Below, piece by piece: positions 1 through 64,000 of a stretch of 64,000 nt of DNA. The notes under the pieces are model-generated. The model worked only from the letters and a program-made list of their open reading frames with translations, was not told the DNA's origin and did no database searches. A program made the translations under genes and the position numbers. The stretch is from Candidatus Heimdallarchaeum aukensis (GTDB taxonomy: Archaea > Asgardarchaeota > Heimdallarchaeia > Heimdallarchaeales > Heimdallarchaeaceae): NCBI GenBank assembly GCA_021513695.1, contig CP084166.1, positions 2,752,001 through 2,816,000 of the forward strand, written 5' to 3'. Every line of letters begins with the position of its first letter. Positions within the stretch are counted from its first letter, which is position 1.

Positions 1-182
1 ACTAATCCTCTAAGTCCTTCAGGTCTATATTTAGCACTTTCTTTAGGTATAAAGAATCTTTCAATGGAATCTTCATTGTAACTGACACTAGTTTCATATC
101 TACAAACATTGTTCTCTTTCTTAAAAAGAGGATTCATAGCTCTATCTAAAAAAAATCCTTGAATTTTACCAATGATTTTCAT
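1..182 (-). CDS. Hypothetical protein, N-terminal 60 codons only (gene continues beyond the window start)
   Basis: Open minus-strand frame from ATG at 180-182 running off the window edge (MKIIGKIQGFFLDRAMNPLFKKENN...); no recognisable domain. Confidence 0.3.
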   Translation of the reverse strand, partial: MKIIGKIQGFFLDRAMNPLFKKENNVCRYETSVSYNEDSIERFFIPKESAKYRPEGLRGL

Positions 183-375
183 TTTTACATTACTCGTTTT
201 TTGTTTATTTTCAACATAAATAATTCATTAAATTCTTAAAAATTTTTGAGGTAAACGGCTATTTTCTTTTTAAAATCTTAAATTTTGTTTTAACTTTATT
301 CTAATTTTGAAATGAATTAGATTTAAATGCTAGATATTAATAATCACTTACTCCTTGAAATTTAAATAGTTGAAA

Positions 376-1038
376 TTAAACTAATGAGGTATTTATTAAA
401 TAAGTAGAGAAAATAGCATTCATTAATTCATTTCTTTCTCTGATTAACTCAGTGATGATTTCTCCAAATCTTTCGTCTCTTATTTCTTCTCTAACTTCAT
501 TCAACAGTATTTCGTTAAGTCCTTTGTTTAAACATAAAGTTATTTTATTGCATTTATACAAGATTGCTAGTAATAGTTTGGTGTGCATGGTTGCTTTTTT
601 CGAATTAATTATAGTCTCTTGTAATTGATGCATTAGTTCAATTTTTACGCGTTCTTCTGTACAGAAAATTTTTCTTCTTTTAAAAAATAGAAACCTTTTT
701 TCAGATTTAGTTAGTATTCCGCTCTTAATCATAACTTCAATAAAAGATTCAAGTATTTGATTTGATTTTATGCCTAATGATCTTATCCAAAACCTAATAT
801 CGCTTTCATGTTCATTTTGCATTTCTTCAATAATATTCTTAAAAATAGGTTGTGTAGTTTCTGATGAAATAATCTCTATCTTATTATCATCTCTAATTTT
901 TATTAAGTTTAACATCTCTAAATCGATAATTATAGATGAAGGTAAACCATAAAAAATAAGGTCACTACTACTTTTTTCTATCCTTCCTCTCCTTTGATCA
1001 ATTAACAAGATTATTAACTTCTCTGTTAGTAATAACAT
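376..1038 (-). CDS. GPP34/GOLPH3-like protein
   Basis: Pattern LTEKLIILLIDQRRGRI ... LIFYGLPSSIIIDLEMLNLIKI ... DIRFWIRSLGIKSNQILESFIEVMIKSGIL..KRFLFF along the whole length matches the GPP34 family signature (LAEE.LLL..D..G.. / LaGA.L.EL...G.I / W...L......V...L...G.L....G.FLG.F) recalled from memory. Confidence 0.5.
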   Translation of the reverse strand: MLLLTEKLIILLIDQRRGRIEKSSSDLIFYGLPSSIIIDLEMLNLIKIRDDNKIEIISSETTQPIFKNIIEEMQNEHESDIRFWIRSLGIKSNQILESFIEVMIKSGILTKSEKRFLFFKRRKIFCTEERVKIELMHQLQETIINSKKATMHTKLLLAILYKCNKITLCLNKGLNEILLNEVREEIRDERFGEIITELIRERNELMNAIFSTYLINTSLV

Positions 1039-1730
1039 TCAAATTAAAATTAACTATTTCACCCTAATATATTTTGCTTTCTAGTAAATAAAATAATCGT
1101 AAAATTCAAGATTCATTAAAGCATCAACTAGATTTTTGTACGCTAATCTTGCTTATGAAGTAAAGGAGAGAAGTCCTGTACTACCCATCATTTTTTTTAT
1201 AGTTAGATTGCCAGTCCAGTTCTTGTTTTTGGCTAGTTTTATACGATTTCTAACTTGAACTATTTTGATGTATTCTAGAAAAAAAAGGAAAAAGGTAATT
1301 ATACTTTTGAACTATCTTTTGAGTAATAGTAAATATGAAATGAAACCAACAGCAATTGTTCCAATTACCAGGGCAACAATTCTTGTAGTCATGAAGAATA
1401 GAGCAGTAGCAAGAATTTTCCTATATGTTGTCTTAAGGTTACCTTATTGTATGGGGCACAATCTAATAACATAGTATGTTCTTAACTTTTTTACTAAGTT
1501 TTAGTCCTTTTATAGAAATATGTATTTTTAGCCATTAAAATCAGATCTCTAAATTAAAGCCTATTTTATACAACAATAATACTAAATAATCTAATTGTTT
1601 GCTATTTTTTGTTAAGCCATACAAAAAACCAATCTGTTGTTACAAGGATAGACGCTGTGATTCTTTAGAAGGAGAATATTTTTTTCTATTAAAATGGCTA
1701 AACTTTTTATGAACTGGAAGCTTAGTCAAG

Positions 1731-2762
1731 TTGCTAAGTCTCTTGAATGAAATGAAAAACGAAAGAAAGGTAAAGAAAATGGTTGAATTTTTAAAAGTGA
1801 AAGAAGGTAAAAAGGATAATGTTGATTGGGCTTCATTTCAATCCTCAAAGCGTGAGATAATGAATCTTTATTTTGAAAAGAAGTATGAGGAAGGTTTGAA
1901 GAAGTCCCAACAACTAATAGAAAAATTTCCAGAGTTTCCTGAAACTACATATTTCTACACTGCTTGTTTTTATGGATTATTAAATAAAAGAGAAGAAGCA
2001 CTAAATTCTCTTAAAATGGGTATGGAAAAAGGGGCTTGGTGGACTTCTCAATTTTTAAATTCAGAAACAGATTTGGATCTCTTAAAGGACGACCCTAGAT
2101 TTATTGAACTAGGAAAGAGAGGAGATCAAATATTAAGAGAAGAAGAGACATCACCTGAATTATTAATAAGTTACTCTGATAATTACAACTTAAACGAAGA
2201 GTACATTGTTTTATTAATTTTGCATTGGTTTAGTGGCAATAATCTTGAAACACGTTTCTTTTGGGACACTTTACTTAAACTAAGAAATGACTTAATACTT
2301 TGTTTCTTACAATCCTCTCAAATTTGCGGAAAAAATCGTTATTGTTGGGATAATTGGGCTATGACCAGAAAAGAAGTGCTGAAAGCATACAACTACTTGA
2401 AAACAAATCTTAGAATCAAAGAGACAATTTTAGCAGGAGTATCACAAGGTGCAACAGTTGCATTTAGAATGACATTCAATAATTTTATTCGAGCCGACAG
2501 ATTAATTTTAGTTATACCTTCAATTAAGTCGAAAGAGCAGATTAGCGAAATAATAGAAAATGTAGAACAAGATGTACAGGAGATATCTACACTTATTTTT
2601 GCTGGACAGAAAGATACATTTTATCAAGGAGCTCTTCAACTAGATCAGTATATAAAAGAAAAAAGACTAAAGAGCAAAATTTACTCCTACTCTAATTTAG
2701 GTCATTCAATACCCGAGGATACTATAGAAAAAGTAAATGAATTTATTGAAAAAAATAATTAG
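1731..2762 (+). CDS. Alpha/beta-hydrolase-like protein (predicted esterase) with TPR-like N-terminal region
   Basis: G-x-S-x-G nucleophile elbow GVSQGATVAF followed by a hydrolase-like C-terminal region; helical repeat-like N-terminus; TTG start chosen by track. Confidence 0.35.
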   Translation: MLSLLNEMKNERKVKKMVEFLKVKEGKKDNVDWASFQSSKREIMNLYFEKKYEEGLKKSQQLIEKFPEFPETTYFYTACFYGLLNKREEALNSLKMGMEKGAWWTSQFLNSETDLDLLKDDPRFIELGKRGDQILREEETSPELLISYSDNYNLNEEYIVLLILHWFSGNNLETRFFWDTLLKLRNDLILCFLQSSQICGKNRYCWDNWAMTRKEVLKAYNYLKTNLRIKETILAGVSQGATVAFRMTFNNFIRADRLILVIPSIKSKEQISEIIENVEQDVQEISTLIFAGQKDTFYQGALQLDQYIKEKRLKSKIYSYSNLGHSIPEDTIEKVNEFIEKNN

Positions 2763-2873
2763 TTAAATGTGTTTAGTTCCTCTAATCTCTTCGAGAGATA
2801 AGAAGTAATTGGTTCAGTCAAGCTTGTTATGGCAAAATTATTTAATGTCTTATGTTAGACGACTTGAAGTCAA

Positions 2874-3464
2874 ATGATTGTTAATGAATATGTTGTGATG
2901 AATTTTTTCCTCGAACAGATGTCTCAAGATAAAATTGCTTTTTTAGCAGATAGTCCAGAGAAAAAAGAAAAAATTCGTGAAAAAATAACTTATTTGACCA
3001 AGTGTAATAATCTTCACGATCAAATATTAGCAGCAAAAAGCCTATGGAAAATGCTCTTTGAGAGTGCAATGAGTTTTATTGATGAAAATAAAAGAGGTTA
3101 TGATGACCTTTTCTCTTACTTTGATGCTTTTGTTAATTTTGAAGAGTTGATTTTTGCTTCAGATTCGTTTTATAGAGATCATACTTTACATAGTCTTTGG
3201 GTTTATTTTCTTGGTGAATATCTATTTAGAGCACAGGAATTTCAACCTCTTTGGACGAATTTTAACTATCCATTCCGTGTTTTACTAAAAGCTCAAAAGA
3301 TTCTTGAACATTTAGATTGTCCTGAGGTTTTTGACACTTATTCAAAAACTCTTGATGCTATCATTCCTTTTATTAATTTTGAAGATTCTATCCGCTGTAT
3401 TGCTCCTCTAACGCATCATTTAAATTCTTTAGTGAAATTATTACTGATATTCCTTTTTTTTTGA
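2874..3464 (+). CDS. Hypothetical protein
   Basis: 196-aa ORF with codon usage consistent with neighbours; no domain recognised. Confidence 0.3.
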   Translation: MIVNEYVVMNFFLEQMSQDKIAFLADSPEKKEKIREKITYLTKCNNLHDQILAAKSLWKMLFESAMSFIDENKRGYDDLFSYFDAFVNFEELIFASDSFYRDHTLHSLWVYFLGEYLFRAQEFQPLWTNFNYPFRVLLKAQKILEHLDCPEVFDTYSKTLDAIIPFINFEDSIRCIAPLTHHLNSLVKLLLIFLFF

Positions 3465-3592
3465 ATATTTAGTTTCAATATCTTCAATTTGAAAGATTTT
3501 TTCTATTTTTTCTTTTTATATACTCTTTTTTTGATATTTTTTGAATTATTTGTAAAATCTGCCTATCTCTTCACTGTAACCTTTTAGAGATA

Positions 3593-4603
3593 TTGTTAAC
3601 CCTTCATATCGGAATATTTAAATTTATGAATGTATTTTTTCCCCCCATGTCGGATAAAACTCTATTTAAAAAACAATTATTGTTTAAGTATTTACCTGTA
3701 ACAATTTTACTTATTGTTATTGGTATAATCGAACTTCTTTCTATTCTTTTAAATTTTAACCGCCCACAAGATGCTCCTGAGCTGACATGGTTTTTAATTA
3801 TTATTTTGTTAATCGTAGGTATTACAGCAGGTTTTCTAGGCGGTATTATTGGTACTGGTGGTTGCAGTGTTATGCTTCCAATATTACACTTTTGGTTGGG
3901 TTTCCCTGCTCCACTTGCAGTTGGTACAACATTATTTGCTGTTATTTTTACTGCCATATCTGGTGGGTATGGACACTTAATCCGAAAAAATGTAGATAAA
4001 AGAGCATCCATTATCTTAGGATTATCGGGTATTGCTGGTGTCGCTCTTGGTTCTTGGTTATTTACTATGCTGACTGGAGAAAACACAGTAAGATATTTGA
4101 GTTTGATTCTTGGTATTGTTTTTATATGGCCCGCAATTAGGATGACTTGGGAAGGAATAAGGGGCAAGATAATAGATAAAAAAGGTTCTACGGAAATAAA
4201 AACAGAGACTAAAGAGCAGGTAATTAAAGGATCAGTTAAATGGTTAAGTGTATTTGGTTTTATTATTGGAATAACTACTGGCTTAATTGGTCTTGGAGGT
4301 GGTTATGCTCTTGTTCCTGGACTTATATATCTGTTTGGAGCACCTGTTTATATAACAATGGGTACTTCTTTGGCTATTATGATACCTTTAGCTTTAACTG
4401 GTGGGTTGATTAAATTATTCCAAGGATATGTTGTTCTTGACGCCGCTCTGCTTCTTGCAGCAGGAACAATTATTGGTGCTCAAATAGGTTCTGCTGTGAT
4501 TAAAAAATTCAGACCTTATTACTTGAAGCTCATATTTGGTCTGTATTTTGTTTACGTTTCATTAAAGTTCATATTCTGCTTTTTTGGTTTGAGAATATGG
4601 TAA
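3593..4603 (+). CDS. TSUP/TauE-SafE family membrane exporter (DUF81)
   Basis: Two internal repeats with the Gly-rich family motif (GFLGGIIGTGGCSVMLPILHFWLG and GLIGLGGGYALVPGLIYLFG), about 8 TM helices; true start may be an internal Met (for example MSDKT). Confidence 0.6.
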   Translation: MLTLHIGIFKFMNVFFPPMSDKTLFKKQLLFKYLPVTILLIVIGIIELLSILLNFNRPQDAPELTWFLIIILLIVGITAGFLGGIIGTGGCSVMLPILHFWLGFPAPLAVGTTLFAVIFTAISGGYGHLIRKNVDKRASIILGLSGIAGVALGSWLFTMLTGENTVRYLSLILGIVFIWPAIRMTWEGIRGKIIDKKGSTEIKTETKEQVIKGSVKWLSVFGFIIGITTGLIGLGGGYALVPGLIYLFGAPVYITMGTSLAIMIPLALTGGLIKLFQGYVVLDAALLLAAGTIIGAQIGSAVIKKFRPYYLKLIFGLYFVYVSLKFIFCFFGLRIW

Positions 4604-4855
4604 AAATTAATCAAAATTTAAATATTCTTTTTTTTCTTTTCATTAATAATAATTAAAATGATTAACAGTGTATTTTTGAGTTGAAAAATTACTAAATATC
4701 TGATTATTTAACGTTTTTAACGATTATACATTTTTAGGTACGCTGCAGGTTCTTTTTCTCATTATCAATTAGAATCTCAAAATTTTTTTGTAATTATTAA
4801 GTTGATGAAATAGTTTAATAGAAAAAGGATTCGAATATACTATAAAAATTGATTT

Positions 4856-5977
4856 TCACATTTTCTTTTGGCCATCTATTAACATAAGTACACTTTGTTC
4901 TTTGGGTTTTTCATAGCCCCATTTGTTAATAAATTGCTTCCAACGAGAGTAGATCTTTAATTTATCTGCTTCTGATATTCGATATGAACCTGGTTTGTAA
5001 TCTTTTGTTTTTTCTAAATATTTGTCAAACATGGGTTTAGCATCGTTAAATCCTGGTAAAGATAAATCTTGATAAATTCCTTCTAATACTTTAATCGGAT
5101 TCTTTACAAATTCTTCGTATCTAATTTCAACATAGTTCTCTTTAGGTATTAAATCTAAATCTTGGTAAAACTTGTTGTACATCTGCTCAAAGTTTGATAG
5201 AACGAACTCATCTAGGTCTTCTTCTCTTTCTTGTAATTGAAGCAAACTAATAAGTTTCTTGTGCATTCTTTTTGTTGAAAAGAAAACTTTGTATGGATCT
5301 CTAATTATATGGATAAATTTAGCTTTAGGAAAAAGTTCTGTTAGCAAATCTACCCTTGCAGTATCAATTGGACTTTTCATTACTAGTGTTTTATCTTGCT
5401 TCTTAATTTCTAGTTTTTTGATCAAATAAAGAATACTTCTTTTTAGTTTTCTTTTCTCTTTTTTTGAGACATTCTTGAAAGTTACATACCTGTTGTAATA
5501 GTCTTGATTAGTTGGAAAATAAGCTCCGGTATAAGGAGACATTGTACAAAGATTAGCTATCGCGAAATCATGTTCACTTGGAGAATCAGCTTTAATTTTC
5601 ATATTATCTTGCGGTCTTTTTTCAGGTAAAAATAAAGATAAAAGCCAATTAAAGAAACGAGAAAAACCTAGAAAATAATAGGGAAAGACACTTTCAGTTA
5701 AAGTTATGAATTCGTGTTGGGGGTCACTTACTAATAATTCGTGCAAAAATGTAGTCCCTGTTCTCCAATGACCTAGTATAAAAATTGGTTGTTTCTTTAT
5801 TTTATGCTTAGATATTTTGCGATCAAAAAGAATCTTTTCTATGAGTATTAAAGGACTAAAAATAAATGTAAGAAAAGTTATAATTATTGCTCTTAAGCTG
5901 TATTTCCATGAGATTTTAAATCTATTTTCAAAAAGCAATTTCATCCATTTAGCAAAACTAGTTCCAACTACAAACAT
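4856..5977 (-). CDS. Membrane-anchored sulfotransferase
   Basis: N-terminal TM helix; PAPS 5'-phosphosulfate-binding loop ILGHWRTGTTFLHELL; 3'-phosphate-binding motif FIHIIRDPYKVFFS; paralog of 22063..23238. Confidence 0.6.
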   Translation of the reverse strand: MFVVGTSFAKWMKLLFENRFKISWKYSLRAIIITFLTFIFSPLILIEKILFDRKISKHKIKKQPIFILGHWRTGTTFLHELLVSDPQHEFITLTESVFPYYFLGFSRFFNWLLSLFLPEKRPQDNMKIKADSPSEHDFAIANLCTMSPYTGAYFPTNQDYYNRYVTFKNVSKKEKRKLKRSILYLIKKLEIKKQDKTLVMKSPIDTARVDLLTELFPKAKFIHIIRDPYKVFFSTKRMHKKLISLLQLQEREEDLDEFVLSNFEQMYNKFYQDLDLIPKENYVEIRYEEFVKNPIKVLEGIYQDLSLPGFNDAKPMFDKYLEKTKDYKPGSYRISEADKLKIYSRWKQFINKWGYEKPKEQSVLMLIDGQKKM

Positions 5978-6163
5978 TTTCTCTCTTCCAGCTCTTTCTT
6001 CTAATTAAACAATGGTGTGAAAATACATGATACTTTGTGTGAAACGAAGATTGTGTTTATAAAGCTCTGAGTGAAACAATGATATTTACATGAAAATAAT
6101 AAATTCTGGTAAGAATCATTCAATAATTAAAATGACCTTTAGGCTTTTACCATTTCTTTCTTT

Positions 6164-7039
6164 CTAATCTCTAAGTGAAAATTTGCAGTTAGTGTCTCCT
6201 TTTGCTCTACATTCTGTCTCGCTTACATTTATTTTAGGGTTGTTTAATGCACCCTCAATGAAACCTGTAAAAAAGTCGCACATTGGTTCATCTGATGAGT
6301 AACCTCTACATATTGGGCAGAGTTTCATTACAAATTGATTGTTTTTTTCATCGAAGTCTACTACTGAAATTTCGGATAGCAAATTATAAACATCTTTAGG
6401 GCTAATTACAAGTTTCTTTGAGTAATTTTTTTTAGCTAGCTTATAGCCAAAATATTTTCCAATAGATTCTAGCACATTTTTCTTTATATTTTCATCGTAC
6501 TTAGAATATAGTTCTCTTGCTAACTTTACTGTTCGTTCAGGATAATCATCTAGTAAACCCTTCTCCAGTTCTACTGATTCGAGTAATATAGTTAATGGTA
6601 AATTAGGATCAAAGATATTAAAAAATTCAGGGTTGGTTTGATAAAGATGATATAATTGGTCGTATAATTTTTGAGCCTTTACACCAAAAGTCTCAAAAAT
6701 AGATTTTTCAATATAAGTAATATCTTGGGTTTCAAAGAAATATGAAAAATCTTTCAAAAATTCAATTTCTATTTGCTTAACAAGAAATTGCCCCAACTTT
6801 ACATCTTCTTTTTCAAAGGCATGAACAACAAAAATCAATCCATGCTTTGATGAATAAATGAGGGTTCCATCTTCTGTTTGAATAGCGTAAAGGTTTGAAT
6901 GACCTAATTCTTTTAAGAATAGATCGATTGCACTAGAAACGCCAGCAAAAAGAATTTCATCAATATCTTGTTTTTTGTCAATTGAGAATTTGAATACTGG
7001 TAACCCTGTTAAATGAAAGATGTAAACAGCTTTAATCAT
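6164..7039 (-). CDS. Roadblock/longin-like N-terminal domain protein with C-terminal V4R-type Cys cluster
   Basis: N-terminus MIKAVYIFHLTGLPVF resembles roadblock/longin folds; C-terminus CPICRGYSSDEPMCDFFTGFIEGALN...CRAKGDTNCKF resembles the V4R (Bet3-like) domain; assignment tentative. Confidence 0.4.
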   Translation of the reverse strand: MIKAVYIFHLTGLPVFKFSIDKKQDIDEILFAGVSSAIDLFLKELGHSNLYAIQTEDGTLIYSSKHGLIFVVHAFEKEDVKLGQFLVKQIEIEFLKDFSYFFETQDITYIEKSIFETFGVKAQKLYDQLYHLYQTNPEFFNIFDPNLPLTILLESVELEKGLLDDYPERTVKLARELYSKYDENIKKNVLESIGKYFGYKLAKKNYSKKLVISPKDVYNLLSEISVVDFDEKNNQFVMKLCPICRGYSSDEPMCDFFTGFIEGALNNPKINVSETECRAKGDTNCKFSLRD

Positions 7040-7097
7040 TGATAATCTACTTTTCTTATGCTGCTTTTTTACTTTTTGGTTTTTTTTGTTTGTTAAA

Positions 7098-7457
7098 TCA
7101 TTCTTCTCCTAGTAATCTTTTTGATAATTGATAAAATTGGAAAAACATAACCACTAGTAAAATAATTGCTATTACCATTAAACCTAATTTGGTTGGTTTC
7201 CAAATTTGGTCATAAAAGGATTTTGGGTTAAACCAGAAAAACTCATCATAAGCATTCATTAATGAACTGAGTGTTCCAAGTATTCCAAAACTTAATAGTG
7301 GATAGAAAATTTTCTTTTTTTCAAAAAGTGGAAAACGTTTTCTAAGTATAAATATTATAACTACTAAAAAAATAAAAGTAACAAATAGCAATACATCAAA
7401 AATTGCCTTCAAAATAGCTAAAATATTATCAGGCAAGTGAAGAATTACTGAAACCAT
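7098..7457 (-). CDS. Small membrane protein (3 predicted TM)
   Basis: Hydrophobic 119-aa ORF, tightly packed after 7459..7788. Confidence 0.3.
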   Translation of the reverse strand: MVSVILHLPDNILAILKAIFDVLLFVTFIFLVVIIFILRKRFPLFEKKKIFYPLLSFGILGTLSSLMNAYDEFFWFNPKSFYDQIWKPTKLGLMVIAIILLVVMFFQFYQLSKRLLGEE

Positions 7458-7458
7458 T

Positions 7459-7788
7459 TCATAAACCCCATTGTTTTTTTCCTTCAGTAGAAGTTAACAG
7501 TAATCCAATTGCAATTAAAGCTATTGCAGTGAAAAAGAATAGTCCGTCAAAAAGATCGAACCAATCACTCAAATTTCCAAAATCAAATGTGTCAAAGATA
7601 TCGAACAAACTATGTAAAATCCCACAAAATAAACCAACTTGAATAACAATCCAACTCTTTGTGCGAGAAATTTTAGGATAGTTTTTACTTAATATTGAAG
7701 TCATAAAGAATGATGTTGAAAAACCTAAAAATGAAATTATTTCAAATATGAATAAATAAATGTCTGGAGCTTCAAATATTGCCATCAA
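7459..7788 (-). CDS. Small membrane protein
   Basis: Hydrophobic 109-aa ORF adjacent to 7098..7457. Confidence 0.3.
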   Translation of the reverse strand: MMAIFEAPDIYLFIFEIISFLGFSTSFFMTSILSKNYPKISRTKSWIVIQVGLFCGILHSLFDIFDTFDFGNLSDWFDLFDGLFFFTAIALIAIGLLLTSTEGKKQWGL

Positions 7789-8194
7789 ACAAAATGTCTT
7801 ATCCTTATTTTTAAGATTTTTGGGTTCAAGAATTAAAAAATGAAAAAAAGCGATGAAATTTTTGGTAAATTCTCGAATTTTTTAAACTTATATCTCCACG
7901 AATTCTATTGCTTGATATAACAATTCTTTTCTTAACGCTTTCCAAAAAGAATTTCAAAGGTTTTATTTTCTCTTCATTATTTTTATCGGTTCTTCACAAC
8001 ATTTAAATATGCAACTGTAAAAATTACTCGTCGATTGTGTGCAGTTGTGTCATTAGTGCGCACAAAGTGCATAACCATGCACAGCGGTTCTAGATAGACA
8101 CTCTGTACAGACAAAATAAGAATAATTGTGAATAGAATGATGAAAACGGAAAGAAATTCTGACTTCTTCTATAATTTATTTTTTGGTGATAACA

Positions 8195-8728
8195 ATGGTT
8201 AATGTTTATGCAATTGACTATATCATTATGGCTGTGCTTATTATAATAAGCGCAATAATGGCTCTAGAAGCAAGAGAAATAGTCTATGCAATTTTTTTCT
8301 TTGACCTGTTTACAATAGGCATTGGAGGAATGTTTCTTTTATTCAACGCTGGTTATGTGGCAATGTTTCAGTTGGCAGTCTATGCTGGTGCTGTGGCAGT
8401 AACAGTGTTGTTTGCAGTAATGCTTACAAGACGAACTGCGACAGGAAAAGAAATTATCTCTTTTGCATCAATACGAAATAAAATTGCAAGTCTTGTTTTA
8501 GCTCTCAGCATTGCAGCATTAATGCTTATTCTAGTTTCGAGATATGATTGGGCTACTCCTGCTGGTGATTATCCTGATCCATTAGGTGGTGGAGCGATAT
8601 TTACAAGTATAGTTACGAACTATGTTGTACCTTTTCTAGGAATTAGTCTAATTCTTGCTGCTTCTTTGGTAGGAAGCGTTGCATTGCTAAGAGAAGAGAG
8701 AAGTAAAAAGGAGGTTGCCAGTAAATGA
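8195..8728 (+). CDS. nuoJ: Complex I subunit J
   Basis: MFQLAVYAGAVAVTVLFAVML is a NuoJ-type motif; first gene of operon. Track start 8183 is a TTG; ATG at 8195 preferred. Confidence 0.8.
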   Translation: MVNVYAIDYIIMAVLIIISAIMALEAREIVYAIFFFDLFTIGIGGMFLLFNAGYVAMFQLAVYAGAVAVTVLFAVMLTRRTATGKEIISFASIRNKIASLVLALSIAALMLILVSRYDWATPAGDYPDPLGGGAIFTSIVTNYVVPFLGISLILAASLVGSVALLREERSKKEVASK

Positions 8729-9087
8729 CAGCAGTTCCAACAGAGTGGACAGTTTATTTGTCAGTAGTAATTTTGTCGATAGGTCTCTATGGTATTTTTA
8801 CTAGACGAAGTATGATACGCATTCTCCTTGGAGTAGAATTAATTTTAGGTGCAGCGACGCTGAATTTTATTGTATTTTCAATGTCTGTGCTAAATGGAGA
8901 TGTAGTAGGTCACATTCTGACCTTATTCGTTATAGCTCTAGCTGCAGCTGAAACAATTATCGGGTTAATCTTGCTTATTATGCTTTACAAAGATGTTGGC
9001 TCTATTGACATTTCTTTAGCAAGTGATGTAAAAGCGGAAGAGCAAGATGAAAATAAATTAACAAGAGGTGAAAAAGAAGATGGGTAA
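8725..9087 (+). CDS. nuoK: Complex I subunit K
   Basis: LSVVILSIGLYGIFTRRSMIRILLGVELILGAATLNFIVFS is a canonical NuoK motif; AGGAGG RBS; start overlaps nuoJ stop. Confidence 0.85.
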   Translation: MTAVPTEWTVYLSVVILSIGLYGIFTRRSMIRILLGVELILGAATLNFIVFSMSVLNGDVVGHILTLFVIALAAAETIIGLILLIMLYKDVGSIDISLASDVKAEEQDENKLTRGEKEDG

Positions 9088-9580
9088 ATTTGCAGATTTT
9101 TTTAAGAAATGGGCTCGTAGTTCCTCTATTTGGCCCGTCAGATATTGTGTAGCCTGCTGTTCTACAGAAATGGCGGCAGCAATGGCTTCAAGATTTGATA
9201 TGGAACGTTATGGTGTGATGCCAGTTTGGGGACCTCGTCAAGCTGATTTTCTCATGATTGGTGGAATTGTTACTAAAAAAGCAGCAACAAGAATAAAAAC
9301 AATTTATGAGCAAATGCCTGAACCGAAGTATGTACTAGCTTTAGGTGCTTGTACAAGTGGTGGAGGACCTTATTATGATAGTTACAATGCAGTTCAAGAT
9401 GTAAGTGAGATTGTTCCTATTGATGTATATGTTCCTGGTTGCCCTCCTAGACCAGAAGCAATCCTAAGAGGAATTGAGATGATACAAGAAATGATTAAGA
9501 AAGGAATTAGAGCTGATGCTCCTCTACAAGTCGATGAAAAGACCAAATTGAAGGAGGTTCTAAAGTCATATGAACGTTGA
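9080..9580 (+). CDS. nuoB: Complex I subunit B (20 kDa, N2 cluster)
   Basis: CCSTEMAA..., GACTSGGGPY, PGCPPRPEA motifs; GGTGA RBS before ATG at 9080. Confidence 0.9.
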   Translation: MGKFADFFKKWARSSSIWPVRYCVACCSTEMAAAMASRFDMERYGVMPVWGPRQADFLMIGGIVTKKAATRIKTIYEQMPEPKYVLALGACTSGGGPYYDSYNAVQDVSEIVPIDVYVPGCPPRPEAILRGIEMIQEMIKKGIRADAPLQVDEKTKLKEVLKSYER

Positions 9581-10040
9581 AGAGTTAAAAAAGAAGTTTC
9601 TAGACAATATAAAAACGGCTCAAGAAGAGAAAATTCAAGATAATCAGATTTTTATTAAAATCGACAAAGAGGATATCAAAACTGTTTCTAAATTTATCAA
9701 GGAGCAATTTGATGACGTAAATAAAATACTAGAGCAAGTTTTTGCTATAGATTTTCCTGATAGAAATGAAATGGAAATGATTTACACCTGGTGGTTTATC
9801 GAATATCATGCCTTAGTTCATTTTCGTGTAATCTTACCATATGATGATCTGAAAGTTGTATCTATTCAAGATGATTGGGTCGCTGCTAATTGGCATGAGC
9901 GAGAAACTTGGGAAATGTTTGGGATAGATTTTGAAGGACATCCAAACTTAAAGCAATTTTTGCTCTCAGACGAACTTTTCGGTAAACATCCTATGAGGAA
10001 ATCTTTCAAAATTGAGCATAATCCGGAGGAAGCAAAATGA
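9570..10040 (+). CDS. nuoC: Complex I subunit C (30 kDa)
   Basis: NuoC-type region ...WHERETWEMFGIDFEGHP...; AGGAGG RBS. Confidence 0.85.
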   Translation: MNVEELKKKFLDNIKTAQEEKIQDNQIFIKIDKEDIKTVSKFIKEQFDDVNKILEQVFAIDFPDRNEMEMIYTWWFIEYHALVHFRVILPYDDLKVVSIQDDWVAANWHERETWEMFGIDFEGHPNLKQFLLSDELFGKHPMRKSFKIEHNPEEAK

Positions 10041-11152
10041 CAGAAAATAAAGAAAGAAGTTCAAGTTTAGTTTCTTTTAGCTATGGTCCTCAACATCCTG
10101 GAACACATCCTTATTCCTTACTTTTAACTGTTGATGGAGATCGAATAGAAAAAGTAGAAGCACAGATTGGTTATGTTCATAGAGGATTAGCTAAACAAGC
10201 TGAATCAAGAACATTTATCCAAGCTTTACCAATAATGGAAAGATCTTGTTTCATTGATTCAGTTAACCATCAATTTGGTTATGTCATGGCAGTGGAAAAA
10301 TTAGCCGGTATAGAAGTACCAGAAAGAGCAGAATACCTTAGAGTTATTGCTGCTGAATTATCACGCATGAACTCTTTGATAAGCTGGTTTGGTGGTTACG
10401 CAGCTGAAACTGGAATTAACTCAGCTTTCATGTGGGCTTGGAAAGATAGAGAAATGTTTCTTGACCTATTTGGCCATCTTGCAGGAAGCAGAGTTTCTGT
10501 AATGTACTTAACTATCGGAGGAGTTAGGTGGGATTGGAATGATAAGCTAACCAATTTAACTTGGGAAATTATTGATTATATGGAAGAGAGACTAAAAATA
10601 CACAAAAAGCTGGTTATGAAGAATTCAATATTCAAAAAACGAACTAAAGGTGTAGGAGTCGTTTCAAAAGAGAAAGCACTAGAATATGCATTTACAGGGC
10701 CTAACTTAAGAGCTTCAGGAGTACAAGGCGATATTAGAATTTTAGAACCCTATAGTGTTTATGATCATTTCAAATTTACTCCTAAAGTAATGACTGAGGG
10801 AGATAACTGGGCTAGAACCATGATTCGTCTACACGATATTGAAACTAGTATGGAGATTCTAAAACAAGCTCTTCCAGAGATTCCCGAAGGAGAATACAAG
10901 ACTAAAGTTCCTCTAAAATTAAGAGCTAATGCTGGCGAGGCATATGCAAGAGTAGAGTTGTCTAGAGGAGTCATGGGTTATTATATTAGAACAGTGGAGG
11001 ACAAATCAACAAAACCCTATAGAGTTAAAATAAGAGGACCTTCATTCTCACACTTCCAAATTGTAGAAGATATTCTAGTTGGAACACATATGGCTGATAT
11101 TCCAATAATCAAAGGTTCTCTAGATGTATGTCCAGCAGATTTAGATAGATAA
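10037..11152 (+). CDS. nuoD: Complex I subunit D (49 kDa)
   Basis: SFGPQHPGTHP..., RIEKVEAQIGYVHRG, C-terminal ...IRGPSFSHFQ...DVCPADLDR motifs typical of NuoD / [NiFe]-hydrogenase large-subunit fold. Confidence 0.9.
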   Translation: MTENKERSSSLVSFSYGPQHPGTHPYSLLLTVDGDRIEKVEAQIGYVHRGLAKQAESRTFIQALPIMERSCFIDSVNHQFGYVMAVEKLAGIEVPERAEYLRVIAAELSRMNSLISWFGGYAAETGINSAFMWAWKDREMFLDLFGHLAGSRVSVMYLTIGGVRWDWNDKLTNLTWEIIDYMEERLKIHKKLVMKNSIFKKRTKGVGVVSKEKALEYAFTGPNLRASGVQGDIRILEPYSVYDHFKFTPKVMTEGDNWARTMIRLHDIETSMEILKQALPEIPEGEYKTKVPLKLRANAGEAYARVELSRGVMGYYIRTVEDKSTKPYRVKIRGPSFSHFQIVEDILVGTHMADIPIIKGSLDVCPADLDR

Positions 11153-11163
11153 GAAGGTGAAAG

Positions 11164-12140
11164 TAATGAATACAGATTTTCTATTTATAAAAGTCGCAGT
11201 ATTTCCTGGTGTCCTTTTCGTACTATTTGGATGTCTTTATTTGATGTATTTCGAAAGGAAAACAATAGCGAGAATTCATGGAAGAATAGGGCCACAATAT
11301 GTAGGCTATGGAGGTTTGTTACAAACAATAGCTGATCTAATGAAATTAATGTTTAAGGAATGGATATTCCCAAAAACAGCAAAGAAAGCAGCTCTATTTC
11401 TAACCCCTATTGCTCTATTTCTACTTGCTTTTCTACCCCTATCGGTTGTTCCATGGGGAGAAAATTGGTATGTAGCAGATTTCAGTGTTACATTGATCTT
11501 TGCATTTGTGGTTATAGCTGCTATTCCTTTCTTAAGCCTTCTACTTGGTTGGTCCTCAGGAAGTAAATATTCTTTGATAGGCGGATACAGAGCTGCATCA
11601 CAACAAATTGTGTTTGAGGTTCCTTTATTTCTTTCTGCATTAACTCCTGCTATACTTGCAAATAGTTTGAGTTTAATGGATATTACAAAAAATCAGAAAA
11701 TATGGTTCCTTGTACTGAATCCAATCGCTGCTTTCGTCTTTTTCGTTTCTATGCTTGCAATGATGGAAAGACAACCTTTTGATATTCCTGAAGCAGAATC
11801 CGAATTAGTATTTGGTTGGAAAACAGAGTTAAGTGGTATTTTCTTTGGTTGGTCAATATTCGCTGGTTACACTATTATGATCGGAGGAAGTGCTCTATTT
11901 GTTGTTTTATTCATGGGTGGTTTTAACGGGCCAGGAAATAATTTAGGTGTCCTATGGTTTATGCTCAAACTAGCTTTGATATGGCTTATTCTTTTCGCTA
12001 TGAGAGCAGTTTTACCAAGATATAGAATGGATCAGATACTAAGAATGTCTTGGAGGTTGATGATACCACTTTCTTTGGTCAGTATTGGCTTATCAATCGG
12101 GTTACTATTTGCATTCCCCAATTTCTTCAGAGGTGTATAA
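11164..12140 (+). CDS. nuoH: Complex I subunit H
   Basis: ERKTIARIHGRIGPQYVGYGGLLQTIADLMKL matches the NuoH/ND1 signature; ATG at 11164 after GGTGA RBS. Confidence 0.9.
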
Positions 12141-12183
12141 TTTGGCAGATAAAAACTTTCTAACTAACATAAGATCGTTATAC

Positions 12184-12627
12184 ATGGCTATTGCACAGAT
12201 GTTCAAGAAACCATTCACAACAAAGTATCACACAACAAACAAAGAAAGAATAGTGGAATACGACAGATTGCGTGGAGAACTTATAATGAACTTACCCAAA
12301 TGTGTGGGTTGTACACTATGTGTTCAAGCTTGTCCTAATGCTGCATTGAAAATGGTTTCATATGACAATGGAAATCCAAGAAACAAAAAGAAACATGTTC
12401 CTTCTTTTAATTTAGGACTCTGCAGTTTTTGCGCTTTATGTGTAGAAGCTTGTCCTTATGATGTCCTAGAAATGGGTAAAGTGTACGATAGAGCCTATGC
12501 CACTATGGAAGATATGCTTCGTTCTCCTGAGGAGATGTATGAGGATTGGATTGAACAGAAAGGAGAAGAAGATGAAATAGATCCTGAAGAAATTGAAACT
12601 GACAAAATCGATATCGAGGAGGATTAA
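12184..12627 (+). CDS. nuoI: Complex I subunit I (2x[4Fe-4S] ferredoxin-type); acidic C-terminal tail
   Basis: Two CxxCxxCxxxCP motifs (CVGCTLCVQACP, CSFCALCVEACP); track start 12085 overlaps nuoH, internal ATG 12184 more plausible. Confidence 0.85.
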   Translation: MAIAQMFKKPFTTKYHTTNKERIVEYDRLRGELIMNLPKCVGCTLCVQACPNAALKMVSYDNGNPRNKKKHVPSFNLGLCSFCALCVEACPYDVLEMGKVYDRAYATMEDMLRSPEEMYEDWIEQKGEEDEIDPEEIETDKIDIEED

Positions 12628-12628
12628 A

Positions 12629-14086
12629 ATGGTTGTTAGTACAGTTTTGTTATTAATTTCTATAATAGCTCCTTTAGTTATAGGATTCTTATTATTCATT
12701 CCATTCCTTCAAAAATATGCAGGGTGGATAACAGCTGGAGTATCTACTGTCGTTTTAGCCTTCTTAATTACTGCTTCTGTTCCAATATGGAACAGTTCTG
12801 TAACAAAAGTGGAACTCCAATGGGCTCCAGCAGCTGGTCTGTTAATGGGATTCTTGTTGGACAATCTATCAGCACTTATTGCATTATTGATAGCAGTTGT
12901 TTCTACCTTAACAGCTTTCTATTCCATAAAATATATGGAGCATGAAGAGAGAAAAGGATTATACTTTAGCTTATACAACTTCTTCTTTGCAGGTATGCTC
13001 GGAGTAGTTCTATCTACAAACCTCCTAGAGTTTTTCTTCTTCTGGGAACTTATGCTAATTCCTAGTTACTTAATGATTGTTTATTGGGGTACTAAAGCTA
13101 AAGCAGCAAAAGTTGCATTGAAGTATTTCTTCTATACTCAAGTGGGTTCTATTGGAATAATTGTTAGTTTTGCAATTATTGCCTTTTATGGTAACAGTTT
13201 AAACATTGCAGAAATTGCAACTAATCTCTCAATATCTTCACTTCCAAATGCTATACTCTACTTAACCTTTATACTACTGATGATAGGTTTAGCTGTAAAA
13301 CTCGCTATCTTTCCTTTCCAAAATTGGTTACCTGATGCTCACGGAGAAGCTCCAACACCAATAAGTGTATTGCTCTCTGCAGTTATGATCGAAACAGCAG
13401 CTTATGCAATAGTTCGTATTGCTATGCAATTTTATGGAGAGATTTTCGAAACATCTAGGATTGTCTTTGAGAGTGTAGGAGTATTTACCCTCTTGTATGG
13501 AGGCTTCTTAGCTTTAAGGCAAACAGATGTTAAAAGACTACTCGCTTATTCTTCTGTAAGCCAAATGGGTTATGTCTTTATTGGTTTATCAACATACAAC
13601 CAATTTGGTGTTTCAGGAGGATTATTCCACATATTAGCTCATGGATTTGGAAAAGGGATACTCTTCATGACTGCAGGAATTCTCATACATGAAGTGAAAA
13701 CTAGAGATATTACTGCAATGGGTGGATTAGGTAGAAAAATGCCTTTCACTGCTATAATTTCATTTATTGCAGCATTAAATCTCGCTGGAACACCCCCACT
13801 AAGTGGATTCTTCAGTGAATGGTTTATCTTTAGTGGCGCATTCTATCAAGCAACAACAGAGTTTGTAATTCTAGGTATTTTTCTATTACTAGGTTCAATA
13901 TTAAGCGCAGCTTATATGCTACGTTTTCTGTGGAAAGTGTTCCTTGGTCCTTTACCAGGAGAACTAGAAAAGACAAAAGAAACAAAGCTATTACTTTGGG
14001 TTCCAGGAGCGATTTTAGCACTATTGGCTATATTCTTCGGTATCTTTGCTAATGTTGCAATTGAACTTTTCAGTACAGTGATTTGA
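12629..14086 (+). CDS. nuoM: Antiporter-like complex I subunit (second NuoM-type paralog)
   Basis: WLPDAHGEAPTPISVLLSAV... antiporter-family motif; 14 TM; GAGGAGGA RBS before ATG 12629. Confidence 0.75.
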   Translation: MVVSTVLLLISIIAPLVIGFLLFIPFLQKYAGWITAGVSTVVLAFLITASVPIWNSSVTKVELQWAPAAGLLMGFLLDNLSALIALLIAVVSTLTAFYSIKYMEHEERKGLYFSLYNFFFAGMLGVVLSTNLLEFFFFWELMLIPSYLMIVYWGTKAKAAKVALKYFFYTQVGSIGIIVSFAIIAFYGNSLNIAEIATNLSISSLPNAILYLTFILLMIGLAVKLAIFPFQNWLPDAHGEAPTPISVLLSAVMIETAAYAIVRIAMQFYGEIFETSRIVFESVGVFTLLYGGFLALRQTDVKRLLAYSSVSQMGYVFIGLSTYNQFGVSGGLFHILAHGFGKGILFMTAGILIHEVKTRDITAMGGLGRKMPFTAIISFIAALNLAGTPPLSGFFSEWFIFSGAFYQATTEFVILGIFLLLGSILSAAYMLRFLWKVFLGPLPGELEKTKETKLLLWVPGAILALLAIFFGIFANVAIELFSTVI

Positions 14087-14095
14087 GGTGAAAAA

Positions 14096-16126
14096 ATGGA
14101 AGCTATAATAATTACAGTATTACTAACAGTTTTGGTTCCTCTTGTAGGAAGCTTGATAAGTCCATTATTAAATAAAATATTGAAAGAGAAAATACACTTT
14201 TATGCTATAGCCATAGCAGTTATAACTGCTGCACTTGGAATAACTTCTTTTTCAATTGGTTTAAGAATGGAGGAAATAGAGCCTTGGACATTCAATTGGA
14301 TTAAAGATCTATTAAATCCTGGAGAGTTTATACAAGGAGGAATTTTTCTAGATAAATTCTCGTTACTTATGCTAATGCTTGTTTCAGTAATAGCCATGTT
14401 GATTGTAATCTTTAGCCATGATTATATGCACGGTGATGATGCTTTACCAAGATATTATTTCTGGATACTATTCTTTATTGGCAGTATGCTAGGGCTAATA
14501 GTATCAGACAACTTGATTCAGTTGTTTATATTCTGGGAAGGTGTAGGATTAGCCAGTTATGGACTAATTGGTTTCTGGAACAGAGAAAATGAAAATGTGA
14601 AGAGTGGTACAAAAGCTTTTCTTGTTACAAGAGCTGGAGATATGGGTTTACTTGCTGCGATAATATTGATTTACTTTAATGTAGGAACACTAAGTTTCTC
14701 TGAATTCACCTCTGATTTTGGAAATATTTTAGGTGAAAGTAAATTAATAGTGTTAGTAGGAGTCTTAATACTCGTTGGAATTGCAGGTAAATCTGCTCAG
14801 TTTCCTTTGCAGTTCTGGTTACCGGAAGCTATGGCAGGTCCTTCAACCGTATCGGCTCTCATCCATGCAGCAACAATGGTTAAAGCTGGTATTTATCTCG
14901 GAGGAAGATTCTTACCTTATTTCTTAACCGCAGCGCCTTTATATGCTGAGCAATTAGAAGTTCTCTTCTTAATAATTGCAGCTGTTGGAGTATTCACAGC
15001 TTTTCTTGCAGCATCTATAGGCATGGCAGCGAGAGAATTCAAAAAAATACTGGCTTTTTCAACTATTTCGCAATTAGGATACATGTTGCTTGCAATTGGT
15101 GTTGCTGGTCTGCTTCATAATGGAGAAGATGCTCTATTTGCTTCTATCTTCCACATGACCTCCCATATGTTCTTCAAAGCATTACTCTTCCTTGGTGCAG
15201 GAGCTATCTTACATTCTGTAACAACTACGAAGGATATCTTTGAAATGGGAGGACTGAGAAAATATATGCCTAAAACAACATTGTTGTTCAGTGCAGGAGC
15301 ATTATCTTTAGCTGGAATACCTCCTTTTGCAGGTTTCTTCTCCAAAGAGACAATATTTTCAAAAATTATTGAGTATATTGAAGAAACTTCATCAGTATGG
15401 GGGTGGATATTCCTGTCATTAGCAGTAATTGCAGCGATAATGACATTATTTTACACGATGCGAATGATAGGTGTAGTTTTCTTTGGAGAAAGTGGAGAAC
15501 ATGTAAAAGAAGCTGAAAAACATGGACATCTTCATGATCCTAGTTGGTTTATGATGGGCCCTTTACTAGTTTTAGCAATAGGATCAACAATATGGGGATT
15601 CTTTGGCGGATTAATAGAACATTGGTTTTATCACGGAGATCAAACCTATGGAGAATGGATAGGCCATATCTTCAGAAATGGATGGGGATGGTTAATATTA
15701 GCTATAATTGTAATTGTTGGTGGAATACCAGGATACCTAATTTACTTTAGAAAAGTAAACAATACTTTCTTTGCCAACTCGTTCTTACAGAAGTTTCTGT
15801 ATAATCGTTGGTATTGGAATTCCTTAATGTTAACTGTTTTCGTTGACGGAACAACAAAAGTTGGAGATCTGCTTCAATATCCAGAAAAAGCACTTGATCA
15901 TGGAACAAACTCCCTTGCAAGTGGAGTTCTTGCTACTGCTAATGCTTTCGAAGTTCTTGATCGCAAAATAGTTGACGGTGCAGTAAACAAAATAGCTTAT
16001 GGTTTCCAATGGATGGGGATGAAACTTCGAAGATTCGAAACAGGCTTCATATCTCAATACCTGTGGATAGGAGCATTTGGTTTTGTTATTCTATTAATTG
16101 GAGTAACACTTGCTATTATATTGTGA
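14096..16126 (+). CDS. nuoL: Complex I subunit L (long antiporter-like subunit)
   Basis: 676 aa; WLPEAMAGPSTVSALIHAATMVKAGIY is the NuoL/ND5 signature; C-terminal extension typical of the NuoL lateral helix. Confidence 0.85.
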   Translation: MEAIIITVLLTVLVPLVGSLISPLLNKILKEKIHFYAIAIAVITAALGITSFSIGLRMEEIEPWTFNWIKDLLNPGEFIQGGIFLDKFSLLMLMLVSVIAMLIVIFSHDYMHGDDALPRYYFWILFFIGSMLGLIVSDNLIQLFIFWEGVGLASYGLIGFWNRENENVKSGTKAFLVTRAGDMGLLAAIILIYFNVGTLSFSEFTSDFGNILGESKLIVLVGVLILVGIAGKSAQFPLQFWLPEAMAGPSTVSALIHAATMVKAGIYLGGRFLPYFLTAAPLYAEQLEVLFLIIAAVGVFTAFLAASIGMAAREFKKILAFSTISQLGYMLLAIGVAGLLHNGEDALFASIFHMTSHMFFKALLFLGAGAILHSVTTTKDIFEMGGLRKYMPKTTLLFSAGALSLAGIPPFAGFFSKETIFSKIIEYIEETSSVWGWIFLSLAVIAAIMTLFYTMRMIGVVFFGESGEHVKEAEKHGHLHDPSWFMMGPLLVLAIGSTIWGFFGGLIEHWFYHGDQTYGEWIGHIFRNGWGWLILAIIVIVGGIPGYLIYFRKVNNTFFANSFLQKFLYNRWYWNSLMLTVFVDGTTKVGDLLQYPEKALDHGTNSLASGVLATANAFEVLDRKIVDGAVNKIAYGFQWMGMKLRRFETGFISQYLWIGAFGFVILLIGVTLAIIL

Positions 16127-16135
16127 GGTGAAAAA

Positions 16136-17605
16136 ATGATAGGAATATTAACTACTTTAATAACTGTTCCCCTTATAGGAGCAATAATTGTGTTCTTGAT
16201 TGGAACAAAAAATAAAAAACTTTCAAGACTTTTAGCTCAATTTATAACATTTGCTGAGTTATCAATCTCTTGGAGTTTATTCGCTTTCTATGATAGAATT
16301 AATAAAAGGCTCAATATTGAGGATGAATTTGTACGATGGATAGATTCTTTTTCTATTCATTTTTCGCTCAGCATTGATGGAATAAGCTTTGTGCTAGTAC
16401 TACTCTCAACTACCATCGTATTTCTAGTTGCTCTCCAATCTACATTCGTAATAGAAGAAAATGAACATTTATACTATACTTTGCTTTTACTATTTGAGAC
16501 AGGAATTTTAGGAGTCTTCTTGGCTTCAAACTTAATAATATTCTACATTTTCTGGGAATTAGTTTTAGTTCCAATGTTCTTTCTTATAGGTGAATGGGGT
16601 GGAGAAAGAAAACGTTATGCTGCAGTCAAGTTCTTCATATTTACACATGTAGGAAGCTTGTTTATGCTACTAAGTTTTCTGTATCTATTCATTAACATGA
16701 AAACATTTAGTATTATAGAGTTAAGTCAAAAGGATATACCTGAAATTGTTCAAACCATTGCAGCAATCGGTATCTTCCTTGGAGTGGCAGTAAAACTACC
16801 CGCTGTTCCAATACATTCATGGTTACCTGATGCACATGTAGAAGCTCCAAGTCCAGTAAGTGTATTACTCGCAGGTCTATTGCTAAAAATGGCAGGATAT
16901 GGTTTTCTTAAACTAGGATTGAATATTGTCCCAGAAGGAATAAAAGTCCTGCGTCCTGTTCTTATAACCTTAGGTGTAGTTGGAGCTTTTTATGCTGCTT
17001 TTGCTGCTATAGCACAAAAGGATCTCAAGAGAGTTATTGCTTTTACTTCAATTAATCACATGAGTTTTATCATGATCGCAGTAGCAGTTGCAACACCCCT
17101 TGCAATTATTGGAGCAGTATTTCAAATGATAAGCCATGGAATAATCATAGGGCTAATGTTCTTCCTCTCTGGTATAATACAACACCATGTAGGAACCAGA
17201 GAAATAAACTTACTTGGAGGAATAAAAAAGAAACCTGTTTTAACTGGTTTCTTAATTGTTGGCTCTATAGCTGCATTTGGCGCTCCTCCAATGAGTGGAT
17301 TCATTGCAGAAATGATGATATTCTTTGCTTCGATTCCAGTATATCCTTGGGTAATGACTGTGGCTGCTTTCTCAATCGTAATAACCTCTGTTATTTACCT
17401 TTGGTTACTAACTAGAGTACTATTTACTAATAAAGCAGAAGAAGTAGTTTTTGAGGACCTAGTATCTCATCAGAACTACTTAAAATATGAATTATCAATA
17501 GTTGGTCTCTTATTTATACCTATATTCGTTCTTGGATTCTTTCCAAATTTGTTAGTATCAATTATTGAACAAGCTGTGAACCAGCTTCTTAAAATAATAG
17601 GGTGA
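16136..17605 (+). CDS. nuoM: Complex I subunit M
   Basis: WLPDAHVEAPSPVSVLLAGLLLKMAGYG is the NuoM/ND4 signature. Confidence 0.85.
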   Translation: MIGILTTLITVPLIGAIIVFLIGTKNKKLSRLLAQFITFAELSISWSLFAFYDRINKRLNIEDEFVRWIDSFSIHFSLSIDGISFVLVLLSTTIVFLVALQSTFVIEENEHLYYTLLLLFETGILGVFLASNLIIFYIFWELVLVPMFFLIGEWGGERKRYAAVKFFIFTHVGSLFMLLSFLYLFINMKTFSIIELSQKDIPEIVQTIAAIGIFLGVAVKLPAVPIHSWLPDAHVEAPSPVSVLLAGLLLKMAGYGFLKLGLNIVPEGIKVLRPVLITLGVVGAFYAAFAAIAQKDLKRVIAFTSINHMSFIMIAVAVATPLAIIGAVFQMISHGIIIGLMFFLSGIIQHHVGTREINLLGGIKKKPVLTGFLIVGSIAAFGAPPMSGFIAEMMIFFASIPVYPWVMTVAAFSIVITSVIYLWLLTRVLFTNKAEEVVFEDLVSHQNYLKYELSIVGLLFIPIFVLGFFPNLLVSIIEQAVNQLLKIIG

Positions 17606-17610
17606 AAAAA

Positions 17611-19041
17611 ATGGAAGTAATTATTTATCCTTTAATCGCACTCCTTGTTGGTATTGTGTTAAGTTTAATAACTGGAACACTAAAAAAAGGAGATGTTGCA
17701 CGTACAATAAGTATCTTAAGCCTTATAACAGCGATATCTTTGCTTGCGGTTTTCTATCCTTTCAACGGTCAAAGACTATTCAGTGACACAATTGTTCTAG
17801 ATAATTTTGGAGGATTTTTTGTTTTTCTATTCTTATCTCTCGCTGTATTTATTCTACTTGGAAGCACAAAAGTGTTGGATGAACATCCTGAAATGCCGGC
17901 ACTTTTACTTCTTTCTACAATTGGGATGGCTTTAATCGGAATTACTGATAACTTAGTGATGATCTTTGTAGCTTGGGAATTAATGAGTTTGACAACATAC
18001 GTATTAGCAGGTCTTGGAAAAAGAGAACAATCAACAGAAGCGGCCATGAAATACTACATTTATGGAAGTGTTTCTTCTGCCCTTATTCTATTCTCTATTA
18101 GCTTGATATACGGTATAACTGGCTCTATGCAATTGTCCATAATAGCTACTGTTGCATCTTCACTAGACACAACGGCAATAGGTGTTCTGCTTTTATCTGC
18201 AACAATATTCATCTTTGGTTTTGGATATAAAGTAGGAATAGTTCCATTCCATCTTTGGTTACCAGATGTGTATGAAGGAAGCCCCGCTCCAGTAAGTGGG
18301 CTTCTAGCAGGTGTATCAAAGAAAGTAGCTATTGTCGCAACAGCTAGAATCTTTTTGACTGGATTTGAGAGTGTAGACTTTAATTGGAAAATCCTTTACG
18401 CAATTATAGCTGTAATAACTATGACTGTTGCTAATATTGCTGCTTTATCTCAAAGAAAAGTTGTAAGAATGTTTGCATATAGCTCGATCTCTCAAATAGG
18501 ATACATGATTGTCGGATTTGCTATATTTTCTCCTGAAGGATTGGCAGCAACGATGATGCAACTAACTGTTCATGCAGTTACAACCGTTGGAGCCTTTATC
18601 ACAATAGGTATTATAGCAAAGAAACTAGATCTCAGGACATATGATGACTATAAAGGTTTAGGAGCTAGAAAACCTGTGTTAGGACTAGGTTTGACAATAA
18701 TGATGTTGTCTTTAGCTGGCATTCCTCCTCTTGCAGGATTTGTCAGTAAATTGTTCTTGTTTACTGAAGCAGTAAGAGCTAATTTACTGTGGTTAGCAAT
18801 CGTTTTAGTTTTGAACAGCGTTTTATCGCTTGGTTACTATCTCCCTCTCATAAGAAACATGTATCTTGAGAAACCAGAGAAAACAACAGAAGGCGAAGAA
18901 ACGAAAAAAGAAAAATTCGACACTAGGACTATAGGTCCTATAATGGTCAATATTATGACTACATTAGCTATTGTAATTATACCAATCTTTGCACAAAAGA
19001 TTTTCGACATAATCACTGAAGCAGCTAAAAATGTAATATAG
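17611..19041 (+). CDS. nuoN: Complex I subunit N
   Basis: WLPDVYEGSPAPVSGLLAG is the NuoN/ND2 signature; ATG 17611 after AGGGTGAAAAAA. Confidence 0.85.
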   Translation: MEVIIYPLIALLVGIVLSLITGTLKKGDVARTISILSLITAISLLAVFYPFNGQRLFSDTIVLDNFGGFFVFLFLSLAVFILLGSTKVLDEHPEMPALLLLSTIGMALIGITDNLVMIFVAWELMSLTTYVLAGLGKREQSTEAAMKYYIYGSVSSALILFSISLIYGITGSMQLSIIATVASSLDTTAIGVLLLSATIFIFGFGYKVGIVPFHLWLPDVYEGSPAPVSGLLAGVSKKVAIVATARIFLTGFESVDFNWKILYAIIAVITMTVANIAALSQRKVVRMFAYSSISQIGYMIVGFAIFSPEGLAATMMQLTVHAVTTVGAFITIGIIAKKLDLRTYDDYKGLGARKPVLGLGLTIMMLSLAGIPPLAGFVSKLFLFTEAVRANLLWLAIVLVLNSVLSLGYYLPLIRNMYLEKPEKTTEGEETKKEKFDTRTIGPIMVNIMTTLAIVIIPIFAQKIFDIITEAAKNVI

Positions 19042-19054
19042 AGGTGAAAAAAAG

Positions 19055-19432
19055 ATGATGTTATTTGATGCAATAATTCCAGTACTCGCATTGGGCCTAG
19101 CAGGTATGATTTTCGTAGGTATAATGATGACTTTATCAGTCTTGACTAAACCTAAAGGAGAAAAAACAAAGCTAAAGTTACAAACCTATGAAAGTGGAGA
19201 AGTTCCAGTAACTGACCGTTTAGGATTCCAATTTAATTATCAATACTTTGTTTATGCTATAGTTTTCACTGCTTTGGACGTTATGTCTATTTTCTTATAT
19301 GCGTGGGCTGTTGATTCTGCCCGTTTAGAAACAAACACCTTACTAACGATACTTGGCTTTATCACAATTTTATTCTTGGGCTTTGTTTATGTATCTGTAG
19401 CAACAAGAGAGTGGAAGAAAAATATAATGTAA
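19055..19432 (+). CDS. nuoA: Complex I subunit A
   Basis: Three TM helices, ...NYQYFVYAIVFTALDVMSIFLYAWAV... NuoA/ND3 motif; last gene of operon. Confidence 0.8.
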   Translation: MMLFDAIIPVLALGLAGMIFVGIMMTLSVLTKPKGEKTKLKLQTYESGEVPVTDRLGFQFNYQYFVYAIVFTALDVMSIFLYAWAVDSARLETNTLLTILGFITILFLGFVYVSVATREWKKNIM

Positions 19433-19475
19433 ATTAAATTACAGCACAAAAGTGTTGTATCTCTTTTTTTTATTA
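19433..19475 (+). terminator. Putative archaeal intrinsic terminator (T-tract) after nuoA
   Basis: TCTCTTTTTTTTATTATTTTG oligo-T run directly after the nuoA stop, preceded by short dyad ACAGCACAAAAGTGTTGT. Confidence 0.3.
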
Positions 19476-19555
19476 TTTTGAAATTGTTTATTTTAAATTC
19501 AATACATATTCATTCAAGGAAACAGTTTAAAACAAGCAAATTATCTTTATAATCA

Positions 19556-20218
19556 ATGAAAAAAGATTTGTATTTAACAGAGGAAAATCGAAAAGAAAAA
19601 TCTGTTCAATGGTTAAAAGAATGTAGAAAATACAAAAAAACTAATCCTTTTAACTTTAATTTGAAAACCGCTGCTTTAGTTGTTTTAGATATGCAAAAGG
19701 TTTTTCTCGAAAAAGATTCACACGCTTTTATTCCTTCAGGGGTTACTATTATACCGATCATTAATAAAATAGTAACAAAATTCAACGAATACAAACGTCC
19801 AATTATCTTTTCTAGACATATTTTTCCAGAGAGCAAAGAGTCTCTTTTGTACAAAATTTGGAGAAATTCTATAGATCTTAACCAAGAAGAGTCAGAACTA
19901 GTTGAAGAAATAAAAAGTGGAGGAATTATTCTAATAAAAAGGAATTATAGCGCATTTAGGAAAACTAACCTAGAAACAATTTTAAGAAAAAACAAAGTCA
20001 AACAACTAGTTGTAACAGGGTTAATGAGCCATCTTTGTTGTGATACAACAACAAGGGATGCTTTTATGTTGGGATATGAACCATTTTTTGTTGTTGATGC
20101 TACAGCTACCTATAATGAAACTTTACATTTAGGAACACTAAGAGCGCTTTCTCATGGATTTTCAGTACCTATTGTTTCGGAGGAGATAATTAATTGGAAA
20201 GAAAATCCAAAAATGTAG
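19556..20218 (+). CDS. Isochorismatase-like (cysteine) hydrolase
   Basis: LVVLDMQKVF (Asp), conserved Lys, and nucleophile Cys in LVVTGLMSHLCCDTTTRDA. Confidence 0.6.
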   Translation: MKKDLYLTEENRKEKSVQWLKECRKYKKTNPFNFNLKTAALVVLDMQKVFLEKDSHAFIPSGVTIIPIINKIVTKFNEYKRPIIFSRHIFPESKESLLYKIWRNSIDLNQEESELVEEIKSGGIILIKRNYSAFRKTNLETILRKNKVKQLVVTGLMSHLCCDTTTRDAFMLGYEPFFVVDATATYNETLHLGTLRALSHGFSVPIVSEEIINWKENPKM

Positions 20219-21093
20219 ACATATTACTAGTTGGTGGAGGGCCTGCTTGTTGTTCTGCCGCAATTCAATTAGTAAGAAGTAAAAAAAACATTTTACTGAT
20301 TACTAAAGAAATAGGCGGTTTAGTTAAAAATGCCAACTTAATAGAAAATTTATTGGGTTTTCCTAATGGAATTAGAGGAAAAGATTATGCTTCATTGATG
20401 CAAGAACAATTAAAGAAAATCAAAGTACCAGTGCTTATAGATGAAGTAAAAAAAGTAGAGAAAGTAGAAGAGCATTTCGTTATAACAACTTCAAATAAGA
20501 AATTTACTGCAAATTATGTTATTATTGGTTCTGGAACTATTCCTAAAAAACTAGAAATTTCAGGAGAGGAGAAGGCATATCAAGATAAAAAATTATTTTA
20601 TGAAGTCTATGAAGCAAAAGAATTTCTAGAAAAGAAAGATGATGTAATTATAATTGGAGGAGGAGATGCAGCTTATGATTATGCTTTAAACATATCGAAT
20701 CAAGTTAAACAAATTAGAATTTTGCAAAGATCAGAAAATGCAAAATGTTTGCCTTTATTATTAAAACGAGTTAAAAAAAAGGAAAATATACAAATTATAA
20801 AAAATGTAACTCCTTCAGAGATTAGTTTTTATTCAAACAAATTATTATTAACTGTTAGAAAATCAACAAATAATTTTCTAGACTTATTGACTGATAAAAT
20901 TTTGATAGCAGTAGGTAGAACACCTAACATTTCTTTTATTGAAGAAGGTTTATTAACATCTGAAAACTTACAAAGCACAGACCGAAGATTAATCCTAATC
21001 GGCGACATTAAAAATAAACGACTTAGACAAATTTCAATTGCAATTGGAGATGGTCTTAAAGAAGCAATGAAAATAATTGAAGAGAATGAGTGA
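20194..21093 (+). CDS. FAD/NAD(P)-binding oxidoreductase (thioredoxin-reductase-like fold, no CxxC)
   Basis: Two Rossmann GxGxxG/A motifs (DILLVGGGPACCSAA; IIIGGGDAAYDYAL); start overlaps upstream gene. Confidence 0.55.
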   Translation: MERKSKNVDILLVGGGPACCSAAIQLVRSKKNILLITKEIGGLVKNANLIENLLGFPNGIRGKDYASLMQEQLKKIKVPVLIDEVKKVEKVEEHFVITTSNKKFTANYVIIGSGTIPKKLEISGEEKAYQDKKLFYEVYEAKEFLEKKDDVIIIGGGDAAYDYALNISNQVKQIRILQRSENAKCLPLLLKRVKKKENIQIIKNVTPSEISFYSNKLLLTVRKSTNNFLDLLTDKILIAVGRTPNISFIEEGLLTSENLQSTDRRLILIGDIKNKRLRQISIAIGDGLKEAMKIIEENE

Positions 21094-22045
21094 TAAAATG
21101 GAAATAATCGGTAAATACGGAAAAGATGATTTAGCGATATTATATATAGCAAAGATGGATAATGGACAGATTCTAGAGTTTGTTGAAAGTACCCAACCAC
21201 CCATCCCCAGAGAGAAAAAATGGGTACTAATAATCTCCACAATGTTTGGTTGTCCAATTCAATGCTTAATGTGTGATGCAGGAGAATATTATGCTGGAAA
21301 CATTTCAAAAGAACAAATGCTAGAGGAAATTGATTTCTTAATAAAGAGTAGATTTCCAGATACAAAGTACATAGATGTTCCTAAATTTAAAATTCAATTT
21401 GCTAGAATGGGTGAACCTGCTTTAAATGATGATGTACTTGAGGTAATAAGAGAACTTCCTTCAATCTATGATGCTCCTGGACTAATGCCGTGTATAAGTA
21501 CTGTTGCACCAAGAACTGCAGGAGAGTTTATGGAAAAATTATTGGTTATAAAAGACCAATTATACTCTAATGGAAAATTCCAGCTTCAATTTTCTATTCA
21601 CTCCACAAATGAAGAAATAAGAAAGAAATTAATGACTTCAAACATCTGGACATTGGAGGAAATAGCAGAATATGGACAACGATGGTTTAAAGAAGGAGAT
21701 AGAAAAATTACTCTAAACTTTGCAGTAGCAGAGGACTATGAAATTGATCCTTCGGTTTTGAAAAGAATTTTTGATCTATCAAAATACATGATAAAAATAA
21801 CACCTATCAACCCTACAAATAAAGCTATAGAGAATAATCTTGAATCAGCGATAAAGGAAGAAAATGAACATTATTTTCCACTGGTTGAAGAATTAAGAAA
21901 AGAAGGATTTGAAACTCTAATTAGCATAGGAGAATGGGAGGAAAATAAAATAGGTACAAACTGTGGTCAATTTGCTACAAAGTATAATAAAGGACAAGTT
22001 GAGATAAAAGAAACTTACTTAACCACACAATATAAATTAAATTGA
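21077..22045 (+). CDS. Radical SAM domain protein
   Basis: CxxxCxxC cluster motif CPIQCLMC near the N-terminus; overlaps preceding gene (operon). Confidence 0.5.
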   Translation: MKRMSDKMEIIGKYGKDDLAILYIAKMDNGQILEFVESTQPPIPREKKWVLIISTMFGCPIQCLMCDAGEYYAGNISKEQMLEEIDFLIKSRFPDTKYIDVPKFKIQFARMGEPALNDDVLEVIRELPSIYDAPGLMPCISTVAPRTAGEFMEKLLVIKDQLYSNGKFQLQFSIHSTNEEIRKKLMTSNIWTLEEIAEYGQRWFKEGDRKITLNFAVAEDYEIDPSVLKRIFDLSKYMIKITPINPTNKAIENNLESAIKEENEHYFPLVEELRKEGFETLISIGEWEENKIGTNCGQFATKYNKGQVEIKETYLTTQYKLN

Positions 22046-22062
22046 AAAAAAAGAAAAAGAAG

Positions 22063-23238
22063 TTAGTTACTGGTACTAGAAGGTTCTATTTTTTCATATC
22101 CCCAATGATCTCTGTAGTCTGACCAGTATTTATTCACTCTTTCTATCACATCATCTGTTATTTTGTGTACATTAGGTTTATATTCTCTTTTTTGTGTTTC
22201 TGCATATTTTCTCATGTTTTCTCTATATTCTTCTTTTAGCTCTAAACCAAGCTCTGAGTATATTCTATCAATATGTTTCATTGGTTCCTCAATGAATTCT
22301 TCATATTTTACATGTACAATATTACCTTCAGGAATAAGTTTGATATCTCGTTCTAGATATTCATAAAGAGTTTTGTAGTTGCGTAGAATATCCAATTTCA
22401 TTTTTTCATCATCCCAAGTTTGTAAGGTATAAATTGCAAAAACTTCATCAAAGAACTTGTATGTACTAGGATAAACTTCATAGGGATTTCTATAAGTATG
22501 AATGAATTTTGCGTTAGGAAACATTTCTAGAATATGAGGAATTCGATAACTATTAGTGGGATTTTTAAAAATCATCTGTCTTCCTTCATATTTTAAGGTC
22601 ATTTTCTGAACAAAGTAGTAATAGATTTTTTTCCATTTCTCCAGATCCTTGGGTAAACCCTCAAAAGTCAAGTAACGAGTATATTGGTCAAAATTTCTTG
22701 GAAAAATAAATCCATTATAATAACCATATTTAGACATAGCTCCAATTGAGTACTCTTCTTCTGTTGGTTCTTCTGCTCCCATCGGAACGTTATCCATTGG
22801 TCTTACATCTGGCAAAGACATATCAATCAGTGCTTTAGTAATTTTAGGGAATGAAAGGAAGAAGTGTGGAGCATAACCCTCTAAGTTTGAAACATAACCT
22901 CTATCTTTATCCATAGATAATAAAGTCATTAGGTATGTTGTTCCAGTCCTATAATGACCAATTACAAAAATTGGGTCGGTTTTTATTTCTGTTTTCTTTA
23001 TTTTTCTATGATATAAAATTCTCTCTATAACCCTCATTGGAGCAGTAATTGTAGCTAGACCAATCGCATACCAGAATCTCAAATAATATTTGGGGTGAAT
23101 CCTGAATTTATTTTCCCATAGCAATCGAAAAATATTTGTAAAAGACATTCCAGCCAAAGGCTCTTCTTTGCAAATCAACCAAGTTTTTTTGTGTGCCATA
23201 AAATCACTCTCGTCCTCTAGATCCTCAAAGAAAAGCAC
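22063..23238 (-). CDS. Membrane-anchored sulfotransferase (paralog of 4856..5977)
   Basis: N-terminal TM; FVIGHYRTGTTYLMTLL PAPS-binding loop; FIHTYRNPYEVYPS 3'-PB motif. Confidence 0.6.
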   Translation of the reverse strand: MLFFEDLEDESDFMAHKKTWLICKEEPLAGMSFTNIFRLLWENKFRIHPKYYLRFWYAIGLATITAPMRVIERILYHRKIKKTEIKTDPIFVIGHYRTGTTYLMTLLSMDKDRGYVSNLEGYAPHFFLSFPKITKALIDMSLPDVRPMDNVPMGAEEPTEEEYSIGAMSKYGYYNGFIFPRNFDQYTRYLTFEGLPKDLEKWKKIYYYFVQKMTLKYEGRQMIFKNPTNSYRIPHILEMFPNAKFIHTYRNPYEVYPSTYKFFDEVFAIYTLQTWDDEKMKLDILRNYKTLYEYLERDIKLIPEGNIVHVKYEEFIEEPMKHIDRIYSELGLELKEEYRENMRKYAETQKREYKPNVHKITDDVIERVNKYWSDYRDHWGYEKIEPSSTSN

Positions 23239-23351
23239 TTGGTTATAAAATTAATTCTAAAACGAAAAAGAAAAGAAACATTTTACTGTTTTACCCCAGC
23301 TTAACTCATATTTAAGGTGCTGCTTTTTTCTTAAAAAAATGAGCTGAAAAT

Positions 23352-23714
23352 TTATCTTTTTTTGGTTGAAGCAATAATGTAAATTATTCCTGCAATTACA
23401 ACTATTAATCCAGGAAGACCTATACCAATAATGCCTAATATTATCAATATGATTCCTAACAGAAAATCTGACAATTTAGAAGAGGGTAAAGCAATGGCAA
23501 GTATTCCTAGGACTATGGTTATAATTGCAATTATGAAATCATGAGTAATGATTCTTAATAAAAATCCTTTTGCAATAAGGTCAAGTTCAAGAGTCCCCAT
23601 ATTAAAGCGGAGTAAAATATGTAAAATTAAAAACACTCCTCCTAAAATATATAAAACCCCTCCGATAATTGAAAGAGCTTTTCCCCATTTTTCTAATTTA
23701 CTTTTTCGAGCCAT
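23352..23714 (-). CDS. Small membrane protein
   Basis: 120-aa, 3-4 TM, Gly/Ile-rich. Confidence 0.3.
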   Translation of the reverse strand: MARKSKLEKWGKALSIIGGVLYILGGVFLILHILLRFNMGTLELDLIAKGFLLRIITHDFIIAIITIVLGILAIALPSSKLSDFLLGIILIILGIIGIGLPGLIVVIAGIIYIIASTKKR

Positions 23715-23757
23715 ATTTTTTTAAACAGTAAAGCAGTATTTTAGTTTTTCCACAGAT

Positions 23758-24129
23758 TTAGCATGTAAGATGAAGTAAAGCAACGATATGCTGTTTTTGT
23801 TTAATTGCAGAATTTATTTTGGATATTATTTTTGGTGTTGTCTCTTCTATAATTTTAACTTTAGAATTTTCTAAAATTCTTCTTGTCTCTGATGGAATAG
23901 GTAAAACGCCAAATTGCCCTTTTCCAATAAAGAATATTTCAGGTTTATATGATAATAGAAATTCAGCTTCTTTTTCACCAAAGCAAGTGTGACCTTTTAC
24001 TTTGTAGGATAATTCTTTTTTTCTTTTTTGAATAATAAACTCTTCATTCTCTGAAATAATATAAATATCGTTAGAATACTTTTTACCATCAATAACTATT
24101 TGACCAAAAGAAGTTTTCTCAATTTTCAA
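23758..24129 (-). CDS. Mth938-like (DUF498) domain protein
   Basis: SFGQIVIDGKKYSNDIYII ... HTCFG... resembles the Mth938 family N-terminal motif (FG.I.IDG..Y..D.II). Confidence 0.4.
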   Translation of the reverse strand: MKIEKTSFGQIVIDGKKYSNDIYIISENEEFIIQKRKKELSYKVKGHTCFGEKEAEFLLSYKPEIFFIGKGQFGVLPIPSETRRILENSKVKIIEETTPKIISKINSAIKQKQHIVALLHLTC

Positions 24130-24205
24130 CGAATCACCTCAATTTATTTTGTTTCTTGCTTATTATTCCAGTAATTTTTAAATATTAATTGTTTTTCGTT
24201 AAATT

Positions 24206-25597
24206 ATGGGTAGTATTCGAGAAAACTTTATGATTCTCGCTATTGTTTCTCTAACTTCTTTTACTATTTCATTCGGTGGCTCATCATTAAATCTTGCTAT
24301 TCCTATAATGCAAATTGATCTTCAAGCAGATTCTTCCACTATGAGTTGGTTTGTTACAATCTATATTTTAGCAACAGCTATGTTTCAAATACCTTTTGCT
24401 AAACTTTCTGACATTTTCGATAGAAAAATAATTTATTTGTTAGGACTATTCATTTTTTCCATTTCCTGTATTATGGTAGTATTAACAAAAAATATCTCAT
24501 TATTACTTATACTTCGTTTTCTCCAAGGTTTTGGTGGAGCTCTAATTTTTGCTACTGGGACTGCAATTTTAGCTAATACCTTTTCACCAGAAATTAAAGG
24601 GAAGGTTTTTGGGATTAATATTTCTTCAGTTTATTTTGGATTGACAACAGGACCTGTGATAGGTGGACTGATTGTTAGTTTTTTTTCTTGGAAAGGTATA
24701 TTTGTAGTAACTGCTTCTTTAGGTGCTCTTTCATTAATTCTTCTTTTGATAAAAGTAGATATCAGACAAGAGAGAATTTCAAATGAAAAATTTGACTACT
24801 TAGGAGCATTGTTTTATACTCTTACACTTTTCACTCTCCTATATGGCTTTAGAATATTACCTAATAATGTAGGATATATTCTCATAGGAGGTTCAGTTCT
24901 TTTTAGTATATTTTTTATTTTCTGGGAAACACGAGTTACCAGCCCTCTAATTCAACTATCTATATTTAAAAATAACAGATTTTTTACATTTGCTAATCTT
25001 ACATCAATAACCTATTATACTTCAGTAACAGCTATAGCCTTTTTAATAAATTTATTTTTACAAAATGTAAAAAATTTTAGCCCTCAGTTTGTAGGCTTTA
25101 TTTTACTCACACGCCCTTTATCACAAGCTCTTGTTTCTCCCTTTGGTGGGCTACTCTCAGATAAGATTGAGCATAGAATATTAACAACTATAGGAACTAT
25201 TTTAGGAGCTATAGGTCTATTCATTTTCATATTTCTTAATGCTAATACTCCTCTATATCTAATTCTCTTAAGTTTGGTAATAGGAGGTGTTGGTTTCGGT
25301 CTGTTTTCTTCTCCAAATACAAATTCAATTATGAGCGGCGTAGAAAGAAAATATTATAACACTGCCTCTGCTTTAATCGGAACTATGAGAACGATAGGAC
25401 AAACGATGTCTATGGGAATAGTTACAATCACTTTTTCAGTTCTAATTGGAAAAGAGCAAGTTGGTTCAAACATCTACAATGAGAAACTTATTTACAGTAT
25501 TAATACCTTATTTACTATATTTCTCGGAATATGTTTAGTTTCCTCAATATTCTCTTATCTAAGAGGAAAACAACTTACAAAAACCGGAATAGAATAA
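24206..25597 (+). CDS. MFS transporter (14-TM DHA2-like drug/H+ antiporter type)
   Basis: About 14 TM helices, MFS motif-A-like loop FAKLSDIFDRKI, Gly-rich helices. Confidence 0.7.
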   Translation: MGSIRENFMILAIVSLTSFTISFGGSSLNLAIPIMQIDLQADSSTMSWFVTIYILATAMFQIPFAKLSDIFDRKIIYLLGLFIFSISCIMVVLTKNISLLLILRFLQGFGGALIFATGTAILANTFSPEIKGKVFGINISSVYFGLTTGPVIGGLIVSFFSWKGIFVVTASLGALSLILLLIKVDIRQERISNEKFDYLGALFYTLTLFTLLYGFRILPNNVGYILIGGSVLFSIFFIFWETRVTSPLIQLSIFKNNRFFTFANLTSITYYTSVTAIAFLINLFLQNVKNFSPQFVGFILLTRPLSQALVSPFGGLLSDKIEHRILTTIGTILGAIGLFIFIFLNANTPLYLILLSLVIGGVGFGLFSSPNTNSIMSGVERKYYNTASALIGTMRTIGQTMSMGIVTITFSVLIGKEQVGSNIYNEKLIYSINTLFTIFLGICLVSSIFSYLRGKQLTKTGIE

Positions 25598-25633
25598 ATT
25601 TTAAGAAATAATTAAATATAATTAGTTTTTTCT

Positions 25634-27070
25634 ATGTTCAGAATGAGTGTTAGAAACTATTTAACTAATGTAAAAGAGAGTTATAATAGAGCAAAAGAAG
25701 GAGAAGGATTTTCCTTTCTTTTTACAGTTGTGATTGGTTTAGGCTTTTTTACAACCGCAATTACATGGGCAATGTATAATGTTTACATTCCTACTTATTT
25801 GGACGAGTACTTATTTTTGAATTGGGGAGAGCTGCCTTTTGCAAGCACAATTATTGGTTTCATCATGGTACTTGACAATATCGTTGCTGTGATAATGCAA
25901 CCTTGGATAGGTCATATTAGTGATCGAATATGGAAAAGATACTCTCCAAATAAATGGGGAAGAAGAATGCCTTTTATTGTAATTGGAATACCCTTAGGTG
26001 CTATATTTTTTACAATGTTAGGGTTGTTTGGTACTGATAACTTTACAGGTAGTCCCATGACAGGTTTCATTCTTTTACTGTTAACCATTGGAGGATTCAA
26101 TATTTCGATGGCTTTGTATCGTTCTCCTGTTGTAGCATTAATGCCCGATTTAGTACCAAAAGAGTATCGTAGCAGAGGAAACGGTTTGATCAACTTAATG
26201 GGCGGAGTAGGAGCCCTAATGGCTTTGTTTATTCTACCAATTGTATATCGAAAAAATCCTTTACTAGCTTACCTTATTGTAAGCTTAGTGATGATTTTCT
26301 GCTTGGTTATCTTATACTTTACAATAAAAGAACCTGAAGTACTTAAAGACAAAGAAGAAAAAGAAAAAGTGAAAATTATTGAGACTGTAAAAGAATTCTT
26401 TGCTCAAGAAGATAAAAGCATGATTTTTATCTTGTTTGCTATTTTCGCTTGGTTCTTGGGTTATAATGTCATAGAAACGTTTTTCTCGTTATACGGTGTT
26501 AACATCCTCCAAATAGAAAAAGAAGATGCAAGCACTATTTTAGGGGTACTAGCTTTAATGTTTATTCTCTCCTCTGTACCTGCTGGTTTTGTAGCCAAGA
26601 AGATTGGTAGAAAAAGAACGATCTTAGTTGGACTCGGGATAATTCTAGTTGCTCTAGTAATTGCTGCAATCTTTTCGGTAGTAACTATTCCAAGCTTACA
26701 AACTCGAACAACATTTTTAGGAATGGATGTTCCCTATACTGCTTTCATTATACTAGGTTGCTTCTTCTTTAGTGGAATTGGTTGGGCCTTTGTTAACATT
26801 AATAGTATAGTAATTGTCTGGACTTTAGCTGGAAAAGAGCGTGTAGGTGCTGGAACAGGAGTATATTATTTCTTCTCTGCTTCAGCAGCTATAATTGGAC
26901 CCGTTTTAGTAGGTGGAATATTTGATTTAATCAAATATATATTCGGTCTTCCAGCGGGATTACAATACAAGACTTTATTCTTCTTCTCTGCTTTCTTCTA
27001 TTTAGTAGCGATGGTCCTTACTCTCTTTGTTAAAACTACTGGAGTAGAAGGAGAAAAAGAAGAAGAGTAA
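25634..27070 (+). CDS. MFS-type transporter
   Basis: 12 TM, loop HISDRIWKRYSPNKWGRRMPFI (motif-A-like G..DR.GRR); acidic C-terminal tail. Confidence 0.6.
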   Translation: MFRMSVRNYLTNVKESYNRAKEGEGFSFLFTVVIGLGFFTTAITWAMYNVYIPTYLDEYLFLNWGELPFASTIIGFIMVLDNIVAVIMQPWIGHISDRIWKRYSPNKWGRRMPFIVIGIPLGAIFFTMLGLFGTDNFTGSPMTGFILLLLTIGGFNISMALYRSPVVALMPDLVPKEYRSRGNGLINLMGGVGALMALFILPIVYRKNPLLAYLIVSLVMIFCLVILYFTIKEPEVLKDKEEKEKVKIIETVKEFFAQEDKSMIFILFAIFAWFLGYNVIETFFSLYGVNILQIEKEDASTILGVLALMFILSSVPAGFVAKKIGRKRTILVGLGIILVALVIAAIFSVVTIPSLQTRTTFLGMDVPYTAFIILGCFFFSGIGWAFVNINSIVIVWTLAGKERVGAGTGVYYFFSASAAIIGPVLVGGIFDLIKYIFGLPAGLQYKTLFFFSAFFYLVAMVLTLFVKTTGVEGEKEEE

Positions 27071-27086
27071 AATCACTTTTTTTTTC

Positions 27087-30065
27087 TTATTCTTCATTAG
27101 TAGAAGGTAAAAAAACCATTCCTTCTTTTCTTTTTGCGTCAACTCTTACAATTAAGGGTACATCTGTTTGTACATGAACAACATAATCCCCTTCTTCAAT
27201 AATTTTTTGACTTTTTAACCATTCCCAGTTTATAACATGTTTCTCTGAATTGTGTTTTATGTATAGATAACCTAAATTTCCAGCAACAATAGAAGAGAAA
27301 AAGTGACTTCCTTGGCTAAAATCCACACTGAAATCTGATGTTGAAGCTTCAATAATAGCTATAGCACCGTTAATATTTGTCCATTTTACAGGAATACCTA
27401 AAAATCTATCAGCGGTTCCCCATCTACCAAAGCCAATTAGGATATAAGGTGCGTTTTTCTCTCGTAGAATAGCGTTTAATTCATCTATTTCTTGAACAAT
27501 TTCAAGTGTTTTTGTCTTATCAAAAGTCTCTGGCCTAACATAAATAATGTCATTAATATCTTTTCTAATTAAGTTACCACTTACCGTGTTTGAAAAAAGA
27601 ATAATTTTGTCTTTCTGAATCATAGAATAATCTTCAAATTCTAATTCTTCTTGCAACAAAAATGGTCTGATTTGTAGCATATAGAATTGATCTTTTTCTT
27701 CCTTACCAGACTTGAAATTGCCTGCAAATTCTATTTCAATAGGCGAACCCATCGCTTTTTCTCCTATTTCCATCATTGTACTAATTATTTTTGCAAGAGG
27801 AAAGGTTTCTAATTTTAGTTGTTGGTTAAAAGTTATAACTGGAGAACCTTTTTGGTAATATCCTGTCTTCAATGCTTCAGAATTAAAGTCATATGTATCG
27901 GCTATTTTTGTCAAAGATCCGTCTTTTATTGCATGAATTAAGTTATACTTCTTCACATAAGGGTCAGTCGTCTCAATGTCGAATTCGTCTTTTTCCATAT
28001 CTATAGCATAAAAAGTATTTTGGCTTTGTTCAAGAAGTTCTTTAATGTCTGCATAGTAATTAACCTTTGGGTATTTTGGGCTAAATCGAATTGATTGTCC
28101 TCCTTCTACAACATATCTTCCTAGACCTAAAGCCACACTGGCTATCCTATCTTCAGATTTCATATAGTGACCTATTGGATAGAAATTGAAGGAAGAAGCT
28201 GTTCCGCTAAAATTAGGATAGTATCTCCCATCATATCGTTTTCCTACAACTTCTTGTATAACTACAGCCATTTTAGATTGTTCTACAGTCATGTCAATTA
28301 ATTCTGCGTATGTTCGTGCGAGTTTCAAAAAGGGGGAGGCATAGACTAATTTTATTGCCGTACATAATTGATTTAGACGTTTTTTAATATCTGAACTATT
28401 ATTGGGCAACATATAAGTCTCAAAAATTCCTGCAAATGGTTGATAGGCAGAATCTTCTAATAAACTTGAAGAACGAATGGCTAAAGGTTTTTTCAAATCT
28501 TTAAGCAAAAACTGCAAGTCTTCACGTAAACTAGATGATAATTTAGCTTTAACGAACTTTTCTTTTATTTGTTTGTCTGTTATATCTGGTTTGTGAGCAA
28601 ACTCATACAAATTGTTTTCAGCCATAAATTTATCAAATTCATCAGTTCCTATTACAATAGTTTTTGGTATTGTGATTGTAACGTTAGGAAATAGATCTTG
28701 AAGCTTGAATGAATGGATTAAGAACATTATAAAAGCTACTCCTCTCCCCTTTCCTCCTAATGAACCTGGACGAAGTCTTAAAAAAAGTATCTCTGGATGG
28801 TAGCTGTCTTTATTAAAATCATTTACTATCCCTTTGGTTTTCTCTACCACTATTCTTCTAAAATTCTTCAGTAAAAATTCTCTTAATTCTTCGTCTGTGA
28901 ACTCTGAAACTTTTCTGGGCTTAAGTGCTTCTGCTACATCGAACTCTCCTCTAGCATTTAACCATCCAGAAAAATGGTCATTTTTTCCATGATATTTTAA
29001 CGATTCATATGGAATTACCTTTAATTGTTCATAGAATTCAATTATATCTTTTGCTCTTCCCAGTTCTTTTCCTTTTTCATCTCGAAAAATAAATTCACCA
29101 AAACCAACGCATTCTAACAACCATTTATTAAGAGCACTTAAGACCTCGTGACTTCCTTTGTATATGAAGAAACAAGCTAGTTCATCTGCAAGTTTTTTAT
29201 ATTCCTTCTTTGAGGATTGCAAAATTACAGGAAGATTTTTTGTTTCTTTTTTTATTTGTTTTATAAAATCAATTCCTGCATTTTTGTCTAATACTCCATT
29301 TCTCGGGAATTCAACATCAGTAATTACTCCTAAAACATTGCTCTTATACTTAGAAAAATACTCCATCGCTTCTTCGTAAGTTTCAGCAAGTAATATTTTT
29401 GGCCTTATCCTCATCTTAAGTAGATCTAAATAATCGTTTGAACCTTCAAGTATTAATTGATGTGTCTGCTTCATTATGGCCCCATAAAGCTCTGGAAGAA
29501 GGAGTGAATAATGACGAATAGAATCCTCTACAAAAATGAAAACTCTAACATTTGCTATTTTAATATCATTATCAATATTTAATTTATCTTCCAAATGTTT
29601 AACAATTGCTACAAATAGTTTTGAATCACCATTCCAAACAAAAATACGATCAACATTTTTTCTTTTAGATTTTTCAGGTAAATATTTAATTTCTACAACA
29701 CTATTTAAAAGTAGAACTACAGGAATGTTTTTGATTTTCTTTACTTTTTCACCAAAAGTAAAAGGATTAATATCTCCAACCCGACTCATAGTTATTACTA
29801 AATCAAAATCTTCTTTTTTTATTAGCTCTAAAGCCTCAGAAGCTAATGAAACGCGGGTTATTCTTGGAAGAGTTCTCAAGTTAAGGTTCCGAAACTCTTC
29901 ATAAACTTGGTCGGATAACCTCCCATCCTCTTCTAAGAGAAAACTATCGTAGATTGAACTTACAATTAATATATTTTTCATCCTAATTTTCATTAATTCG
30001 TGAAATACTTTGTATCTAGGTTTGTATTCTGAGAATAACTGATTTGAACCTCTTATAAAATCCAA
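27087..30065 (-). CDS. Receiver-like domain(s) fused to PEP/pyruvate-binding (PPDK_N, ATP-grasp) domain protein
   Basis: N-terminal KNILIVSS...DLVITM...PVVLL receiver-like segments; LGGKGRGVAFIM and LAIRSSSLLEDSAYQPFAGIFETY match PPDK_N/PEP-synthase nucleotide-binding motifs (GGK..nL..m; vRSSa..ED...sFAGq.eT). Confidence 0.5.
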   Translation of the reverse strand: MDFIRGSNQLFSEYKPRYKVFHELMKIRMKNILIVSSIYDSFLLEEDGRLSDQVYEEFRNLNLRTLPRITRVSLASEALELIKKEDFDLVITMSRVGDINPFTFGEKVKKIKNIPVVLLLNSVVEIKYLPEKSKRKNVDRIFVWNGDSKLFVAIVKHLEDKLNIDNDIKIANVRVFIFVEDSIRHYSLLLPELYGAIMKQTHQLILEGSNDYLDLLKMRIRPKILLAETYEEAMEYFSKYKSNVLGVITDVEFPRNGVLDKNAGIDFIKQIKKETKNLPVILQSSKKEYKKLADELACFFIYKGSHEVLSALNKWLLECVGFGEFIFRDEKGKELGRAKDIIEFYEQLKVIPYESLKYHGKNDHFSGWLNARGEFDVAEALKPRKVSEFTDEELREFLLKNFRRIVVEKTKGIVNDFNKDSYHPEILFLRLRPGSLGGKGRGVAFIMFLIHSFKLQDLFPNVTITIPKTIVIGTDEFDKFMAENNLYEFAHKPDITDKQIKEKFVKAKLSSSLREDLQFLLKDLKKPLAIRSSSLLEDSAYQPFAGIFETYMLPNNSSDIKKRLNQLCTAIKLVYASPFLKLARTYAELIDMTVEQSKMAVVIQEVVGKRYDGRYYPNFSGTASSFNFYPIGHYMKSEDRIASVALGLGRYVVEGGQSIRFSPKYPKVNYYADIKELLEQSQNTFYAIDMEKDEFDIETTDPYVKKYNLIHAIKDGSLTKIADTYDFNSEALKTGYYQKGSPVITFNQQLKLETFPLAKIISTMMEIGEKAMGSPIEIEFAGNFKSGKEEKDQFYMLQIRPFLLQEELEFEDYSMIQKDKIILFSNTVSGNLIRKDINDIIYVRPETFDKTKTLEIVQEIDELNAILREKNAPYILIGFGRWGTADRFLGIPVKWTNINGAIAIIEASTSDFSVDFSQGSHFFSSIVAGNLGYLYIKHNSEKHVINWEWLKSQKIIEEGDYVVHVQTDVPLIVRVDAKRKEGMVFLPSTNEE

Positions 30066-30337
30066 TTTTTTCTCTCCTTTTGTTACTATTACACTATTTT
30101 GTTTTCTTCCTATTATTATTTTCCTTAGATTTTTAAAAAAAATTGTTTAACGCTGTATGACTGATGTTTTTTGTTTAGACTCTATTAGTTTTTACTTTTT
30201 TTGCTTTTTTAATGATTTTAACTTAAATTATCTCCAAATTTTTAGAGAAAATATATAGTTTCAAAGGAAAAAGTATTTAAATAAAGTATTAGACGAACTC
30301 TTACGTAACTAAGTTACTTATTTACAAGGTGAAAAAA

Positions 30338-30628
30338 ATGTCTGAAGGAGAAAATCAAGAAAGCGTAATTTTTATTGGCCGAAAATCGACTATTTCTTAT
30401 GTGTTGGTAGCTGTTACCATACTAAATAAGAATGATACTTGCAATATTCAAGCTCGTGGAAGACAAATTTCCAAAGCTGTTGATGTTGCAGAAATTACTC
30501 GACGCAAATTCCTTGCTGATCAAGTCGTTGTTGACAATGTCACAATCTCATCAGAAGAATTGCCTTCTGATAATGGAGAAGGAACAAAAACCGTAAGTAC
30601 AATTGAAATTACTCTCAAAAAGAAATAA
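30338..30628 (+). CDS. albA: Alba (Sso10b) DNA/RNA-binding protein
   Basis: VIFIGRKSTISYVLVAVTILNKN...IQARGRQISKAVDVAEITRRKF...VSTIEITL is the Alba signature; ATG 30338 after AAGGTGAAAAAA RBS (track start 30329 is a GTG inside the RBS). Confidence 0.8.
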   Translation: MSEGENQESVIFIGRKSTISYVLVAVTILNKNDTCNIQARGRQISKAVDVAEITRRKFLADQVVVDNVTISSEELPSDNGEGTKTVSTIEITLKKK

Positions 30629-30810
30629 TCTATGAGAGTAATCTAACTCAGAGATTTTTCCAATAATTTTTCTTTTTGTTTTATTTTGAAACTATTTTTT
30701 TGCTCACATAATTCTAAAGTATCGTATTGTAGAGTATAATATAGTTTCGTGTAAAAAATGTGCGCTATTTCAAAATATTATTATATCCAAACTTTAAACA
30801 TTTATAAACA

Positions 30811-32589
30811 ATGAATATCCGAACTAAAAGTGATTTTATTATAGTAGCAATTAGCGTGCTTGTGTTCTCTACAACAAGAGTTATCTATAGCCTTTTAATA
30901 ATAAATTGGAATAATTATGAAAAAGGGAATGTTACACCTTCATTTTTATTTTGGATAGATTTTATATCCTATTTTGTGGTTTTTTTCTTGTATTTGCTCT
31001 ATGGGTGGTATATTCGAAGGAAACTTGTTAAAAAAAATCAAGATAAAGGAGATTATTCCTTACATTATATTATTAGAATATTTATTACTATTTATGCCCC
31101 CATTTTCCTCATATCTTTTGTTATTTCTTTTATAAAACAAATTGATTTACGGATATACTATACTGCATCGATATTTAATGAAACAGTTCAAATGATGTTT
31201 TTTAGTACACTAGTGGGTATTCTTCTATATAATCAAATTGAGCAATTTTTCTCTAAAGTTTTTAAATCTTCTAATTATCAAAAATATTCTTCTGAAGAGT
31301 TGACTTTTCTTGAGCAATCAATAGTCAAAACAATTAACCGTTTTTGGAGTTATGCGCTTTACACAGTTCTATTTTTTGTTTTTTTAGCAAATTTTTTGGT
31401 TTTAGTAATCTATCCAAGTATCCCTACAGAATACGATTCTAGTATCAAATTAATTATAGCCTATCCAAATTTCTCTTTTACCTTTAATAAAGAAACAGGT
31501 TTTCATCAAGAATTTTTTACTTATCTTGCACTAGATTATACAAAGTTTCTTAACTGGAAATTAATTCAGTCTTTACTCTGTATTCTTTTTATTTTAGCAA
31601 TAGCACTACTTTATTATCTTCCTTTGCATAAAAAAGAAAACGAACCTTTAAACAATGTAGAAAAACAAGAGATTGCAGAAATAAAATCTAAAACAGAAGA
31701 AGTTCAAAGCACAGAAAAAGGAATACTCAAGCAAAAAGATACAACAAAGTTAAACAACACAGGTCTACAACAAGAGATTGATTCCATCGTTTTCCTAAAC
31801 ACTGAAAATGATTATTATACTCCAATAGGTTTTATTAAGAAAAGAAACAGAAAACTTGAAAAATTGTTGTCTCAAATGAAAAAAAGTGATATTATCCCTG
31901 TGATGAATCTTGCTGCTTTGAATCTGGGTTTAGCTATGGTTTTTGTTTATTTTGTTCACTTATTTGTTCCATTAGCATATTCAAGTTACACATTATCAGA
32001 TATTCTTTATATCCAACTTTCATCGTTGTATTGGGCTGGATTATTTGAAGAAATTTCTTTCAGATTCTTGATCATGGGTGTTCCCTTATTTATTATTCAT
32101 GGTTTTCGTTACTTAATAGCAAAGATTTTACAATATTATAAATCAAAAAATGAGGTTCCAGTGAAAGAAAAAGAAGAAAACAAAAAAATAGAGAATCCTT
32201 TTCTCTATTTAACTGGTCGTTGGAAAAAGTTAAGGATTATTGATTTTGTTTTCTTGATAGCTTCTTCTTTCTTTTTTGGTTATGTTCATTATCAATTTGG
32301 AAGTTGGGCTATATGGAAAATCTTTCAGGCTGGAATTGCTGGACTTATTTTTGGATATGCTTTCTATAAATTTGGTTTGCACGCAGCTATCTTCCTTCAT
32401 ACAGTCAATGATTTTGCAATAGGTATAATGCTTGTTCCAAATTTAGGGTTAATGGTTCAAGGAGGATTTGTAGTTATTGTACTTGTTTTAATGGGAATAA
32501 TGTACTCATTCTATATTTTTTCATTATTTCTTAAAAAAACAAGCAATCTAAGCTTTAGAAAATTGAATAAACAAAAAGAGGTAAACTAA
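30811..32589 (+). CDS. CPBP-family (CAAX-protease/Abi, Rce1-like) intramembrane metalloprotease with long polytopic N-terminal extension
   Basis: C-terminal motifs EEISFRF (EExxxR), FGYVHYQ (FxxxH), HTVNDF (HxxxN/D) in TM helices. Confidence 0.6.
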   Translation: MNIRTKSDFIIVAISVLVFSTTRVIYSLLIINWNNYEKGNVTPSFLFWIDFISYFVVFFLYLLYGWYIRRKLVKKNQDKGDYSLHYIIRIFITIYAPIFLISFVISFIKQIDLRIYYTASIFNETVQMMFFSTLVGILLYNQIEQFFSKVFKSSNYQKYSSEELTFLEQSIVKTINRFWSYALYTVLFFVFLANFLVLVIYPSIPTEYDSSIKLIIAYPNFSFTFNKETGFHQEFFTYLALDYTKFLNWKLIQSLLCILFILAIALLYYLPLHKKENEPLNNVEKQEIAEIKSKTEEVQSTEKGILKQKDTTKLNNTGLQQEIDSIVFLNTENDYYTPIGFIKKRNRKLEKLLSQMKKSDIIPVMNLAALNLGLAMVFVYFVHLFVPLAYSSYTLSDILYIQLSSLYWAGLFEEISFRFLIMGVPLFIIHGFRYLIAKILQYYKSKNEVPVKEKEENKKIENPFLYLTGRWKKLRIIDFVFLIASSFFFGYVHYQFGSWAIWKIFQAGIAGLIFGYAFYKFGLHAAIFLHTVNDFAIGIMLVPNLGLMVQGGFVVIVLVLMGIMYSFYIFSLFLKKTSNLSFRKLNKQKEVN

Positions 32590-33176
32590 TGACACTTGAT
32601 AGCAGATTATACTTTAAAGTTGTTTTAGCTGGAGAAGCAGGGGTAGGAAAAACAAGTCTTCGAAGAAGTTATTTGGGAGTAGGATTCCAGACACAGCATT
32701 TAAGTACTATAGGTGCAGACTTTGCAAGTTATTCTACAAAAATAAATGAACAAAGAGTGAATTTTCAGATTTGGGATTTAGCTGGTCAAGATATCTTCGA
32801 AAGCATGCGAAATTTGTATTATAAAGGAAGTTTGGGTGCATTGATGGTTTTTGATGTAACCGATGTATCTAGTCTAGAAGCCTTAAACAATTGGATAATT
32901 GAATTAGATAAAAATTCAGGTAGAGGAATTGTACCTTTTTCCATATTAGGAAATAAAATAGATCTATTAGATGAGGAAGAACTCAATAAAATAAGAAAAA
33001 CTGTAGACTTAGTCATAAAAAAATACAATAAAAAATTTGCAAGTAAGGGTTTTTCGATTAATTATTTTGAAACTTCAGCGAAAACTGGCCATAATGTCAA
33101 AATCGCTTTTAATAATCTTGGAGAATCAATTTTTAATTATCTTGAATTCAGAAGAAAGAAGAGGGAAGAAAGTTGA
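32589..33176 (+). CDS. Rab/Ras-like small GTPase
   Basis: G1 GEAGVGKTS, G2 T in switch I, G3 WDLAGQD, G4 GNKIDL, G5 ETSAKTG; start overlaps CPBP stop (TAATG); no C-terminal CAAX. Confidence 0.8.
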   Translation: MTLDSRLYFKVVLAGEAGVGKTSLRRSYLGVGFQTQHLSTIGADFASYSTKINEQRVNFQIWDLAGQDIFESMRNLYYKGSLGALMVFDVTDVSSLEALNNWIIELDKNSGRGIVPFSILGNKIDLLDEEELNKIRKTVDLVIKKYNKKFASKGFSINYFETSAKTGHNVKIAFNNLGESIFNYLEFRRKKREES

Positions 33177-35527
33177 AAAATATTGATGTTGAACTAAGAG
33201 ATTTATTGAGAACTGGAAAAAAAGAATCTATTGATATAAATAACCTAAAAAAACTAAAAAGTATAATTCTCTTCCTAAATGACGAGGATCGTGAAATAAG
33301 ACGTACTACACAAGAGATTCTCTTATCTGCTCCTATAATCCCAGTTAGCGAAATTGTTGATCTTTATCTCTCTACTGAGAGTGAATATGTTGCTGATTTT
33401 ATAGTTGAAAATTTAAATATTTTCTTAATTGATTTGGTAGACAGATTTAGTAACAAGATAGATAGTATTATTGTTTCTGAATTAATTAAAAAAATCCCTG
33501 TAAAAGATTTATTTGCTACTTTAGTCGAAATCGCTGAAATTACTCCTATTTCAGCTAAAAAAGCTGAACTCATAATCCGAACATGTTATCCTTCTTTTTC
33601 AGAAAGCATGAATTCATTAATATCCTATGATTTTATTGAAAATTTCAAAAAAGAGATAAAAAAACTTCTTTCTATAAGACTAAAAGAGAATGATAAAAAT
33701 ATTACAACTCTTGTTCTAAAGACTGCGTGTTTCTTTCCTGAACTTCCCCCTCTGATAGAAAAAGAACTAATTAATATCATTAATCATTCAGATATAGAGG
33801 AACACATAATTTATGCAACTACTGCTTTAATAAATGTAGAAAACAAAAAGAATGCGCAGATTCTAGCTAATAGACTTAAAAATGGAAAAGATTCAGAAAA
33901 AGTAAAATTAGCTATTATTGAATCCCTTGGTAATATAGGAAATCCAAAGATTGCGCCAATAATGATCGAATTATTCGATGAAGGAGGACAGATAGCTTAC
34001 TCTACATCTAAAAGTCTGGGGTCAATGGGTGTTGAAGTCTTACCTTATTTAGTTCAAGCATTAAAAGAAGATCGTTATATACCAAATATTGTAGAGTCTA
34101 TGAAACGTATTGGTAGTGCAAGCTTCGAATATCTGATGACTAGCTTGGAAAAGGAAAGAAATATACAAATTAGAAAAAACATTGCTCATTGTTTAACACT
34201 GGTGATGCATGAACAATATGGTTATGAGGGAACAATTAAACTACTAACAAACGAATTAGCAGGAAAAAATCGAGAGCTAGTAGAAGCAGTAACTCAAGCG
34301 CTAATAAATTTAGGTACTCCTTCAATTGAGTATCTCATTGATGAATTAAATGATAAAGATCGCGAATTAAGAAAAAATGCAGTAAAAATTCTTGAACATT
34401 TTGGAGAAGGAAATATTGAAATTGCTCTTGATGGGTTACTTGAAACAGATGAAGATAGAGTAGGTACATTGAGTATTATATTATATGTTTACCATCCTGA
34501 TGAAAGATTAAGAAAATTAGGATATTCTTTTGCTGTTCATAAAGGAAATCTAAGAGCTAAAAAAACAGACAAATTACTTGAAATATTGACTGATGCCCTT
34601 AATGAAATTGACCCCTATATTCGAATTCGTTCTTGTGATATACTTGTATTTTTCAAAAGTAAGGCCATTCCTCATTTAACCAAACTTCTCTCTGACCCAA
34701 ACATTCTAGTTAAAAGAAAAGCAGCAGAGGCACTACGTACAATAAAAAGCAAAAGAGCATTAATAGCATTGATGAATGCTGCTACTGATAAAGACCCAAT
34801 AGTTTCTGAAATTTCTACAAGAGCTTTGGGAGAATTAGGAGATCCAGGTGTTGTAGATATCATTCTTGGGAATTTAAAGAGAAATAGTCAAGCAATATAT
34901 GAAGCTTCAGTTTATGCTCTTTCTCAACTAGGAACACCTATATTACACAAGATAACAAAAGAATTAAGCAGTTCAAATAAAAAAGTTGTAGATGGTATAG
35001 TCGATGCAATATCGAAAATAGGGACAGTTGGACTAGAAATTCTGATAAAAAAATATTTAGAAGAGAACGGAAGAAGAGTTGCACAAATTGAACGAATAAT
35101 TGGAAAAATGGGCGAAACAGCAATACCTGCAATATTAGAAATATATGAAAAGACTAGTGATTCTCAAAATAAAGAAAAGTTATTGAGACTAAGGGCAAAG
35201 ATTAAAGATACTTCTGTAACTAAAGAAATAGTTGAAAAGCTACAAAAACCAGCTAGTAAAAAAACAGCAATTGAACTTATAAATTTGATTGGAATTGAAT
35301 GTGTGAATAAAATAGTTGATGAATTACTCAAATTAGAACAAAACAAAGTAAAAAGGATTTTCACAAAGAATATTAAAATTGAACCTAAAATATTGGTTTC
35401 GATTATTAAGGAGTTGAAATTAAGAGAACAACAGCAACTTGCACTACATCTTATTAATCAAAACCAAAGAACGTTAAAGAAATTTGTAAGCGAGAATCCA
35501 GAATTTGAAAGTTTGTTTGAAGAATAA
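33173..35527 (+). CDS. HEAT/PBS-lyase-type repeat protein
   Basis: Repeated about 30-aa helical repeats with ...ALG.IG.P.A...L...L.D motif (for example AIIESLGNIGNPKIAPIMIELFDEG; ALRTIKSKRALIALMNAATDKDPIVSEISTRALGELGDP); start overlaps GTPase stop (TTGA). Confidence 0.6.
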   Translation: MKNIDVELRDLLRTGKKESIDINNLKKLKSIILFLNDEDREIRRTTQEILLSAPIIPVSEIVDLYLSTESEYVADFIVENLNIFLIDLVDRFSNKIDSIIVSELIKKIPVKDLFATLVEIAEITPISAKKAELIIRTCYPSFSESMNSLISYDFIENFKKEIKKLLSIRLKENDKNITTLVLKTACFFPELPPLIEKELINIINHSDIEEHIIYATTALINVENKKNAQILANRLKNGKDSEKVKLAIIESLGNIGNPKIAPIMIELFDEGGQIAYSTSKSLGSMGVEVLPYLVQALKEDRYIPNIVESMKRIGSASFEYLMTSLEKERNIQIRKNIAHCLTLVMHEQYGYEGTIKLLTNELAGKNRELVEAVTQALINLGTPSIEYLIDELNDKDRELRKNAVKILEHFGEGNIEIALDGLLETDEDRVGTLSIILYVYHPDERLRKLGYSFAVHKGNLRAKKTDKLLEILTDALNEIDPYIRIRSCDILVFFKSKAIPHLTKLLSDPNILVKRKAAEALRTIKSKRALIALMNAATDKDPIVSEISTRALGELGDPGVVDIILGNLKRNSQAIYEASVYALSQLGTPILHKITKELSSSNKKVVDGIVDAISKIGTVGLEILIKKYLEENGRRVAQIERIIGKMGETAIPAILEIYEKTSDSQNKEKLLRLRAKIKDTSVTKEIVEKLQKPASKKTAIELINLIGIECVNKIVDELLKLEQNKVKRIFTKNIKIEPKILVSIIKELKLREQQQLALHLINQNQRTLKKFVSENPEFESLFEE

Positions 35528-35528
35528 G

Positions 35529-36533
35529 CTAAAAATCTTTTTTCTCAATTTCTCCTTTTTGCATTTGTGGTATTAACTCTTTTATCAGTAAAGGAAGCAA
35601 GTTAAGTTCCATGTGAAAAGGAGAAAAAATTTCGATATTTTTCTCATCAAAATTGAAATATGGTTTTTCTACAGTTTCCACAAGATAATAGTCTAATATT
35701 TTAAAATCTTGAATAGTTGAAAAGAGTATAGTAAAATTTTCAGTTAATTGTTGCAATATTTTCTCTTTTTCTGATTTTGAAGTAAGCTGGAAAAGGTTTA
35801 GATAGCCTTCTGTTTCCATATGAATGTATAATTTAGTGGTGTTATCAATTAAATTTATTCTAGGAAATTTCTCTACTAATGGCGTCTTTGCTGCTAGAAC
35901 ATTAGTTAGTTTATTTCTCTCAGGAATAATAGTATGATCTGTTAGTATCAAAAACTTGTTAACGCGTATCCTTTTACTTTTAAAAAGAAATTCTTTATTA
36001 TCCGGATTGTAACTGATTTCTTGTTTCCTATATTCTATTAGTTCTACTTTTAATTTTTTTAGTTCATTTAAAATATAAGCTGCTAAACCCCCTAAATTAT
36101 TTATAACAAGTGAGGAATCAGAAATTAAGCCCTTGTTATATCTCTCTGAATTTAATAAAGGGAGAGTTTGTTTAATCTCTTTTTGTCTTAAAATACTGCA
36201 GTTCATATTAGAATTTTGTAGTTTATTATACATCTCTTCAGTTTCACGTAGAGAACTGTTTAGAATTAATAGTGAAGCTTTTGAAATATCAAAGGATTTT
36301 GTAGTGTAAAATAAATCATTATAAAATTCTAAAGAGGTAGTCAATATTTGTTCAATCTTTTCTAGTGGGTATGAAAATAATGGATAGACAAAACTAGGGA
36401 GAAAAAGACTGTTGCGAATAAGTTCTTCGTTGTAAAAATAAGTTATCTTTAAATCTGAATTTTCTTTCATTATTTGATAGACTAAAATTAAGCTGGTGAG
36501 ATTATTTCCAATGACAACTATATCTCTTTCCAT
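35529..36533 (-). CDS. Hypothetical protein
   Basis: 334-aa ORF, convergent with HEAT gene; no domain recognised. Confidence 0.3.
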   Translation of the reverse strand: MERDIVVIGNNLTSLILVYQIMKENSDLKITYFYNEELIRNSLFLPSFVYPLFSYPLEKIEQILTTSLEFYNDLFYTTKSFDISKASLLILNSSLRETEEMYNKLQNSNMNCSILRQKEIKQTLPLLNSERYNKGLISDSSLVINNLGGLAAYILNELKKLKVELIEYRKQEISYNPDNKEFLFKSKRIRVNKFLILTDHTIIPERNKLTNVLAAKTPLVEKFPRINLIDNTTKLYIHMETEGYLNLFQLTSKSEKEKILQQLTENFTILFSTIQDFKILDYYLVETVEKPYFNFDEKNIEIFSPFHMELNLLPLLIKELIPQMQKGEIEKKDF

Positions 36534-36584
36534 TATTCAAATAATAACAAATGGATTTATAAATTCGATTGTGTAGAGAAACAT

Positions 36585-36863
36585 ATGTCATATGTGATAA
36601 AATTAAAAGTAATTAAACAAGAAGGACATTGTGCTTCAGGGCACAAAGTTGGGGATGAAATTGAGATTAATTACAATGACAATTCAATAAAAGGAAAAAT
36701 TTGTCTTCATGCTCTCTATTCAATTCTTCCCAAAGTTTTTGCTATGGCGTATGGATCTGAGTTTCCATGGTTAGAAAATGCTGATGTTTCCACACATGCA
36801 TGTCCAGATTACAAGAATCCAGTGGTTTTTGAGGTTAGAAGAGAAAAAATAAAAGAAAATTAA
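36585..36863 (+). CDS. Small Cys/His-containing hypothetical protein
   Basis: 92 aa with HCASGH ... CLHA ... HACPDY possible metal-binding residues. Confidence 0.3.
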   Translation: MSYVIKLKVIKQEGHCASGHKVGDEIEINYNDNSIKGKICLHALYSILPKVFAMAYGSEFPWLENADVSTHACPDYKNPVVFEVRREKIKEN

Positions 36864-36896
36864 ACTTTAGATATTTCAAAAATAAAAAAAGATAAG

Positions 36897-37817
36897 CTAT
36901 CCTTTGACCAATTTTATTATTGCATCTATTATAAAATCTAATAGAAATACAAGGAATACGATTAATAAGATTTCTTTTGTAGTATATGCCCATTTAGGAT
37001 TTTGAGTAATGATTATTGCTATAGCTAAACCTAATACTAGTAGAGCCAAGATAATAGCAATAATAAGTGAGGGTAAGTATAAGTCAGCAATAATCATCGC
37101 ACCAATAGCTCCCCCTGCTAGACCTAGAAGGAAAAAAGCACCTACGATGCCAGCTACTCTTGGACCAAAAACAACAGCTATAGTTTTGTTTCCTGCTTTT
37201 TTATCTCCTTCGATGTCTGGTAAACCTTTTATTACTTCTCTACCTACATTTCCAGAAGCTGCCGCAAGACCTACAATAGTTGGAACCCAAGTAAAACCTT
37301 GTTGATAAACAAAATAACTGAATAGAGATCCATAGACAAAGAGAGCTACAACATTCAATCCAATAAGCACATTACCAAAAAATCCCATCTGTTTTACTTT
37401 GAAATTGTATAAGTTTAATGAACTTCCAAATATTAAAGCTGTAATAACACTTATTCCTGGTAAACCTTCTCTAATATCAATTAACAAAGCTAAAATTAGA
37501 GCGATCAAAGCAACAATTACCCCGTAAATAACTGCTGTTCTTACTGATATTTTCTTTGATGGTATAGGTCTATGTGGAGCATTTACTAGATCTTCTTCTC
37601 TGTCTGCAATATCATTAAAAATCATAGCTTGAGATGAAACGAGCGTACCAGATAATAGAACAAGTAGAAGGGTTATGTAATCAATTTTTGCTCCTACAGG
37701 AGTTGATAGAATGATAGCAAAAATTGCAGCTGTTCCTGCTACTATACCATTTACTAACCTAAGAATTGTTATATAAGAAAGAAAAATATCTTTTTTCGAG
37801 TGTTTTGTTAAAGACAT
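36897..37817 (-). CDS. UbiA-family prenyltransferase (possibly DGGGP-synthase-like)
   Basis: NDIADREED (NDxxDxxxD) Mg2+/diphosphate motif, about 8 TM; 3' 720 bp lie inside repeat copy 1. Confidence 0.65.
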   Translation of the reverse strand: MSLTKHSKKDIFLSYITILRLVNGIVAGTAAIFAIILSTPVGAKIDYITLLLVLLSGTLVSSQAMIFNDIADREEDLVNAPHRPIPSKKISVRTAVIYGVIVALIALILALLIDIREGLPGISVITALIFGSSLNLYNFKVKQMGFFGNVLIGLNVVALFVYGSLFSYFVYQQGFTWVPTIVGLAAASGNVGREVIKGLPDIEGDKKAGNKTIAVVFGPRVAGIVGAFFLLGLAGGAIGAMIIADLYLPSLIIAIILALLVLGLAIAIIITQNPKWAYTTKEILLIVFLVFLLDFIIDAIIKLVKG

Positions 37818-39240
37818 AAGGTCTAATCATTAGCAGATGAATTTAAATCTTACCTCTTTTTTTGAGTATAAATTACTCGCTTTTTTTTCCTGTTATCTCA
37901 AATGTTTTGATTTCACTATCATTTTCAGGAAGTTTAAGCAGTTCTAAAAGTGATAAGATCATCTTGCCAAATAATTTTTCCATAAATTCATTTAAAGGAA
38001 TCTCTTTTCCATTAATCTTTACTTCTATTTCATCTAACATGAAAAAAAAAACACTGTTGAGTTTATTAATTTTATCTTAATCTCAAATGAATAATTATAA
38101 CTTTTTTAGTTAAAGAATTCACTTAACCAAGAGTTCACTATACTTTTTTGCTAAATTAAATGAAAAAAATTTAAAGAAAAGAAGCAATAAAATTATATTT
38201 AAATATTATGAGCGTAGGTAAGAATATAGGTGTAAATTTTCATGGAAGTAGGTGCGTTAATTTTTATGCTACTAATTGCACTGGCAGTGTACATAACCAT
38301 AAGGGTTTCCTCAGCGAATAAGAAGAAGAGAAAACAAATTTATCGTAAACGATATCAACCTTATCAACCTTACAGACCTTATCAGCCATCACACCTAGAT
38401 TCTTCTCAAAGAACAAGTTATCAGAGTGAAGAAACCACCCCAACAACAAGAACTTCTTCTATTTATCAACCTCAAACTCAACCCTCTTATACTCCACAAA
38501 GAACTCCAATAGCAACAAATAATGCCGATGATTATTATCGTGCAGGAATGTACGATAGAGCAAAAGAAGAATATCTTAAAACAGGGAGGATATTTGGTGC
38601 AGCTAAATCTGTAGCTTCTAAAGGAAAAGAATATGTAAAAGAAGCTTTGGAAATAATTAGACAATATGCTCCAGAAAGAGAAGAAGAAATGGTAAGAAAT
38701 CTTTCAAGATACTTTTTTGATAGTGGAGATGTAGAATTATCAGCTCAAGTATTATATGATTATAATCTTATTGAAGAAGCTAAAGCAGTATTAGCTACCA
38801 TAGGAAAGAGTATAGAAGATATAGTTGAACCTAAATCTGTTGAGATTAGCACATTCAGTAGCACTGAACCCTTTCTATCTAGTACTGAAAGTGAAACAGA
38901 ACCTATCATTTCCAGTTTTGCTAGCGATACTGAACCAATAAATGATGCAAGAGAAGAGCTGAAAGTATTGGCAAGTGAAGAAGAAGCAGAACCCATTGAG
39001 CCTTTTACAAGTCAAGTTGAAAAACAGAAAAAAATAGAACCACAACAACTAAAGATAGCTACAGTAGATTTAGATGAAAGATGTACAGTTTGTTTAGGAG
39101 AAGTAAAAGCAGGAGAAAGTTTTGTTAGATGTCCCCATTGTGGAAAACCTTCTCATTATTCTCATTTAGTAGAATGGCTAAAAGTAAAAACCCAATGTCC
39201 TAACTGTAGAAACAAATTATCATTAAATATGTTTAAAACA
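37098..39240. repeat. Tandem direct duplication, copy 1 (2143 bp)
   Basis: Sequence 37098-39240 recurs at 39241-41381 with only two single-base differences. Confidence 0.9.
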
Positions 39241-39264
39241 CGCACCAATAGCTCCCCCTGCTAG
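38242..39264 (+). CDS. Membrane-anchored, Pro/Tyr/Gln-rich protein with C-terminal RING/PHD-like (C4H2C2 cross-brace-type) zinc finger
   Basis: N-terminal TM (LIFMLLIALAVYITI), low-complexity YQPYQPYRPYQP...TPTT region, C-terminus CTVCLGEVKAGESFVRCPHCGKPSHYSHLVEWLKVKTQCPNCRN. The last 8 codons (RTNSSPC) are created by the duplication junction; native end is ...MFKT*. Confidence 0.55.
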   Translation: MEVGALIFMLLIALAVYITIRVSSANKKKRKQIYRKRYQPYQPYRPYQPSHLDSSQRTSYQSEETTPTTRTSSIYQPQTQPSYTPQRTPIATNNADDYYRAGMYDRAKEEYLKTGRIFGAAKSVASKGKEYVKEALEIIRQYAPEREEEMVRNLSRYFFDSGDVELSAQVLYDYNLIEEAKAVLATIGKSIEDIVEPKSVEISTFSSTEPFLSSTESETEPIISSFASDTEPINDAREELKVLASEEEAEPIEPFTSQVEKQKKIEPQQLKIATVDLDERCTVCLGEVKAGESFVRCPHCGKPSHYSHLVEWLKVKTQCPNCRNKLSLNMFKTRTNSSPC

Positions 39265-39960
39265 ACCTAGAAGGAAAAAAGCACCTACGATGCCAGCTAC
39301 TCTTGGACCAAAAACAACAGCTATAGTTTTGTTTCCTGCTTTTTTATCTCCTTCGATGTCTGGTAAACCTTTTATTACTTCTCTACCTACATTTCCAGAA
39401 GCTGCCGCAAGACCTACAATAGTTGGAACCCAAGTAAAACCTTGTTGATAAACAAAATAACTGAATAGAGATCCATAGACAAAGAGAGCTACAACATTCA
39501 ATCCAATAAGCACATTACCAAAAAATCCCATCTGTTTTACTTTGAAATTGTATAAGTTTAATGAACTTCCAAATATTAAAGCTGTAATAACACTTATTCC
39601 TGGTAAACCTTCTCTAATATCAATTAACAAAGCTAAAATTAGAGCGATCAAAGCAACAATTACCCCGTAAATAACTGCTGTTCTTACTGATATTTTCTTT
39701 GATGGTATAGGTCTATGTGGAGCATTTACTAGATCTTCTTCTCTGTCTGCAATATCATTAAAAATCATAGCTTGAGATGAAACGAGCGTACCAGATAATA
39801 GAACAAGTAGAAGGGTTATGTATCAATTTTTGCTCCTACAGGAGTTGATAGAATGATAGCAAAAATTGCAGCTGTTCCTGCTACTATACCATTTACTAAC
39901 CTAAGAATTGTTATATAAGAAAGAAAAATATCTTTTTTCGAGTGTTTTGTTAAAGACATA
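39241..39960 (-). pseudogene. UbiA prenyltransferase fragment (copy 2): 3'-truncated at the repeat junction and frameshifted
   Basis: Same sequence as 37098-37817 but missing one A (GTTATGTATCAA vs GTTATGTAATCAA), which splits the N-terminus; lacks the C-terminal 67 codons. Confidence 0.6.
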
Positions 39961-41381
39961 AGGTCTAATCATTAGCAGATGAATTTAAATCTTACCTCTT
40001 TTTTTGAGTATAAATTACTCGCTTTTTTTTCCTGTTATCTCAAATGTTTTGATTTCACTATCATTTTCAGGAAGTTTAAGCAGTTCTAAAAGTGATAAGA
40101 TCATCTTGCCAAATAATTTTTCCATAAATTCATTTAAAGGAATCTCTTTTCCATTAATCTTTACTTCTATTTCATCTAACATGAAAAAAAAAACACTGTT
40201 GAGTTTATTAATTTTATCTTAATCTCAAATGAATAATTATAACTTTTTTAGTTAAAGAATTCACTTAACCAAGAGTTCACTATACTTTTTTGCTAAATTA
40301 AATGAAAAAAATTTAAAGAAAAGAAGCAATAAAATTATATTTAAATATTATGAGCGTAGGTAAGAATATAGGTGTAAATTTTCATGGAAGTAGGTGCGTT
40401 AATTTTTATGCTACTAATTGCACTGGCAGTGTACATAACCATAAGGGTTTCCTCAGCGAATAAGAAGAAGAGAAAACAAATTTATCGTAAACGATATCAA
40501 CCTTATCAACCTTACAGACCTTATCAGCCATCACACCTAGATTCTTCTCAAAGAACAAGTTATCAGAGTGAAGAAACCACCCCAACAACAAGAACTTCTT
40601 CTATTTATCAACCTCAAACTCAACCCTCTTATACTCCACAAAGAACTCCAATAGCAACAAATAATGCCGATGATTATTATCGTGCAGGAATGTACGATAG
40701 AGCAAAAGAAGAATATCTTAAAACAGGGAGGATATTTGGTGCAGCTAAATCTGTAGCTTCTAAAGGAAAAGAATATGTAAAAGAAGCTTTGGAAATAATT
40801 AGACAATATGCTCCAGAAAGGAAGAAGAAATGGTAAGAAATCTTTCAAGATACTTTTTTGATAGTGGAGATGTAGAATTATCAGCTCAAGTATTATATGA
40901 TTATAATCTTATTGAAGAAGCTAAAGCAGTATTAGCTACCATAGGAAAGAGTATAGAAGATATAGTTGAACCTAAATCTGTTGAGATTAGCACATTCAGT
41001 AGCACTGAACCCTTTCTATCTAGTACTGAAAGTGAAACAGAACCTATCATTTCCAGTTTTGCTAGCGATACTGAACCAATAAATGATGCAAGAGAAGAGC
41101 TGAAAGTATTGGCAAGTGAAGAAGAAGCAGAACCCATTGAGCCTTTTACAAGTCAAGTTGAAAAACAGAAAAAAATAGAACCACAACAACTAAAGATAGC
41201 TACAGTAGATTTAGATGAAAGATGTACAGTTTGTTTAGGAGAAGTAAAAGCAGGAGAAAGTTTTGTTAGATGTCCCCATTGTGGAAAACCTTCTCATTAT
41301 TCTCATTTAGTAGAATGGCTAAAAGTAAAAACCCAATGTCCTAACTGTAGAAACAAATTATCATTAAATATGTTTAAAACA
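39241..41381. repeat. Tandem direct duplication, copy 2 (2141 bp, two 1-nt deletions)
   Basis: Identical to copy 1 except loss of one A near 39823 and one A near 40823. Confidence 0.9.
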
Positions 41382-41384
41382 TAA
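40384..41384 (+). pseudogene. RING/PHD-like membrane protein gene (copy 2) disrupted by a -1 frameshift
   Basis: CCAGAAAGGAAGAAG in copy 2 vs CCAGAAAGAGAAGAAG in copy 1; ORF split into 40384..40836 and 40830..41384; keeps native C-terminus ...NMFKT*. Confidence 0.6.
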
Positions 41385-41391
41385 TAAAATT

Positions 41392-41880
41392 CTATTTTTT
41401 TTCCACACCCTCATTTTGATATATACCACTATATCCTTTTGCCACTTTATCTTTTATTTCGAAAAAGACTAGTTGAGCAATTCTCGCATTTTGATGGATG
41501 TTTATTGTTCTAGAAGTATAGAGAAGGCCTATTCCTCTTCCTTTGTATCCTGGATCCCATAAAGCAGAAAAAATAGTTGCTCCGATTCTCATCAATGAAG
41601 AACGAGGAAGAAGAATTGCCGCCATATCTAATGGCACACTGACTATTTCATTATATTGGACTACATATCCACCAGGTTGAAGAACCCAGCGGTTATTACT
41701 TTTTGGTAGTTCAACATAATCAGGAATAAATCTTTGTGAATTATCGAAGTCTAGTTCTCCACCATCATCAAGAATAAAGATGTTCCGTACAGTAAGATCG
41801 ATGCCTGCACTTTGAACTTGCTTTTTTATATTCACTGCGGAACTAACATTGTTTATAATAGAAGAAGGAGGAATAATCAT
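41392..41880 (-). CDS. dCTP deaminase/dUTPase family protein
   Basis: Motifs RSSLMRIG, WDPGYKGR, ARIAQLVF typical of the Dcd/Dut beta-barrel family. Confidence 0.75.
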   Translation of the reverse strand: MIIPPSSIINNVSSAVNIKKQVQSAGIDLTVRNIFILDDGGELDFDNSQRFIPDYVELPKSNNRWVLQPGGYVVQYNEIVSVPLDMAAILLPRSSLMRIGATIFSALWDPGYKGRGIGLLYTSRTINIHQNARIAQLVFFEIKDKVAKGYSGIYQNEGVEKK

Positions 41881-41953
41881 TTAATCTCACATTTTTCTTA
41901 TAGTTGCTAAGCTTCAAATTAGTTAATTATTGATCTTTTTTCTAAAGCCTATA

Positions 41954-42271
41954 TTAGTTGAAATAGGAACTGAGTTTCTCTTCTTTTTGGCAAACGTTGC
42001 AGTCTTCTTCTTGATAACTTAATATGTCTCTTGCAATTTTTGCGTTGTGTCTATCCTTCTGAATGCTATAGCAAAGTTTTGAAGGAGAACATGTTCCTTT
42101 TGTAAAGTAGGTCTTCTTATTTGCATTATAGAAAAGTTTTCCTCCTTTTAATGGACAGTTACAAACTTCGATATATACAGGAGAGTTATCATAATTAATG
42201 TTAGTTATCTTAGCAAGTGCTTTTTCTAACCTATTATCCAGATAATGATCTTGAACCTTTTGATAAGTCAT
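41954..42271 (-). CDS. Small Cys-rich hypothetical protein
   Basis: 105 aa, CNCPLKGGK...TCSPSKLC...CNVCQ possible zinc-ribbon-like ligands. Confidence 0.3.
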   Translation of the reverse strand: MTYQKVQDHYLDNRLEKALAKITNINYDNSPVYIEVCNCPLKGGKLFYNANKKTYFTKGTCSPSKLCYSIQKDRHNAKIARDILSYQEEDCNVCQKEEKLSSYFN

Positions 42272-42329
42272 TGTAATTAAATTACAATGTTAAGTATAAA
42301 GATGTGTAATACTTAAGAATTATAGTTAA

Positions 42330-43880
42330 CTAAGTTAGGATATTTTCTCAATAACATGGTCTACTTTTTCCTAAATTCCGATTTAGATTAAAAATCGGAA
42401 GAAGTAGTAAGTTTAGTCGGTGGAAAAAAAGAAAGAGAAAGAACAGCGTAAAAGCTGGTCTAACTAACTTAACTTGCTAACTTATTTTCCAACGGACGGG
42501 GTGAACCACTGCAGCCCAGACTATCCCGTAGTTAGACATAACAGAGAATAACGTGGGGAATACTTTGCGACCGATATTACCTGCAGAGTTGATATCAGCA
42601 TTAATTTTTAATCCTCTGGTACTGATGAACAGTCCACGGTGAGTTCTTTTGCCAGCATAATGGGGGTGAAAAGCTATCTCTTCATTATCTAAGAAACTGC
42701 AGACAGAGGTGTAGGACTCTTCGGTAGGAATAACTTTTATCCCTTTTTCTTCTGCTTTGTAAGTGATTTTGTCAATGAGGGATTTAAAGGGGATAAAAAC
42801 AAAGGTTTGATTATTTTTCTTTCCCATATTCACTTTCTGTTTCCATCTGGGGTTGTAACCTATAACTATCGTATCAATGTTTTTTTCTAAACAGTAGTCT
42901 ATTATCTTCCTACTTGCTTTATGGAAATAGTCAGCTATTTTACACATTCGTTCTAACTGGAGAGTAAGCATTTTTCTTCCCCAGGTGGTTAATCCTTGCT
43001 TGTCATAGATTGACTGTAATTTTGCCCTACGTTTATTAAACCACTGATTAACAGCTTTAATGGGTCTACCATTTATCAGAAAACCTTTTTCACCAGGAAT
43101 AGTGGTTAACCCGCCTACAAGGTTATTCACTCCCAGATCAAGAGCTAGAACTCTTTCTGCATGTCGTTTTTTTCGTTCTTCTATCTCTTTCTCGTAAACT
43201 ATCTCTAATTTAAATTTCGTTCCCATAGGTATAAGACGGGCAAACTTCACTTTCGTTGAAGGACACAGTCTTGTAACTATCTTTAGTCCTACACGTTTAG
43301 GGAAAGAGATAAAAAATTTTTCTTTTTCTTGCTCTTTTTCTTCTTTAATTTTCACTTGAGAGTTAGTAAAATAGATTATAGCAAGTCCATCTTTCTTCTT
43401 CTATTTTGGAGGACGGGGTTTACCATTAAACTTTTCTGGTTCTTTTTTGCATTCTTCTAAAGACCTAAAATACCCTTTCCACGCTAAACATAGAAACTTT
43501 ATCGTCTGTTGTGCCGTATGACCAGGTAGTGCTGTGTAGGTCGGGTGATACCTTAAAATATTCATCAGTTCGAACTCTCTCGTGAAATATTTACTTTTTC
43601 TTAACTGATACTTAATAATGTAATTTGCTTGATTATACAAGTTTTTTACCTGGTGTGCCAACTGCTTTAGAGTGATCGATTCTTTCACCCATATTTCCTC
43701 AGTTCGGTACACCTTTTTCCTCATTTTTTCTTTCATTTATTTTTACTTTTTTCCCTATTTAAACTCCTCATCTTCCCTCCTCTCCTCTCTTCTCCTCTCC
43801 TTTATTCTTCTTTTTTCCCCCTCTTCTACAACTTCGTAATTTCGGAAAAAGTAAACCATCAGAACTTCTTTTACGCATTT
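42330..43880 (-). mobile_element. IS200/IS605-like element remnant (tnpB only, no tnpA); boundaries approximate
   Basis: Solo tnpB; GC-rich 3' end region (42480-42560) where omega-RNA scaffolds normally lie; CT-rich tract 43751-43835 at the 5' side. Confidence 0.35.
42477..43736 (-). pseudogene. tnpB: IS200/IS605-family tnpB (OrfB, RuvC-like RNA-guided nuclease) interrupted by one in-frame TAG
   Basis: Track ORFs 43401..43736 and 42477..43355 are in the same frame, separated only by TAG at 43401-43403. Downstream part has LALDLGVNNLV (RuvC-I), zinc-finger Cys and INADINSAGNIGRK motifs. Confidence 0.7.
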
Positions 43881-44015
43881 TTTAGTAATTGTTGAACTTA
43901 AGAGTTTCAAGAACTTTTGTAAAGAGAAATAATTTTGAACATTTATTGTAAAAATACTTTAAATAGTGAATTGACTTCTGTTGTACAGAGAGAATTATAT
44001 AAAGAAGTGAAGAAA

Positions 44016-45113
44016 ATGCCTGAAAAAAAGCAAACAAAGGAAACAAAAAGTGCAAAAACAAAGAAGACATTAACTAAGGAAGACTTGAAAGAACCTCAAG
44101 ATGATAATTGGATAGACGAAATTGTAAGTAAAAAAGAAAAAACTGTTGTTAAAGAAAAAATCAGTGACGCTCCAATAAGATCAATTCCTGGAATTGGTCC
44201 TGCTGTTGCAGAAAAATTGATGTCTGCTGGATATTTAACCCTTACTTCTGTAGCTCATGCTTCTCCTATGGAATTAGTAGAATTTTGCGAAATTGGAGAA
44301 CAAACTGCGAATAAAATTATTTCAGCTGCTAGAGCTCAAGTGGGTATTGGCTTTAAAAAGGCTAGTGAAATCCTAAATCTTCGAGAAAAAGTTTCAAAAA
44401 TCTCAACTGGTAGTAAAGCACTTGATTCTCTATTGATGGGGGGGATAGAAACTAAATCAATTACTGAATTGTCTGGAGAATTTAGAACAGGAAAAAGTCA
44501 AATATGCTTTCAACTTTGTGTAAATACTGCTTTAGATAAAAAGCATGGAGGACTGGAAGCAGGTGTTATTTTCATTGATACTGAAGGAACTTTTAGACCT
44601 GAAAGGATTGTTGATATGTGCGCAAGGTTTGGAAAAGATGTAGATACAGAAGAAGTGCTAAACAGGATTAATGTAGGTAGAGCTTATAATTCTGATCACC
44701 AAATGCTTCTTGTTCTTGAAAGTCCTAAAATTATAACAGAAAACAATGTAAAACTTATTGTAATTGATTCTCTTACCAGCCACTTTAGAGCCGAATATAC
44801 AGGAAAAGGAACTATATTAGAAAGACAACAGAAGTTGAATAAGTTTTTGCATCAACTTCTACGTTTAGCTGATGTATATGATCTGGCTATTGTTGTAACA
44901 AACCAAGTACAAACAAAACCTGATATTTTAATAGGTGAATCAACTACTCCCATCGGAGGAAATATTGTCGCACATTCATGTACGACCAGAATATTTCTTA
45001 GAAAGGGTAAAGGCGATAAGAGAATCGCAAGAGTAATTGATAGTCCAAGTATTCCAGAAACAGAAGCAATTTTCAGAATAACAAAATTAGGAATAGAAGA
45101 TGTAGGAGAGTAG
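44016..45113 (+). CDS. radA: DNA repair and recombination protein RadA
   Basis: HhH region IRSIPGIGPAVAEKLMSAGY, Walker A GEFRTGKSQ, Walker B LIVIDS; Lys-rich N-terminal tail; ATG 44016 preferred over track start 43935. Confidence 0.85.
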   Translation: MPEKKQTKETKSAKTKKTLTKEDLKEPQDDNWIDEIVSKKEKTVVKEKISDAPIRSIPGIGPAVAEKLMSAGYLTLTSVAHASPMELVEFCEIGEQTANKIISAARAQVGIGFKKASEILNLREKVSKISTGSKALDSLLMGGIETKSITELSGEFRTGKSQICFQLCVNTALDKKHGGLEAGVIFIDTEGTFRPERIVDMCARFGKDVDTEEVLNRINVGRAYNSDHQMLLVLESPKIITENNVKLIVIDSLTSHFRAEYTGKGTILERQQKLNKFLHQLLRLADVYDLAIVVTNQVQTKPDILIGESTTPIGGNIVAHSCTTRIFLRKGKGDKRIARVIDSPSIPETEAIFRITKLGIEDVGE

Positions 45114-45243
45114 TAAAAGGGGTTTTTTGTTTACAAATCCAACTCTCTTTTTTCATTGCGACTTACAAAATCTTTAAGTATTAAAATTATAATTATTAGA
45201 CTGATATAGATTAAAATATCAATTCAAACCATGGTGAATATTT

Positions 45244-46029
45244 ATGGCAGAAGAAAATGAAGGAACATCTGTAGGAGAAGCTATAAAGATTACAGAATTA
45301 GAAAATGAAAAGAAAAAACTGGAAGAAAAAGTCCAAGCTTTGACTGAGGAGGTTAATAAGTTAAAAGAAGAGAATTCGTCTTTAGTCGAGAAAAATAATG
45401 AACTAACAGAAAAACTGAGTAGTTTAGAACAAACCTCTGGAACAGCTGAACAACAAGAACAAGAAGTGAATGAATTAAAGGAAAAGCTTTCTTCTACTCA
45501 ACAAGAAAAAGAAAATTTAAGCCAAGAGTTACAAAAACTAAAAGATGAGATGTTGCGAAAAGATGAAGAATTGAATGAAAAAAATAGAGAACTAAATAGC
45601 ATGAAAGAACAACTAGAAGAAAAGCAAAAAATGATTGATCAACTAAAAGAAGAAGTTTCTACAATTGAAAGAAGTAAATCTGAATTAGAATCACAATTGA
45701 AATCAATTAATGACGAAAAAATGGAAATAGAAGCTAAATACAACGAGCTGCTAAAAGAAACTTCTAAACTAGATGAACTAAAGACGTCGCTTCAAGATAA
45801 AGAAGAGGCATTAAGAAGATTTCAAATAATTGCAGAAACTGATCCATCTTATGCTTGGTTAACTACATTAGAGCAGTACAAAGTTATAGAACTAAAAAGA
45901 CTAGCAATGTCTGCTGGTGCTTCAACTCATGCCATACTTCAATATGTTAAAAAATTAGAAGCTGCAGGACTCGTTGAACTAGAATTTCATGGTAGAGAAG
46001 ACAGCAATCCTGTTGTAAAGTTGAAATAA
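45244..46029 (+). CDS. Coiled-coil protein with C-terminal winged-helix-like domain
   Basis: About 190 aa of heptad-rich E/K/L sequence followed by ...LKRLAMSAGASTHAILQYVKKLEAAGLVELEF. Confidence 0.4.
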   Translation: MAEENEGTSVGEAIKITELENEKKKLEEKVQALTEEVNKLKEENSSLVEKNNELTEKLSSLEQTSGTAEQQEQEVNELKEKLSSTQQEKENLSQELQKLKDEMLRKDEELNEKNRELNSMKEQLEEKQKMIDQLKEEVSTIERSKSELESQLKSINDEKMEIEAKYNELLKETSKLDELKTSLQDKEEALRRFQIIAETDPSYAWLTTLEQYKVIELKRLAMSAGASTHAILQYVKKLEAAGLVELEFHGREDSNPVVKLK

Positions 46030-46089
46030 ATTTAATTTGCTTTTCTTTATTTTCTTTATTTTTATCTTTCTGATTTTAATGCGTTTTTG

Positions 46090-46791
46090 TTACTTGAAAA
46101 GTGACTTAAAATATAACCAAATAATCCTTTTATTTATTTTTGAAGAACCATAATCTCTATGTCCAAAATCATATTCTACTTCTTGAATTCTTATTTTCTT
46201 TGGGAATGCTTTTAGAAAATCAAATAATACTTTATACCCTTCAAGAGTAAACTTTTGTTCTTTTTTTTGGATTAAATCTTTCCATATTTCAGTTTTCGAA
46301 GCAAAGAAACCAGACATTATATCTTGACATTTATTCTTGTTTCTTAGACTTAAAACTATTTTACCAAGTATAGTTGCAGAATAAGAAATTAATTTTCTAT
46401 GAAAAGACCATTTCTCTTTTACTTTTCTTCTTTTTCCTACTACTAAATCAAACCCTTTATTCAGCTCCTCGTAAAATTCAGGAAGTTTTTTAGGTGGATG
46501 TTGAAGATCAGCATCCATTACTAAAAAGTAAGGGGTCTCTGTTTGTAAAATAGCATCTAAAACACTGGCTGTTAAACCATGTACTGGTTTTTTACTTCTA
46601 TCAAGAAATTTAACATTTAAATTTCCTTCAAATGAAATGACATTTTGCTTGGTATTATCAAAGGAACCATCATCTGTAACAATTACTTTAGCTTCTGGAA
46701 CATATTTTTCTAGTTCTTCTAGTAATATCTGTATTGCTTTCTCTTCGTTAAGAGTAGGAACAATAACTGTTAAATTGGAGAAAGAATTCAT
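46090..46791 (-). CDS. GT2 glycosyltransferase, dolichyl-phosphate mannose/glucose synthase-like
   Basis: VIVPTLNEE...VIVTDDGSFDNT ... FLVMDADLQHPP (DxD and QxxRW-region-like motifs of Dpm1-type GT2). Confidence 0.7.
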   Translation of the reverse strand: MNSFSNLTVIVPTLNEEKAIQILLEELEKYVPEAKVIVTDDGSFDNTKQNVISFEGNLNVKFLDRSKKPVHGLTASVLDAILQTETPYFLVMDADLQHPPKKLPEFYEELNKGFDLVVGKRRKVKEKWSFHRKLISYSATILGKIVLSLRNKNKCQDIMSGFFASKTEIWKDLIQKKEQKFTLEGYKVLFDFLKAFPKKIRIQEVEYDFGHRDYGSSKINKRIIWLYFKSLFK

Positions 46792-46955
46792 TAGAGTAAC
46801 CTTTCGTGTTCGCTATAAAAACATTAAGATAAAAATTCGTTTTTTTAAAAAAAACTTTTTAGTTAAAGTTCTTTAAAGTATAGAATAAAATGTATTTCCA
46901 TTATCAGTAAATATTTAAGGGATTTAAAATAAATTAATTTGTAGAGGATAGAAAA

Positions 46956-47642
46956 ATGAGTATTTATATAGTTGAAAAAACAGGGGAACTTTCTACATGT
47001 CATGATAAAGATCGTGCATTAAAATCAGAAAATGTATTAATTGTTGTTTCACACATGGATAAAAAAGTTTACACATGGGTGGGGTCAAGAGCTTCTCCCC
47101 AATCAAAATTCGCTTGTGCAAGAGAAACAGCACGAATGAGGATGGAATTGGGTTATCGTGCAGTGAATCTAGAAGAAGCTGATACAACAGAATCATTCTT
47201 GAGAGCTATAGATGAAGTTCTTAATGGAAGTGATAGTTCAGGAACAAGTTTTAGACCAAGGCCTGCTGCTTATTCTTCTCAAATAAAAGAAAAGAAAAAA
47301 GAGAAAATTCGAGAAAAGCAGAAAGAAGTTATTAAGAAAGAAGAACCTAAAGATATAAAAGCTGCTGTTACACCCTCTGTAAAACTCGATGCTTCTTCTC
47401 CTAAAGTTCTTGATATCAATTACGTAGTAAAGCAAACTTCAACTCTTCCACCTATCAATGGGATGATTAGAGATTATATAATAATAGGCGATAAACTATA
47501 TATTGCTCCTGATGAAGATACTTCTGAGGTAGCAATGATGGATTCTCTTCCAGATGGGGGATTTGTGGCAGAGGATTATTTACCAAGATTATATATAGAA
47601 AATGGACGAGTAATAGCTGTAGAACTATGGAGAGAGCAGTAA
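46956..47642 (+). CDS. Gelsolin/cofilin-fold (gelsolin-like) domain protein with C-terminal extension
   Basis: SIYIVEKTGELST...VLIVVSHMDKKVYTWVGSRASPQSKFACARETARMRMELGYRAVNLEEADTTESFL parallels the gelsolin repeat motif (..vw.ie...l.pv........lf.gd.yi.l........iy.WiG..ss.de...aa..a..ld..lg.......E.qg.Es..Fl). Confidence 0.5.
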   Translation: MSIYIVEKTGELSTCHDKDRALKSENVLIVVSHMDKKVYTWVGSRASPQSKFACARETARMRMELGYRAVNLEEADTTESFLRAIDEVLNGSDSSGTSFRPRPAAYSSQIKEKKKEKIREKQKEVIKKEEPKDIKAAVTPSVKLDASSPKVLDINYVVKQTSTLPPINGMIRDYIIIGDKLYIAPDEDTSEVAMMDSLPDGGFVAEDYLPRLYIENGRVIAVELWREQ

Positions 47643-47755
47643 ATTCTTTATTATTCAAACTTTTTCTAGAATTTTTGTTAAAAAATAATTAAGAATCAGT
47701 TTTTTTAAAGTAAGAAATATTAAAGAACTTGATCTATTAATATTAATTTGACATT

Positions 47756-48298
47756 TTACTTATTTTCTCCAAGTTTCTTCATTACTAACTTGACTATTGT
47801 GACATAAACATCATTTACTCCTGCTCCTAATTTAGCAGAAGTCTCAAGAACTTGGTAACCTTTACTTTCCCATTCTTTTTTTGCTTGTTCATAAGGTACA
47901 GCTCTTTGTTCTTCTAGATCTGTTTTATTTCCAACAATGATGATTGGTATGTCAGGTACTTTATTTTCTATCTCTGATATCCAATAAGAAATATTTTCAT
48001 ATGATTCTTTTCTAGTAATGTCATAAACCACCACAGCACCATGAGCTCCAGTGTAATACCTTTTCCTTAAGGAAGCTAGACGTTCTTGTCCCACTGTATC
48101 AAATAATACCATTTTTATTTTTGTATCCTCATCAATGTCAACTTCCTTGCTGTAGAAATCCACTCCTAATGTAGGAAGATAATTAACCGAAAATTTGTTC
48201 TTTGTATATCTCACCGCAATACTTGTTTTTCCGACACTATAGTCACCAACATTAATTATCTTAACAATAAAGGTGACATTTTTGTTTGAACCTAACAT
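47756..48298 (-). CDS. Rab/Ras-like small GTPase
   Basis: G1 GDYSVGKTS, G3 FDTVGQE, G4 GNKTDL, G5 ETSAKLG; no CAAX. Confidence 0.8.
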   Translation of the reverse strand: MLGSNKNVTFIVKIINVGDYSVGKTSIAVRYTKNKFSVNYLPTLGVDFYSKEVDIDEDTKIKMVLFDTVGQERLASLRKRYYTGAHGAVVVYDITRKESYENISYWISEIENKVPDIPIIIVGNKTDLEEQRAVPYEQAKKEWESKGYQVLETSAKLGAGVNDVYVTIVKLVMKKLGENK

Positions 48299-48320
48299 TT
48301 ACAGTACAACTCTATAATTA

Positions 48321-48400
48321 TTTTATACTTTATAGTTATTTTATATACTTTATAGTTATTTTATATACTTTATAGTTATTTTATATATTTATGTTTTATA
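48321..48400. repeat. 20-bp tandem repeat x3 plus one degenerate copy (unit TTATATACTTTATAGTTATT) in a divergent promoter region
   Basis: Directly visible at 48321-48340, 48341-48360, 48361-48380 and degenerate at 48381-48400. Confidence 0.75.
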
Positions 48401-48482
48401 TTTTTTGTATCTGACAACTTGAGAAATCTTCCGAATAAGTTATAAGTGATAAACTCTAATAACGATTAGTCAGTATACTGAT

Positions 48483-49373
48483 TTGTTATGTGAGGATAAA
48501 AGCATGTCTTCAAAAGTAATAGAATCAATAGCTTATAGCTATGTAGGAAGATTAATTGAACCCTATCTAACAGAATTTGAAGGTTTAAGGACCACACTAA
48601 AAAAAGCCGGAATAGAGCAAAGTGTTAGGATGTATTTAAGCATTAGACTATTCTGGTCCATAGTTTTATCAATAGTTTCACTTTTTGTTCTAATTGCAGT
48701 AAAAATACTAGTACCAAGTTTTTCAGTCATACTGGTTGTCATATTACCTGTGCTAATTTTGTTGACAATGTTTGTAATAACATGGGTATACCCAAGTTAT
48801 CTGATAGGTGAAAGAAAAAGAAAACTAGAAGCAGCTTTACCCACTGCAGCAAGCTATATGACTGCCATGGCTTCTGCAGGAGTTACACCAGATAAAATTT
48901 TCCTTGCTTTATCTAAAGAAGAAAGCATTGGTGAAGCTATTGTTAAAGATGCTAAAAAAATCTCTCGTGATATTCAAGTTTTTGGTTATGATATTGTTCA
49001 TGCTTTAAGCGAAGCATCATCACGTTCTCCTTCTCCTAAGTATTCAAGTTATTTAGAGGGGATTGTTGCGACTTTTACCTCTGGAGGAGAACTTCAGCGA
49101 TTTTTAGAAGTTTCTACTGAAAACTTGATGAGAGATAAAGTTCAAACTGAAAAGAATTTTATTGAAGCGTTAGGTTTAACTGCAGAGTTGTACATGGTTG
49201 TAGGAGTTGTAACTCCTATTTTCTTTATCGTTATAATTGCAATGATGGCCATGTTGGGTGGTAGTGCAAATACTGGGGCTAATGCTCTTCTAGCAATTAC
49301 AGTTTACATAGTCATACCTGTTGGAATGCTGGTAATTATTCTTTTAGTGGACATGCAACAACCGGAGGATTAA
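48483..49373 (+). CDS. TadB/TadC (FlaJ/GspF-like, T2SSF domain) pilus assembly membrane protein 1
   Basis: Single T2SSF-like domain ...LPTAASYMTAMASAGVTPDKIFLALSKEES... flanked by TM helices. Confidence 0.55.
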   Translation: MLCEDKSMSSKVIESIAYSYVGRLIEPYLTEFEGLRTTLKKAGIEQSVRMYLSIRLFWSIVLSIVSLFVLIAVKILVPSFSVILVVILPVLILLTMFVITWVYPSYLIGERKRKLEAALPTAASYMTAMASAGVTPDKIFLALSKEESIGEAIVKDAKKISRDIQVFGYDIVHALSEASSRSPSPKYSSYLEGIVATFTSGGELQRFLEVSTENLMRDKVQTEKNFIEALGLTAELYMVVGVVTPIFFIVIIAMMAMLGGSANTGANALLAITVYIVIPVGMLVIILLVDMQQPED

Positions 49374-49383
49374 GGTGAGTTAA

Positions 49384-50286
49384 ATGGCAATTAAAGATGA
49401 AGTTGAGATAAAAACGAAAGAGTTTCAGATTAGTGTTGATATAATCTATTGGGTTATAGCAGTTTTTGCGGGATTGGTTATAGTTGTATTAGGTGTTTTA
49501 GATTATATTTCTTCTACTGATTTGATAACCATATTAGATATAAATGACTTTATTATATTAGCCATAATTATATCAATGGGTATTCCAACCTTTTTAATAG
49601 TTTACAGAGAAGAACGTAGACAAGCTCGTATTGATGAGAATTTACCATATCTCCTCCGTGAAATCTCAAATGCACAACGAACAGGTATGAGTCTCCCTCG
49701 AGCAATAAAAGAAGCAGCGAAGAGACACTATGGTCCTTTAACTCCCGAATTACGTAAAATGTCAAGTAAAATTTCTTGGGGTATTCCTTTTAGTAAAGCT
49801 ATGTCTGATTTTCAAAGTGCAATAAATACACAGATGGCTCAGAGAGCTACCATTCTAATTTTAGAGGCTGAACGTTCTGGAGGAAATCTAGAGGATATTT
49901 TTGAATCAACAGAGAAACATGTTCAACAGTTACTTGATCTCAAAAAAGAACGAGAAGGAGCAATGCGACCCTACTTGATGATTTGTTATGCTGCATACAT
50001 CATTTTTGTCTTAGTGGTCTTCATATTATTCCAAACATTCTTTTATCCTTTTGGTACATTGGATGTTTCTAGTGAGATGTTTAGTTTTAGTATAGATTTA
50101 GATACACTTTCTGTTCTGTTCCTTCATATGCTAGCTGTCCAAGGCTTCTTCACTGGTCTTGTTGCTGGAAAAATGGCAAAAACAAAAGTTAAAGCAGGAT
50201 TAATGCATTCTGTGATACTAATGTTTATTGGTTGGTTTGCATTTAAAGTTCTCATTCAAAATCAACTTATCACACTAAATTTGTAA
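49384..50286 (+). CDS. TadB/TadC (FlaJ/GspF-like) pilus assembly membrane protein 2
   Basis: Second T2SSF-like domain ...LPYLLREISNAQRTGMSLPRAIKEAAKRH...; GGAGGA RBS. Confidence 0.55.
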   Translation: MAIKDEVEIKTKEFQISVDIIYWVIAVFAGLVIVVLGVLDYISSTDLITILDINDFIILAIIISMGIPTFLIVYREERRQARIDENLPYLLREISNAQRTGMSLPRAIKEAAKRHYGPLTPELRKMSSKISWGIPFSKAMSDFQSAINTQMAQRATILILEAERSGGNLEDIFESTEKHVQQLLDLKKEREGAMRPYLMICYAAYIIFVLVVFILFQTFFYPFGTLDVSSEMFSFSIDLDTLSVLFLHMLAVQGFFTGLVAGKMAKTKVKAGLMHSVILMFIGWFAFKVLIQNQLITLNL

Positions 50287-50295
50287 GGTGATTGT

Positions 50296-50727
50296 ATGGT
50301 AAAAATCGAAACTGAAATAAAAAATATCAAAGCAGATATTGAGGAACTAAAACGAACTTTAAACCAAATGAACTTTAATTTGGTTAGAATAATGGGCACA
50401 ATAGAAAAAGGAATTGCCAGTGTTTCTACTACAGAAGATGGAGAAAAAGTGGTAACTTCTGGAGTTTCTGTTGATTTGGGACCAATTGAAGATAAAATAG
50501 AAAAACTGGAAAAAGAAATGGTTACCAAAAAAGAGCTGAGTAAGCTCGAAGCACGAGTCTCTGAAATAGTTTCTGAAAAAATTAAAAGAGCTGAAGAAAC
50601 ACAAGATAGAGCTCAAAATCTGCTTGAAAAAGGAATGGAATTGGTGGAATTACAGTCAACTCTGGCAGAAATAAAAACACTATTGGAAGAAAGAATTCTC
50701 GGAGATTTGGAAGAAGAAACAGAGTAA
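50296..50727 (+). CDS. Small coiled-coil protein
   Basis: 143 aa, E/K-rich heptad pattern; within pilus locus. Confidence 0.35.
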   Translation: MVKIETEIKNIKADIEELKRTLNQMNFNLVRIMGTIEKGIASVSTTEDGEKVVTSGVSVDLGPIEDKIEKLEKEMVTKKELSKLEARVSEIVSEKIKRAEETQDRAQNLLEKGMELVELQSTLAEIKTLLEERILGDLEEETE

Positions 50728-50736
50728 ATCAAATAG

Positions 50737-51888
50737 GTGATTAATCCCGTGATTCTAAAAAAACTAAGAAGAATGAGAAAAGGACAAGTTAGGGGGATAG
50801 ATTTTGCTTTAGGCATGCTTATTTTTATTATTGCTTTTAGTCAAGTAATAATAGTTCTTACTCATCTTCTTGTACCTTCAATAATGCAAATGGAGAATTA
50901 TTCAGAATACCAAGAGTTGGATAAATTATATGGGTTAATATATTATTCAAAAGGAAATCCTTCTAATTGGGCAACAATAGGAACTTCTTCGTTAACAGAT
51001 TTTTCTTTAGGATTAAGTGGTGATGATGGACAATTATCTTTTTCTAAAATAAATAGGTTAACATCAGATATTGCTGATTATTGGAAAATTGATTATCAAT
51101 TTGTAAAAACATCTTATGGACTTTTGAAAGATTTCGCTATCTCTGTAGATTCAGTTATAAAGATCCAACTAGATAGTTTTTCTGCAGGTTTTGGCTCTCT
51201 CACTGTAAAAGGAAAAGTTTTGGAGGATACAGTATCGATTGAAAATGTTGCAATCACTACTTTTGCTTTGGATAAAGAAAATAACTTGTTTATTAATACT
51301 ACAACAACAAAGAAAAATACAAATGAAGCTACTTTTATCTCAACCCTTTCAGTATCTACTTCAAATTATTATACTATTGTAATTTTTGCTAATATTGATG
51401 AAATTTATGAAACATATTATGTGTTTAGAATCTACAAACCTAATGATAGTTTTGAATATGAGAAAGTAGATTTTAACTTTCGACCATTAGTTTTAGAGAA
51501 CAAAGAAAAACATTCATCAGCAATCGATGTTCGCTTTTCTAGTCCAGCTATAACAGAAGAAGCAGTAGCTACTGTTCTATTTTCAAAAAGAGATGTAGGA
51601 AAAAGTTTCTATAATCAGACCTTATCTCAAGAATCTTCTTTAGAAGAAGGAAATTTTTATTTAGGAACAAACATTCCTATCCCCACTCAAGGATTGGCAG
51701 TAGTTGTTGTACAAGAAAATGATGGGTTAAATTACAGAGCAGGGTACATGGGTATCCCCATGTTTTTGACAGAGACTGCTTCAAGCATTTTTGGAAATGA
51801 AGAAATTCTTTCAGGTGAATACATTTATTCATTTGATCTGCTTTATGTCAGAAACAGATTAGTTAAATGTCAAATTTGGGTGAATTAG
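50737..51888 (+). CDS. Pilin-like protein with class III (type IV prepilin) signal peptide
   Basis: N-terminus KKLRRMRKGQVRGIDFALGMLIFIIAF (basic stretch, K-G, hydrophobic helix). Confidence 0.5.
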   Translation: MINPVILKKLRRMRKGQVRGIDFALGMLIFIIAFSQVIIVLTHLLVPSIMQMENYSEYQELDKLYGLIYYSKGNPSNWATIGTSSLTDFSLGLSGDDGQLSFSKINRLTSDIADYWKIDYQFVKTSYGLLKDFAISVDSVIKIQLDSFSAGFGSLTVKGKVLEDTVSIENVAITTFALDKENNLFINTTTTKKNTNEATFISTLSVSTSNYYTIVIFANIDEIYETYYVFRIYKPNDSFEYEKVDFNFRPLVLENKEKHSSAIDVRFSSPAITEEAVATVLFSKRDVGKSFYNQTLSQESSLEEGNFYLGTNIPIPTQGLAVVVVQENDGLNYRAGYMGIPMFLTETASSIFGNEEILSGEYIYSFDLLYVRNRLVKCQIWVN

Positions 51889-52356
51889 ATGAGAAAATTG
51901 TTAAAATCAAAAAAAGCACAACTGTTTGTTATTGAAGCTTTCATTGCTGTTTCTGTAATGTTAATAATGGTCATCGCAATTTACGAGGTACAATTGGCTA
52001 CTGTCCCTCCAAAAGAGCAAGGATATACTGAACTAACCTATAACATACTAGAGTCTCTAGATCAGAGTGGAATACTTGAAGAGTATGTAATTGCTCTTAA
52101 GTCTGAAAATCCTGATACAATAGGAAATGTTCAAGAAAAAATAAGTTTGGCAGTTTACTCATCAATTCCCGAAAATGCTGATTTTTATTTCTACTGCAAG
52201 AATTTGACAACAAATGAAATAGTTACTTCGAGTATAATTAATATTCTAGATACCGATCAAGTAAATGTTTTCACTTCAGAATATTTAATTACAGAAGTTA
52301 ATGGAGAGTTTGATCCATATAGTTTCTATTTAGCTGTTTGGATAGTAGGTGTCTAA
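51889..52356 (+). CDS. Pilin-like protein with class III signal peptide
   Basis: MRKLLKSKKAQLFVIEAFIAVSVMLIMVIAIY. Confidence 0.5.
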   Translation: MRKLLKSKKAQLFVIEAFIAVSVMLIMVIAIYEVQLATVPPKEQGYTELTYNILESLDQSGILEEYVIALKSENPDTIGNVQEKISLAVYSSIPENADFYFYCKNLTTNEIVTSSIINILDTDQVNVFTSEYLITEVNGEFDPYSFYLAVWIVGV

Positions 52357-53038
52357 TATGAATAAAAGAAAATTCTTTCAAAATAAAAAAGGAGAAGTAT
52401 TTATTTTACTTGCTCTAGTTATTCTACTCTATCTAATGTTATTGTCTACAACAATTTATAATGTTACCCAGATTCCTTATGTGGATCCTGCTCCCGAACA
52501 AGACCAAACAAACAATTATATCGAAAATGCTATTTCTGCACTATATGATCTCGTAGATGTTGCTTTAAATGAATATTCACATGGAATTGAAGAAACAACT
52601 GTTCGAGCTAACTTTGTTGAAAATGTAAAAACAATCGAAAATTATCTCGATGAACACAATCTTTTATCTACTTTTACAGTGAATGAAACAAGTTTTAGTA
52701 TTACAAACTCTTCAAAGAGTGAGAATCCTGTTTACATATCGTTTGAATGTTCCATTTCTATCTCGATTATTTCTATTAACCAGAGATTTGAAGCAAATTT
52801 AGAAATTAAAGTGAGTTATTACTTGGAAATATCTGAAATATTAGGTACTGAAAACTACATTTATTGCTACTCAATAAAACAAGGAATAGAGTTTCCATTA
52901 AGTGATTGTCAGGTAACTATCTCTCCAACCACAACAGTAACAAATATCGGGGATGGTAGTTACATGGCTGATTTACAAACAGGACAGTTAATAAAAGTGG
53001 TCTTTAACAATAACATTCTTTTGTGGAAGGAGATTTAA
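52349..53038 (+). CDS. Pilin-like protein with class III signal peptide
   Basis: MNKRKFFQNKKGEVFILLALVILLYLML. Confidence 0.5.
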   Translation: MSNMNKRKFFQNKKGEVFILLALVILLYLMLLSTTIYNVTQIPYVDPAPEQDQTNNYIENAISALYDLVDVALNEYSHGIEETTVRANFVENVKTIENYLDEHNLLSTFTVNETSFSITNSSKSENPVYISFECSISISIISINQRFEANLEIKVSYYLEISEILGTENYIYCYSIKQGIEFPLSDCQVTISPTTTVTNIGDGSYMADLQTGQLIKVVFNNNILLWKEI

Positions 53039-53077
53039 AAATAGAAAAATGATTAAAAAAGCTTCTATTTATTTTAA

Positions 53078-53707
53078 CTATTGAATGTCAATAGACACTC
53101 CTTCATCCTTTTCTTCTTCCTTACGTTGAATAACAACTTCTAATACACCATTGTTGTATTTTGCTTTAGCAGTCTCAATTTTTACTGGAACAGGTAATTC
53201 TATTTTCTTTTCGTATTTTCTATCTTTTGAATGTGCCTTTATACTTAACCTTGATTCAGAACCTGTGAGTTTTATGTCTCCTTTACTAATTCCTGGGACT
53301 TCAGCGATCACTCTAACTTTATCTTTCTCTTTAAAAATATCAATAAGTGGTTCTCTAACATCATATGTTTCTACATGCCCTGTTCCTCTAGGCTTTACAT
53401 TTCCAAATTGTCTAAAACTAGGTTTTCCATCAGGGTCAAAGCCAATCTGAAAACCATAAACAAATTGATTTCTTAACAAATCTTCTAAACTTGTATCAGC
53501 ATCTAGATTCTCTCTTAAGTTTTTCATTAACTCTTTGATCATATTATCTATCATTCTTCCAAAACTTGAACCCTTCATAAATGGCATAAACTGTTCCATA
53601 AACTCATCTATGTCAAATCCATCGAACGAAAAGTCATCAATTTTAAAAGGAAATGGAAAGTCATCATCATCTGGTTTTTTACCTTTTTTCTTTTTATCAT
53701 TTGGCAT
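53078..53707 (-). CDS. Hsp20/alpha-crystallin small heat-shock protein with acidic/Phe-rich N-terminus
   Basis: ACD region ...VRVIAEVPGISKGDIKLTGSESRLSIKAH...KIELPVPVKIETAKAKYNNGVLEVVIQRKE. Confidence 0.75.
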   Translation of the reverse strand: MPNDKKKKGKKPDDDDFPFPFKIDDFSFDGFDIDEFMEQFMPFMKGSSFGRMIDNMIKELMKNLRENLDADTSLEDLLRNQFVYGFQIGFDPDGKPSFRQFGNVKPRGTGHVETYDVREPLIDIFKEKDKVRVIAEVPGISKGDIKLTGSESRLSIKAHSKDRKYEKKIELPVPVKIETAKAKYNNGVLEVVIQRKEEEKDEGVSIDIQ

Positions 53708-53796
53708 TCTATCACCAATCAGACTTATATTTATTCACAAATATAAACTTAACAATATAAACAAAATAAGAGAAAGGAAAATGGAGAATTAATTTA

Positions 53797-55326
53797 TCAT
53801 CTCAAAGCCTTCTTCGCTTTTTCCAATGTTCTATCAGGGTCAGAATTATACTCTTGAATAATAGAAGCAACATCTTCAAAGTAACGGATTCTCTTTTTTA
53901 CCATCCAGCGTAGAACTGTTTTTCTCCTTTCAAGTTCATCATGGATATCTTGCTCTGTTATTCCAGTATTTTCCATTATTTTTTCTAAGACATAACTTCT
54001 ACCAAAGTAAATAAATGAATCTTCTCTTGGATTCCACTGAAATACTTTGTTTGTGAGAATTTCTTCAGTAACTGGATCTAACCCTATTAATTCTGTAATA
54101 GTTAGTGTTCTTCTTGCAAATTTTCCTTGATGGCGTACTTTTCTAACTACATGGATAATATCTAAACTCTTCATCATGCTTCTTGGAATATTCATTGGTT
54201 TACTCTCAAGCCTGTGGATAACACCTTCAACTGAGTCACCATGAATGGTACCTAGCCCTCTATGCCCAGTACTCATAGCTTGGAACATTGCATAAGCTTC
54301 CTCACCTCTAATTTCTCCTACAATAATATAGTCTGGTCTTTGTCTCATAGCTGCTCGAAGTAACTCGTACATAGAAATTTGTCCTCGTCTATATCCTGTT
54401 TCTGTTGCTTCTCCAAAACCAGAGCGAACAACGCTTGGAATCCAGTTCTCATGTGCTAAATTTAGTTCTGCTGTATCTTCAATTGTAACGATTTTCATAT
54501 CGGGTTTAATCATCATACTTAGGGTATTAAGTAAAGTAGTCTTTCCTGCAGCCGTACCTCCTGCCACGAGAATAGATACATTGTGCTCCATTATGAACCA
54601 ATAATAAGCTGCAATCTCGATGTCAATAGTATTATAAAGAATTAAATCTGTAATTGTGAAGGGATCAGCCTTAAATTTACGAATAGTAAAGGTTGAACCT
54701 CTTTGAGTTACTTCTCTTCCATAAGTTAGTTGCACTCTGCTACCATCTTCTAAACTTGCATCCAATAAAGGATTAGCAATACTTACATGTCTTCCTGCTC
54801 TCTGAGCTAATTTAATAATAAAGCTGTTCAATTCGTCCTCTGTATCAAAAGATACATTAGTTGCAATAGATTCATATTTTCTGTGCCAAACATAAATAGG
54901 AATACCTACACCATCACATGATATATCTTCAATATTAGGGTCAAGCATAAGTGGTTGTATCTTCCCAAAGCCAATGAGATCTCTTGTCAAATAATACATT
55001 ATTTTCTCGAACTGATTTTCATTAAGTTTTATACGATATCGTTTAATGACATCAACTATTTTCTTTTTTAGATATTCTTCTGCTTTAGTAAAATCTTTGA
55101 GAACACTAAAATCAACATCTAATTCTTCAATGAGAATCTCTAAAATCTTGTTGTAAATAGCTTTTTCCTTGCTGTCTAGTGGGATTTCCACAACCATATA
55201 TTGGGTTCTTTGTGTAACAGGATTCGTTTGAATTAATACATAACTAAAGGGAGGACTAACAGGATAGGTTTCTTCTAAAAGAGGAACTGAACTGTCCATT
55301 GACATTGTACCGAAATTTTCATCCAT
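53797..55326 (-). CDS. Type IV pilus/archaellum-type secretion ATPase (FlaI/TadA/VirB11 family)
   Basis: Walker A VAGGTAAGKTTLLNTL, Asp box, Walker B, His box; N-terminal domain typical of FlaI-like ATPases. Confidence 0.8.
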   Translation of the reverse strand: MDENFGTMSMDSSVPLLEETYPVSPPFSYVLIQTNPVTQRTQYMVVEIPLDSKEKAIYNKILEILIEELDVDFSVLKDFTKAEEYLKKKIVDVIKRYRIKLNENQFEKIMYYLTRDLIGFGKIQPLMLDPNIEDISCDGVGIPIYVWHRKYESIATNVSFDTEDELNSFIIKLAQRAGRHVSIANPLLDASLEDGSRVQLTYGREVTQRGSTFTIRKFKADPFTITDLILYNTIDIEIAAYYWFIMEHNVSILVAGGTAAGKTTLLNTLSMMIKPDMKIVTIEDTAELNLAHENWIPSVVRSGFGEATETGYRRGQISMYELLRAAMRQRPDYIIVGEIRGEEAYAMFQAMSTGHRGLGTIHGDSVEGVIHRLESKPMNIPRSMMKSLDIIHVVRKVRHQGKFARRTLTITELIGLDPVTEEILTNKVFQWNPREDSFIYFGRSYVLEKIMENTGITEQDIHDELERRKTVLRWMVKKRIRYFEDVASIIQEYNSDPDRTLEKAKKALR

Positions 55327-55585
55327 TTTATCTCTATATCGTTAAAGCATTCATTACTTATAATTTTTTTGAATTTATCTAAAGAAAAAGGCAAAACGTG
55401 AAAAAAGCTTGTAAAAGAATTTACAAAGACTAATGACAATTTGACGAGAATAAAAAGTGAAAAACAGAAATTTATTTGATTTGCAAAACTTTTTCATGTT
55501 AAAAAGATAAAAAGAATTAAAGTTAATTGGTAATTGTTAGTTAATTTATAGTAACTGTTAATCTGTTAATTGCTATGATTCTTTA

Positions 55586-56182
55586 TTAGATGTATCTAGG
55601 AGATAACATTCCTATAATAATAAGGAACATTTTCTTGAAAAAGTTTAGAGGTTTAATAGAATCAAATATCTCTTTCAATGATCTTGATGTATCTCCAGTA
55701 AAAACTCTAAAAGCACATGCTTTATCATATTTACAATTCACACAATTTTTCCTGAACTTTTCTCCTTCTTCTAAAAGCCCATTTTCAGCAATTATGTTTT
55801 GAAATTCATTAAATGCCGATATGTCTCCATTGAATAAATCTATTTTTTCTCCGAAATTGTCATCAAAGAGTTCAGCCATCAATCTTAATCTGTTAGTATA
55901 TTCGTCGACATTAACTGGGGGTTTCAAAGCAAATATTGCATTGATTCTTTCAGTTTGATAGCTGAGAACTATTGATTTTTCCATTTCGAATAAATGAAAT
56001 TCATAGGATTGAGCTCCATCATAAATAATTTTTGCACTAAATAAAGCAGATTTTAATAAGGATTCATCGTCTATAGTCGCTTCTTTAGATAAATCAACAC
56101 AATGAACACCTATATGACACATTAAAGATCTTGCAAAGAGTGGTATTCCTGCTTGATTTGAAATAATTAAATTTTGTATCAT
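55586..56182 (-). CDS. Roadblock/LC7 (MglB-like) domain protein with C-terminal Cys cluster
   Basis: MIQNLIISNQAGIPLFARS... roadblock-type N-terminus; CVNCKYDKACAF near C-terminus. Confidence 0.5.
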   Translation of the reverse strand: MIQNLIISNQAGIPLFARSLMCHIGVHCVDLSKEATIDDESLLKSALFSAKIIYDGAQSYEFHLFEMEKSIVLSYQTERINAIFALKPPVNVDEYTNRLRLMAELFDDNFGEKIDLFNGDISAFNEFQNIIAENGLLEEGEKFRKNCVNCKYDKACAFRVFTGDTSRSLKEIFDSIKPLNFFKKMFLIIIGMLSPRYI

Positions 56183-56296
56183 TGTTAATTATAATAAAAA
56201 ATGAACATTTAAATACTTTTCATAGAACTAATTTTGTCTTTTTGTATTCCTAAACGATGAAAAATGTAAGAATTGAATAATCAAATTTATGAAAAA

Positions 56297-56773
56297 TCAA
56301 ACTCCACTTGAAAAAGTAATTCTTTTGTTTGTTCCATCATAAAGATAAGCTATAATCGGATTCTTTTGAGAGCTCACTATTTCTCCAGAAAATGTTACTT
56401 CAGATTTTTCAAGATATAGTGTTACCGTTGCTGAAACATCCTCATTTTCTACTAAATATGCGTACATGAGGTACTCTGTTGCACTATCTGGTAGTAAATA
56501 AGTTATTACATACTCTTCTTCTTGAATTTTATCAGGTAAAGATAATGATAGTTGTATTGTAAAATCTGTTGCTCCTTGTTGAATTTTTTTGTCTCCAAAC
56601 TGTTTCAAGTCTAGAATTGAGTTAGCGACTTTTTGCAGTATTTGTTCTAAACTTGATTCTATTGCTCTATTTTCCAAAGAATTGTTTAAGCTGACCATAG
56701 TTGCTGATATTCCTGCAATAGCTAATGAACCAATCATAATAATGGATAAATACATAACATACTCGCTTGGCAA
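56297..56773 (-). CDS. Putative pilin-like/secreted membrane-anchored protein
   Basis: N-terminal hydrophobic helix, Ser/Thr-rich beta-type body similar to neighbour pilins; no clear basic prepilin motif. Confidence 0.3.
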   Translation of the reverse strand: MPSEYVMYLSIIMIGSLAIAGISATMVSLNNSLENRAIESSLEQILQKVANSILDLKQFGDKKIQQGATDFTIQLSLSLPDKIQEEEYVITYLLPDSATEYLMYAYLVENEDVSATVTLYLEKSEVTFSGEIVSSQKNPIIAYLYDGTNKRITFSSGV

Positions 56774-56782
56774 ACCTTTTTC

Positions 56783-57640
56783 TCACCCTATAATATTTAT
56801 ATTGATGTTTATCTTAATAATGTTAACGTAAAGATAATGAAAACTGTAATTTTCATTTACTGGAACATATACAGGCTGTTCTTCTTCCAAGGTATGGTGT
56901 TCTCCATAAACATTAGCTTTTCCTATTAAATCCGAATTAAAAGCAATTGGTTCCAGAGATGTTTTCTCTGTTCCACTAAATTCAATTTCTAAGGATATAG
57001 ATTTTGTTGTATTTTCGACTCCAAACTCGCTGTTAGTGCTAATTGAGACATGAATAATATCAATAGTAAAAATTTCTGTTGTCCCTTCTGTCTTATAATC
57101 AATATCGATGCTGTATCTATAGTATAAAGACATATACAAATAAGCAGGATCAAATATTGTTCTGGTCTCATTTATCACTGTAATGTCATTATATAATTTG
57201 GTACTACCATTAATAAATAAATAATCTTGGTCTTCAGGGCCTTTAAGATATCTGTGTTCTCCTTCTTCGAAATCTTCAACATTTGTACTTTTATGTACTA
57301 ATCTAGTCAAGTTTTCTGCTAGAATTGATTTGCTAAAAGAACTTGCTGTATCATATAAGGTGAAATAAACTACTTTACTATTATCGAAGTATAAAGAACC
57401 ATCTTCTTGGTAATAATCAAAAGAAATAGCCTGAGGTGGAGGATTTACAAGTAAGTTCTGAATGTTTGAGTCTAGTGCACTAAAATATAAACGAACAGAA
57501 TTATTGTAACTATTATCTTTAAACTGTATAATGCTAGGAAACATATAAACTAAAGATATGCCTATAGCTGCTAATATAAGCGTAAACATAAGTATTGTTG
57601 CTACTATTGGAGATACTCCCTTCTTTCTATTCAGTTTCAT
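56783..57640 (-). CDS. Archaeal type IV pilin/archaellin-like protein (class III signal peptide)
   Basis: MKLNRKKGVSPIVATILMFTLILAAIGISL is a textbook prepilin-peptidase site (KG followed by VSPIVATIL). Confidence 0.6.
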   Translation of the reverse strand: MKLNRKKGVSPIVATILMFTLILAAIGISLVYMFPSIIQFKDNSYNNSVRLYFSALDSNIQNLLVNPPPQAISFDYYQEDGSLYFDNSKVVYFTLYDTASSFSKSILAENLTRLVHKSTNVEDFEEGEHRYLKGPEDQDYLFINGSTKLYNDITVINETRTIFDPAYLYMSLYYRYSIDIDYKTEGTTEIFTIDIIHVSISTNSEFGVENTTKSISLEIEFSGTEKTSLEPIAFNSDLIGKANVYGEHHTLEEEQPVYVPVNENYSFHYLYVNIIKINININIIG

Positions 57641-58097
57641 TCTCTTGTTTTAATTTGACTATAACAAATATAACCTTATTGGTTTTTCTTTGCTCTATGA
57701 AATAAGCTAATAATAATTTACATACTTAGACTTAATGATAACTTATTATTTGTTAATAGTTATCAAATTTTTTTCAACTCTCTTTTTCTTTTATCATTTT
57801 ACTCACTTTTCATTGCATTACTTTTTAAAACAATTTTACTTTTTAGTTTCTCTTTATTTTATCTAGTAAGTCGTATATAGTTTATGTAATGGCATTTTGT
57901 CGGAAGTACTGGGGCTTGAAATTACTGTTTGCAAAATAAGTTTTTTACACTATGATGTAAAAAAAAATTAAGTGAAAAAAAGTTAGGTGCTTATAAAAGG
58001 TAAAAGAGTTTTAAATGGAAAGAGAATCTTTAAGAAAAATTTTCTTGTTTAAGTACTAAAGTCTCTAAAAGTTATTAGAAGAAAATAGGGGATAATA

Positions 58098-61000
58098 TTG
58101 GCAGATCTAAAACTATCAGAAAATGCATTAACAGTACTACAAAAAAGGTACTTACTAAAAAATGAGAAAAACGAAGCAATTGAAACTCCAGAACAGATGT
58201 TTGAAAGAGTGGCAAAAAGTATAGCTTCAAGTGAAGAAGAAAAAAAAGAATTTTATGAATTGATGACTTCTTTAAGATTTCTACCTAACAGCCCTACTCT
58301 TATGAACGCAGGAACGAAGCTAGGTCAACTATCAGCTTGTTTCACTGGAGAGCAAGTAATAATCACAGCTGAAGGAAATAAGCAAATAAAAGATATTCAA
58401 ATTGGAGATTTAGTCCTGACAGCTTCAGGTAATTTTAGAAAGGTTACCCAAACTATGCAAAGAAAAGTTGACAAAAGATACATTATTGATGTTTTGAAAC
58501 TACCTAACTCTACTCTTTCTGTAACAGAAGATCACCCTATTCTTACCTACAAAAATGGAAAAATTAAATGGAGTTTAGTAAAAGAATTAAGTAAAAACGA
58601 TTTTGTAGCTTTATCATACCCAAAGGAAATTGAAGATATTTCTTCAATTAATGTTATAGATTACTTATCTGATAGAGATTATAAAGTAAAGGATGGTATG
58701 ATATTAAATAAAAATACAAAAGTTGGAATAGAATCAGATGAAATAAGTGATCAAGAAATTCCAATAAGAAATAAAATAGAAGTAGATGGAGAGTTTCTTA
58801 GATTTTTAGGTTATTATGCTAGTGTGGGAGAACTAGATAAAAAAATAGTAAGATTTGCTTTTTCAGATAAAGAGATGGATTATGTTGAAGAAGTAATATC
58901 AATTGCAAAAAGTAAATTTGAATTAGATGCAAGAATAGAAAACTCTGATGGAAATATAGTGATTGTGCAATTTTATTCATCCATACTATCTGAATTCGTT
59001 AAGAAAGTCATAGGAGAAGGAAACAACAAAAGAGTTCCCATATGGATATTGAAATTACCTCCAGAAAAACAAGAAAACTTTGTTTTAGGGTGTTTTAGAG
59101 GAGATAACTCTTTATTTTCTAGTAGTTATATGCTTGATGCTCGTTTATCTGCGTGTAATGATAATTTAGTATATTCAATATGGATCATGTTAATGAGAAT
59201 GGGGATAGTTCCCAATCTTGATAAATCCCCTATTCCAAAAGGTGAAACCACCTATTCTTATTCTTGTTATATTGGAGAAACAGAAAAGAGCGATTCCTTT
59301 GTAGAGATTCATGGAAAAGACGGTAAAGGAATTTCTCAATTATCTTTACAAAAATTAAATCATATAATTGTCAATGATACTGTTTTTCTCCCTATACGAA
59401 GTATCGAATGTATCGAAGAACCTGTGACTGTTTATAATCTAGAAGTAGAGGAGGAACATACATATGTTGCAAATTTTGTTTCAGTTCACAATTGTTTTGT
59501 ACTTCCAATAGATGATTCTCTTCCCTCCATTTTTGATGCAGTGAAAAAAGCGGCATTAATACACCAAAGTGGAGGAGGATGCGTTGCTGAAGGAACAGTA
59601 ATACCTACAGAAGAATTCGGTTTTATACCCATTGAAAAGATACCTGGATTTGAAAACATTCCTTCTGACGAACAAGGACATGATTGTGAACCTTTCACTG
59701 TTTATTCATTTGATGAGGACAAAGAATCTTTCACAAAAGGAACAGTAACAAAACTTTGGAAATTCAAGAAAAATAAATATTTGAGCATTAAATTCGGAAC
59801 AGAAGGAGTAATAGAAGTCACACACTGGCATCCTTTCATAGTTTATGTCCCTTCTGAAGAGAAAAAGAAAGGAGGATATTATACAGAAAAAAGAGCAGAT
59901 GAATTGAAAGTTGGAGATCTGTTGGTTAGTCCCTCTACCCATAAGATAACTGAAACTTCTAGTATTTCCGATGTACACAAGGTTAAAGTAGAAGAAATAA
60001 AAGAAATAGAAGAAGAAAAAGTATTTTATGACTTTACAGTACTTAAATATAATAACTATCTAGCAGGTTCTAAACAATTTACAGTTATCCATAATACAGG
60101 TTTTAGCTTTAGTAATATTAGACCAAAAAATGATGTAGTCAAAACTACTGGGGGGGTAGCTTGTTTTCCTGAAGATGTAAGGATTTATACTAACAAGGGA
60201 TTATTAACAATCAAAGATATAATCCAATCTGATCAACCAATTAAAGCTTTGACTCATGATGGATTCCACGAAATAATAAATAAATACGATAACGGAGATG
60301 CTGAAGTTTACAGACTTATTACATCTAATGGATATTCAGTTAAGGCAACCTCTACTCATAAATTTTTAACAATAGAAAATAATGAGTTGGTACTAAAGCC
60401 TCTTAATAAACTTCAAGAAGGAGATTATGTTCTTCTTTTTTCTACTTTTGAATCTGTTGATGAAAAAGAACCATTTAAGCTATCTCCTATTACTGACGAT
60501 GGTCAAACTTTTGATGAAATTTATCTTGATGAAGATCTTGCCTATTTCATAGGATTAACTTATGCAGATGGACATATTATTGATGATGGAAGACATTATA
60601 GCGTAAGAATCACTTTAAACAAGAACCAAATACGTATAATCGAAAAAATAAAGAAAATAGTTCAAACTAAGTTTGACTATGATTTGAAAGTCTATGAGCG
60701 TAAAAATGTAAATAAAGTTGAACTTGTTCTACACGGAAAAAGATTTGTAAAATTGTTAAAAGAAAATAATTTACTTAAAGAAAAATGTGAAAATATTCGT
60801 ATTCCAGAATTATTATTTCAAAGCCCAAGAAATGTCCTAAGCTCATTTATTGCAGGATACTTCGATGGTGATGGTCATGTAAGTAAAAGCGGGCGAATTA
60901 GCATTAAAACAATATCCAAACAAATGAGTGAAGATTTTTCATTATTGATAACGCGGTTAGGTGTACTATCTACAACTCATATTAGTCCCCCTATTTATGG

Positions 61001-64000
61001 AATAAGAAGAAATAAAAAAAGTTACAGAGTTTCAATCCCAACAGCTCTCTTCAAGAAAAGATTTGTAGAACAGCTTTCAAAATACTCAATAAAACTAGAA
61101 AATTATACATTGAAAGAAGGATCTACAAATAAACTTTTTTCTTATCCGTTTAACATCTTAACTCATGTTGGGAATCCTTCCAAGAGGGCAGATATTGCTA
61201 AAACAGTAATACCTTATAACAGAAAGAATACCTATCGTAAAGCTATTCTACGGATTCTTCAAAATTCTAATAAATATGGACTTACACCCGAAGAAATTGC
61301 TTTCTTAAAGAAACTAGAAAATCTTTACCCTGTAAAGATAAAGTCTATTAAAAAAGAAGGAATTGAACGTGTTTATAATCTCGAAGTTAAGAATATCCAT
61401 CGACTTGTGGCTAATGGTTTTTATGTTTCAAATTCAGGCCCCATAAGCTTTATGGAAGTCTTTAATGCTGCAACAAATACTATCAAACAAGGGGGATGTA
61501 TTGCTGCTGAGAGTTTAGTAAGAACTACAAATGGTGTTCTTCCTGCTGGTGATTTACTTAATTGTCCTCCTCTTGGCGAAAACAACACTCAAGAATTAAT
61601 CTATGATGGAGAGTCGTATAACAATGCTTTTCTGTCTCTGGATAACGGTTTTGCGGATGTATTAATTCTTGAAACTGAGCTGGGTTTGACTTTAAAAGCT
61701 ACATATAATCATTTAATTGCTACAGTAGATGAAGACGGGAATATAGTATGGACTGAGGTTGAGAAGATTAAGAAGGGCGATTGGGTTGTAATTGTATTAG
61801 GGGGTCACGTTGGACAAAAAATCTTCCTCCCAAAAATAGAAAATCAACATCATAATGCTAATCCCATTAAAATCCCTGAACAATTTAATGCTGAGCTTGC
61901 CGAAATCTTAGGTTTGTATATGGCTGATGGATGTATTAGTACTGGTGGTCGAATCATCTTTAGTGTCGATAATAAGGATTTAGATCTCATTAAAAGAATC
62001 GAATCTTTAATGAAAAAAGTATTTAATTTAAAACTTGGAAGAATAGAGGATAAACAAACTTACTCGGATGTTATTTTCTATTCTCGTGATCTATGCGACT
62101 ATTTCAGTAAAATGAATTGGAAAAAAGAGTCATCATCAGAAGCTTTTATCCCTCAAGAGATTTTTATTTCTGAACCAGAAATAGCAAAAGCATTCGTCCG
62201 AGGGTTGTTTGAAGGTGATGGTAATGTTCGTTCTGAAGGATATCCAAGGCTTTATTCAACATCTAAAACATTAATTGAACAGACACAACAACTTCTTTTA
62301 GGCCTTAACATTGTTTCTTCTGTAATAAAGGAAGAAGATAGAAGTAATAGTTTAGGTGATTTACCTCTATATGAATTATCAATAATTCCAGAAAGAAGTA
62401 TTATAAAATTCAAAGAAGAAATTGGTTTTATATCAAACAGAAAAAAACAGTTGCTGGAATCTAGGTTTACGGGCAAAAAGTTCGAACAATCAGATATTAT
62501 TCCTAATCAAGGCAAAAAACTGAAAGAGCTATATAGTTATGTTGGTGCAGGGACCAGTAAAGGGAGAAATAAAAAAGGAGCAAACAGAGAATTTTATAGA
62601 GCAATATACCATTATATAAGCGAGAATCCATCTTCTAAAAGAAATTTGACAAGAAAAAGGTTAAATTATTTGATGAAAAATTTCGAACAAGTTAAGAATT
62701 CCAAGCATTTCCAACAGATGTCTGATCCAAAATACTATTTTACAAAGGTTATAGATGTTAAAGAAAATCGAACTTATACAATGGACTTCGAGGTGCCAGA
62801 ATCAAGCAAATTCGTAGCAAATGGTTTCTTAGTACATAATCGTCGTCGTGGGGCTAACATGGGTATCCTTCGTGTTGACCATCCTGATATCATGTCTTGG
62901 ATTACTTGTAAAGAAGACCAGACCAAATTTACTAATTTTAACATTTCTGTTGCAGTTACCTCTGAGTTTATGCAAGCAGTGGAAGAAAACAGAGACTATG
63001 ATCTTATCAATCCTCGCACAAAGAAAGTTGTAGGTAAACTCAATGCTGCTGAAGTTTTTAACAAAATTGTTGAGATGGCTTGGAAAAATGGCGAGCCGGG
63101 TATAGTTTTTATTGACCGTATGAACGAATTCAATCCTACCCCTGAAGTAGGAGATATTGAAAGCACTAATCCTTGTGTAGTGGGTGATTCATTAATATCT
63201 ACAGAATTTGGATTAATGAAAATGCGTGATTTAGTCTCCAAGTTTCCTGAAGGCTCAGTAAAAATAACTACTGATAACCGTGTTCCTCAACAAATATTAA
63301 CATCTGGAAACCAAGTGCAGTTGTTGGATACAAAAACTCAAGGGGTATCATTGAATACTATTACACGTGCTTTCTCTACTGGAATAAAAGATGTATACAA
63401 ACTAACTACAGTGTCAGGTTACGAGTTGAAAGCTACTGGAGACCATAAAGTACTAACCAATGAAGGCTGGGTACAAGTAAAAGACTTAGATGTTAAAAAA
63501 CATAGAGTAAAGATACAATCAGGAGAAGGAGTTTTTAACAGTGTAAAAGAGTTACCCATCAAAGTCGAAAATGAAATAACTGGTGAGAACGGAAGAAAAT
63601 ATAGTTTTAATTTACCAAAAACATGGTCGAAAGAGTTAGGTCATGTACTAGGTTGGCTAGTAGGAGATGGCTGGATAAGGACAGGAGATAAGAATAGAAG
63701 AGTAGGATTTACTTTTTCAAAGAAAGATGAAGAAGTGTTAAAGTATCTCAAGGATGTATTAAATAAATGGTACAACAAACAAATTAATGAAATAAAAAGA
63801 GAAACAAATGTTTATCATTTAAGTTACCATTCAAAATATTTTGTTGATTTCTTCATAAATTTGGGAGTTAAACCAGAAAAATCAGCAAAAAAGGTTGTAC
63901 CTGAGTCAATGTTTCTAGCTACTAAAGAAGCAGTAATTGCTTTCCTACAAGCACTTTTCTCTGCAGATGGAACAATACGTTACTCAAAGAAATCTTCAAG
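58098..64000 (+). CDS. nrdJ: Class II (B12-dependent) ribonucleotide reductase, interrupted by >=5 inteins; 3' end beyond window. Exteins in window: 58098-58338, 59493-59579, 60096-60161, 61434-61496, 62841-63173
   Basis: Spliced extein reads ...[20 protein letters not shown]|CFVLPIDDS...IHQSGGG|[22 protein letters not shown]|[21 protein letters not shown]|[17 protein letters not shown]...ESTNP|C, matching RNR motifs ([52 protein letters not shown]). TTG start at 58098. Confidence 0.85.
58339..59492 (+). mobile_element. Intein 1 (with LAGLIDADG homing endonuclease), inserted at [11 protein letters not shown]
   Basis: Block [15 protein letters not shown]..., LAGLIDADG-like [12 protein letters not shown] and [11 protein letters not shown], block G ...[10 protein letters not shown] followed by +1 Cys. 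Confidence 0.8.
59580..60095 (+). mobile_element. Intein 2 (172-aa mini-intein, no endonuclease), inserted at SGGG/TGFSFS
   Basis: Starts [10 protein letters not shown]..., ends ...KQFTVIHN followed by +1 Thr. Confidence 0.75.
60162..61433 (+). mobile_element. Intein 3 (with LAGLIDADG endonuclease), inserted at TTGGVA/SGPISF
   Basis: Starts [29 protein letters not shown]-like [14 protein letters not shown] and [13 protein letters not shown], ends ...VANGFYVSN followed by +1 Ser. Confidence 0.8.
61497..62840 (+). mobile_element. Intein 4 (with LAGLIDADG endonuclease), inserted at IKQGG/RRRGA
   Basis: Starts [30 protein letters not shown]-like [14 protein letters not shown] and [12 protein letters not shown], canonical block G ...[10 protein letters not shown]; the following residue reads Arg. 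Confidence 0.75.
63174..64000 (+). mobile_element. Intein 5 (partial, with LAGLIDADG endonuclease), inserted at ESTNP/C(GEQ)
   Basis: Starts [20 protein letters not shown] after TNP; LAGLIDADG-like [14 protein letters not shown] and [13 protein letters not shown]; continues past window end. Confidence 0.75.

Follow-up and report, generated by a model that had tools for sequence, protein, structure and literature searches.

The window, a 64 000-nt stretch of the Candidatus Heimdallarchaeum aukensis genome, contains three consecutive ORFs on the plus strand that encode a membrane protein with a CPBP (Rce1-like) protease domain (gene 1), a Rab-like GTPase (gene 2) and a HEAT-repeat protein (gene 3; Table 1). 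A previous reading of the sequence alone, hereafter the sequence-only reading, had reported overlaps of 1 nt (TAATG) and 4 nt (TTGA) at the two junctions, and both were confirmed by the ORF list and by direct reading of the sequence. The TAA stop codon of gene 1 (32587–32589) shares its last nucleotide with the ATG of gene 2 (32589–32591; aaactaATGaca), while the TTG start codon of gene 3 (33173–33175) overlaps the TGA stop codon of gene 2 (33174–33176; gaaagTTGAaaa).

Shine–Dalgarno-like motifs were found at the correct spacing before both internal genes in all 17–18 loci examined, as fits the internal genes of an archaeal operon. Related loci have GTGA, GGTAA or GGGAT ahead of the GTPase gene, spaced as in the window, and the HEAT start is preceded at 7–10 nt by GAGGGG, GAGGAGG or TGAGGGG in all 18 loci. 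Direct reading of the region upstream of the operon identified T-runs after the stop codon of an Alba gene, an archaeal-type termination signal, and a TATA-like AT-rich sequence ~23–35 nt upstream of the gene 1 ATG; from the position of this element, the first gene would be leaderless or near-leaderless. A sigma-70/terminator scan, the model of which is uninformative for archaea, returned 24 sites against 28 expected.

Table 1. Positions in the window of the three genes, their junction signals and the conserved regions of gene 1
Feature	Position	Strand	Details
Intergenic region upstream of operon	30629–30810	+	Direct sequence reading
Gene 1, CPBP protein	30811–32589	+	592 aa, ATG start
N-terminal orphan domain, aa 1–275	30811–31635	+	Six TM helices; profile search, alignment, AF2 model
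Charged cytoplasmic linker, aa 276–360	31636–31890	+	17 K/R, 15 D/E; low model confidence, loop charge count, alignment
CPBP motif 1, EExxxR, aa 413–418	32047–32064	+	E413, E414, R418; in TM8; invariant 28/28
Family-specific basic loop, aa 431–475	32101–32235	+	~45 aa, 12 K/R; inserted between motif-1 and motif-2 helices
CPBP motif 2, FxxxH, aa 489–493	32275–32289	+	F489, H493; invariant in 28 sequences
CPBP motif 3, H530-x-x-N533-[D/N]534	32398–32412	+	H530, N533 invariant; 534 is D or N
Shine–Dalgarno-like GAGGT	32578–32582	+	6 nt before GTPase ATG, within gene 1 end
Gene 2, Rab-like GTPase	32589–33176	+	195 aa, ATG start
Shine–Dalgarno-like GAGGG	33161–33165	+	7 nt before HEAT TTG, inside GTPase basic-tail codons
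Gene 3, HEAT protein	33173–35527	+	784 aa, TTG start

Features of the three encoded proteins

The product of gene 1 is polytopic, with ~12 TM helices in an N-in/C-in arrangement by the positive-inside rule and K/R-rich predicted cytoplasmic loops. The window protein itself had no Pfam or NCBIfam match even at E≤10, but 3 of 28 full-length orthologues passed the PF02517 gathering score (34–37 bits against a cut-off of 22.4; E-values of 3e-9 to 2.5e-8). Its predicted membership of the CPBP family follows by transitive homology, and the original assignment was right in the light of these orthologues and of the invariant motifs. As in CPBP/Rce1-like proteases (PF02517; MmRce1, and SpdC and MroQ of S. 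aureus), EExxxR, FxxxH and H..N lie on successive TM helices, and the domain is apparently catalytically competent. The spacing of the third motif is slightly atypical, with the invariant N533 at +3 and D/N534 at +4 rather than the HxxxN/D form. Gene 1 further differs from these proteases in being too divergent for PF02517, in adding a ~275-aa six-TM orphan domain, an ~85-aa disordered linker and a ~45-aa insertion between motifs 1 and 2, and in having no apparent prenylated substrate. CPBP proteins form a very large prokaryotic family with non-prenylated substrates, and SpdC is a catalytically inactive example.

The ~380-aa N-terminal extension noted from the sequence alone is real, as the CPBP region detectable by Pfam begins at approximately residue 395. 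A profile of the N-terminal domain searched against 1.84 billion representative proteins gave 16 matches, 15 of them at E≤1e-30. All full-length matches (541–618 aa) share the gene 1 architecture, the shorter ones being partial sequences, and the domain was not found in any other architecture among these representatives. Its extracytoplasmic beta-hairpin loop (aa 204–249, YPNFxFTFNxETGFxQEFF; strands 214–219 and 236–241 in the AF2 model) is conserved. The linker is variable in the alignment and has a pLDDT of <50 over residues 275–344, and it terminates in the invariant Y336-x-P338 and S359-D360. An invariant NPxxYLxGxWKK (P463, Y466, L467, G469, W471, K472) is carried by the basic loop, which is predicted to be cytoplasmic and is a candidate docking site; in orthologues, the 86 matched profile positions of PF02517 are spread over ~139 residues. 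The gene 1 model had a pLDDT of 69.6, with nothing below E 0.5 in a Foldseek search of the PDB and no match in a profile search against PDB sequences.

Identification of gene 2 as Rab-like was well founded: the protein matches Pfam Ras at 9e-40, Rab/Ypt proteins fill the top 60 places among its PDB matches (Ypt51 first, at 2e-29) and its G motifs are intact (G1 GEAGVGKT, switch I TIGADF, G3 WDLAGQ, G4 NKID and G5 SAK). The orthologues show no variation in any G motif or in the switch-II Gln. By direct reading, IGADF, QIW, YYKGS and MVFDVT resemble RabF1, 2, 4 and 5, with RabF3 a poor match. G1–G5, TIGADF, QIW, YYKG and FDVT are shared with both Asgard Rab-like proteins (Thor-Rab, PDB 7EZB; Tran et al. 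2024, PMC10933270) and eukaryotic Rab/Ypt, from which gene 2 differs as an orthogroup confined to Heimdallarchaeaceae and by a ~9-residue insertion between G4 and G5.

The absence of a C-terminal Cys or CaaX motif, remarked on in the sequence-only reading, was borne out: no cysteine occurs anywhere in the window GTPase, and a C-terminal Cys or CaaX is absent from all 18 orthologues compared. The protein is accordingly classed from its sequence as 'Rab-like' and not as a bona fide Rab, because the C-terminal geranylgeranylated cysteines are absent. Its C-terminus (EFRRKKREES) ends in a short basic tail, RRKKREES, and in orthologues the last GTPase helix is followed by a short basic tail that is conserved, [YH]RK[KE]xR. 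This conservation may act at the nucleotide rather than the protein level, because the tail overlaps the Shine–Dalgarno-like motif of the HEAT gene. Other Asgard Rab-like GTPases likewise have no prenylated tail or C-terminal Cys, and they rarely occur in operons with regulators (PMC10933270). Unlike most Asgard GTPases, gene 2 has two specific partner genes in its conserved operon, a rare opportunity to assign candidate partners to a small GTPase of these archaea.

The HEAT domain call for gene 3 also stood, with matches to HEAT_2 at 1.7e-33 (five stretches) and to HEAT_PBS at 1.2e-16 and an AF2 model that forms an all-alpha solenoid of ~47 helices (mean pLDDT 88). Conservation is highest centrally, at aa 281–440. 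The protein is soluble, and no hydrophobic segment was found in it or in the GTPase. An all-alpha HEAT_2/HEAT_PBS solenoid is shared with prokaryote-type PBS-lyase HEAT-like repeats, karyopherin-beta, CAND1 and SF3B1, and in length the protein is comparable to karyopherin-beta2, a solenoid that binds Ran, itself a small GTPase. In contrast to those large solenoids, structural matches of gene 3 were generic (Foldseek TM-scores of 0.19–0.31 to a mixture of SF3B1, CAND1 and mTOR), and Pfam at E≤0.01 gave no match to a family-specific domain such as IBN_N or Adaptin_N. Gene 3 is a generic prokaryote-type solenoid, and the argument that HEAT proteins act as GTPase effectors proved to be a generic analogy, as none of the matches pointed to a particular family of effectors, karyopherins or adaptins. 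PADLOC defence-system models matched neither the CPBP protein nor the GTPase and gave only a generic HEAT-ARM repeat match for the HEAT protein.

Conservation and phyletic distribution

Every one of the 20 related loci whose sequence continues downstream (17 from a genome scan together with L024, L025 and L026) contained the triad in the same order and on the same strand. The GTPase-to-HEAT junction measured −14 to +1 nt in 20 of 21 places, window included, the exception being L026 (+24 nt), while the CPBP-to-GTPase gap ranged from −11 to +35 nt. This arrangement was kept at protein identities down to 33–40 % for the CPBP and HEAT proteins. Conservation of the genes as neighbours, for which the sequence-only reading had proposed a survey across Asgard genomes, thus held at every informative locus, but within Heimdallarchaeaceae-type genomes only and not across Asgard. 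The Asgard origin that this proposal presupposed was right, and the expectation that the genes are co-expressed was supported. Given the overlaps and the conserved loci, the three genes appear to behave as a unit, and the best reading is one polycistronic, translationally coupled operon.

Each protein forms a discrete orthogroup restricted to Heimdallarchaeaceae-type genomes, and the distributions of the three clade-specific orthogroups coincide strictly. The CPBP family comprises 28 proteins. There are 23 close homologues of the HEAT protein (366–1525 bits; full-length members 783–799 aa, with a few partial), the next match scoring only 100 bits and no relative outside the clade exceeding that score. 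Members of the GTPase orthogroup share at least 53 % identity and are followed by a drop in score from 217 to 193 bits. The triad neighbours were not found alongside the nearest outgroup GTPases or the nearest outgroup HEAT protein.

A candidate GTPase switch module and alternative readings

The operon may encode a membrane-associated switch module that is built around a small GTPase and is specific to Heimdallarchaeaceae, a tentative reading to which a probability of roughly 0.45 is given and within which, we infer, contacts and control would run as follows. Gene 1 would form a 12-TM platform that carries the CPBP domain, with a conserved loop outside the cytoplasm and long basic loops on the cytoplasmic side. 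Gene 2, as a putatively active Rab-like GTPase without a lipid anchor, would get to the membrane via conserved cytoplasmic elements of this platform. The HEAT solenoid would be a stoichiometric partner of the GTPase, whether its role is that of an effector, a scaffold or a regulator resembling a GEF or GAP, and the nucleotide state of the GTPase might couple the solenoid to gene 1, gating or responding to its proteolytic or sensing activity.

ArvA–ArvB–ArvC of Haloferax volcanii sets an archaeal precedent for a membrane role of a small-GTPase operon; it too is conserved, comprises three genes and encodes products that act at the membrane (PMC10927574). Arv vesicles are enriched in a HEAT-PBS solenoid that is encoded elsewhere in that genome (PMC10927574). 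However, ArvA belongs to a different GTPase family, and its partners are DUF2073 (ArvB) and DUF2072 zinc-ribbon (ArvC) proteins, whereas gene 2 adjoins CPBP and HEAT genes.

The co-occurrence of a HEAT-PBS solenoid and a small GTPase in these haloarchaeal vesicles also bears on a related scheme, in which gene 1 is a sensor that acts through its outside loop as a GEF or docking receptor, the HEAT protein is an adaptor- or coat-like effector and the protease domain is accessory or a scaffold, as in SpdC. Strong conservation of the extracytoplasmic hairpin loop and of the cytoplasmic Y336xP and NPxxYLxGxWKK motifs would fit such a receptor. However, the protease motif residues are all invariant, which argues for retained catalysis and not for a pure scaffold, and no similarity to known GEF, adaptin or karyopherin families was found; the scheme, inferential throughout, is considered unlikely.

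Synteny was not limited to the triad. The flanking genes, Alba upstream and DAO-like, TIGR04076, UbiA and three further genes downstream, are syntenic too, so gene order alone is weak evidence and no proof of functional linkage. All loci come from one family-level clade, and conservation of the triad may in part be simple phylogenetic inertia within one family. The three genes could then be neighbours without a shared function, held together by a regional gene order, with the CPBP protein working on its own like other prokaryotic CPBPs, for instance in the processing of peptides or the envelope. Asgard genomes have dozens of small GTPases (291 in eight genomes; PMC8813620), so that one lying next to a CPBP gene by chance would not be rare. 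Against this, the same-strand start/stop overlaps and Shine–Dalgarno-like motifs have been kept despite the divergence of the CPBP and HEAT proteins, and the orthogroups are strictly co-distributed. Rearrangements and other changes also occur around the triad and never inside it: Alba is strand-flipped or lost, L026 has lost TIGR04076, and L005, L007 and L017 have insertions between downstream genes. A purely positional association is decidedly unlikely.

Very doubtful, too, is a protease–substrate relationship of the non-canonical kind raised in the sequence-only reading, in which the CPBP domain would trim the C-terminal tail of either the GTPase or the HEAT protein with no need for prenylation and in this way control the membrane association or activity of that protein. 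In its favour, the genes are co-encoded and coupled, the CPBP motifs are intact, the GTPase has a conserved basic tail and bacterial CPBP proteases cleave non-prenylated peptides, but the 18 orthologues lack a Cys or CaaX tail, the tail is only ~8–12 residues long and its conservation coincides with the Shine–Dalgarno-like motif of the next gene, and 1:1 coupled synthesis is unneeded between a protease and its substrate. RabGGTase and REP homologues have also not been found in Asgard archaea (PMC10933270), and together with the lack of cysteines this leaves the analogy drawn earlier with Rce1 and Ras/Rab unsupported.

Eukaryotic CaaX processing (in which farnesyl/geranylgeranyl transferase, Rce1 and ICMT in turn modify the tails of Ras, Rho and some Rab proteins) likewise pairs a CPBP protease with a Ras-superfamily GTPase, and it differs from the present locus in that gene 2 has no Cys. 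A CaaX or prenyl-processing system was rejected on the cysteine counts given above. Among the scanned genes, which cover part of the window, no protein prenyltransferase, REP or ICMT was noted, and the only prenyltransferase seen was of the UbiA type. The gene for this UbiA-family enzyme is a conserved near neighbour of the operon, a coincidence of theme with CaaX processing; the acceptors that UbiA enzymes prenylate are small molecules or lipids and not proteins.

Organization of the operon and its products

The three genes are organized as one polycistronic unit and are translationally coupled. The sequence-only reading had described three overlapping open reading frames, which were confirmed, overlaps included, and all lie on the + strand. 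The junction between gene 1 and gene 2 reads TAATG (1-nt overlap) and that between gene 2 and gene 3 reads TTGA (4-nt overlap), with the GTPase and HEAT genes in different reading frames. Within this window of ~30 % G+C, GAGGT is located 6 nt 5' of the GTPase ATG and GAGGG 7 nt 5' of the HEAT TTG, while Alba, the gene upstream, has T-runs on its 3' side and gene 1 is preceded by AT-rich sequence. Together these features suggest one transcription unit, in which the first gene would be leaderless or nearly so and the internal genes would be led by Shine–Dalgarno (SD) sequences. A scan of the window for sigma-70 promoters and terminators was uninformative for archaea.

Features of the window around the triad (positions are those of the window; genes 1 to 3 are from the ORF listing)
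Feature	Position	Strand	Remarks
Receiver + PPDK_N protein	27087-30065	-	992 aa; response-regulator receiver and PEP-utilising, ATP-binding domain
Alba gene	30329-30628	+	immediately upstream of operon
Gene 1 (CPBP)	30811-32589	+	592 aa
Gene 2 (GTPase)	32589-33176	+	195 aa
Gene 3 (HEAT)	33173-35527	+	784 aa, TTG start
334-aa gene	35529-36533	-	convergent with HEAT gene, 1 nt between stop codons
TIGR04076 small protein	36585-36863	+	near triad in most loci
UbiA-family prenyltransferase	36897-37817	-	near triad in nearly all loci extending far enough
Tandem repeat, first copy	37098-39240		
RING-finger protein	38242-39264	+	340 aa, C-terminal zf-RING_2 at 3.9e-6
Truncated UbiA gene	39223-39768		within second repeat copy
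Tandem repeat, second copy	39241-41381		
Split RING-finger gene	40384-40836 and 40830-41384		within second repeat copy, frameshifted
Second small GTPase	47756-48298	-	180 aa, 32 % identical to operon GTPase

Gene 1, searched whole or in halves, had no match in Pfam or NCBIfam even at E≤10, and its assignment was therefore made from motifs and orthologues. E413-E414-x3-R418, F489-x3-H493 and H530-x2-N533-[D/N] are kept invariant by all 27 homologues (570–614 aa, full-length except for one 411-aa partial sequence). Three homologues exceed the gathering score of PF02517 (Rce1-like) over the region equivalent to aa 395–535, and the product, which is 100 % identical to an NCBI protein of Candidatus Heimdallarchaeum aukensis (Heimdallarchaeia, Heimdallarchaeaceae), is named by NCBI as a CPBP family intramembrane metalloprotease. 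On these motifs and orthologues, gene 1 is accepted as coding for a CPBP-domain protein that is divergent but whose catalytic site is apparently intact. No match was obtained for the CPBP-family profile against PDB sequences, and nothing significant for the gene 1 model in Foldseek against the PDB. Hydropathy and the positive-inside rule predict ~12 TM helices with an N-in and C-in topology. From the N terminus, the predicted parts comprise six TM helices, a strongly conserved outside loop (aa 204–249) modelled as a beta-hairpin, a disordered cytoplasmic linker of ~85 aa that is charged and ends in invariant YxP and Ser-Asp residues, and a basic loop of ~45 aa, specific to the family and with an invariant NPxxYLxGxWKK, that separates the helices of motifs 1 and 2. 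A profile of residues 1–275 found 16 proteins among 1.84 billion representatives; as all 16 have the gene 1 architecture, or are fragments of it, the N-terminal extension can be regarded as a clade-specific orphan domain. An archaeosortase/exosortase–CPBP fusion was rejected for this domain, as an invariant Cys, Arg and His triad is missing.

Gene 2 encodes a complete Ras-superfamily GTPase (Pfam Ras, 9e-40). The best 60 PDB matches were all Rab/Ypt proteins, with Ypt51 first (2e-29) followed by Rab21, Rab7, Rab8 and Rab10, and G1–G5, a Rab-type switch I (TIGADF) and the switch-II Gln were invariant in 18 orthologues. The gene 2 product contains no Cys, and a C-terminal Cys was found in none of the 18 orthologues compared. 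Judged by its motifs, this GTPase is predicted to be catalytically competent and has no lipid-anchor site. The combination of Rab/Ypt matches and intact G motifs but no Cys makes ‘Rab-like’ the appropriate label, as used for other Asgard GTPases, from which a prenylated tail is also absent (PMC10933270). The conserved basic tail of the GTPase (RKxMRGK, RRKKREE) is coded by the same nucleotides as the SD of the HEAT gene: at positions 33150–33176 of the window, and at equivalent sites in 17 loci, SD-like GAGGGG or GAGGAGG falls within the tail codons, those that make the SD specifying M-R-G-K, R-R-K-G or K-R-E-E. Conservation of the tail may represent a nucleotide-level constraint, and this double use of its codons weakens ideas based on the tail.

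The product of gene 3 is a soluble all-alpha solenoid, with matches to HEAT_2 (1.7e-33) and to HEAT_PBS of the prokaryote type (1.2e-16) and an AF2 model of pLDDT 88 and ~47 helices. Conservation is highest in the centre (aa 281–440). Foldseek returned only large generic solenoids (SF3B1, CAND1, karyopherin-beta2 and mTOR; TM 0.2–0.3), and neither Pfam nor Foldseek pointed to a particular effector, GEF, karyopherin or adaptin family. A relationship to karyopherins, adaptins or condensin was rejected, as these matches were only generic.

Conservation and probable joint action of the three genes

A scan of one genome per species with the CPBP alignment identified 19 loci, 17 of which hold downstream DNA. 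The GTPase and HEAT genes follow the CPBP gene on the same strand in all 17, and the same arrangement was present on three more contigs, L024 (45 % identity), L025 and L026, the latter two being the most divergent members found by profile search. Conservation of the triad as neighbours was thus borne out in related loci. The gap at the CPBP-to-GTPase junction ranged from −11 to +35 nt, and that at the GTPase-to-HEAT junction from −14 to +1 nt in 20 of 21 places (window included), with +24 nt in L026, the one locus in which the HEAT gene neither overlaps nor abuts the GTPase gene. Overlap or abutment of this type is typical of genes whose products are subunits made in a fixed ratio. SD-like GAGGGG, GAGGAGG or TGAGGGG was located 7–10 nt 5' of the HEAT start in 18 of 18 loci (the window and 17 others), and a GTGA-, GGTAA- or GGGAT-type element was found ahead of the GTPase start in the same loci. 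Junction features were kept at identities as low as 33–40 % for CPBP, 37–42 % for HEAT and 53–59 % for the GTPase.

All three families are confined to Heimdallarchaeaceae-type genomes, with matching phyletic patterns. The CPBP-extension family consists of 28 proteins, the HEAT family of 23 close homologues (the next match scoring just 100 bits) and the GTPase orthogroup of ~50 clusters with identities of ≥53 %, below which there is a gap in score. Among outgroup proteins, the closest GTPases (P0107, P0110 and the Hodarchaeales protein P0119) and the closest HEAT protein (P0052) have neighbours unrelated to the triad. The triad is a real, conserved and clade-specific module of known families in an undescribed combination, with an orphan membrane domain. 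One 2.6-kb contig with the triad is labelled Thorarchaeota (L015, JBHLQZ010000304.1); from the near-identity of its GTPase to the one at Heimdall locus L016, this is probably a mis-binned Heimdallarchaeaceae contig.

The products of the three genes are likely to act together (probability of about 0.7). The specific arrangement proposed is more tentative, at slightly under even odds: the GTPase and the HEAT solenoid would pair in a nucleotide-dependent manner and dock together on gene 1, at its conserved basic cytoplasmic loops, and docking would gate the protease or sensing activity of gene 1 or, conversely, gene 1 would control docking. In the predicted topology, conserved elements of gene 1 face both the outside and the cytoplasm, and the protease motifs of gene 1 are intact. 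CPBP proteins can be membrane scaffolds for partner proteins, as in SpdC–SagB; in contrast to that scaffold, gene 1 retains all catalytic residues. A role for gene 1 chiefly as a receptor or GEF, with the solenoid as an adaptor-like effector, is rather unlikely. A reading in which a dedicated polytopic receptor-protease would recruit or activate the GTPase, which would then recruit the HEAT solenoid as an effector resembling an adaptor or a coat, has a low probability.

Adjacency of the triad could also reflect inherited synteny only. Synteny does extend to the flanks, with Alba upstream and the convergent 334-aa gene, TIGR04076, UbiA and three more genes downstream, and gene order by itself is for this reason not strong evidence. 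However, start/stop coupling and SD motifs are conserved across loci, which adds weight beyond gene order, and the phyletic patterns of the families are matched. Rearrangements occur around the triad (strand flip or loss of Alba, loss of TIGR04076 in L026, and insertions in loci L005, L007 and L017) but never inside it. Inherited synteny alone is a quite unlikely explanation.

Trimming of the GTPase or the solenoid by the CPBP protease is improbable; in a bolder variant, such trimming would be a prenylation-independent forerunner of the Rce1–Ras/Rab relationship. The sequence-only reading had raised the analogy with Rce1 and Ras/Rab while calling it non-canonical. The operon and its conservation hold, but the prenyl/Rce1 link failed its defining test as the GTPase has neither a CaaX motif nor a Cys. 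Searches by others found neither RabGGTase nor REP in Asgard archaea (PMC10933270). A defence-system reading, suggested by the ‘Abi’ history of CPBP, was discarded as PADLOC was negative.

Relation to known systems

Searches of the literature on Asgard archaea with CaaX or prenylation, on CPBP with GTPases and on Asgard GTPases with HEAT proteins turned up no account of this operon. The nearest operational precedent is ArvABC of Haloferax, an archaeal small-GTPase operon acting at the membrane (PMC10927574), although its partners differ from CPBP and HEAT. A HEAT-PBS solenoid is co-enriched in Haloferax vesicles, yet is encoded elsewhere in that genome (PMC10927574).

The limits of this case are a narrow distribution, a generic solenoid and a partnership that is predicted. 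Ras-superfamily GTPases number dozens per Asgard genome, and their binding partners, their anchor-free access to membranes and the processes they control are largely unknown. According to Tran et al., Asgard GTPases do not, as a general rule, share operons with regulators, making partner assignment hard (PMC10933270); the triad locus is an exception to this rule. It provides a directly testable handle by naming two candidate GTPase partners, of which one is a membrane protein that combines an orphan domain with a protease domain and the other the large HEAT solenoid. Should the proposed mechanism be right, the triad would represent one archaeal way of recruiting a GTPase to membranes without prenylation. 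As the triad is limited to one family (Heimdallarchaeaceae) and no eukaryotic orthologue is recognisable for any of its three orthogroups, it bears on eukaryogenesis by analogy, not by ancestry.

Flanking genes and other features of the window

Alba is on the operon strand in two Heimdallarchaeum genomes and L025, is divergent in most other loci and is absent from L026. Synteny of the 992-aa receiver/PPDK_N gene was found only with H. endolithica. The second small GTPase has no CPBP or HEAT neighbour noted.

The 334-aa gene adjoins the triad at every locus, even the most divergent ones. Its window protein has no Pfam match, whereas DAO (FAD-dependent oxidoreductase, 9e-8) is matched by 7 of 14 orthologues. 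Of the GxGxxG dinucleotide motif, which is degenerate in this family, G9 alone is invariant, suggesting that the protein may be a non-flavin pseudo-enzyme. Identity as a prenylcysteine oxidase, an idea prompted by PCYOX1-like Asgard proteins (PMC12962969), was rejected since the orthologues match only DAO and not Prenylcys_lyase. The UbiA gene resembles geranylgeranylglycerol-phosphate geranylgeranyltransferase (1e-28 to 3e-40, below equivalog cut-offs). Its proximity to a ‘CaaX-protease-family’ gene is a coincidence of theme, if a curious one, and no evidence of protein prenylation was found. The conserved UbiA and DAO-like flavoprotein-like neighbours could hint at a lipid link.

Downstream, an exact tandem direct repeat of 2.14 kb (0 mismatches, two 1-nt indels) suggests an artefact of assembly or else a very recent duplication. 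The 340-aa RING protein, which has a TM-like start followed by a Pro/Gln/Tyr-rich N-terminal region, may be a ubiquitin-ligase-like eukaryotic signature protein and also occurs in several related loci.

Follow-up and report, generated by a model that had tools for sequence, protein, structure and literature searches.

A 2.1-kb head-to-tail repeat in the deposited chromosome of Candidatus Heimdallarchaeum aukensis, probably introduced during assembly

Genes, edges and junction of the repeated unit

The locus described here lies within a 64-kb window (the whole stretch of 64,000 nt that was analysed) of the Candidatus Heimdallarchaeum aukensis chromosome, and carries a prenyltransferase gene, a small open reading frame and a RING-like gene. 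The intact UbiA-family prenyltransferase (36897-37817, minus strand, UJG40608.1) has 306 aa and scored 104.6 bits against PF01040, for which the gathering cut-off is 34.2; every match of this gene to the NCBIfam prenyltransferase and GGGP geranylgeranyltransferase equivalogs fell under its own cut-off, so that the assignment stops at the family and does not extend to a particular substrate. It is followed by an ORF of 55 aa (37873-38040, minus strand) with no family match, which was also called in Logan and JGI contigs and which has a duplicate at 40015-40182. The RING-like gene (38242-39264, plus strand, UJG40610.1) is annotated as a protein of 340 aa. Its match to PF13639 (zf-RING_2), at 27.5 bits against a gathering cut-off of 27.3, is marginal, and the Cys/His columns C281, C284, C297, C300, H305, H308, C319 and C322 were found to be invariant in 8 homologues. 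The gene can thus be marginally assigned as encoding a RING-finger (zf-RING_2) protein, E3-like by its predicted domain.

Global alignment of 37098-39240 (copy 1, 2143 nt) with 39241-41381 (copy 2, 2141 nt) gave 0 mismatches and two 1-nt gaps, which separate three gap-free blocks in a head-to-tail arrangement. This confirmed the preliminary description of the locus, in which the same coordinates were given and two single-A deletions were held to be the only differences. Both deletions are found in copy 2, the extra and probably artefactual one, and copy 1 is identical to the single copy of an independent Illumina assembly discussed below. No other long repeat is present in the 64-kb window, and scans of the window for tRNA genes, Rfam families and tandem repeats returned nothing bearing on the duplication. 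A neighbouring TnpB insertion element was considered as a possible cause and rejected, as it is found about 1 kb past the end of copy 2 and has no sequence in common with the edges of the unit.

The two copies meet at 39236-39245, where AAACA is followed directly by CGCAC; in longer form the junction reads TTTAAAACA followed by CGCACCAAT, also written as ATATGTTTAAAACA followed by CGCACCAATAGC. The junction has no base in common with either flank. Alignment of both edges gave 0 bases of overlap between the ends of the unit and its flanks, and since the repeat stops dead on both sides, extending not one base further, the junction lacks microhomology.

The left edge of the unit falls within the UbiA gene, exactly between codons 240 and 241 of 306, which bears out the earlier claim that the repeat begins inside this gene and leaves a truncated UbiA in copy 2. 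The right edge does lie near the stop of the RING-like gene, as had been proposed, but it is placed immediately before the stop codon and not 3 nt upstream of it. Because of this position copy 1 of the gene reads on across the junction into a spurious tail of seven residues, RTNSSPC (39241-39261), which is closed by a stop codon at 39262-39264; the aberrant tail had been noticed before as one of eight codons, and is better given as seven residues plus the stop (39241-39264). The true product of the RING-like gene has 333 aa and ends in NMFKT.

In copy 2 each of the deletions frameshifts one gene, in agreement with the preliminary description, and the sites could be placed at 39821/39822 and 40820/40821. 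Deletion 1 (copy-1 position 37679) changes GTAATCA to GTATCA and frameshifts the UbiA copy at codon 47, leaving an N-terminal fragment of 47 aa (39816-39959, minus strand, UJG40611.1) and a C-terminal fragment of 198 aa that runs across the junction and ends in GACFKHI (39223-39819, minus strand, UJG42165.1). Deletion 2 (copy-1 position 38679) removes the bracketed A of AAAG[A]GAAG, changing AAAGAGAAG to AAAGGAAG, and frameshifts the RING copy at codon 146, splitting it into an N-terminal fragment of 150 aa (40384-40836, plus strand, UJG40613.1) and a C-terminal fragment of 184 aa (40830-41384, plus strand, UJG40614.1) which keeps the true stop codon. The public GenBank chromosome of the species contains the duplication, and its annotation lists every one of these gene fragments just as they are encoded in the window; the idea that the window had been planted or edited was rejected on these grounds.

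Copy number in independent assemblies and in relatives

Logan contig SRR15988954_169 (52,991 nt) is identical to window positions 26897-39240 (100%, gapless) and then runs straight into 41382-42391. As it passes directly from 39240 to 41382, it contains one copy of the unit, in the version of copy 1, without the deletions and with the RING gene intact at 333 aa. Other contigs of the same run correspond to 4096-26126 and 48358-60286 of the window at 100.000% identity. Judged by this identity the run is from the same population, with the extra copy and the two deletions as the sole differences in about 50 kb, and on the same grounds it would belong to BioProject PRJNA721962; its accession was not found in the supplements of the genome paper. 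In another run, SRR15988958, one contig (L034) crosses the right edge of the unit into the dUTPase flank and a second (L036) runs over the left edge into the 3' flank of UbiA, and both deletions are missing from each. It was also considered that the unit edges might have been vertices of a SPAdes k=99 graph, given that a contig of SRR15988958 breaks 100 nt inside the left edge; this is suggestive, not demonstrable.

When a k=31 de Bruijn graph was built from the window as written, branch points were found exactly at the unit edges and at the deletion sites. Thus, given junction k-mers at comparable depth, a short-read contig cannot pass 37098 and 41381 unbroken. Short-read assemblers with graph cleaning of the Minia type may drop a loop-back junction of low coverage, the cut-off being roughly one quarter of the neighbouring depth. 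Since such cleaning removes weak junctions, the Logan contig excludes a fixed duplication, not one that is carried by a minority of cells.

The records of individual genes follow the same division. The intact 306-aa UbiA is on record in Logan as well as in GenBank; the GenBank aukensis entry is the sole record of the UbiA fragment that runs across the junction and of the three frameshift fragments, none of which occurs in an independent assembly, and the index of encoding contigs holds no gene for the 340-aa RING product. A scan of JGI metagenome contigs returned no match for a 29-mer covering the junction, nor for a wild-type control 29-mer that is exact in two environmental contigs (L037 and L038). 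As the control was also unmatched, the scanned collection evidently does not hold those contigs, and the scan carries no weight.

The preliminary description had proposed that copy number be compared among related genomes. The two environmental JGI/NCBI contigs named above, which are about 98.5% identical to the window over their alignment, each hold one copy with a RING gene of 333 aa (these two were aligned; three similar contigs are reported only, not shown), and one copy is likewise found in PR6, a genome of the sister species Ca. H. endolithica.

The two deletions and the published assembly route

In copy-1 coordinates the two deletions are spaced exactly 1000 nt apart, a feature unmentioned in the preliminary description, and the probability of such a spacing arising by chance is about 5e-4, calculated post hoc. 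Natural divergence in the lineage amounts to about 20 substitutions per indel (123:6), and the differences between the copies, 2 indels and 0 substitutions, do not fit this mutation spectrum. Both deletions lie outside homopolymers, whereas the indels that separate the assemblies of other runs from the window are all in A/T runs of at least six, and homopolymer errors of the sequencing platform were therefore rejected as their source. The deletions may resemble errors of joining or patching more than errors of base calling, so that the label of consensus errors used earlier may not be fully apt. The genome paper describes a Sanger patch of 1 kb, the sole manual patch of this size, which lies elsewhere. 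It was rejected as the origin of the 1000-nt spacing, since all five published primers are missing from the window, searched with up to three errors and for any exact 14-mer.

According to the Methods of that paper the aukensis genome was produced from contigs that metaSPAdes 3.14.1, run at k up to 99, built from Illumina PE150 reads; these contigs were joined in two rounds of LRScaf 1.1.10 with Nanopore reads and then polished with pilon. The DNA for Nanopore sequencing was MDA-amplified, and one library was PCR-amplified as well; the Illumina library, with a coverage of roughly 346x, was apparently non-MDA. LRScaf merges contigs by gap sizes, including negative ones, which it estimates from noisy reads, and its sequence comes from the contigs and not from the reads, so that the long reads served for scaffolding only and not for the consensus. 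Furthermore, the authors removed by hand the identical sequences found at the ends of the genome. Such a route offers a point at which overlapping or reused pieces can be strung together.

Origin and meaning of the second copy

Taken together, these results indicate that copy 2 (39241-41381) is very probably a scaffolding or merging artefact of the deposited chromosome and not a biological duplication, and that the organism most likely has a single copy of 2143 nt with the gene order dUTPase, RING-like gene, 55-aa ORF and UbiA. Presumably one stretch of 2143 nt was written into the sequence two times during joining, merging or patching, one directly after the other and untrimmed, either because two overlapping pieces were concatenated or because a single graph edge or contig was placed twice. 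Both 1-nt deletions would have arrived together with the second copy, and off-by-one joins of a block of about 1 kb are a plausible cause. Pilon would have been unable to remove them if reads were mapped to their best hit, since Illumina reads from the true locus fit copy 1 perfectly and would leave little evidence at the faulty sites of copy 2. Counting against an artefact, the arrangement may have had the backing of Nanopore reads, and it was accepted by the authors' pipeline. Of the two alternatives raised in the preliminary description, an artefact is upheld by the single copy in independent assemblies and in relatives, and a recent duplicate in decay fits poorly, given two indels without substitutions, no microhomology and the exact spacing of 1000 nt.

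Such a duplicate could still be genuine and very recent if it were confined to a minority of the enrichment cells and had been written into the consensus by the scaffolder via the Nanopore reads. The deletions would then mark the true onset of decay in the redundant copy, or else have been introduced as errors by the assembly. We regard this as unlikely. The arrangement did survive the published pipeline, the Logan evidence limits the junction to a small share of the coverage and does not show it to be absent, and both deletions hit the copy that already has a truncated UbiA, which is what decay restricted to the redundant copy would give; but the junction-spanning and frameshift fragments are confined to the GenBank entry, and a pair of indels with this spacing and zero substitutions is unlike mutational decay. 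Tandem duplications in prokaryotes usually show microhomology or longer repeats, and the junction has none. The Nanopore DNA, moreover, was amplified by MDA, which is known for making chimeric joins. A further reading is an artefact of wet-lab origin, in which phi29, by switching templates during MDA, or else PCR would have formed a direct-repeat chimera that was abundant in the Nanopore reads and faithfully scaffolded. The amplification of the Nanopore libraries, one of them by PCR as well, and the lack of the junction in the assembly of the apparently non-MDA Illumina library are consistent with it. Nonetheless we consider it very improbable, for LRScaf draws on contigs, and a chimeric read could not alone give a near-perfect copy; reuse of a contig would still be required. 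MDA chimeras are mostly inverted, not direct, and usually carry microhomology, again missing here.

Least credible of all is a genuine duplication fixed in the population and collapsed in all short-read assemblies, a perfect repeat of 2.1 kb being longer than the reads. Collapse does predict that short-read contigs show one copy, and two copies are seen only in the assembly that was aided by long reads. Collapse would, however, leave junction k-mers at full coverage, and contigs would have to break at each edge of the unit, whereas SRR15988954_169 is unbroken through both and the SRR15988958 contigs cross each of them into the normal flank. The single copy in conspecific strains and in the sister species, as well as the use of long reads for scaffolding only, also argue against a fixed duplication.

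Only a few Asgard genomes are circularised; that of Ca. H. aukensis PM71 is among them and serves as a reference for questions on the origin of eukaryotes. If copy 2 is an artefact, as we favour, five GenBank proteins are spurious, UJG40610.1 by its false C-terminal tail and UJG40611.1, UJG42165.1, UJG40613.1 and UJG40614.1 as fragments; the chromosome is about 2.1 kb too long, and the counts of RING/E3-like genes, UbiA genes and pseudogenes for aukensis are slightly inflated. Three of the five proteins also have UniProt entries. There is then no new biology in the 2.1-kb repeat, and the locus serves as a warning that "complete" genomes in which short-read contigs are joined by noisy long reads can hide false duplications of kilobase size that are immune to short-read polishing. 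If, on the other hand, the repeat were real in a subpopulation, it would be an Asgard tandem duplication only generations old and formed without microhomology, in which frameshifts had already inactivated the redundant genes, one for a lipid prenyltransferase and one for a predicted RING-type E3-like protein.

False duplications in assemblies arise when contig ends that overlap, or graph edges that are repeated, are concatenated at scaffold joins, and our comparison with them draws on general knowledge and not on a specific catalogue. Like these, the repeat is exact and head-to-tail, has arbitrary ends within genes and a clean junction without microhomology, stems from a hybrid pipeline of short-read contigs and noisy long reads, is missing from independent assemblies and relatives, and was left in place by short-read polishing. 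Unlike them, the overlap of 2143 nt far exceeds a SPAdes k-mer overlap (99 nt at most), and two non-homopolymer deletions 1000 nt apart go beyond a simple model of concatenated overlap. With genuine prokaryotic tandem duplications, formed by illegitimate or homologous recombination, the locus has in common the head-to-tail order, a size in kilobases, a chimeric ORF spanning the junction and one gene copy cut short; it differs from them in having neither repeat nor microhomology at the end points, no independent support from the same population, and changes that are indels only. MDA (phi29) chimeras join nearby sequences a few kb apart, and the long-read DNA was indeed amplified in this way, but such chimeras are mostly inverted with short homology, whereas copy 2 is direct, of short-read quality and not derived from reads.

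The repeated unit and its genes

The preliminary description held that a 2143-nt unit (37098-39240, copy 1) is repeated head to tail at 39241-41381 (copy 2), with two single-A deletions in copy 2 as the only differences. Both points were confirmed by global alignment of the copies, which gave zero mismatches and three gap-free blocks with two 1-nt gaps between them. In the window a repeat finder returned three families of exact direct repeats, 300 nt each, at spacings of 2143, 2142 and 2141 nt, and no second long repeat was found in the 64 kb. Copy 2 is short of one A at two sites: GTAATCA in copy 1 (37679) becomes GTATCA, and AAAGAGAAG (38679) becomes AAAGGAAG. In window coordinates the deletions lie at 39822 and 40821; their unit offsets, 582 and 1582, differ by exactly 1000 nt, a point new relative to the preliminary description. 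This spacing was noticed post hoc, and two sites placed at random along the unit would show it with a probability of ~5e-4.

The genes in and around the unit are ordinary. They comprise a UbiA-family prenyltransferase (36897-37817, minus strand; PF01040, 104.6 bits), a RING-like gene (38242-39240) whose true product, P0001, has 333 aa, and an adjoining archaeal dUTPase (NF002598, 161 bits). The RING-like protein is membrane-anchored, and its C-terminus carries a RING-type finger that scores 27.5 bits for PF13639, where the cut-off is 27.3. From the N-terminus it consists of a hydrophobic segment, a linker rich in proline and tyrosine, a middle domain and the RING-H2-like finger; the middle domain, of ~100 aa and with no Pfam match, is strongly conserved, with invariant GRIFGA.KS..KG and YAPERE.EM.RNLSRYFFDSG. 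Its homologues number 59, those named being mostly from Heimdallarchaeia.

The gene effects described earlier were borne out by the edge positions and frameshift codons. The left edge splits the UbiA gene exactly between codons 240 and 241 of 306; on the right, the unit ends directly before the RING-like gene's stop codon, so that copy 1 reads on into RTNSSPC*. Since all seven aligned homologues end where ...NMFKT does, this 7-residue tail is aberrant. In copy 2 the first deletion frameshifts UbiA at codon 47 and the second frameshifts the RING-like gene at codon 146. An exact look-up identifies the window as part of the GenBank chromosome of Ca. H. aukensis (3,081,793 bp), where all proteins arising from the duplication carry annotations; the duplication therefore belongs to the public record and is not an alteration made to the window. 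The annotated proteins are intact UbiA (306 aa, UJG40608.1), the RING-like protein with its extra tail (340 aa, UJG40610.1), two UbiA fragments, of 47 aa (UJG40611.1) and, reading across the junction, 198 aa (UJG42165.1), and two RING fragments, of 150 aa (UJG40613.1) and 184 aa (UJG40614.1).

Independent sequence of the locus

In SRR15988954_169, a Logan contig of 52,991 nt from the automatic assembly of a public run, window 26897-39240 is present at 100% without gaps and is followed directly by 41382-42391. The contig thus holds the unit once, in the copy-1 version, with the RING-like gene intact (333 aa) and the exact 306-aa UbiA. Other stretches of this contig and a second one from SRR15988954 match window 4096-26126 and 48358-60286 at 100.000%; across ~50 kb nothing separates them from the window except copy 2 and the deletions it carries, and the assembly and the window represent the same population. 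In SRR15988958 one contig spans the right edge into the dUTPase flank, and another passes from the unit over its left edge into the 3' flank of UbiA; both lack the two deletions. The Logan contigs of this run break at 37186-37198, 100 nt inside the left edge, a distance equal to the authors' largest SPAdes k (99) plus 1; this could mark a fragile point at which the authors' assembly broke as well, or be a coincidence.

The comparison with related genomes did not bear out two copies. Two aligned environmental contigs (L037 and L038, ~98.5% nucleotide identity) each carry a single dUTPase gene, RING-like gene (333 aa), 55-aa ORF and UbiA gene (306 aa); three further similar contigs were reported and are not shown. 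In the sister species Ca. H. endolithica PR6, at ~86% identity, the unit occurs once. The junction was not found in JGI metagenome contigs, a result given no weight because a wild-type-edge control present in L037 and L038 was likewise missed. This control 29-mer is exact in Ga0366832_1010741 and Ga0366835_1008603, yet was missed in the metagenome contig collection, which must therefore be without these JGI records, so that a scan of it that finds nothing says nothing about this lineage.

Neighbouring features

About 1 kb further on, beyond the dUTPase, lies a TnpB-only IS200/IS605-type element (42357-43879, minus strand) matching OrfB_IS605, a Cas12f1-like TNB domain and guided_TnpB (115.8 bits). 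It is not at this site in PR6 and is present in environmental contigs of ~98% identity; the independent Logan contig SRR15988954_169 stops exactly at its edge (42391). Its frame appears to be split into ORFs of 111 aa (43401-43736) and 292 aa (42477-43355), and the 292-aa ORF is called in an environmental contig too, which makes a sequencing error an improbable cause of the split. Two T2SSF-like genes (48483-50286) have upstream of them a 20-nt tandem repeat (48309-48392; 4.3 copies, 92% matches), within which SRR15988954_653 (Logan) ends at 48358. From ~58098 to beyond 60286 (contig L030, 9741-11929) runs an ORF for a very large ribonucleotide reductase, which the Logan gene call puts at 2561 aa and which carries at least three intein/LAGLIDADG insertions. 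At 30811-33170 and in neighbouring sequence (contig L001, 7075-9440), an Arf/Ras/Roc-family small GTPase of 195 aa has on one side a 592-aa protein that matches no family and on the other a HEAT-repeat protein of 784 aa. Together they form a cluster of eukaryote-like signature genes of the kind typical for Asgard archaea.

Origin of the second copy

The preliminary description left the choice between a very recent duplication and an assembly artefact. Of these the artefact is favoured by the single copy in independent assemblies, and a real duplication fixed in the population is a less likely reading. Whether short-read assembly had collapsed a real repeat was examined with a k=31 de Bruijn graph of the window as written. 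This graph branches exactly at both edges of the unit and at both deletion sites, so with a genome-like depth of junction k-mers no unbroken contig would be left from left flank through unit to right flank; SRR15988954_169 does run unbroken along this path, which excludes fixation. Graph cleaning by short-read assemblers would delete a junction of low relative depth as an erroneous connection, and for this reason the unbroken contig is compatible with the main rival, a genuine duplication present in only a minority of the cells, which we nevertheless regard as improbable.

The copies themselves point elsewhere. Past either unit edge the identity extends 0 bases, leaving a junction without microhomology; between the copies there are two indels and not one substitution, and against its 98.5%-identical relatives the window shows substitutions and indels at ~20 to 1 (123 mismatches, 6 gaps in 9 kb). 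Neither deletion sits in a homopolymer; the indels of the lower-coverage runs' assemblies against the window are all in A or T runs of at least 6. Together with the 1000-nt spacing, these features look like the product of joining or patching, not of mutation. The spacing hints at a 1-kb block with off-by-one joined ends, and no step in the published Methods accounts for it.

The genome was assembled with metaSPAdes (k up to 99) from Illumina PE150 data, scaffolded in two iterations of LRScaf 1.1.10 with Nanopore reads from MDA-amplified DNA, one library being PCR-amplified as well, and finally corrected with pilon at 346x; one unresolved 1-kb stretch was Sanger-sequenced (Wu et al. 2022, PMC8813620). 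None of the primers for this patch lies in the window, which places it elsewhere. An MDA chimera that was faithfully scaffolded is also less likely. LRScaf merges contigs when the gap estimated from reads is negative and otherwise inserts Ns. The best-supported account, which we hold with considerable confidence, treats the second copy as a false duplication made at contig joining: the joining would have written the unit twice, the two deletions arriving together with the second copy. Reads of the single true locus would align perfectly to copy 1 and be placed there, and pilon would thus not be expected to repair copy 2. The duplication is real in the database sequence and most probably not in the organism; its consequence is a correction to the reference genome and to five spurious GenBank protein entries, with little scientific interest beyond.

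Follow-up and report, generated by a model that had tools for sequence, protein, structure and literature searches.

Candidatus Heimdallarchaeum aukensis encodes a single-pass membrane protein in which a TPR-like domain is joined to a C-terminal cross-brace RING finger of the two-zinc type, and this protein probably acts as a ubiquitin ligase. Its gene lies in a window of 64,000 nucleotides of contig CP084166.1 (positions 2,752,001 to 2,816,000 of the forward strand; all nucleotide positions below count from the first letter of this window). A reading made from the letters alone, hereafter the sequence-only reading, had proposed a membrane-anchored RING-type protein related to the ubiquitin system and had placed it in an Asgard context. 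The organism is indeed a Heimdall-group Asgard archaeon, and the core of that proposal is upheld by the fold of the finger, by the anchor and by homology to the RING proteins of Asgard ubiquitin operons.

The finger itself is a known type, that of the Asgard operon E3s, and what is new is the membrane-anchored, TPR-bearing architecture around it. The archaeal RING ligases studied to date are tiny, soluble and encoded within ubiquitin operons; here the same finger is built into a larger membrane-anchored protein with a recognition domain of its own, in the class placed closest to eukaryotes. If the protein is active, ligase diversification and membrane-localised ubiquitylation, which are prerequisites for ESCRT cargo sorting and membrane-protein quality control, would be older than eukaryotes, and the diversification of E3s into substrate-specific, compartment-tethered forms would have begun before eukaryotes did. 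An Asgard E1/E2/RING-E3 cascade is functional in vitro (bioRxiv 10.1101/2023.07.25.550441), and the protein described here is an easily expressed candidate, suited to reactions reconstituted from Asgard E1, E2 and ubiquitin.

The gene and its native end

The open reading frame from which the sequence-only reading started, 38242..39264 on the forward strand, is real, begins with ATG and encodes 340 aa, but its end coordinate is not native, since the frame crosses a duplication junction between positions 39240 and 39241. This tandem duplication was missed in the sequence-only reading: 37098-39240 is repeated, exactly and head to tail, as 39241-41381 (2.14 kb), and the junction is clean and blunt, reading TTTAAAACA on its left and CGCACCAAT on its right. 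Copy 1 (37098..39240), 100% identical to the Illumina contig L001, comprises part of the UbiA gene, a 55-aa ORF and all 333 codons of the RING gene but not its stop. Read-through over the junction into copy 2, where the UbiA gene copy runs antisense, appends the non-native tail RTNSSPC (residues 334-340) and a stop codon (39241..39264, forward strand), and these last seven codons are most likely an assembly artefact. The native coding sequence of the TM-TPR-RING protein therefore comprises 333 codons (38242..39240, forward strand) and the protein ends in SLNMFKT, because three sources agree on the 333-aa form: the protein P0001, 333 aa long and 100% identical to the window protein, the Illumina contigs L001 and L002, which both encode it, and the window itself once the duplication is collapsed in silico. 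The true stop codon of the gene now stands at 41382-41384, where the duplication has moved it.

Copy 2 (39241..41381) is probably a scaffolding or gap-fill artefact. It is not present in L001, in L002 or in the sister genome L003; L001 continues uninterrupted from copy-1 sequence through the native stop, and L002 likewise has a single copy and the native stop, with one indel relative to copy 1. Within copy 2 the second RING gene (40384..41384, forward strand), which includes the native stop codon, is frameshifted, a 1-bp deletion splitting it into ORFs at 40384-40836 and 40830-41384. I regard it as unlikely that the duplication is biologically real and recent, with the duplicates of the UbiA fragment and of the RING gene now decaying by frameshift and the 340-aa chimeric C-terminus expressed. 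In its favour, the assembly contains it and its junction is clean and blunt, and tandem repeats may collapse in short-read assembly, so that Illumina contigs with one copy do not prove that the second is absent; many repeats in these genomes are also reported by their authors (PMC8813620). Yet the two copies differ by no substitutions and by two 1-bp deletions in 2141 bp (at copy-1 positions 37680 and 38679), both in short purine-rich runs, a pattern typical of errors in uncorrected long reads and not of divergence. The two Illumina contigs and the sister species, all single-copy, speak against it as well, as does the way in which the genome was assembled, Nanopore reads of multiple-displacement-amplified DNA having been used to scaffold Illumina contigs (PMC8813620). 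A scan of metagenome contigs found neither the junction nor the native gene end that served as its control, the organism being absent from that collection. The matter is of consequence to annotators of this genome, for whom the probable artefact makes a false C-terminus and a false pseudogene.

Membrane anchor, linkers and TPR-like domain

The N-terminal transmembrane helix that had been read from the sequence is found as a hydrophobic helix at aa 4-24 (38251..38313; this and all following features of the protein are on the forward strand), the single anchor of the protein, which AF2 models as part of a helix over residues 2-35 at pLDDT above 90. Of 82 family sequences, 76 have a hydrophobic 19-mer whose mean Kyte-Doolittle value is at least 2.0, and the median net charge in the family is -1 ahead of this 19-mer and +8 over the 20 residues that follow. 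The positive-inside rule is the basis for orienting single-pass anchors, and because the charge pattern follows it, the N-terminus is predicted to lie outside the cell, with some two to ten residues exposed there and the remainder of the protein in the cytoplasm.

Next to the membrane (aa 25-49, 38314..38388) stand a basic stretch, KKKRKQIYRKR, and a low-complexity region, YQPYQPYRPYQP at aa 38-49, both as proposed. The latter is a series of Y-x-P-Y-x-P repeats, and within the segment K29, Y38 and P40 are at least 90% conserved and Y41 is invariant; the triple repeat is genus-specific, and the membrane-adjacent Y-x-P-Y is a conserved element within the Heimdallarchaeaceae only. The description of this region as PY-motif-like has to be dropped, as neither the window protein nor any of 7 relatives (8 members checked) has a [PL]PxY motif (PPxY or LPxY).

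Two disordered linkers separate the remaining modules. The first, at aa 50-92 (38389..38517), is rich in T, Q, P, S and Y, with pLDDT below 50 over aa 41-89 and a mean identity to relatives of 18%; the second, at aa 195-267 (38824..39042), is acidic and rich in E and S (22% and 16%), with pLDDT below 50 at 204-231 and 248-261, one short helix at 234-245, and a mean identity of 29%. Between them lies a TPR/Sel1-like domain of seven helices (aa 93-194, 38518..38823), the best-conserved module of the protein, although the sequence-only reading left these roughly 100 residues out. Identity to relatives reaches 73% in this domain and 67% in the RING but stays at 18-29% in the linkers, so that selection evidently acts on the modules. 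The TPR/Sel1 assignment is made at the level of the fold, where helix-turn-helix repeats are stacked upon one another. In sequence the window protein has no Pfam TPR or Sel1 match, the profile finds consensus TPRs among solved structures at E of 0.58 or higher only, and a 419-aa homologue has TPR matches in Pfam that are faint only. The domain occurs in just 31 cluster representatives among 1.84 billion.

The RING finger

The pattern C-x2-C-x12-C-x2-C-x4-H-x2-H-x10-C-x2-C, on which the original proposal was built, is located at aa 281-322 (nt 39082-39207) inside a RING domain with conserved flanks (aa 268-333, 39043..39240), the last of which includes a conserved M-F at aa 330-331 close to the C-terminus that recalls the aromatic tail residues of dimeric RINGs such as RNF4. 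Its zinc ligands are C281, C284, C297, C300, H305, H308, C319 and C322, and none of the eight varies among 34 relatives from the Heimdallarchaeaceae, which share 46-89% identity with the window protein. The C4H2C2 spacing is retained in 32 of the 36 sequences checked across Heimdallarchaeia, Kariarchaeaceae and Hodarchaeales included. The same 34 relatives all keep V283, W312 and P320 and have either R or K at position 323; by their place in the sequence, following ligand 1, in the helix and following ligand 7, the first three are candidate E2-contact residues, and R323, following ligand 8, is a candidate linchpin.

AlphaFold models the finger at a pLDDT of about 95 with a core of two strands (293-296 and 303-305) followed by a helix (306-315). 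The structural comparison that had been suggested as a check came out in favour of a RING, as the matches listed for the finger are all RING domains at a Foldseek probability of 1.0, with no zinc ribbons among them, and the RING-H2 domains of RNF165, RNF38, RNF12, RNF13, RMR1 and EL5 superpose at 1.3-2.6 A over about 50-62 residues. Given the RING fold, the metal-free model would accommodate one zinc between C281/C284 and H305/H308 (site 1) and the other between C297/C300 and C319/C322 (site 2).

Sequence comparison leads to the same place: the finger matches RNF165 at E=1.5e-6, and both its H-x2-H-L-x2-W-L helix motif and its C-P-x-C-R ending align to Arkadia and RNF165 without a gap. Of the profiles that the sequence-only reading had named, zf-RING_2 gave a positive result for the window protein and RINGv and PHD gave none. 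The match to zf-RING_2 (PF13639) spans the full model (positions 2-44 of 44), the whole protein scoring 27.5 bits against a cut-off of 27.3, a margin of 0.2, and the domain alone 31.8 bits. Prok-RING_1 (PF14446), with a cut-off of 29.1 bits, is not reached by the window protein (20.8 bits for the whole, 27.9 for the domain); among 25 diverse family members it is nonetheless matched by all 25, and zf-RING_2 by 23, with a best family E of 3.5e-8 for Prok-RING_1 and a precomputed PF14446 match in P0002. RING-CH fingers have C4HC3 ligands with C-x-C at ligands 3 and 4, and the resemblance to RING-CH ligases that had been suggested is not favoured, there being no RINGv match, and the sole MARCH-like match among solved structures, c-MIR (2d8s), was obtained with a distant member at E=0.11.

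The family and the ubiquitin operons

The family is restricted to Heimdall-group Asgard archaea (Heimdallarchaeia), and the architecture is retained in Heimdallarchaeaceae, Kariarchaeaceae and Hodarchaeales. Its nearest relatives outside are Asgard RING proteins of 73-90 aa (P0115-P0123) with identical ligand spacing, whose BLASTP identities to the window finger are 38-52%, seven of the nine falling within 45-52%; aligned pairwise, P0116 is 52% identical over 52 aa, with no gaps and E=2e-22. In both genomic contexts examined, L014 and L015, the small RING gene is the first gene of a RING-ubiquitin-UQ_con-ThiF operon, and the operon of L015 adjoins Vps4, ESCRT-II, Vps28 and a UEV-like gene. The sequence-only reading had noted that a C4H2C2 finger agrees with neither canonical RING-H2 nor PHD, which is correct, and because the closest fingers outside the family share this odd spacing and, in the two contexts examined, lie in RING-ubiquitin-E2-E1 operons, it can be recognised as the Asgard operon E3 type. 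Judged by its sequence, the finger appears to be a copy of the small RING protein encoded in these operons, fused into a larger protein.

No E1, E2, ubiquitin or JAB gene is found in the 64-kb window, where phmmer searches with ubiquitin and four E2s against ORFs of at least 40 aa returned nothing below E=0.5, or in the 8-10 kb around each of nine family loci inspected. In four distant loci a glutamyl-tRNA synthetase gene stands directly upstream, its product being a candidate partner of the TPR-like domain. When the Asgard E2 of L014 was used as a query, in a search whose reach was confined to relatives of 51% identity or more, 45 E2s were retrieved from Jord-, Hel-, Njord- and Odin-type genomes, none of them labelled Heimdallarchaeaceae. 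The same search returned one partial match to a eukaryotic transcript beyond that reach. Five matches to eukaryotic E2 patterns in prokaryotic genomes, from an approximate query, were set aside, since they probably stem from eukaryotic DNA that contaminates bacterial assemblies or was transferred into the bacteria, and so say nothing about Asgard genomes. That the genome described here has an E2 is suggested by the literature on a relative: the genome AB_125 contains ubiquitin and two E2s with the catalytic Cys (PMC9192718; PMC5654768), and Heimdallarchaeum is described as related to AB_125 (PMC8813620).

Proposed function

From the membrane inward, the protein presents the basic segment, a disordered linker of about 45 aa, the TPR/Sel1-like domain, an acidic disordered linker of about 70 aa and finally the RING. 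In the mechanism that I propose, the RING would dock a ubiquitin-charged E2 through V283, W312 and P320, and R323 would prime the docked conjugate; the TPR-like domain would bind a conserved partner or substrate and keep it on the membrane's cytoplasmic side, and the two flexible linkers would allow the RING to reach it. The outcome would be the ubiquitylation of membrane-proximal targets, which might then enter an Asgard ubiquitin-ESCRT route or membrane-protein quality control. In the small RING E3 of Caldiarchaeum, mutation of I30 abolished ubiquitylation in vitro and mutation of W58 or R69 impaired it (PMC5654768), and these three residues may correspond to V283, W312 and R323 when equated by their described roles, as E2 contacts and as the conserved Arg/Lys linchpin, and not by alignment.

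It is improbable, in my estimate, that the RING is instead non-catalytic and the protein a membrane-tethered scaffold, whose TPR-like domain and RING would serve protein contacts or oligomerisation with no transfer of ubiquitin. There are precedents for such a use: RINGs that stand C-terminal to helical repeats are structural in GATOR2/SEA and alpha-COP, and coat-related proteins are built as a helical repeat followed by a RING (PMC4678705). The whole model weakly matches IFT-A WDR19 (E=7e-3) and chains of GATOR2, the profile matches WDR24 (7e-5), WDR59 (1.4e-4) and WDR19 (3e-3), and the family loci inspected are without a linked ubiquitin-system gene. In distant members, moreover, the Trp gives way to Y, F, I or M, some have G, N or H in place of the linchpin and some K in place of the Pro, and because of this variation ligase competence may not be universal across the family. 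However, catalytic RING-H2 domains outscore the fingers of GATOR2 and IFT-A in every search, the nearest homologues are operon RINGs adjoining ubiquitin, E2 and E1, the beta-propeller is missing, and V283, W312, P320 and R/K323 are kept throughout the Heimdallarchaeaceae, although a purely structural finger would not need them.

A ubiquitin ligase remains the preferred reading, and one may ask how far it can be extended. It is conceivable, if doubtful, that the family as a whole is a working membrane-bound ligase that marks membrane or membrane-proximal proteins for a ubiquitin-ESCRT route or for extraction and degradation, and that it is the prokaryotic counterpart, possibly even the forerunner, of the eukaryotic membrane-anchored RING-H2 ligases. 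More remote, and of low probability, is the idea that the combination of helical repeat and RING is related to the C-terminal halves of GATOR2, HOPS and alpha-COP; it is held there because ordinary RING-H2 and TPR proteins give better matches than do the coat-related proteins. Compared with WDR24/WDR59, WDR19, alpha-COP and HOPS/CORVET, the window protein lacks a beta-propeller and has a transmembrane anchor, and common descent from coat proteins is not indicated.

Comparison with known systems

In canonical RING-H2 fingers the ligands are C3H2C3 (C-x2-C...C-x-H-x2-H-x2-C...C-x2-C), a pattern that the C4H2C2 finger does not follow: a Lys replaces the ligand-4 His, for which Cys297, three residues before ligand 3, substitutes, and ligand 6 is His and not Cys. 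Against the Prok-RING_1 profile it is the first half of the finger (C-x2-C...C-x2-C-x4-H) that aligns, at model positions 4-31 and so over about half of the 54-position model, while the second half resembles eukaryotic RING-H2 instead. PHD fingers are recognised by C4HC3 ligands and by a Trp that precedes ligand 7 by two residues, and their consensus spaces ligands 3-6 as C-x2-C-x4-H-x2-. The window protein has no PHD match, ligand 6 is His, and the three residues ahead of ligand 7 are K-T-Q, with the PHD-type Trp missing. That the finger might not be a RING at all, but paired zinc ribbons, or else a PHD-like reader of nucleic acid or of a modified peptide, is very improbable: the spacing of ligands 3-6 does equal that of PHD, 6 of 25 members match PHD at E of 0.0045 or higher, and there are sub-threshold Pfam matches to Zn_ribbon_9 (1.7e-3), Zn_ribbon_6 (0.013, and in 21 of 25 members) and DZR (0.16), yet all of these zinc-ribbon and PHD scores fall under the curated cut-offs, the listed fold matches are RING domains throughout with RING-H2 the best, the helix motif and ending align gap-free to Arkadia and RNF165, the Trp that marks PHD is absent, and the closest homologues are encoded in ubiquitin operons.

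RNF24, plant ATL/EL5, the PA-TM-RING proteins RNF13 and RMR1, and Hrd1/synoviolin all have a transmembrane anchor and a cytoplasmic RING close to the C-terminus. The window protein has this layout in common with the eukaryotic membrane RING-H2 ligases, and RNF24 (E=5e-7 with the family profile), EL5, RNF13, RMR1 and synoviolin are among the best finger matches in solved structures; no homology to these ligases was detected beyond the finger, and they are without the TPR-like domain. CHIP/STUB1, which joins TPRs to a U-box, may be likened to the window protein by functional analogy only, as it has no sequence similarity to it, is soluble, has a U-box free of zinc, and differs in domain order and linkers.

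The srfp of Caldiarchaeum, the small RING finger protein of an archaeal ubiquitin operon, is a biochemically proven E3 (PMC5654768). Operon srfps have the identical ligand spacing, and the Asgard ones also share a hydrophobic residue following ligand 1, the Trp of the helix, C-P-x-C and the Arg/Lys linchpin; the Pfam profiles, Prok-RING_1 and zf-RING_2, are the same too. They differ in being soluble, stand-alone proteins of about 80 aa whose gene adjoins those of ubiquitin, E2 and E1, whereas the window protein is 333 aa long and membrane-anchored, carries the TPR-like domain and belongs to a family whose inspected loci have no such neighbours. The segment N-terminal to the finger differs as well, reading RF.I.S.KEIG.WDW in srfp and LK[IV]A[ST]xDL in the window family.

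A RING finger of the Asgard operon type

The RING gene of the window (38242..39264, plus strand, an ORF of 340 aa) encodes a protein that ends, as the sequence-only reading had described, in a finger of the form C-x2-C-x12-C-x2-C-x4-H-x2-H-x10-C-x2-C (aa 281-322), and the choice between a RING and a zinc ribbon falls to RING because both fold and sequence match RING-H2 domains. The AlphaFold model, built with an alignment, contains three confident modules with disorder between them: an N-terminal helix (aa 2-35), a helical domain (aa 95-194, pLDDT >93) and the finger (aa 270-333, pLDDT about 95), the last with strands at 293-296 and 303-305 followed by a helix at 306-315. Compared with solved structures by Foldseek, the finger retrieves the RING-H2 domains of RNF165, RNF38, RNF12, RNF13, RMR1 and EL5 (probability 1.0, 1.3-2.6 A, about 50-62 residues, 26-36% identity), while a sequence search finds RNF165 (E=1.5e-6) and a family profile search finds RNF24 (5e-7), then Arkadia, RNF126, EL5 and synoviolin. 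The Pfam model zf-RING_2, suggested earlier as a check, matches end to end, scoring 27.5 bits on the whole protein (cut-off 27.3) and 31.8 bits when the domain is taken by itself, and Prok-RING_1 is matched by 25/25 diverse family fingers, the window protein itself lying below that cut-off. The earlier remark that the ligands depart from canonical RING-H2 was also correct: Cys300 aligns with RING ligand 3, but Lys occupies the ligand-4 His position, the missing ligand being supplied by Cys297 three residues upstream, and the ligand-6 Cys is replaced by His308.

Outside the family, the nearest relatives found with a finger-only profile are nine stand-alone Asgard RING proteins of 73-90 aa, 38-52% identical to the window finger by BLASTP (seven of the nine at 45-52%) and with identical ligand spacing; one of them, P0116, aligns pairwise without gaps at 52% over 52 aa (E=2e-22). 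In both of the two contexts examined, the small RING gene is the first of a RING-ubiquitin-E2 (UQ_con)-E1 (ThiF) operon. Because these closest outside relatives are operon RINGs with the same spacing, C4H2C2 is, on sequence comparison, the finger type of Asgard operon E3s, and in this family the finger is joined to a recognition domain and a membrane anchor. An E1/E2/RING cascade from Asgard archaea has been rebuilt in vitro (bioRxiv 10.1101/2023.07.25.550441), and the small RING protein of Caldiarchaeum is a proven ligase, in which mutation of I30 abolished, and of W58 or R69 impaired, in vitro ubiquitylation (PMC5654768); by their described roles, rather than by alignment, these residues may be equated with V283, W312 and R323 of the window protein. 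The operon at L015 2785-10201 (labelled Odinarchaeota) adjoins Vps4, ESCRT-II, EAP30, Vps28 and a UQ_con/UEV-like gene, with Yip1 after E1, and shares downstream genes with L014 8001-10192 (labelled Hodarchaeota), so the two contigs are probably close relatives and one of the labels may be wrong.

A family with a fixed architecture

Relatives within the Heimdallarchaeaceae form 59 clusters, mostly full-length and 43-100% identical. In an alignment of 34 of these, the eight zinc ligands do not vary, nor do V283, W312 and P320, and only R or K occurs at position 323; the additional His in CPHC is replaced by F or Y in some members and is thus not a ligand. Identity to the window protein, taken by region, is 73% for aa 93-194 and 67% for the finger, with only 18-29% for the two linkers, and the aa 93-194 block, absent from the sequence-only reading, is therefore the most constrained part of the protein. 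An exhaustive search of 1.84 billion cluster representatives with a profile of this block returned 31 proteins, and the distant members inspected, apart from two truncated fragments, keep the same layout of N-terminal anchor, basic stretch, aa-93-194 domain, linker and C-terminal finger; they belong to Kariarchaeaceae, Hodarchaeales and unclassified Asgard genomes. The C4H2C2 spacing is kept in 32/36 sequences checked, the exceptions being two truncated fragments, one protein whose sixth ligand is Asp and an unrelated repeat protein of 1501 aa. Taken together, these sequence results describe a family specific to Heimdallarchaeia with a fixed architecture. The flanks of the finger are also conserved (Q-x-L-K-[IV]-A-[ST]-x-D-L at aa 268-280, nt 39043-39081; K-L-x3-M-[FY] at aa 326-333, nt 39217-39240), and in the model both are short strands, which may pair with each other. 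The conserved aromatic residue close to the C-terminus is reminiscent of those in dimeric RINGs, RNF4 for example.

At the other end of the protein, the hydrophobic helix (aa 4-24), the Lys/Arg cluster behind it and the low-complexity element YQPYQPYRPYQP (aa 38-49) are all present as first described, but the label 'PY-motif-like' does not hold, since eight family members checked contain neither PPxY nor LPxY and only Y-x-P-Y, adjoining the basic stretch, is conserved, and that only within Heimdallarchaeaceae. A strongly hydrophobic 19-mer begins at about residue 6 in 76 of 82 family sequences, with a median net charge of -1 before it and +8 in the next 20 residues, a bias which, by the positive-inside rule, would place the N-terminus outside and the remainder in the cytoplasm.

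Ligase or scaffold

Fold, conservation, topology signals and homology are matters of observation here; from them I infer that the window protein is probably a cytoplasm-facing, membrane-tethered RING ligase, the inferred part being its binding of E2, its catalysis and its targets. In this model the RING would bring in E2 charged with ubiquitin and prime it, the TPR-like domain (aa 93-194) would tether a conserved partner or substrate to the membrane, and the flexible linkers would give the RING its reach. The main rival is a non-catalytic scaffold RING, as in GATOR2, to which weak matches to WDR24, WDR59 and WDR19 lend some weight, as does the missing genomic linkage to the ubiquitin system: ubiquitin, E1 and E2 genes are encoded neither in the 64-kb window nor within 8-10 kb of nine family loci. 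This scaffold reading is nevertheless disfavoured, since the E2-contact residues are invariant and the operon ligases are closer kin of the finger. In the AB_125 genome, to which Heimdallarchaeum is described as a related clade (PMC8813620), there are genes for ubiquitin and for two E2s that have a catalytic Cys (PMC9192718; PMC5654768). In some database records family members already carry the names 'E3 ubiquitin protein ligase' or 'RING finger protein', so the RING assignment itself is not new; the open-access literature searched contained no account of a TPR-RING family with a membrane anchor from Asgard archaea.

The gene and its duplication

The RING gene lies in an exact 2.14-kb head-to-tail duplication (37098-39240 = 39241-41381) spanning a section of the UbiA gene, the RING gene and, between them, a 55-aa ORF. 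The junction falls just 5' of the stop codon, so copy 1 reads through into seven foreign codons (RTNSSPC); the native protein is 333 aa, ending ...SLNMFKT, as supported by the 333-aa database protein P0001 (100% identity) and by the single-copy sequences given below. Copy 2 differs by no substitutions and two 1-bp deletions (GTAATC to GTATC at copy-1 position 37680; AGAGAAG to AGGAAG at 38679), the RING gene being frameshifted into two ORFs (40384-40836 and 40830-41384). Uncorrected long-read sequence typically carries indels without substitutions. The Illumina-only contig L001 is 100% identical through copy 1 and continues at base 41382, L002 likewise has a single copy, and the closed genome of Ca. 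Heimdallarchaeum endolithica (L003) also has only one, encoding a 336-aa RING protein. On both grounds, the indel pattern and the absence from these contigs and the sister genome, copy 2 is probably an artefact of long-read scaffolding, the Ca. H. aukensis genome having been assembled from Illumina contigs scaffolded by Nanopore reads from amplified DNA (PMC8813620). The DNA identity of 86-89% between the window and the Ca. H. endolithica genome is consistent with the average nucleotide identity of 88% published for the two Heimdallarchaeum species (PMC8813620). The duplication also produces two spurious features, a truncated UbiA ORF (39223-39768, minus strand) and a split RING pseudogene.

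The neighbourhood

The gene sits in a housekeeping synteny block with UbiA, dCTP deaminase, RadA, a HEAT-repeat protein, Ras-family GTPases and pilus genes. Four distant family loci, among them that of a very distant 419-aa member, have a glutamyl-tRNA synthetase gene directly 5' on the same strand (L005 6290-8909; L007 2914-5557; L008 6268-9014; L016 6044-9260), with spacing from an 8-bp overlap (L005) up to a 115-bp gap, an arrangement that suggests co-transcription; neither the window nor Ca. H. endolithica retains this linkage. The 55-aa ORF between UbiA and the RING gene (37873-38040, minus strand, repeated at 40015-40182) has no Pfam match, and a small gene of 51-58 aa adjoins UbiA also in L001, L003-L004 and L005-L007. 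Three genes whose ends overlap or abut (30811-35527, plus strand) encode a 592-aa protein of unknown kind, a small GTPase of the Ras family (195 aa) and a HEAT-repeat protein of 784 aa; this unit, or its HEAT and Ras parts, is found again close to the RING locus in L003 and L005-L007, and a second Ras-family GTPase lies at 47756-48298 (minus strand). A TnpB-like gene at 42477-43355 (minus strand; 292 aa, OrfB_IS605 and Cas12f1-like TNB domain) is absent at the equivalent site in L003, and L001 and L002 both stop at 42391, just short of it, as expected for a multi-copy insertion sequence.

Further afield, 376-1038 (minus strand) encodes a GPP34/GOLPH3-like protein (Pfam E=2e-18), GOLPH3 being a Golgi phosphoprotein family of eukaryotes; 58089-64000 (plus strand), running past the window end, is a ribonucleotide reductase ORF of >1970 aa with several inteins bearing LAGLIDADG homing-endonuclease domains; and 8183-19432 (plus strand) is a complex-I/Mrp-like operon of about 12 genes (Proton_antipo_M, Oxidored_q4) with a GC content of 0.33-0.36 (about 0.36 over 8-16 kb), higher than the roughly 0.30 of most other parts of the window.

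Follow-up and report, generated by a model that had tools for sequence, protein, structure and literature searches.

The open reading frame (ORF) at 46956..47642 (+) of the window, by which we mean the whole 64-kb stretch of Candidatus Heimdallarchaeum aukensis DNA that was analysed, encodes a member of a pan-Asgard protein family in which an N-terminal gelsolin-homology domain is joined by a variable linker to a second folded domain, here called X, and whose genes repeatedly lie beside genes for a Ras/Rab-like GTPase or a Roadblock/LC7 protein. We give a probability of about 0.5 to the reading that the protein is a two-module, calcium-independent actin regulator that would be governed by a dedicated Rab-like GTPase and its Roadblock partner. 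Asgard gelsolins are already established and partly characterised actin regulators, and one more gelsolin-like gene would be routine. Two features appear to be undescribed in the searchable literature: a divergent pan-Asgard branch with an obligate second folded domain without known relatives, and the recurrent pairing of its genes, in many cases with operon-like gaps, with the two components of a small-GTPase switch.

Two conserved domains joined by a basic linker

The ORF is complete, running from the ATG at 46956 through 228 codons to a stop, and its product is 100% identical to UJG40623.1 (UniProt A0A9Y1BKA6, locus tag K9W45_12410) of Candidatus Heimdallarchaeum aukensis. This protein is listed as hypothetical at NCBI and carries the automatic UniProt name "Gelsolin-like domain-containing protein". 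The start codon region, MS[IL]Y[IV]I..., is kept in 60+ homologues in the family alignment. The ORF is real and lies exactly where the initial annotation put it. The same annotation had proposed a gelsolin domain within the N-terminal ~90 residues and had called gelsolin-domain regulators a hallmark of Asgard cytoskeletons. The genome is that of an Asgard archaeon, a Heimdallarchaeum, and the domain is backed by sequence matches, a profile match and a predicted fold.

Residues 1-92 (46956..47231, +) are, on the evidence of these matches and of the predicted structure, a gelsolin-homology domain with the gelsolin fold. An AlphaFold2 model derived from 32 family sequences reached a pLDDT of ~90 over this region and placed four strands (3-6, 12-15, 27-32 and 37-42), a long helix (48-65), a further strand (68-73) and a second helix (79-90) in that order. 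The predicted structure thus has the mixed β-sheet between a long and a shorter helix that marks the gelsolin fold, and fold prediction on the N-terminal domain returned the gelsolin/cofilin-like sandwich on which the initial annotation had staked its assignment. The motif it had pointed out, VYTWVGSRASPQSKFACARETARMRMELG, is present; in the model, VYTWV forms strand 37-42 and PQSKFACARETARMRMEL forms the long helix, which both the model and the family alignment place at residues 48-65 (47097..47150, +). Conservation in the family peaks in this helix, where K51, F52, A53, C54, A55, R56, E57, R62, M63 and E64 are invariant, and in the register of HMMER alignments to gelsolin the helix corresponds to the actin-contacting helix of gelsolin G1 and of the Thorarchaeota protein ProGel.

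Searches with phmmer against solved chains matched the Lokiarchaeota 2DGel (7WHG) at E 2.8e-6 and the Thor ProGel (7C2F_B) at E 0.015. The family profile matched ProGel at E 1.2e-6, with query residues 4-82 aligned to residues 7-86 of the 94-residue chain. Pfam Gelsolin (PF00626), a search suggested along with the initial annotation, matched residues 22-64 of the window protein at 13.9 bits (E 0.051), which falls below the gathering cutoff of 21. Weak matches to this model, none of them convincing, were obtained in 29/32 family members (best E 0.0031); the distant Odin homologue L016:6001-6858 passes the cutoff (21.9 bits), and several other family members carry a precomputed PF00626 assignment. 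A profile of the N-terminal domain alone found only six further fragments.

[quoted passage not shown] N26, which is invariant in the family, and S50, which is nearly so, stand at the Asp/Glu positions of the type II site, and R62 stands where the type I site has its Asp. The domain thus appears to be independent of calcium, as ProGel and 1DGelX are. Such residues define the calcium-regulated gelsolin members only and not the whole superfamily. Of the DWG motif, the Trp (W41) and the Gly (G43) are invariant throughout the family. By eye, the ProGel alignment puts Ser32, invariant in the Heimdallarchaeaceae, at the position of the Asp; the few Odin- and Loki-type relatives inspected appear to have Asp there. 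In the HMMER register Arg56 occupies the position of gelsolin Ile103, the key hydrophobic actin contact of G1. The Pfam score below cutoff, this arginine at the contact position and the weak binding of ProGel, the closest relative, to rabbit actin (Kd 337 µM) all run against a reading in terms of actin binding and GTPase control.

The remainder of the protein had been described as a Lys/Glu-rich, unstructured-looking C-terminal half attached to a single domain. This description fits residues ~93-149 and fails for residues 150-228, which are conserved and modelled as compact, so that the protein has a second conserved folded domain. The intervening 57 residues (47232..47402, +) form a Lys-rich linker that is disordered by its pLDDT (<50). 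Across the family the linker measures 36-89 aa with a net charge of 0 to +20 (median +11.5), and the family alignment, which consists of two conserved blocks with a variable region between them, shows neither sequence conservation nor a conserved WH2-like motif in the linker.

The X domain (residues 150-228, 79 aa; 47403..47639, +) comprises a helix (154-162) followed by two β-hairpins (strands 170-177, 180-183, 209-215 and 218-227), and when modelled alone it reached a pLDDT of 84 and a pTM of 0.75. An alignment of 17 diverse sequences has 17 invariant columns. G201 and R211 are invariant in the pan-Asgard family, F203, Y208 and E223 are kept in at least 90% of its sequences, and R172 is highly conserved. 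The domain alone matched no Pfam or NCBIfam family, and its profile found no relative among PDB sequences (best E 0.27). A weak match to Vps26 at that E value and weak whole-protein matches to OTU1_UBXL, DUF3499 and DUF7904 were set aside as noise or as doubtful. X is neither a cryptic gelsolin repeat nor a Roadblock-like domain, as each comparison gave an hhalign probability of 0.1%. As modelled, X is a conserved and confidently predicted small α+β domain without a detectable relative.

With the C-terminal domain profile, an exhaustive HMMER search across 1.84 billion representatives recovered 64 clusters, and the N-terminal gelsolin-like domain is also present in nearly all of those of sufficient length. 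The proteins are 200-380 aa long and share one layout, with a low-complexity linker between the two domains, apart from fragments and P0076, an 802-aa repeat protein (E 2.5e-15 in this search) that had no match to broader models and was judged spurious. Among 180 retrieved proteins, both domains were found in 150/150 of the relatives long enough to hold them. The family consensus reads ...IWKG..A.VR.KFISAR... in the N-terminal domain and LPEG.FFAE.Y.PR...AIEFLK in the C-terminal domain. Members occur in Heimdallarchaeaceae, Hodarchaeales, Thor-labelled MAGs, Lokiarchaeota, Helarchaeota, Odinarchaeia, Ranarchaeia and Baldrarchaeota. Heimdallarchaeaceae homologues are 41-67% identical, and the window protein aligns along its entire length with Odin-, Baldr- and Hod-type genes (243-269 aa) at 25-27% identity, with E values of 1e-14 to 1e-22 that come from a small database. 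Makarova et al. (2019) reported a near-universal and extremely divergent cluster of gelsolin-like Asgard proteins (Lokiarch_14920).

GTPase and Roadblock genes beside the family

The Ras-like GTPase and the pilus locus named as neighbours in the initial annotation are both present. The gene order in the window is a GT2 glycosyltransferase (-), gelsolin-X (+), a Rab-like small GTPase (-) and an archaellum/type IV pilus-like surface-filament locus (+) that begins at 48483. The GTPase (47756..48298, -; 180 aa, Pfam Ras 173 bits) is convergent with gelsolin-X and has no C-terminal Cys, and its best solved relatives in the PDB are Rab14, Rab35 and Rab1 (E ~1e-37). Two genes at 48483..50286 (+) together resemble a split ArlJ/FlaJ/UpsF membrane platform with T2SSF domains. 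They are followed by four small ORFs (50296..53038, +), one a coiled-coil protein and three with N-terminal hydrophobic segments resembling class III signals, which are conserved in five other Heimdallarchaeaceae loci (L001, L002, L005, L007 and L009). A FlaI/ArlI-like secretion ATPase lies at 53797..55326 (-; Pfam T2SSE 136 bits) and scores 430 bits against the NCBIfam FlaI model, under its cutoff of 550; the locus also holds an HSP20 gene and further pilin-like ORFs. A Pfam scan of most ORFs of at least 100 aa detected no actin or profilin gene in the window, and no Roadblock gene was found in its 64 kb.

A GTPase or Roadblock gene is adjacent to gelsolin-X or within two genes of it in 20 of the 23 loci tallied, some of which lack full flanks, and two loci have neither. 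Within the Heimdallarchaeaceae the Rab-like GTPase adjoins gelsolin-X in 6/7 loci (the window, L001, L002, L005, L007 and L009). These GTPase orthologues are 60-71% identical and occur in three different arrangements with gelsolin-X, always on the opposite strand, and the two genes are therefore not co-transcribed. In L003/L004, the first of which is a close relative, gelsolin-X sits between the dUTPase and RadA genes, and the GTPase-pilus pair is 4 kb away. The entire Heimdallarchaeaceae region is syntenic (RadA, GT2, dUTPase, PRAI and the pilus genes). The adjacency there is therefore partly inherited and, taken alone, provides only moderate evidence.

The evidence for linkage is stronger outside this family of archaea. 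All three Hod-type loci (L025, L026 and L027) have a Ras-like GTPase of 173-185 aa immediately downstream of gelsolin-X on the same strand; the two genes are 23-26 bp apart in two of the loci and 233-269 bp apart in the remaining one. The other flanking genes are unrelated between these loci. L026 additionally has a gene of MP1/LAMTOR3-like Roadblock fold directly upstream. In the Odin/Baldr-type loci (L011-L020) a Roadblock/LC7 gene of 121-131 aa lies directly downstream on the same strand in 10/10 cases, with a gap of 2-3 bp in seven and ~50 bp (up to 55 bp) in three; the Odin gene scores 27.1 bits in Pfam, and its profile matches PDB 9JUE_D at E 2.4e-8. Six of these ten loci (L011-L016) also have, two genes upstream, a Rab-like GTPase whose C-terminus carries a long extension. 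At the Hel locus (L028), a Roadblock-domain protein of 284 aa is encoded ~600 bp downstream, on the opposite strand. The Loki-type locus L029 and the locus L030 have neither a GTPase nor a Roadblock gene nearby. The recurrence of these partners where the other flanks differ strengthens the link to a GTPase that had been hinted at from the window alone.

The linked GTPases of Heimdall, Hod-type and Odin-type loci clustered apart from four others encoded at the same loci in a 14-sequence neighbour-joining sketch, and the Heimdall and Hod-type ones have the switch-I motif YLPTLGVD in common. Against a functional link, Asgard genomes are rich in genes for small GTPases and Roadblock proteins. Tran et al. 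(2024) stated that GTPase genes of MK-D1 are generally not in operons with Roadblock genes and that matching Asgard GTPases to their partners from genome layout is difficult. The searchable literature yielded no account of a gelsolin-Roadblock or gelsolin-GTPase linkage. A recent preprint (10.1101/2025.11.30.690169) reported that an Arf GTPase of L. ossiferum co-immunoprecipitated with Lokiactin and five gelsolin-homology proteins, which provides circumstantial support for cross-talk between GTPases and actin.

Published gelsolins and GTPase switches

Akil et al. (2020, PMC7444086) described ProGel, which is the gelsolin domain alone, 1DGelX, in which that domain is combined with an unknown domain X, and 2DGel. 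Thorarchaeota ProGel (PDB 7C2F) is a lone domain of ~94 aa (~90-95 aa for the type), whereas the 228-aa window protein adds the 57-aa basic linker and the 79-aa second conserved domain, is only ~23% identical to it and has Ser32 in place of the DWG Asp; assignment to ProGel was ruled out. The 2DGel type has two gelsolin domains and a WH2-like motif (PDB 7C2G, 7WHF and 7WHG), and it was ruled out as the window protein lacks a second one. What we found is the arrangement that characterises 1DGelX/GelX, in which one gelsolin domain precedes a non-gelsolin region at the C-terminus.

The published examples of that arrangement, Thor KXH72031.1 and L. ossiferum B35_GelX (UYP44381.1), have the same layout as the window protein, a likeness that is drawn from their published descriptions only. 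In the 2025 preprint, the GelX of L. ossiferum is drawn with an extensive linker between a gelsolin domain and an X domain. The published domain X is a predicted coiled coil (Akil et al.) or a disordered domain (the preprint), whereas the X domain modelled here is a compact helix with four strands; the two are set apart by these descriptions and not by sequence. Identity of the N-terminal domain to ProGel is 23-34% across our family, against a published 35% for 1DGelX, and this is compatible with a 1DGelX assignment without being decisive. Thor 1DGelX severs actin without calcium, in keeping with the missing calcium residues of the window protein. It also co-migrates with actin and is therefore probably larger than the window protein. 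Akil et al. proposed that the 1DGelX extension binds the side of the filament.

The recurrent neighbours of the family, a Ras/Rab-like GTPase and a Roadblock/LC7 or MP1-like protein, are also the components of the MglA/MglB and eukaryotic Rag-Ragulator systems, of which Asgard versions have been described (PMC10933270). The window GTPase is Rab-like in its best matches (Rab14, Rab35 and Rab1) rather than MglA-like, and the window has no Roadblock gene. The bacterial MglA/MglB system, for its part, has no counterpart of the gelsolin-X partner.

Proposed mechanism and alternatives

In the mechanism that we consider most likely, the gelsolin-linker-X protein would cap, sever or sequester Asgard actin. 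Its first module (residues 1-92) would act as a calcium-independent gelsolin-homology domain of the ProGel type, and the flexible, positively charged linker together with the X domain (150-228) would supply a second binding site. The dedicated Rab-like GTPase and its Roadblock/LC7 partner would set how active the protein is or where it is located, and the docking element would be the X domain, the linker or both. Actin binding, the role of X and physical contact with the GTPase or the Roadblock protein are all proposed here on the basis of fold and gene neighbourhood. More tentatively, the family as a whole might be the actin-side effector of a dedicated Rab-like GTPase/Roadblock switch, and X a previously unrecognised fold for docking to the GTPase or the Roadblock protein.

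The same fold evidence would serve equally for a plain actin regulator of the ProGel/1DGelX type, in which the linker and X bind the filament side and the GTPase and Roadblock neighbours reflect inherited synteny in GTPase-rich genomes. The strongly basic linker would suit acidic actin filaments, synteny is broad among the Heimdallarchaeaceae loci, and L029 and L030 do without either neighbour. We nevertheless regard this as rather unlikely, given that the pairing persists where the other flanks differ (L025, L026 and L027, and L020 compared with L016), that the spacing is operon-like (2-3 bp or 23-26 bp) and that the partner is always the same kind of switch component, a Ras-like GTPase or a protein of Roadblock fold. 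Proximity to a GTPase could also mean that the protein regulates, or is an effector of, the GTPase and does not bind actin at all. By analogy with Sec23, whose gelsolin-like domain contacts Sar1 and contributes to GAP activity, the gelsolin domain, X or both would then contact the Rab-like GTPase, and among the conserved arginines R56 or R62 (both in the Heimdallarchaeaceae), R172 or R211 (both in X) could be a candidate arginine finger. Sec23, the COPII GAP for Sar1, is however a five-domain coat protein and the window protein has none of its other domains; the closest relatives of the window protein in both sequence and structure (ProGel, 2DGel, gelsolin and villin) are all actin-bound gelsolins. 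We consider a GTPase regulator of this kind unlikely.

The GTPase, gelsolin-X or both abut the FlaJ-like operon in all the Heimdallarchaeaceae loci examined, and in L005 the GTPase is co-oriented with this operon and directly upstream of it. In Myxococcus, MglA/MglB couples a Ras-like GTPase to type IV pili and to MreB, an actin-like cytoskeleton. One might accordingly picture gelsolin-X as serving the neighbouring archaellum/type IV pilus-like machine in an accessory role, perhaps by linking the base of the filament to the inside of the cell, while the GTPase would act as a switch for polarity or assembly. This seems very improbable, as no pilus genes occur near the family in Hod-, Odin-, Baldr-, Hel- or Loki-type loci, gelsolin-X has moved away from the pilus operon in L003 while the GTPase stayed, and the sequence of the window protein contains no signal peptide or membrane segment. 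The connection between cytoskeleton and pilus suggested in the initial annotation is accordingly an adjacency confined to the syntenic region of the Heimdallarchaeaceae. The GTPase-actin switch proposed above may, in that group, be connected with a surface filament that resembles a type IV pilus.

If the coupling of gelsolin-X to its GTPase and Roadblock neighbours is functional, it would provide a concrete protein pair or triple with which to ask whether GTPase-regulated actin remodelling predates eukaryogenesis, and one of the many Rab-like GTPases that are still orphans in Asgard archaea would gain a function. The control of actin dynamics by small GTPases, a eukaryotic hallmark, would then have been wired up already in Asgard archaea. 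The linkage described here may be a hint that GTPase control of the actin skeleton is older than the eukaryotes.

Genes around gelsolin-X and in the pilus locus

The pilus/archaellum-like locus downstream of the gelsolin-X gene includes two adjacent forward-strand genes (48483-50286) for a FlaJ/UpsF-like membrane platform. Both matched the ArlJ/FlaJ models, to which they correspond as N- and C-terminal halves, and this two-gene split was kept in all related loci. In one relative, the Heimdallarchaeaceae locus L009 (825-3944), the FlaI-like T2SSE ATPase of the pilus locus carries an inserted intein with a LAGLIDADG homing-endonuclease domain, giving a protein of 1039 aa in total.

A 261-aa protein (45244-46029, forward strand) consists of a long Glu/Lys-rich coiled coil followed by a C-terminal MarR-like winged helix. 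Relatives with 52-58% identity lie near gelsolin-X in several Heimdallarchaeaceae loci, among them L003 (4453-5331) and L005 (10893-11801). Just upstream of RadA, an IS605 OrfB/TnpB-like reading frame of 292 aa (42477-43355, reverse strand) with OrfB_IS605 and Cas12f1-like TNB domains is a candidate mobile-element remnant or active TnpB.

Variants of the gelsolin-linker-X family

One branch of this pan-Asgard family (P0168-P0171) has precomputed Pfam assignments to SAP, HeH, Rho_N and Ish1 besides Gelsolin. In these proteins the X domain stops near residue 273 of approximately 390. Together, the assignments and the early end of the X domain suggest an additional C-terminal tail, predicted to bind nucleic acid. 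The short reading frames P0121 (86 aa), P0125 (113 aa) and P0091 (118 aa) comprise essentially the X domain only. They may represent proteins in which this domain stands alone, or genes that were called in truncated form because their contigs are short.

Other small GTPases

The window encodes a second Ras-family GTPase (32589-33176, forward strand, 195 aa), flanked on one side by a 592-aa protein that matched no Pfam family and on the other by a 784-aa HEAT-repeat protein, with gene ends that overlap or abut. Because the same trio (30811-35527, forward strand) recurs in L003 (positions 1-3122), it looks like a further conserved GTPase module. A Rab-like GTPase with a C-terminal extension of approximately 370-430 aa also lies upstream of the Odin/Hod-labelled gelsolin-X genes, at a distance of two genes (L012, 2433-4271; L016, 2671-4344). 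The extension is an M20 peptidase domain in L012 and has no Pfam match in the Odin locus L016.

Signalling, energy and eukaryote-like genes elsewhere in the window

A long, co-directional operon on the forward strand (8183-19432) contains genes for complex I/Mrp-type subunits, namely Oxidored_q3, the 49-kDa subunit and two Proton_antipo_M proteins. On the reverse strand, a 992-aa protein (27087-30065) joins a response-regulator receiver-like region to PPDK_N, the domain with which pyruvate phosphate dikinase binds ATP, and so is an unusual signalling/enzyme fusion.

The GPP34 (Golgi phosphoprotein 3/GOLPH3) family is better known from eukaryotic Golgi biology; a 220-aa reading frame at 376-1038 on the reverse strand matched it (Pfam GPP34, 67.5 bits). 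Two RING-finger proteins (38242-39264 and 40830-41384, both forward strand) have C-terminal zf-RING_2 domains, and a RING protein is also found near the gelsolin-X gene in L003. The zf-RING_2 domains of the two window proteins are eukaryote-like ubiquitin-ligase signatures.
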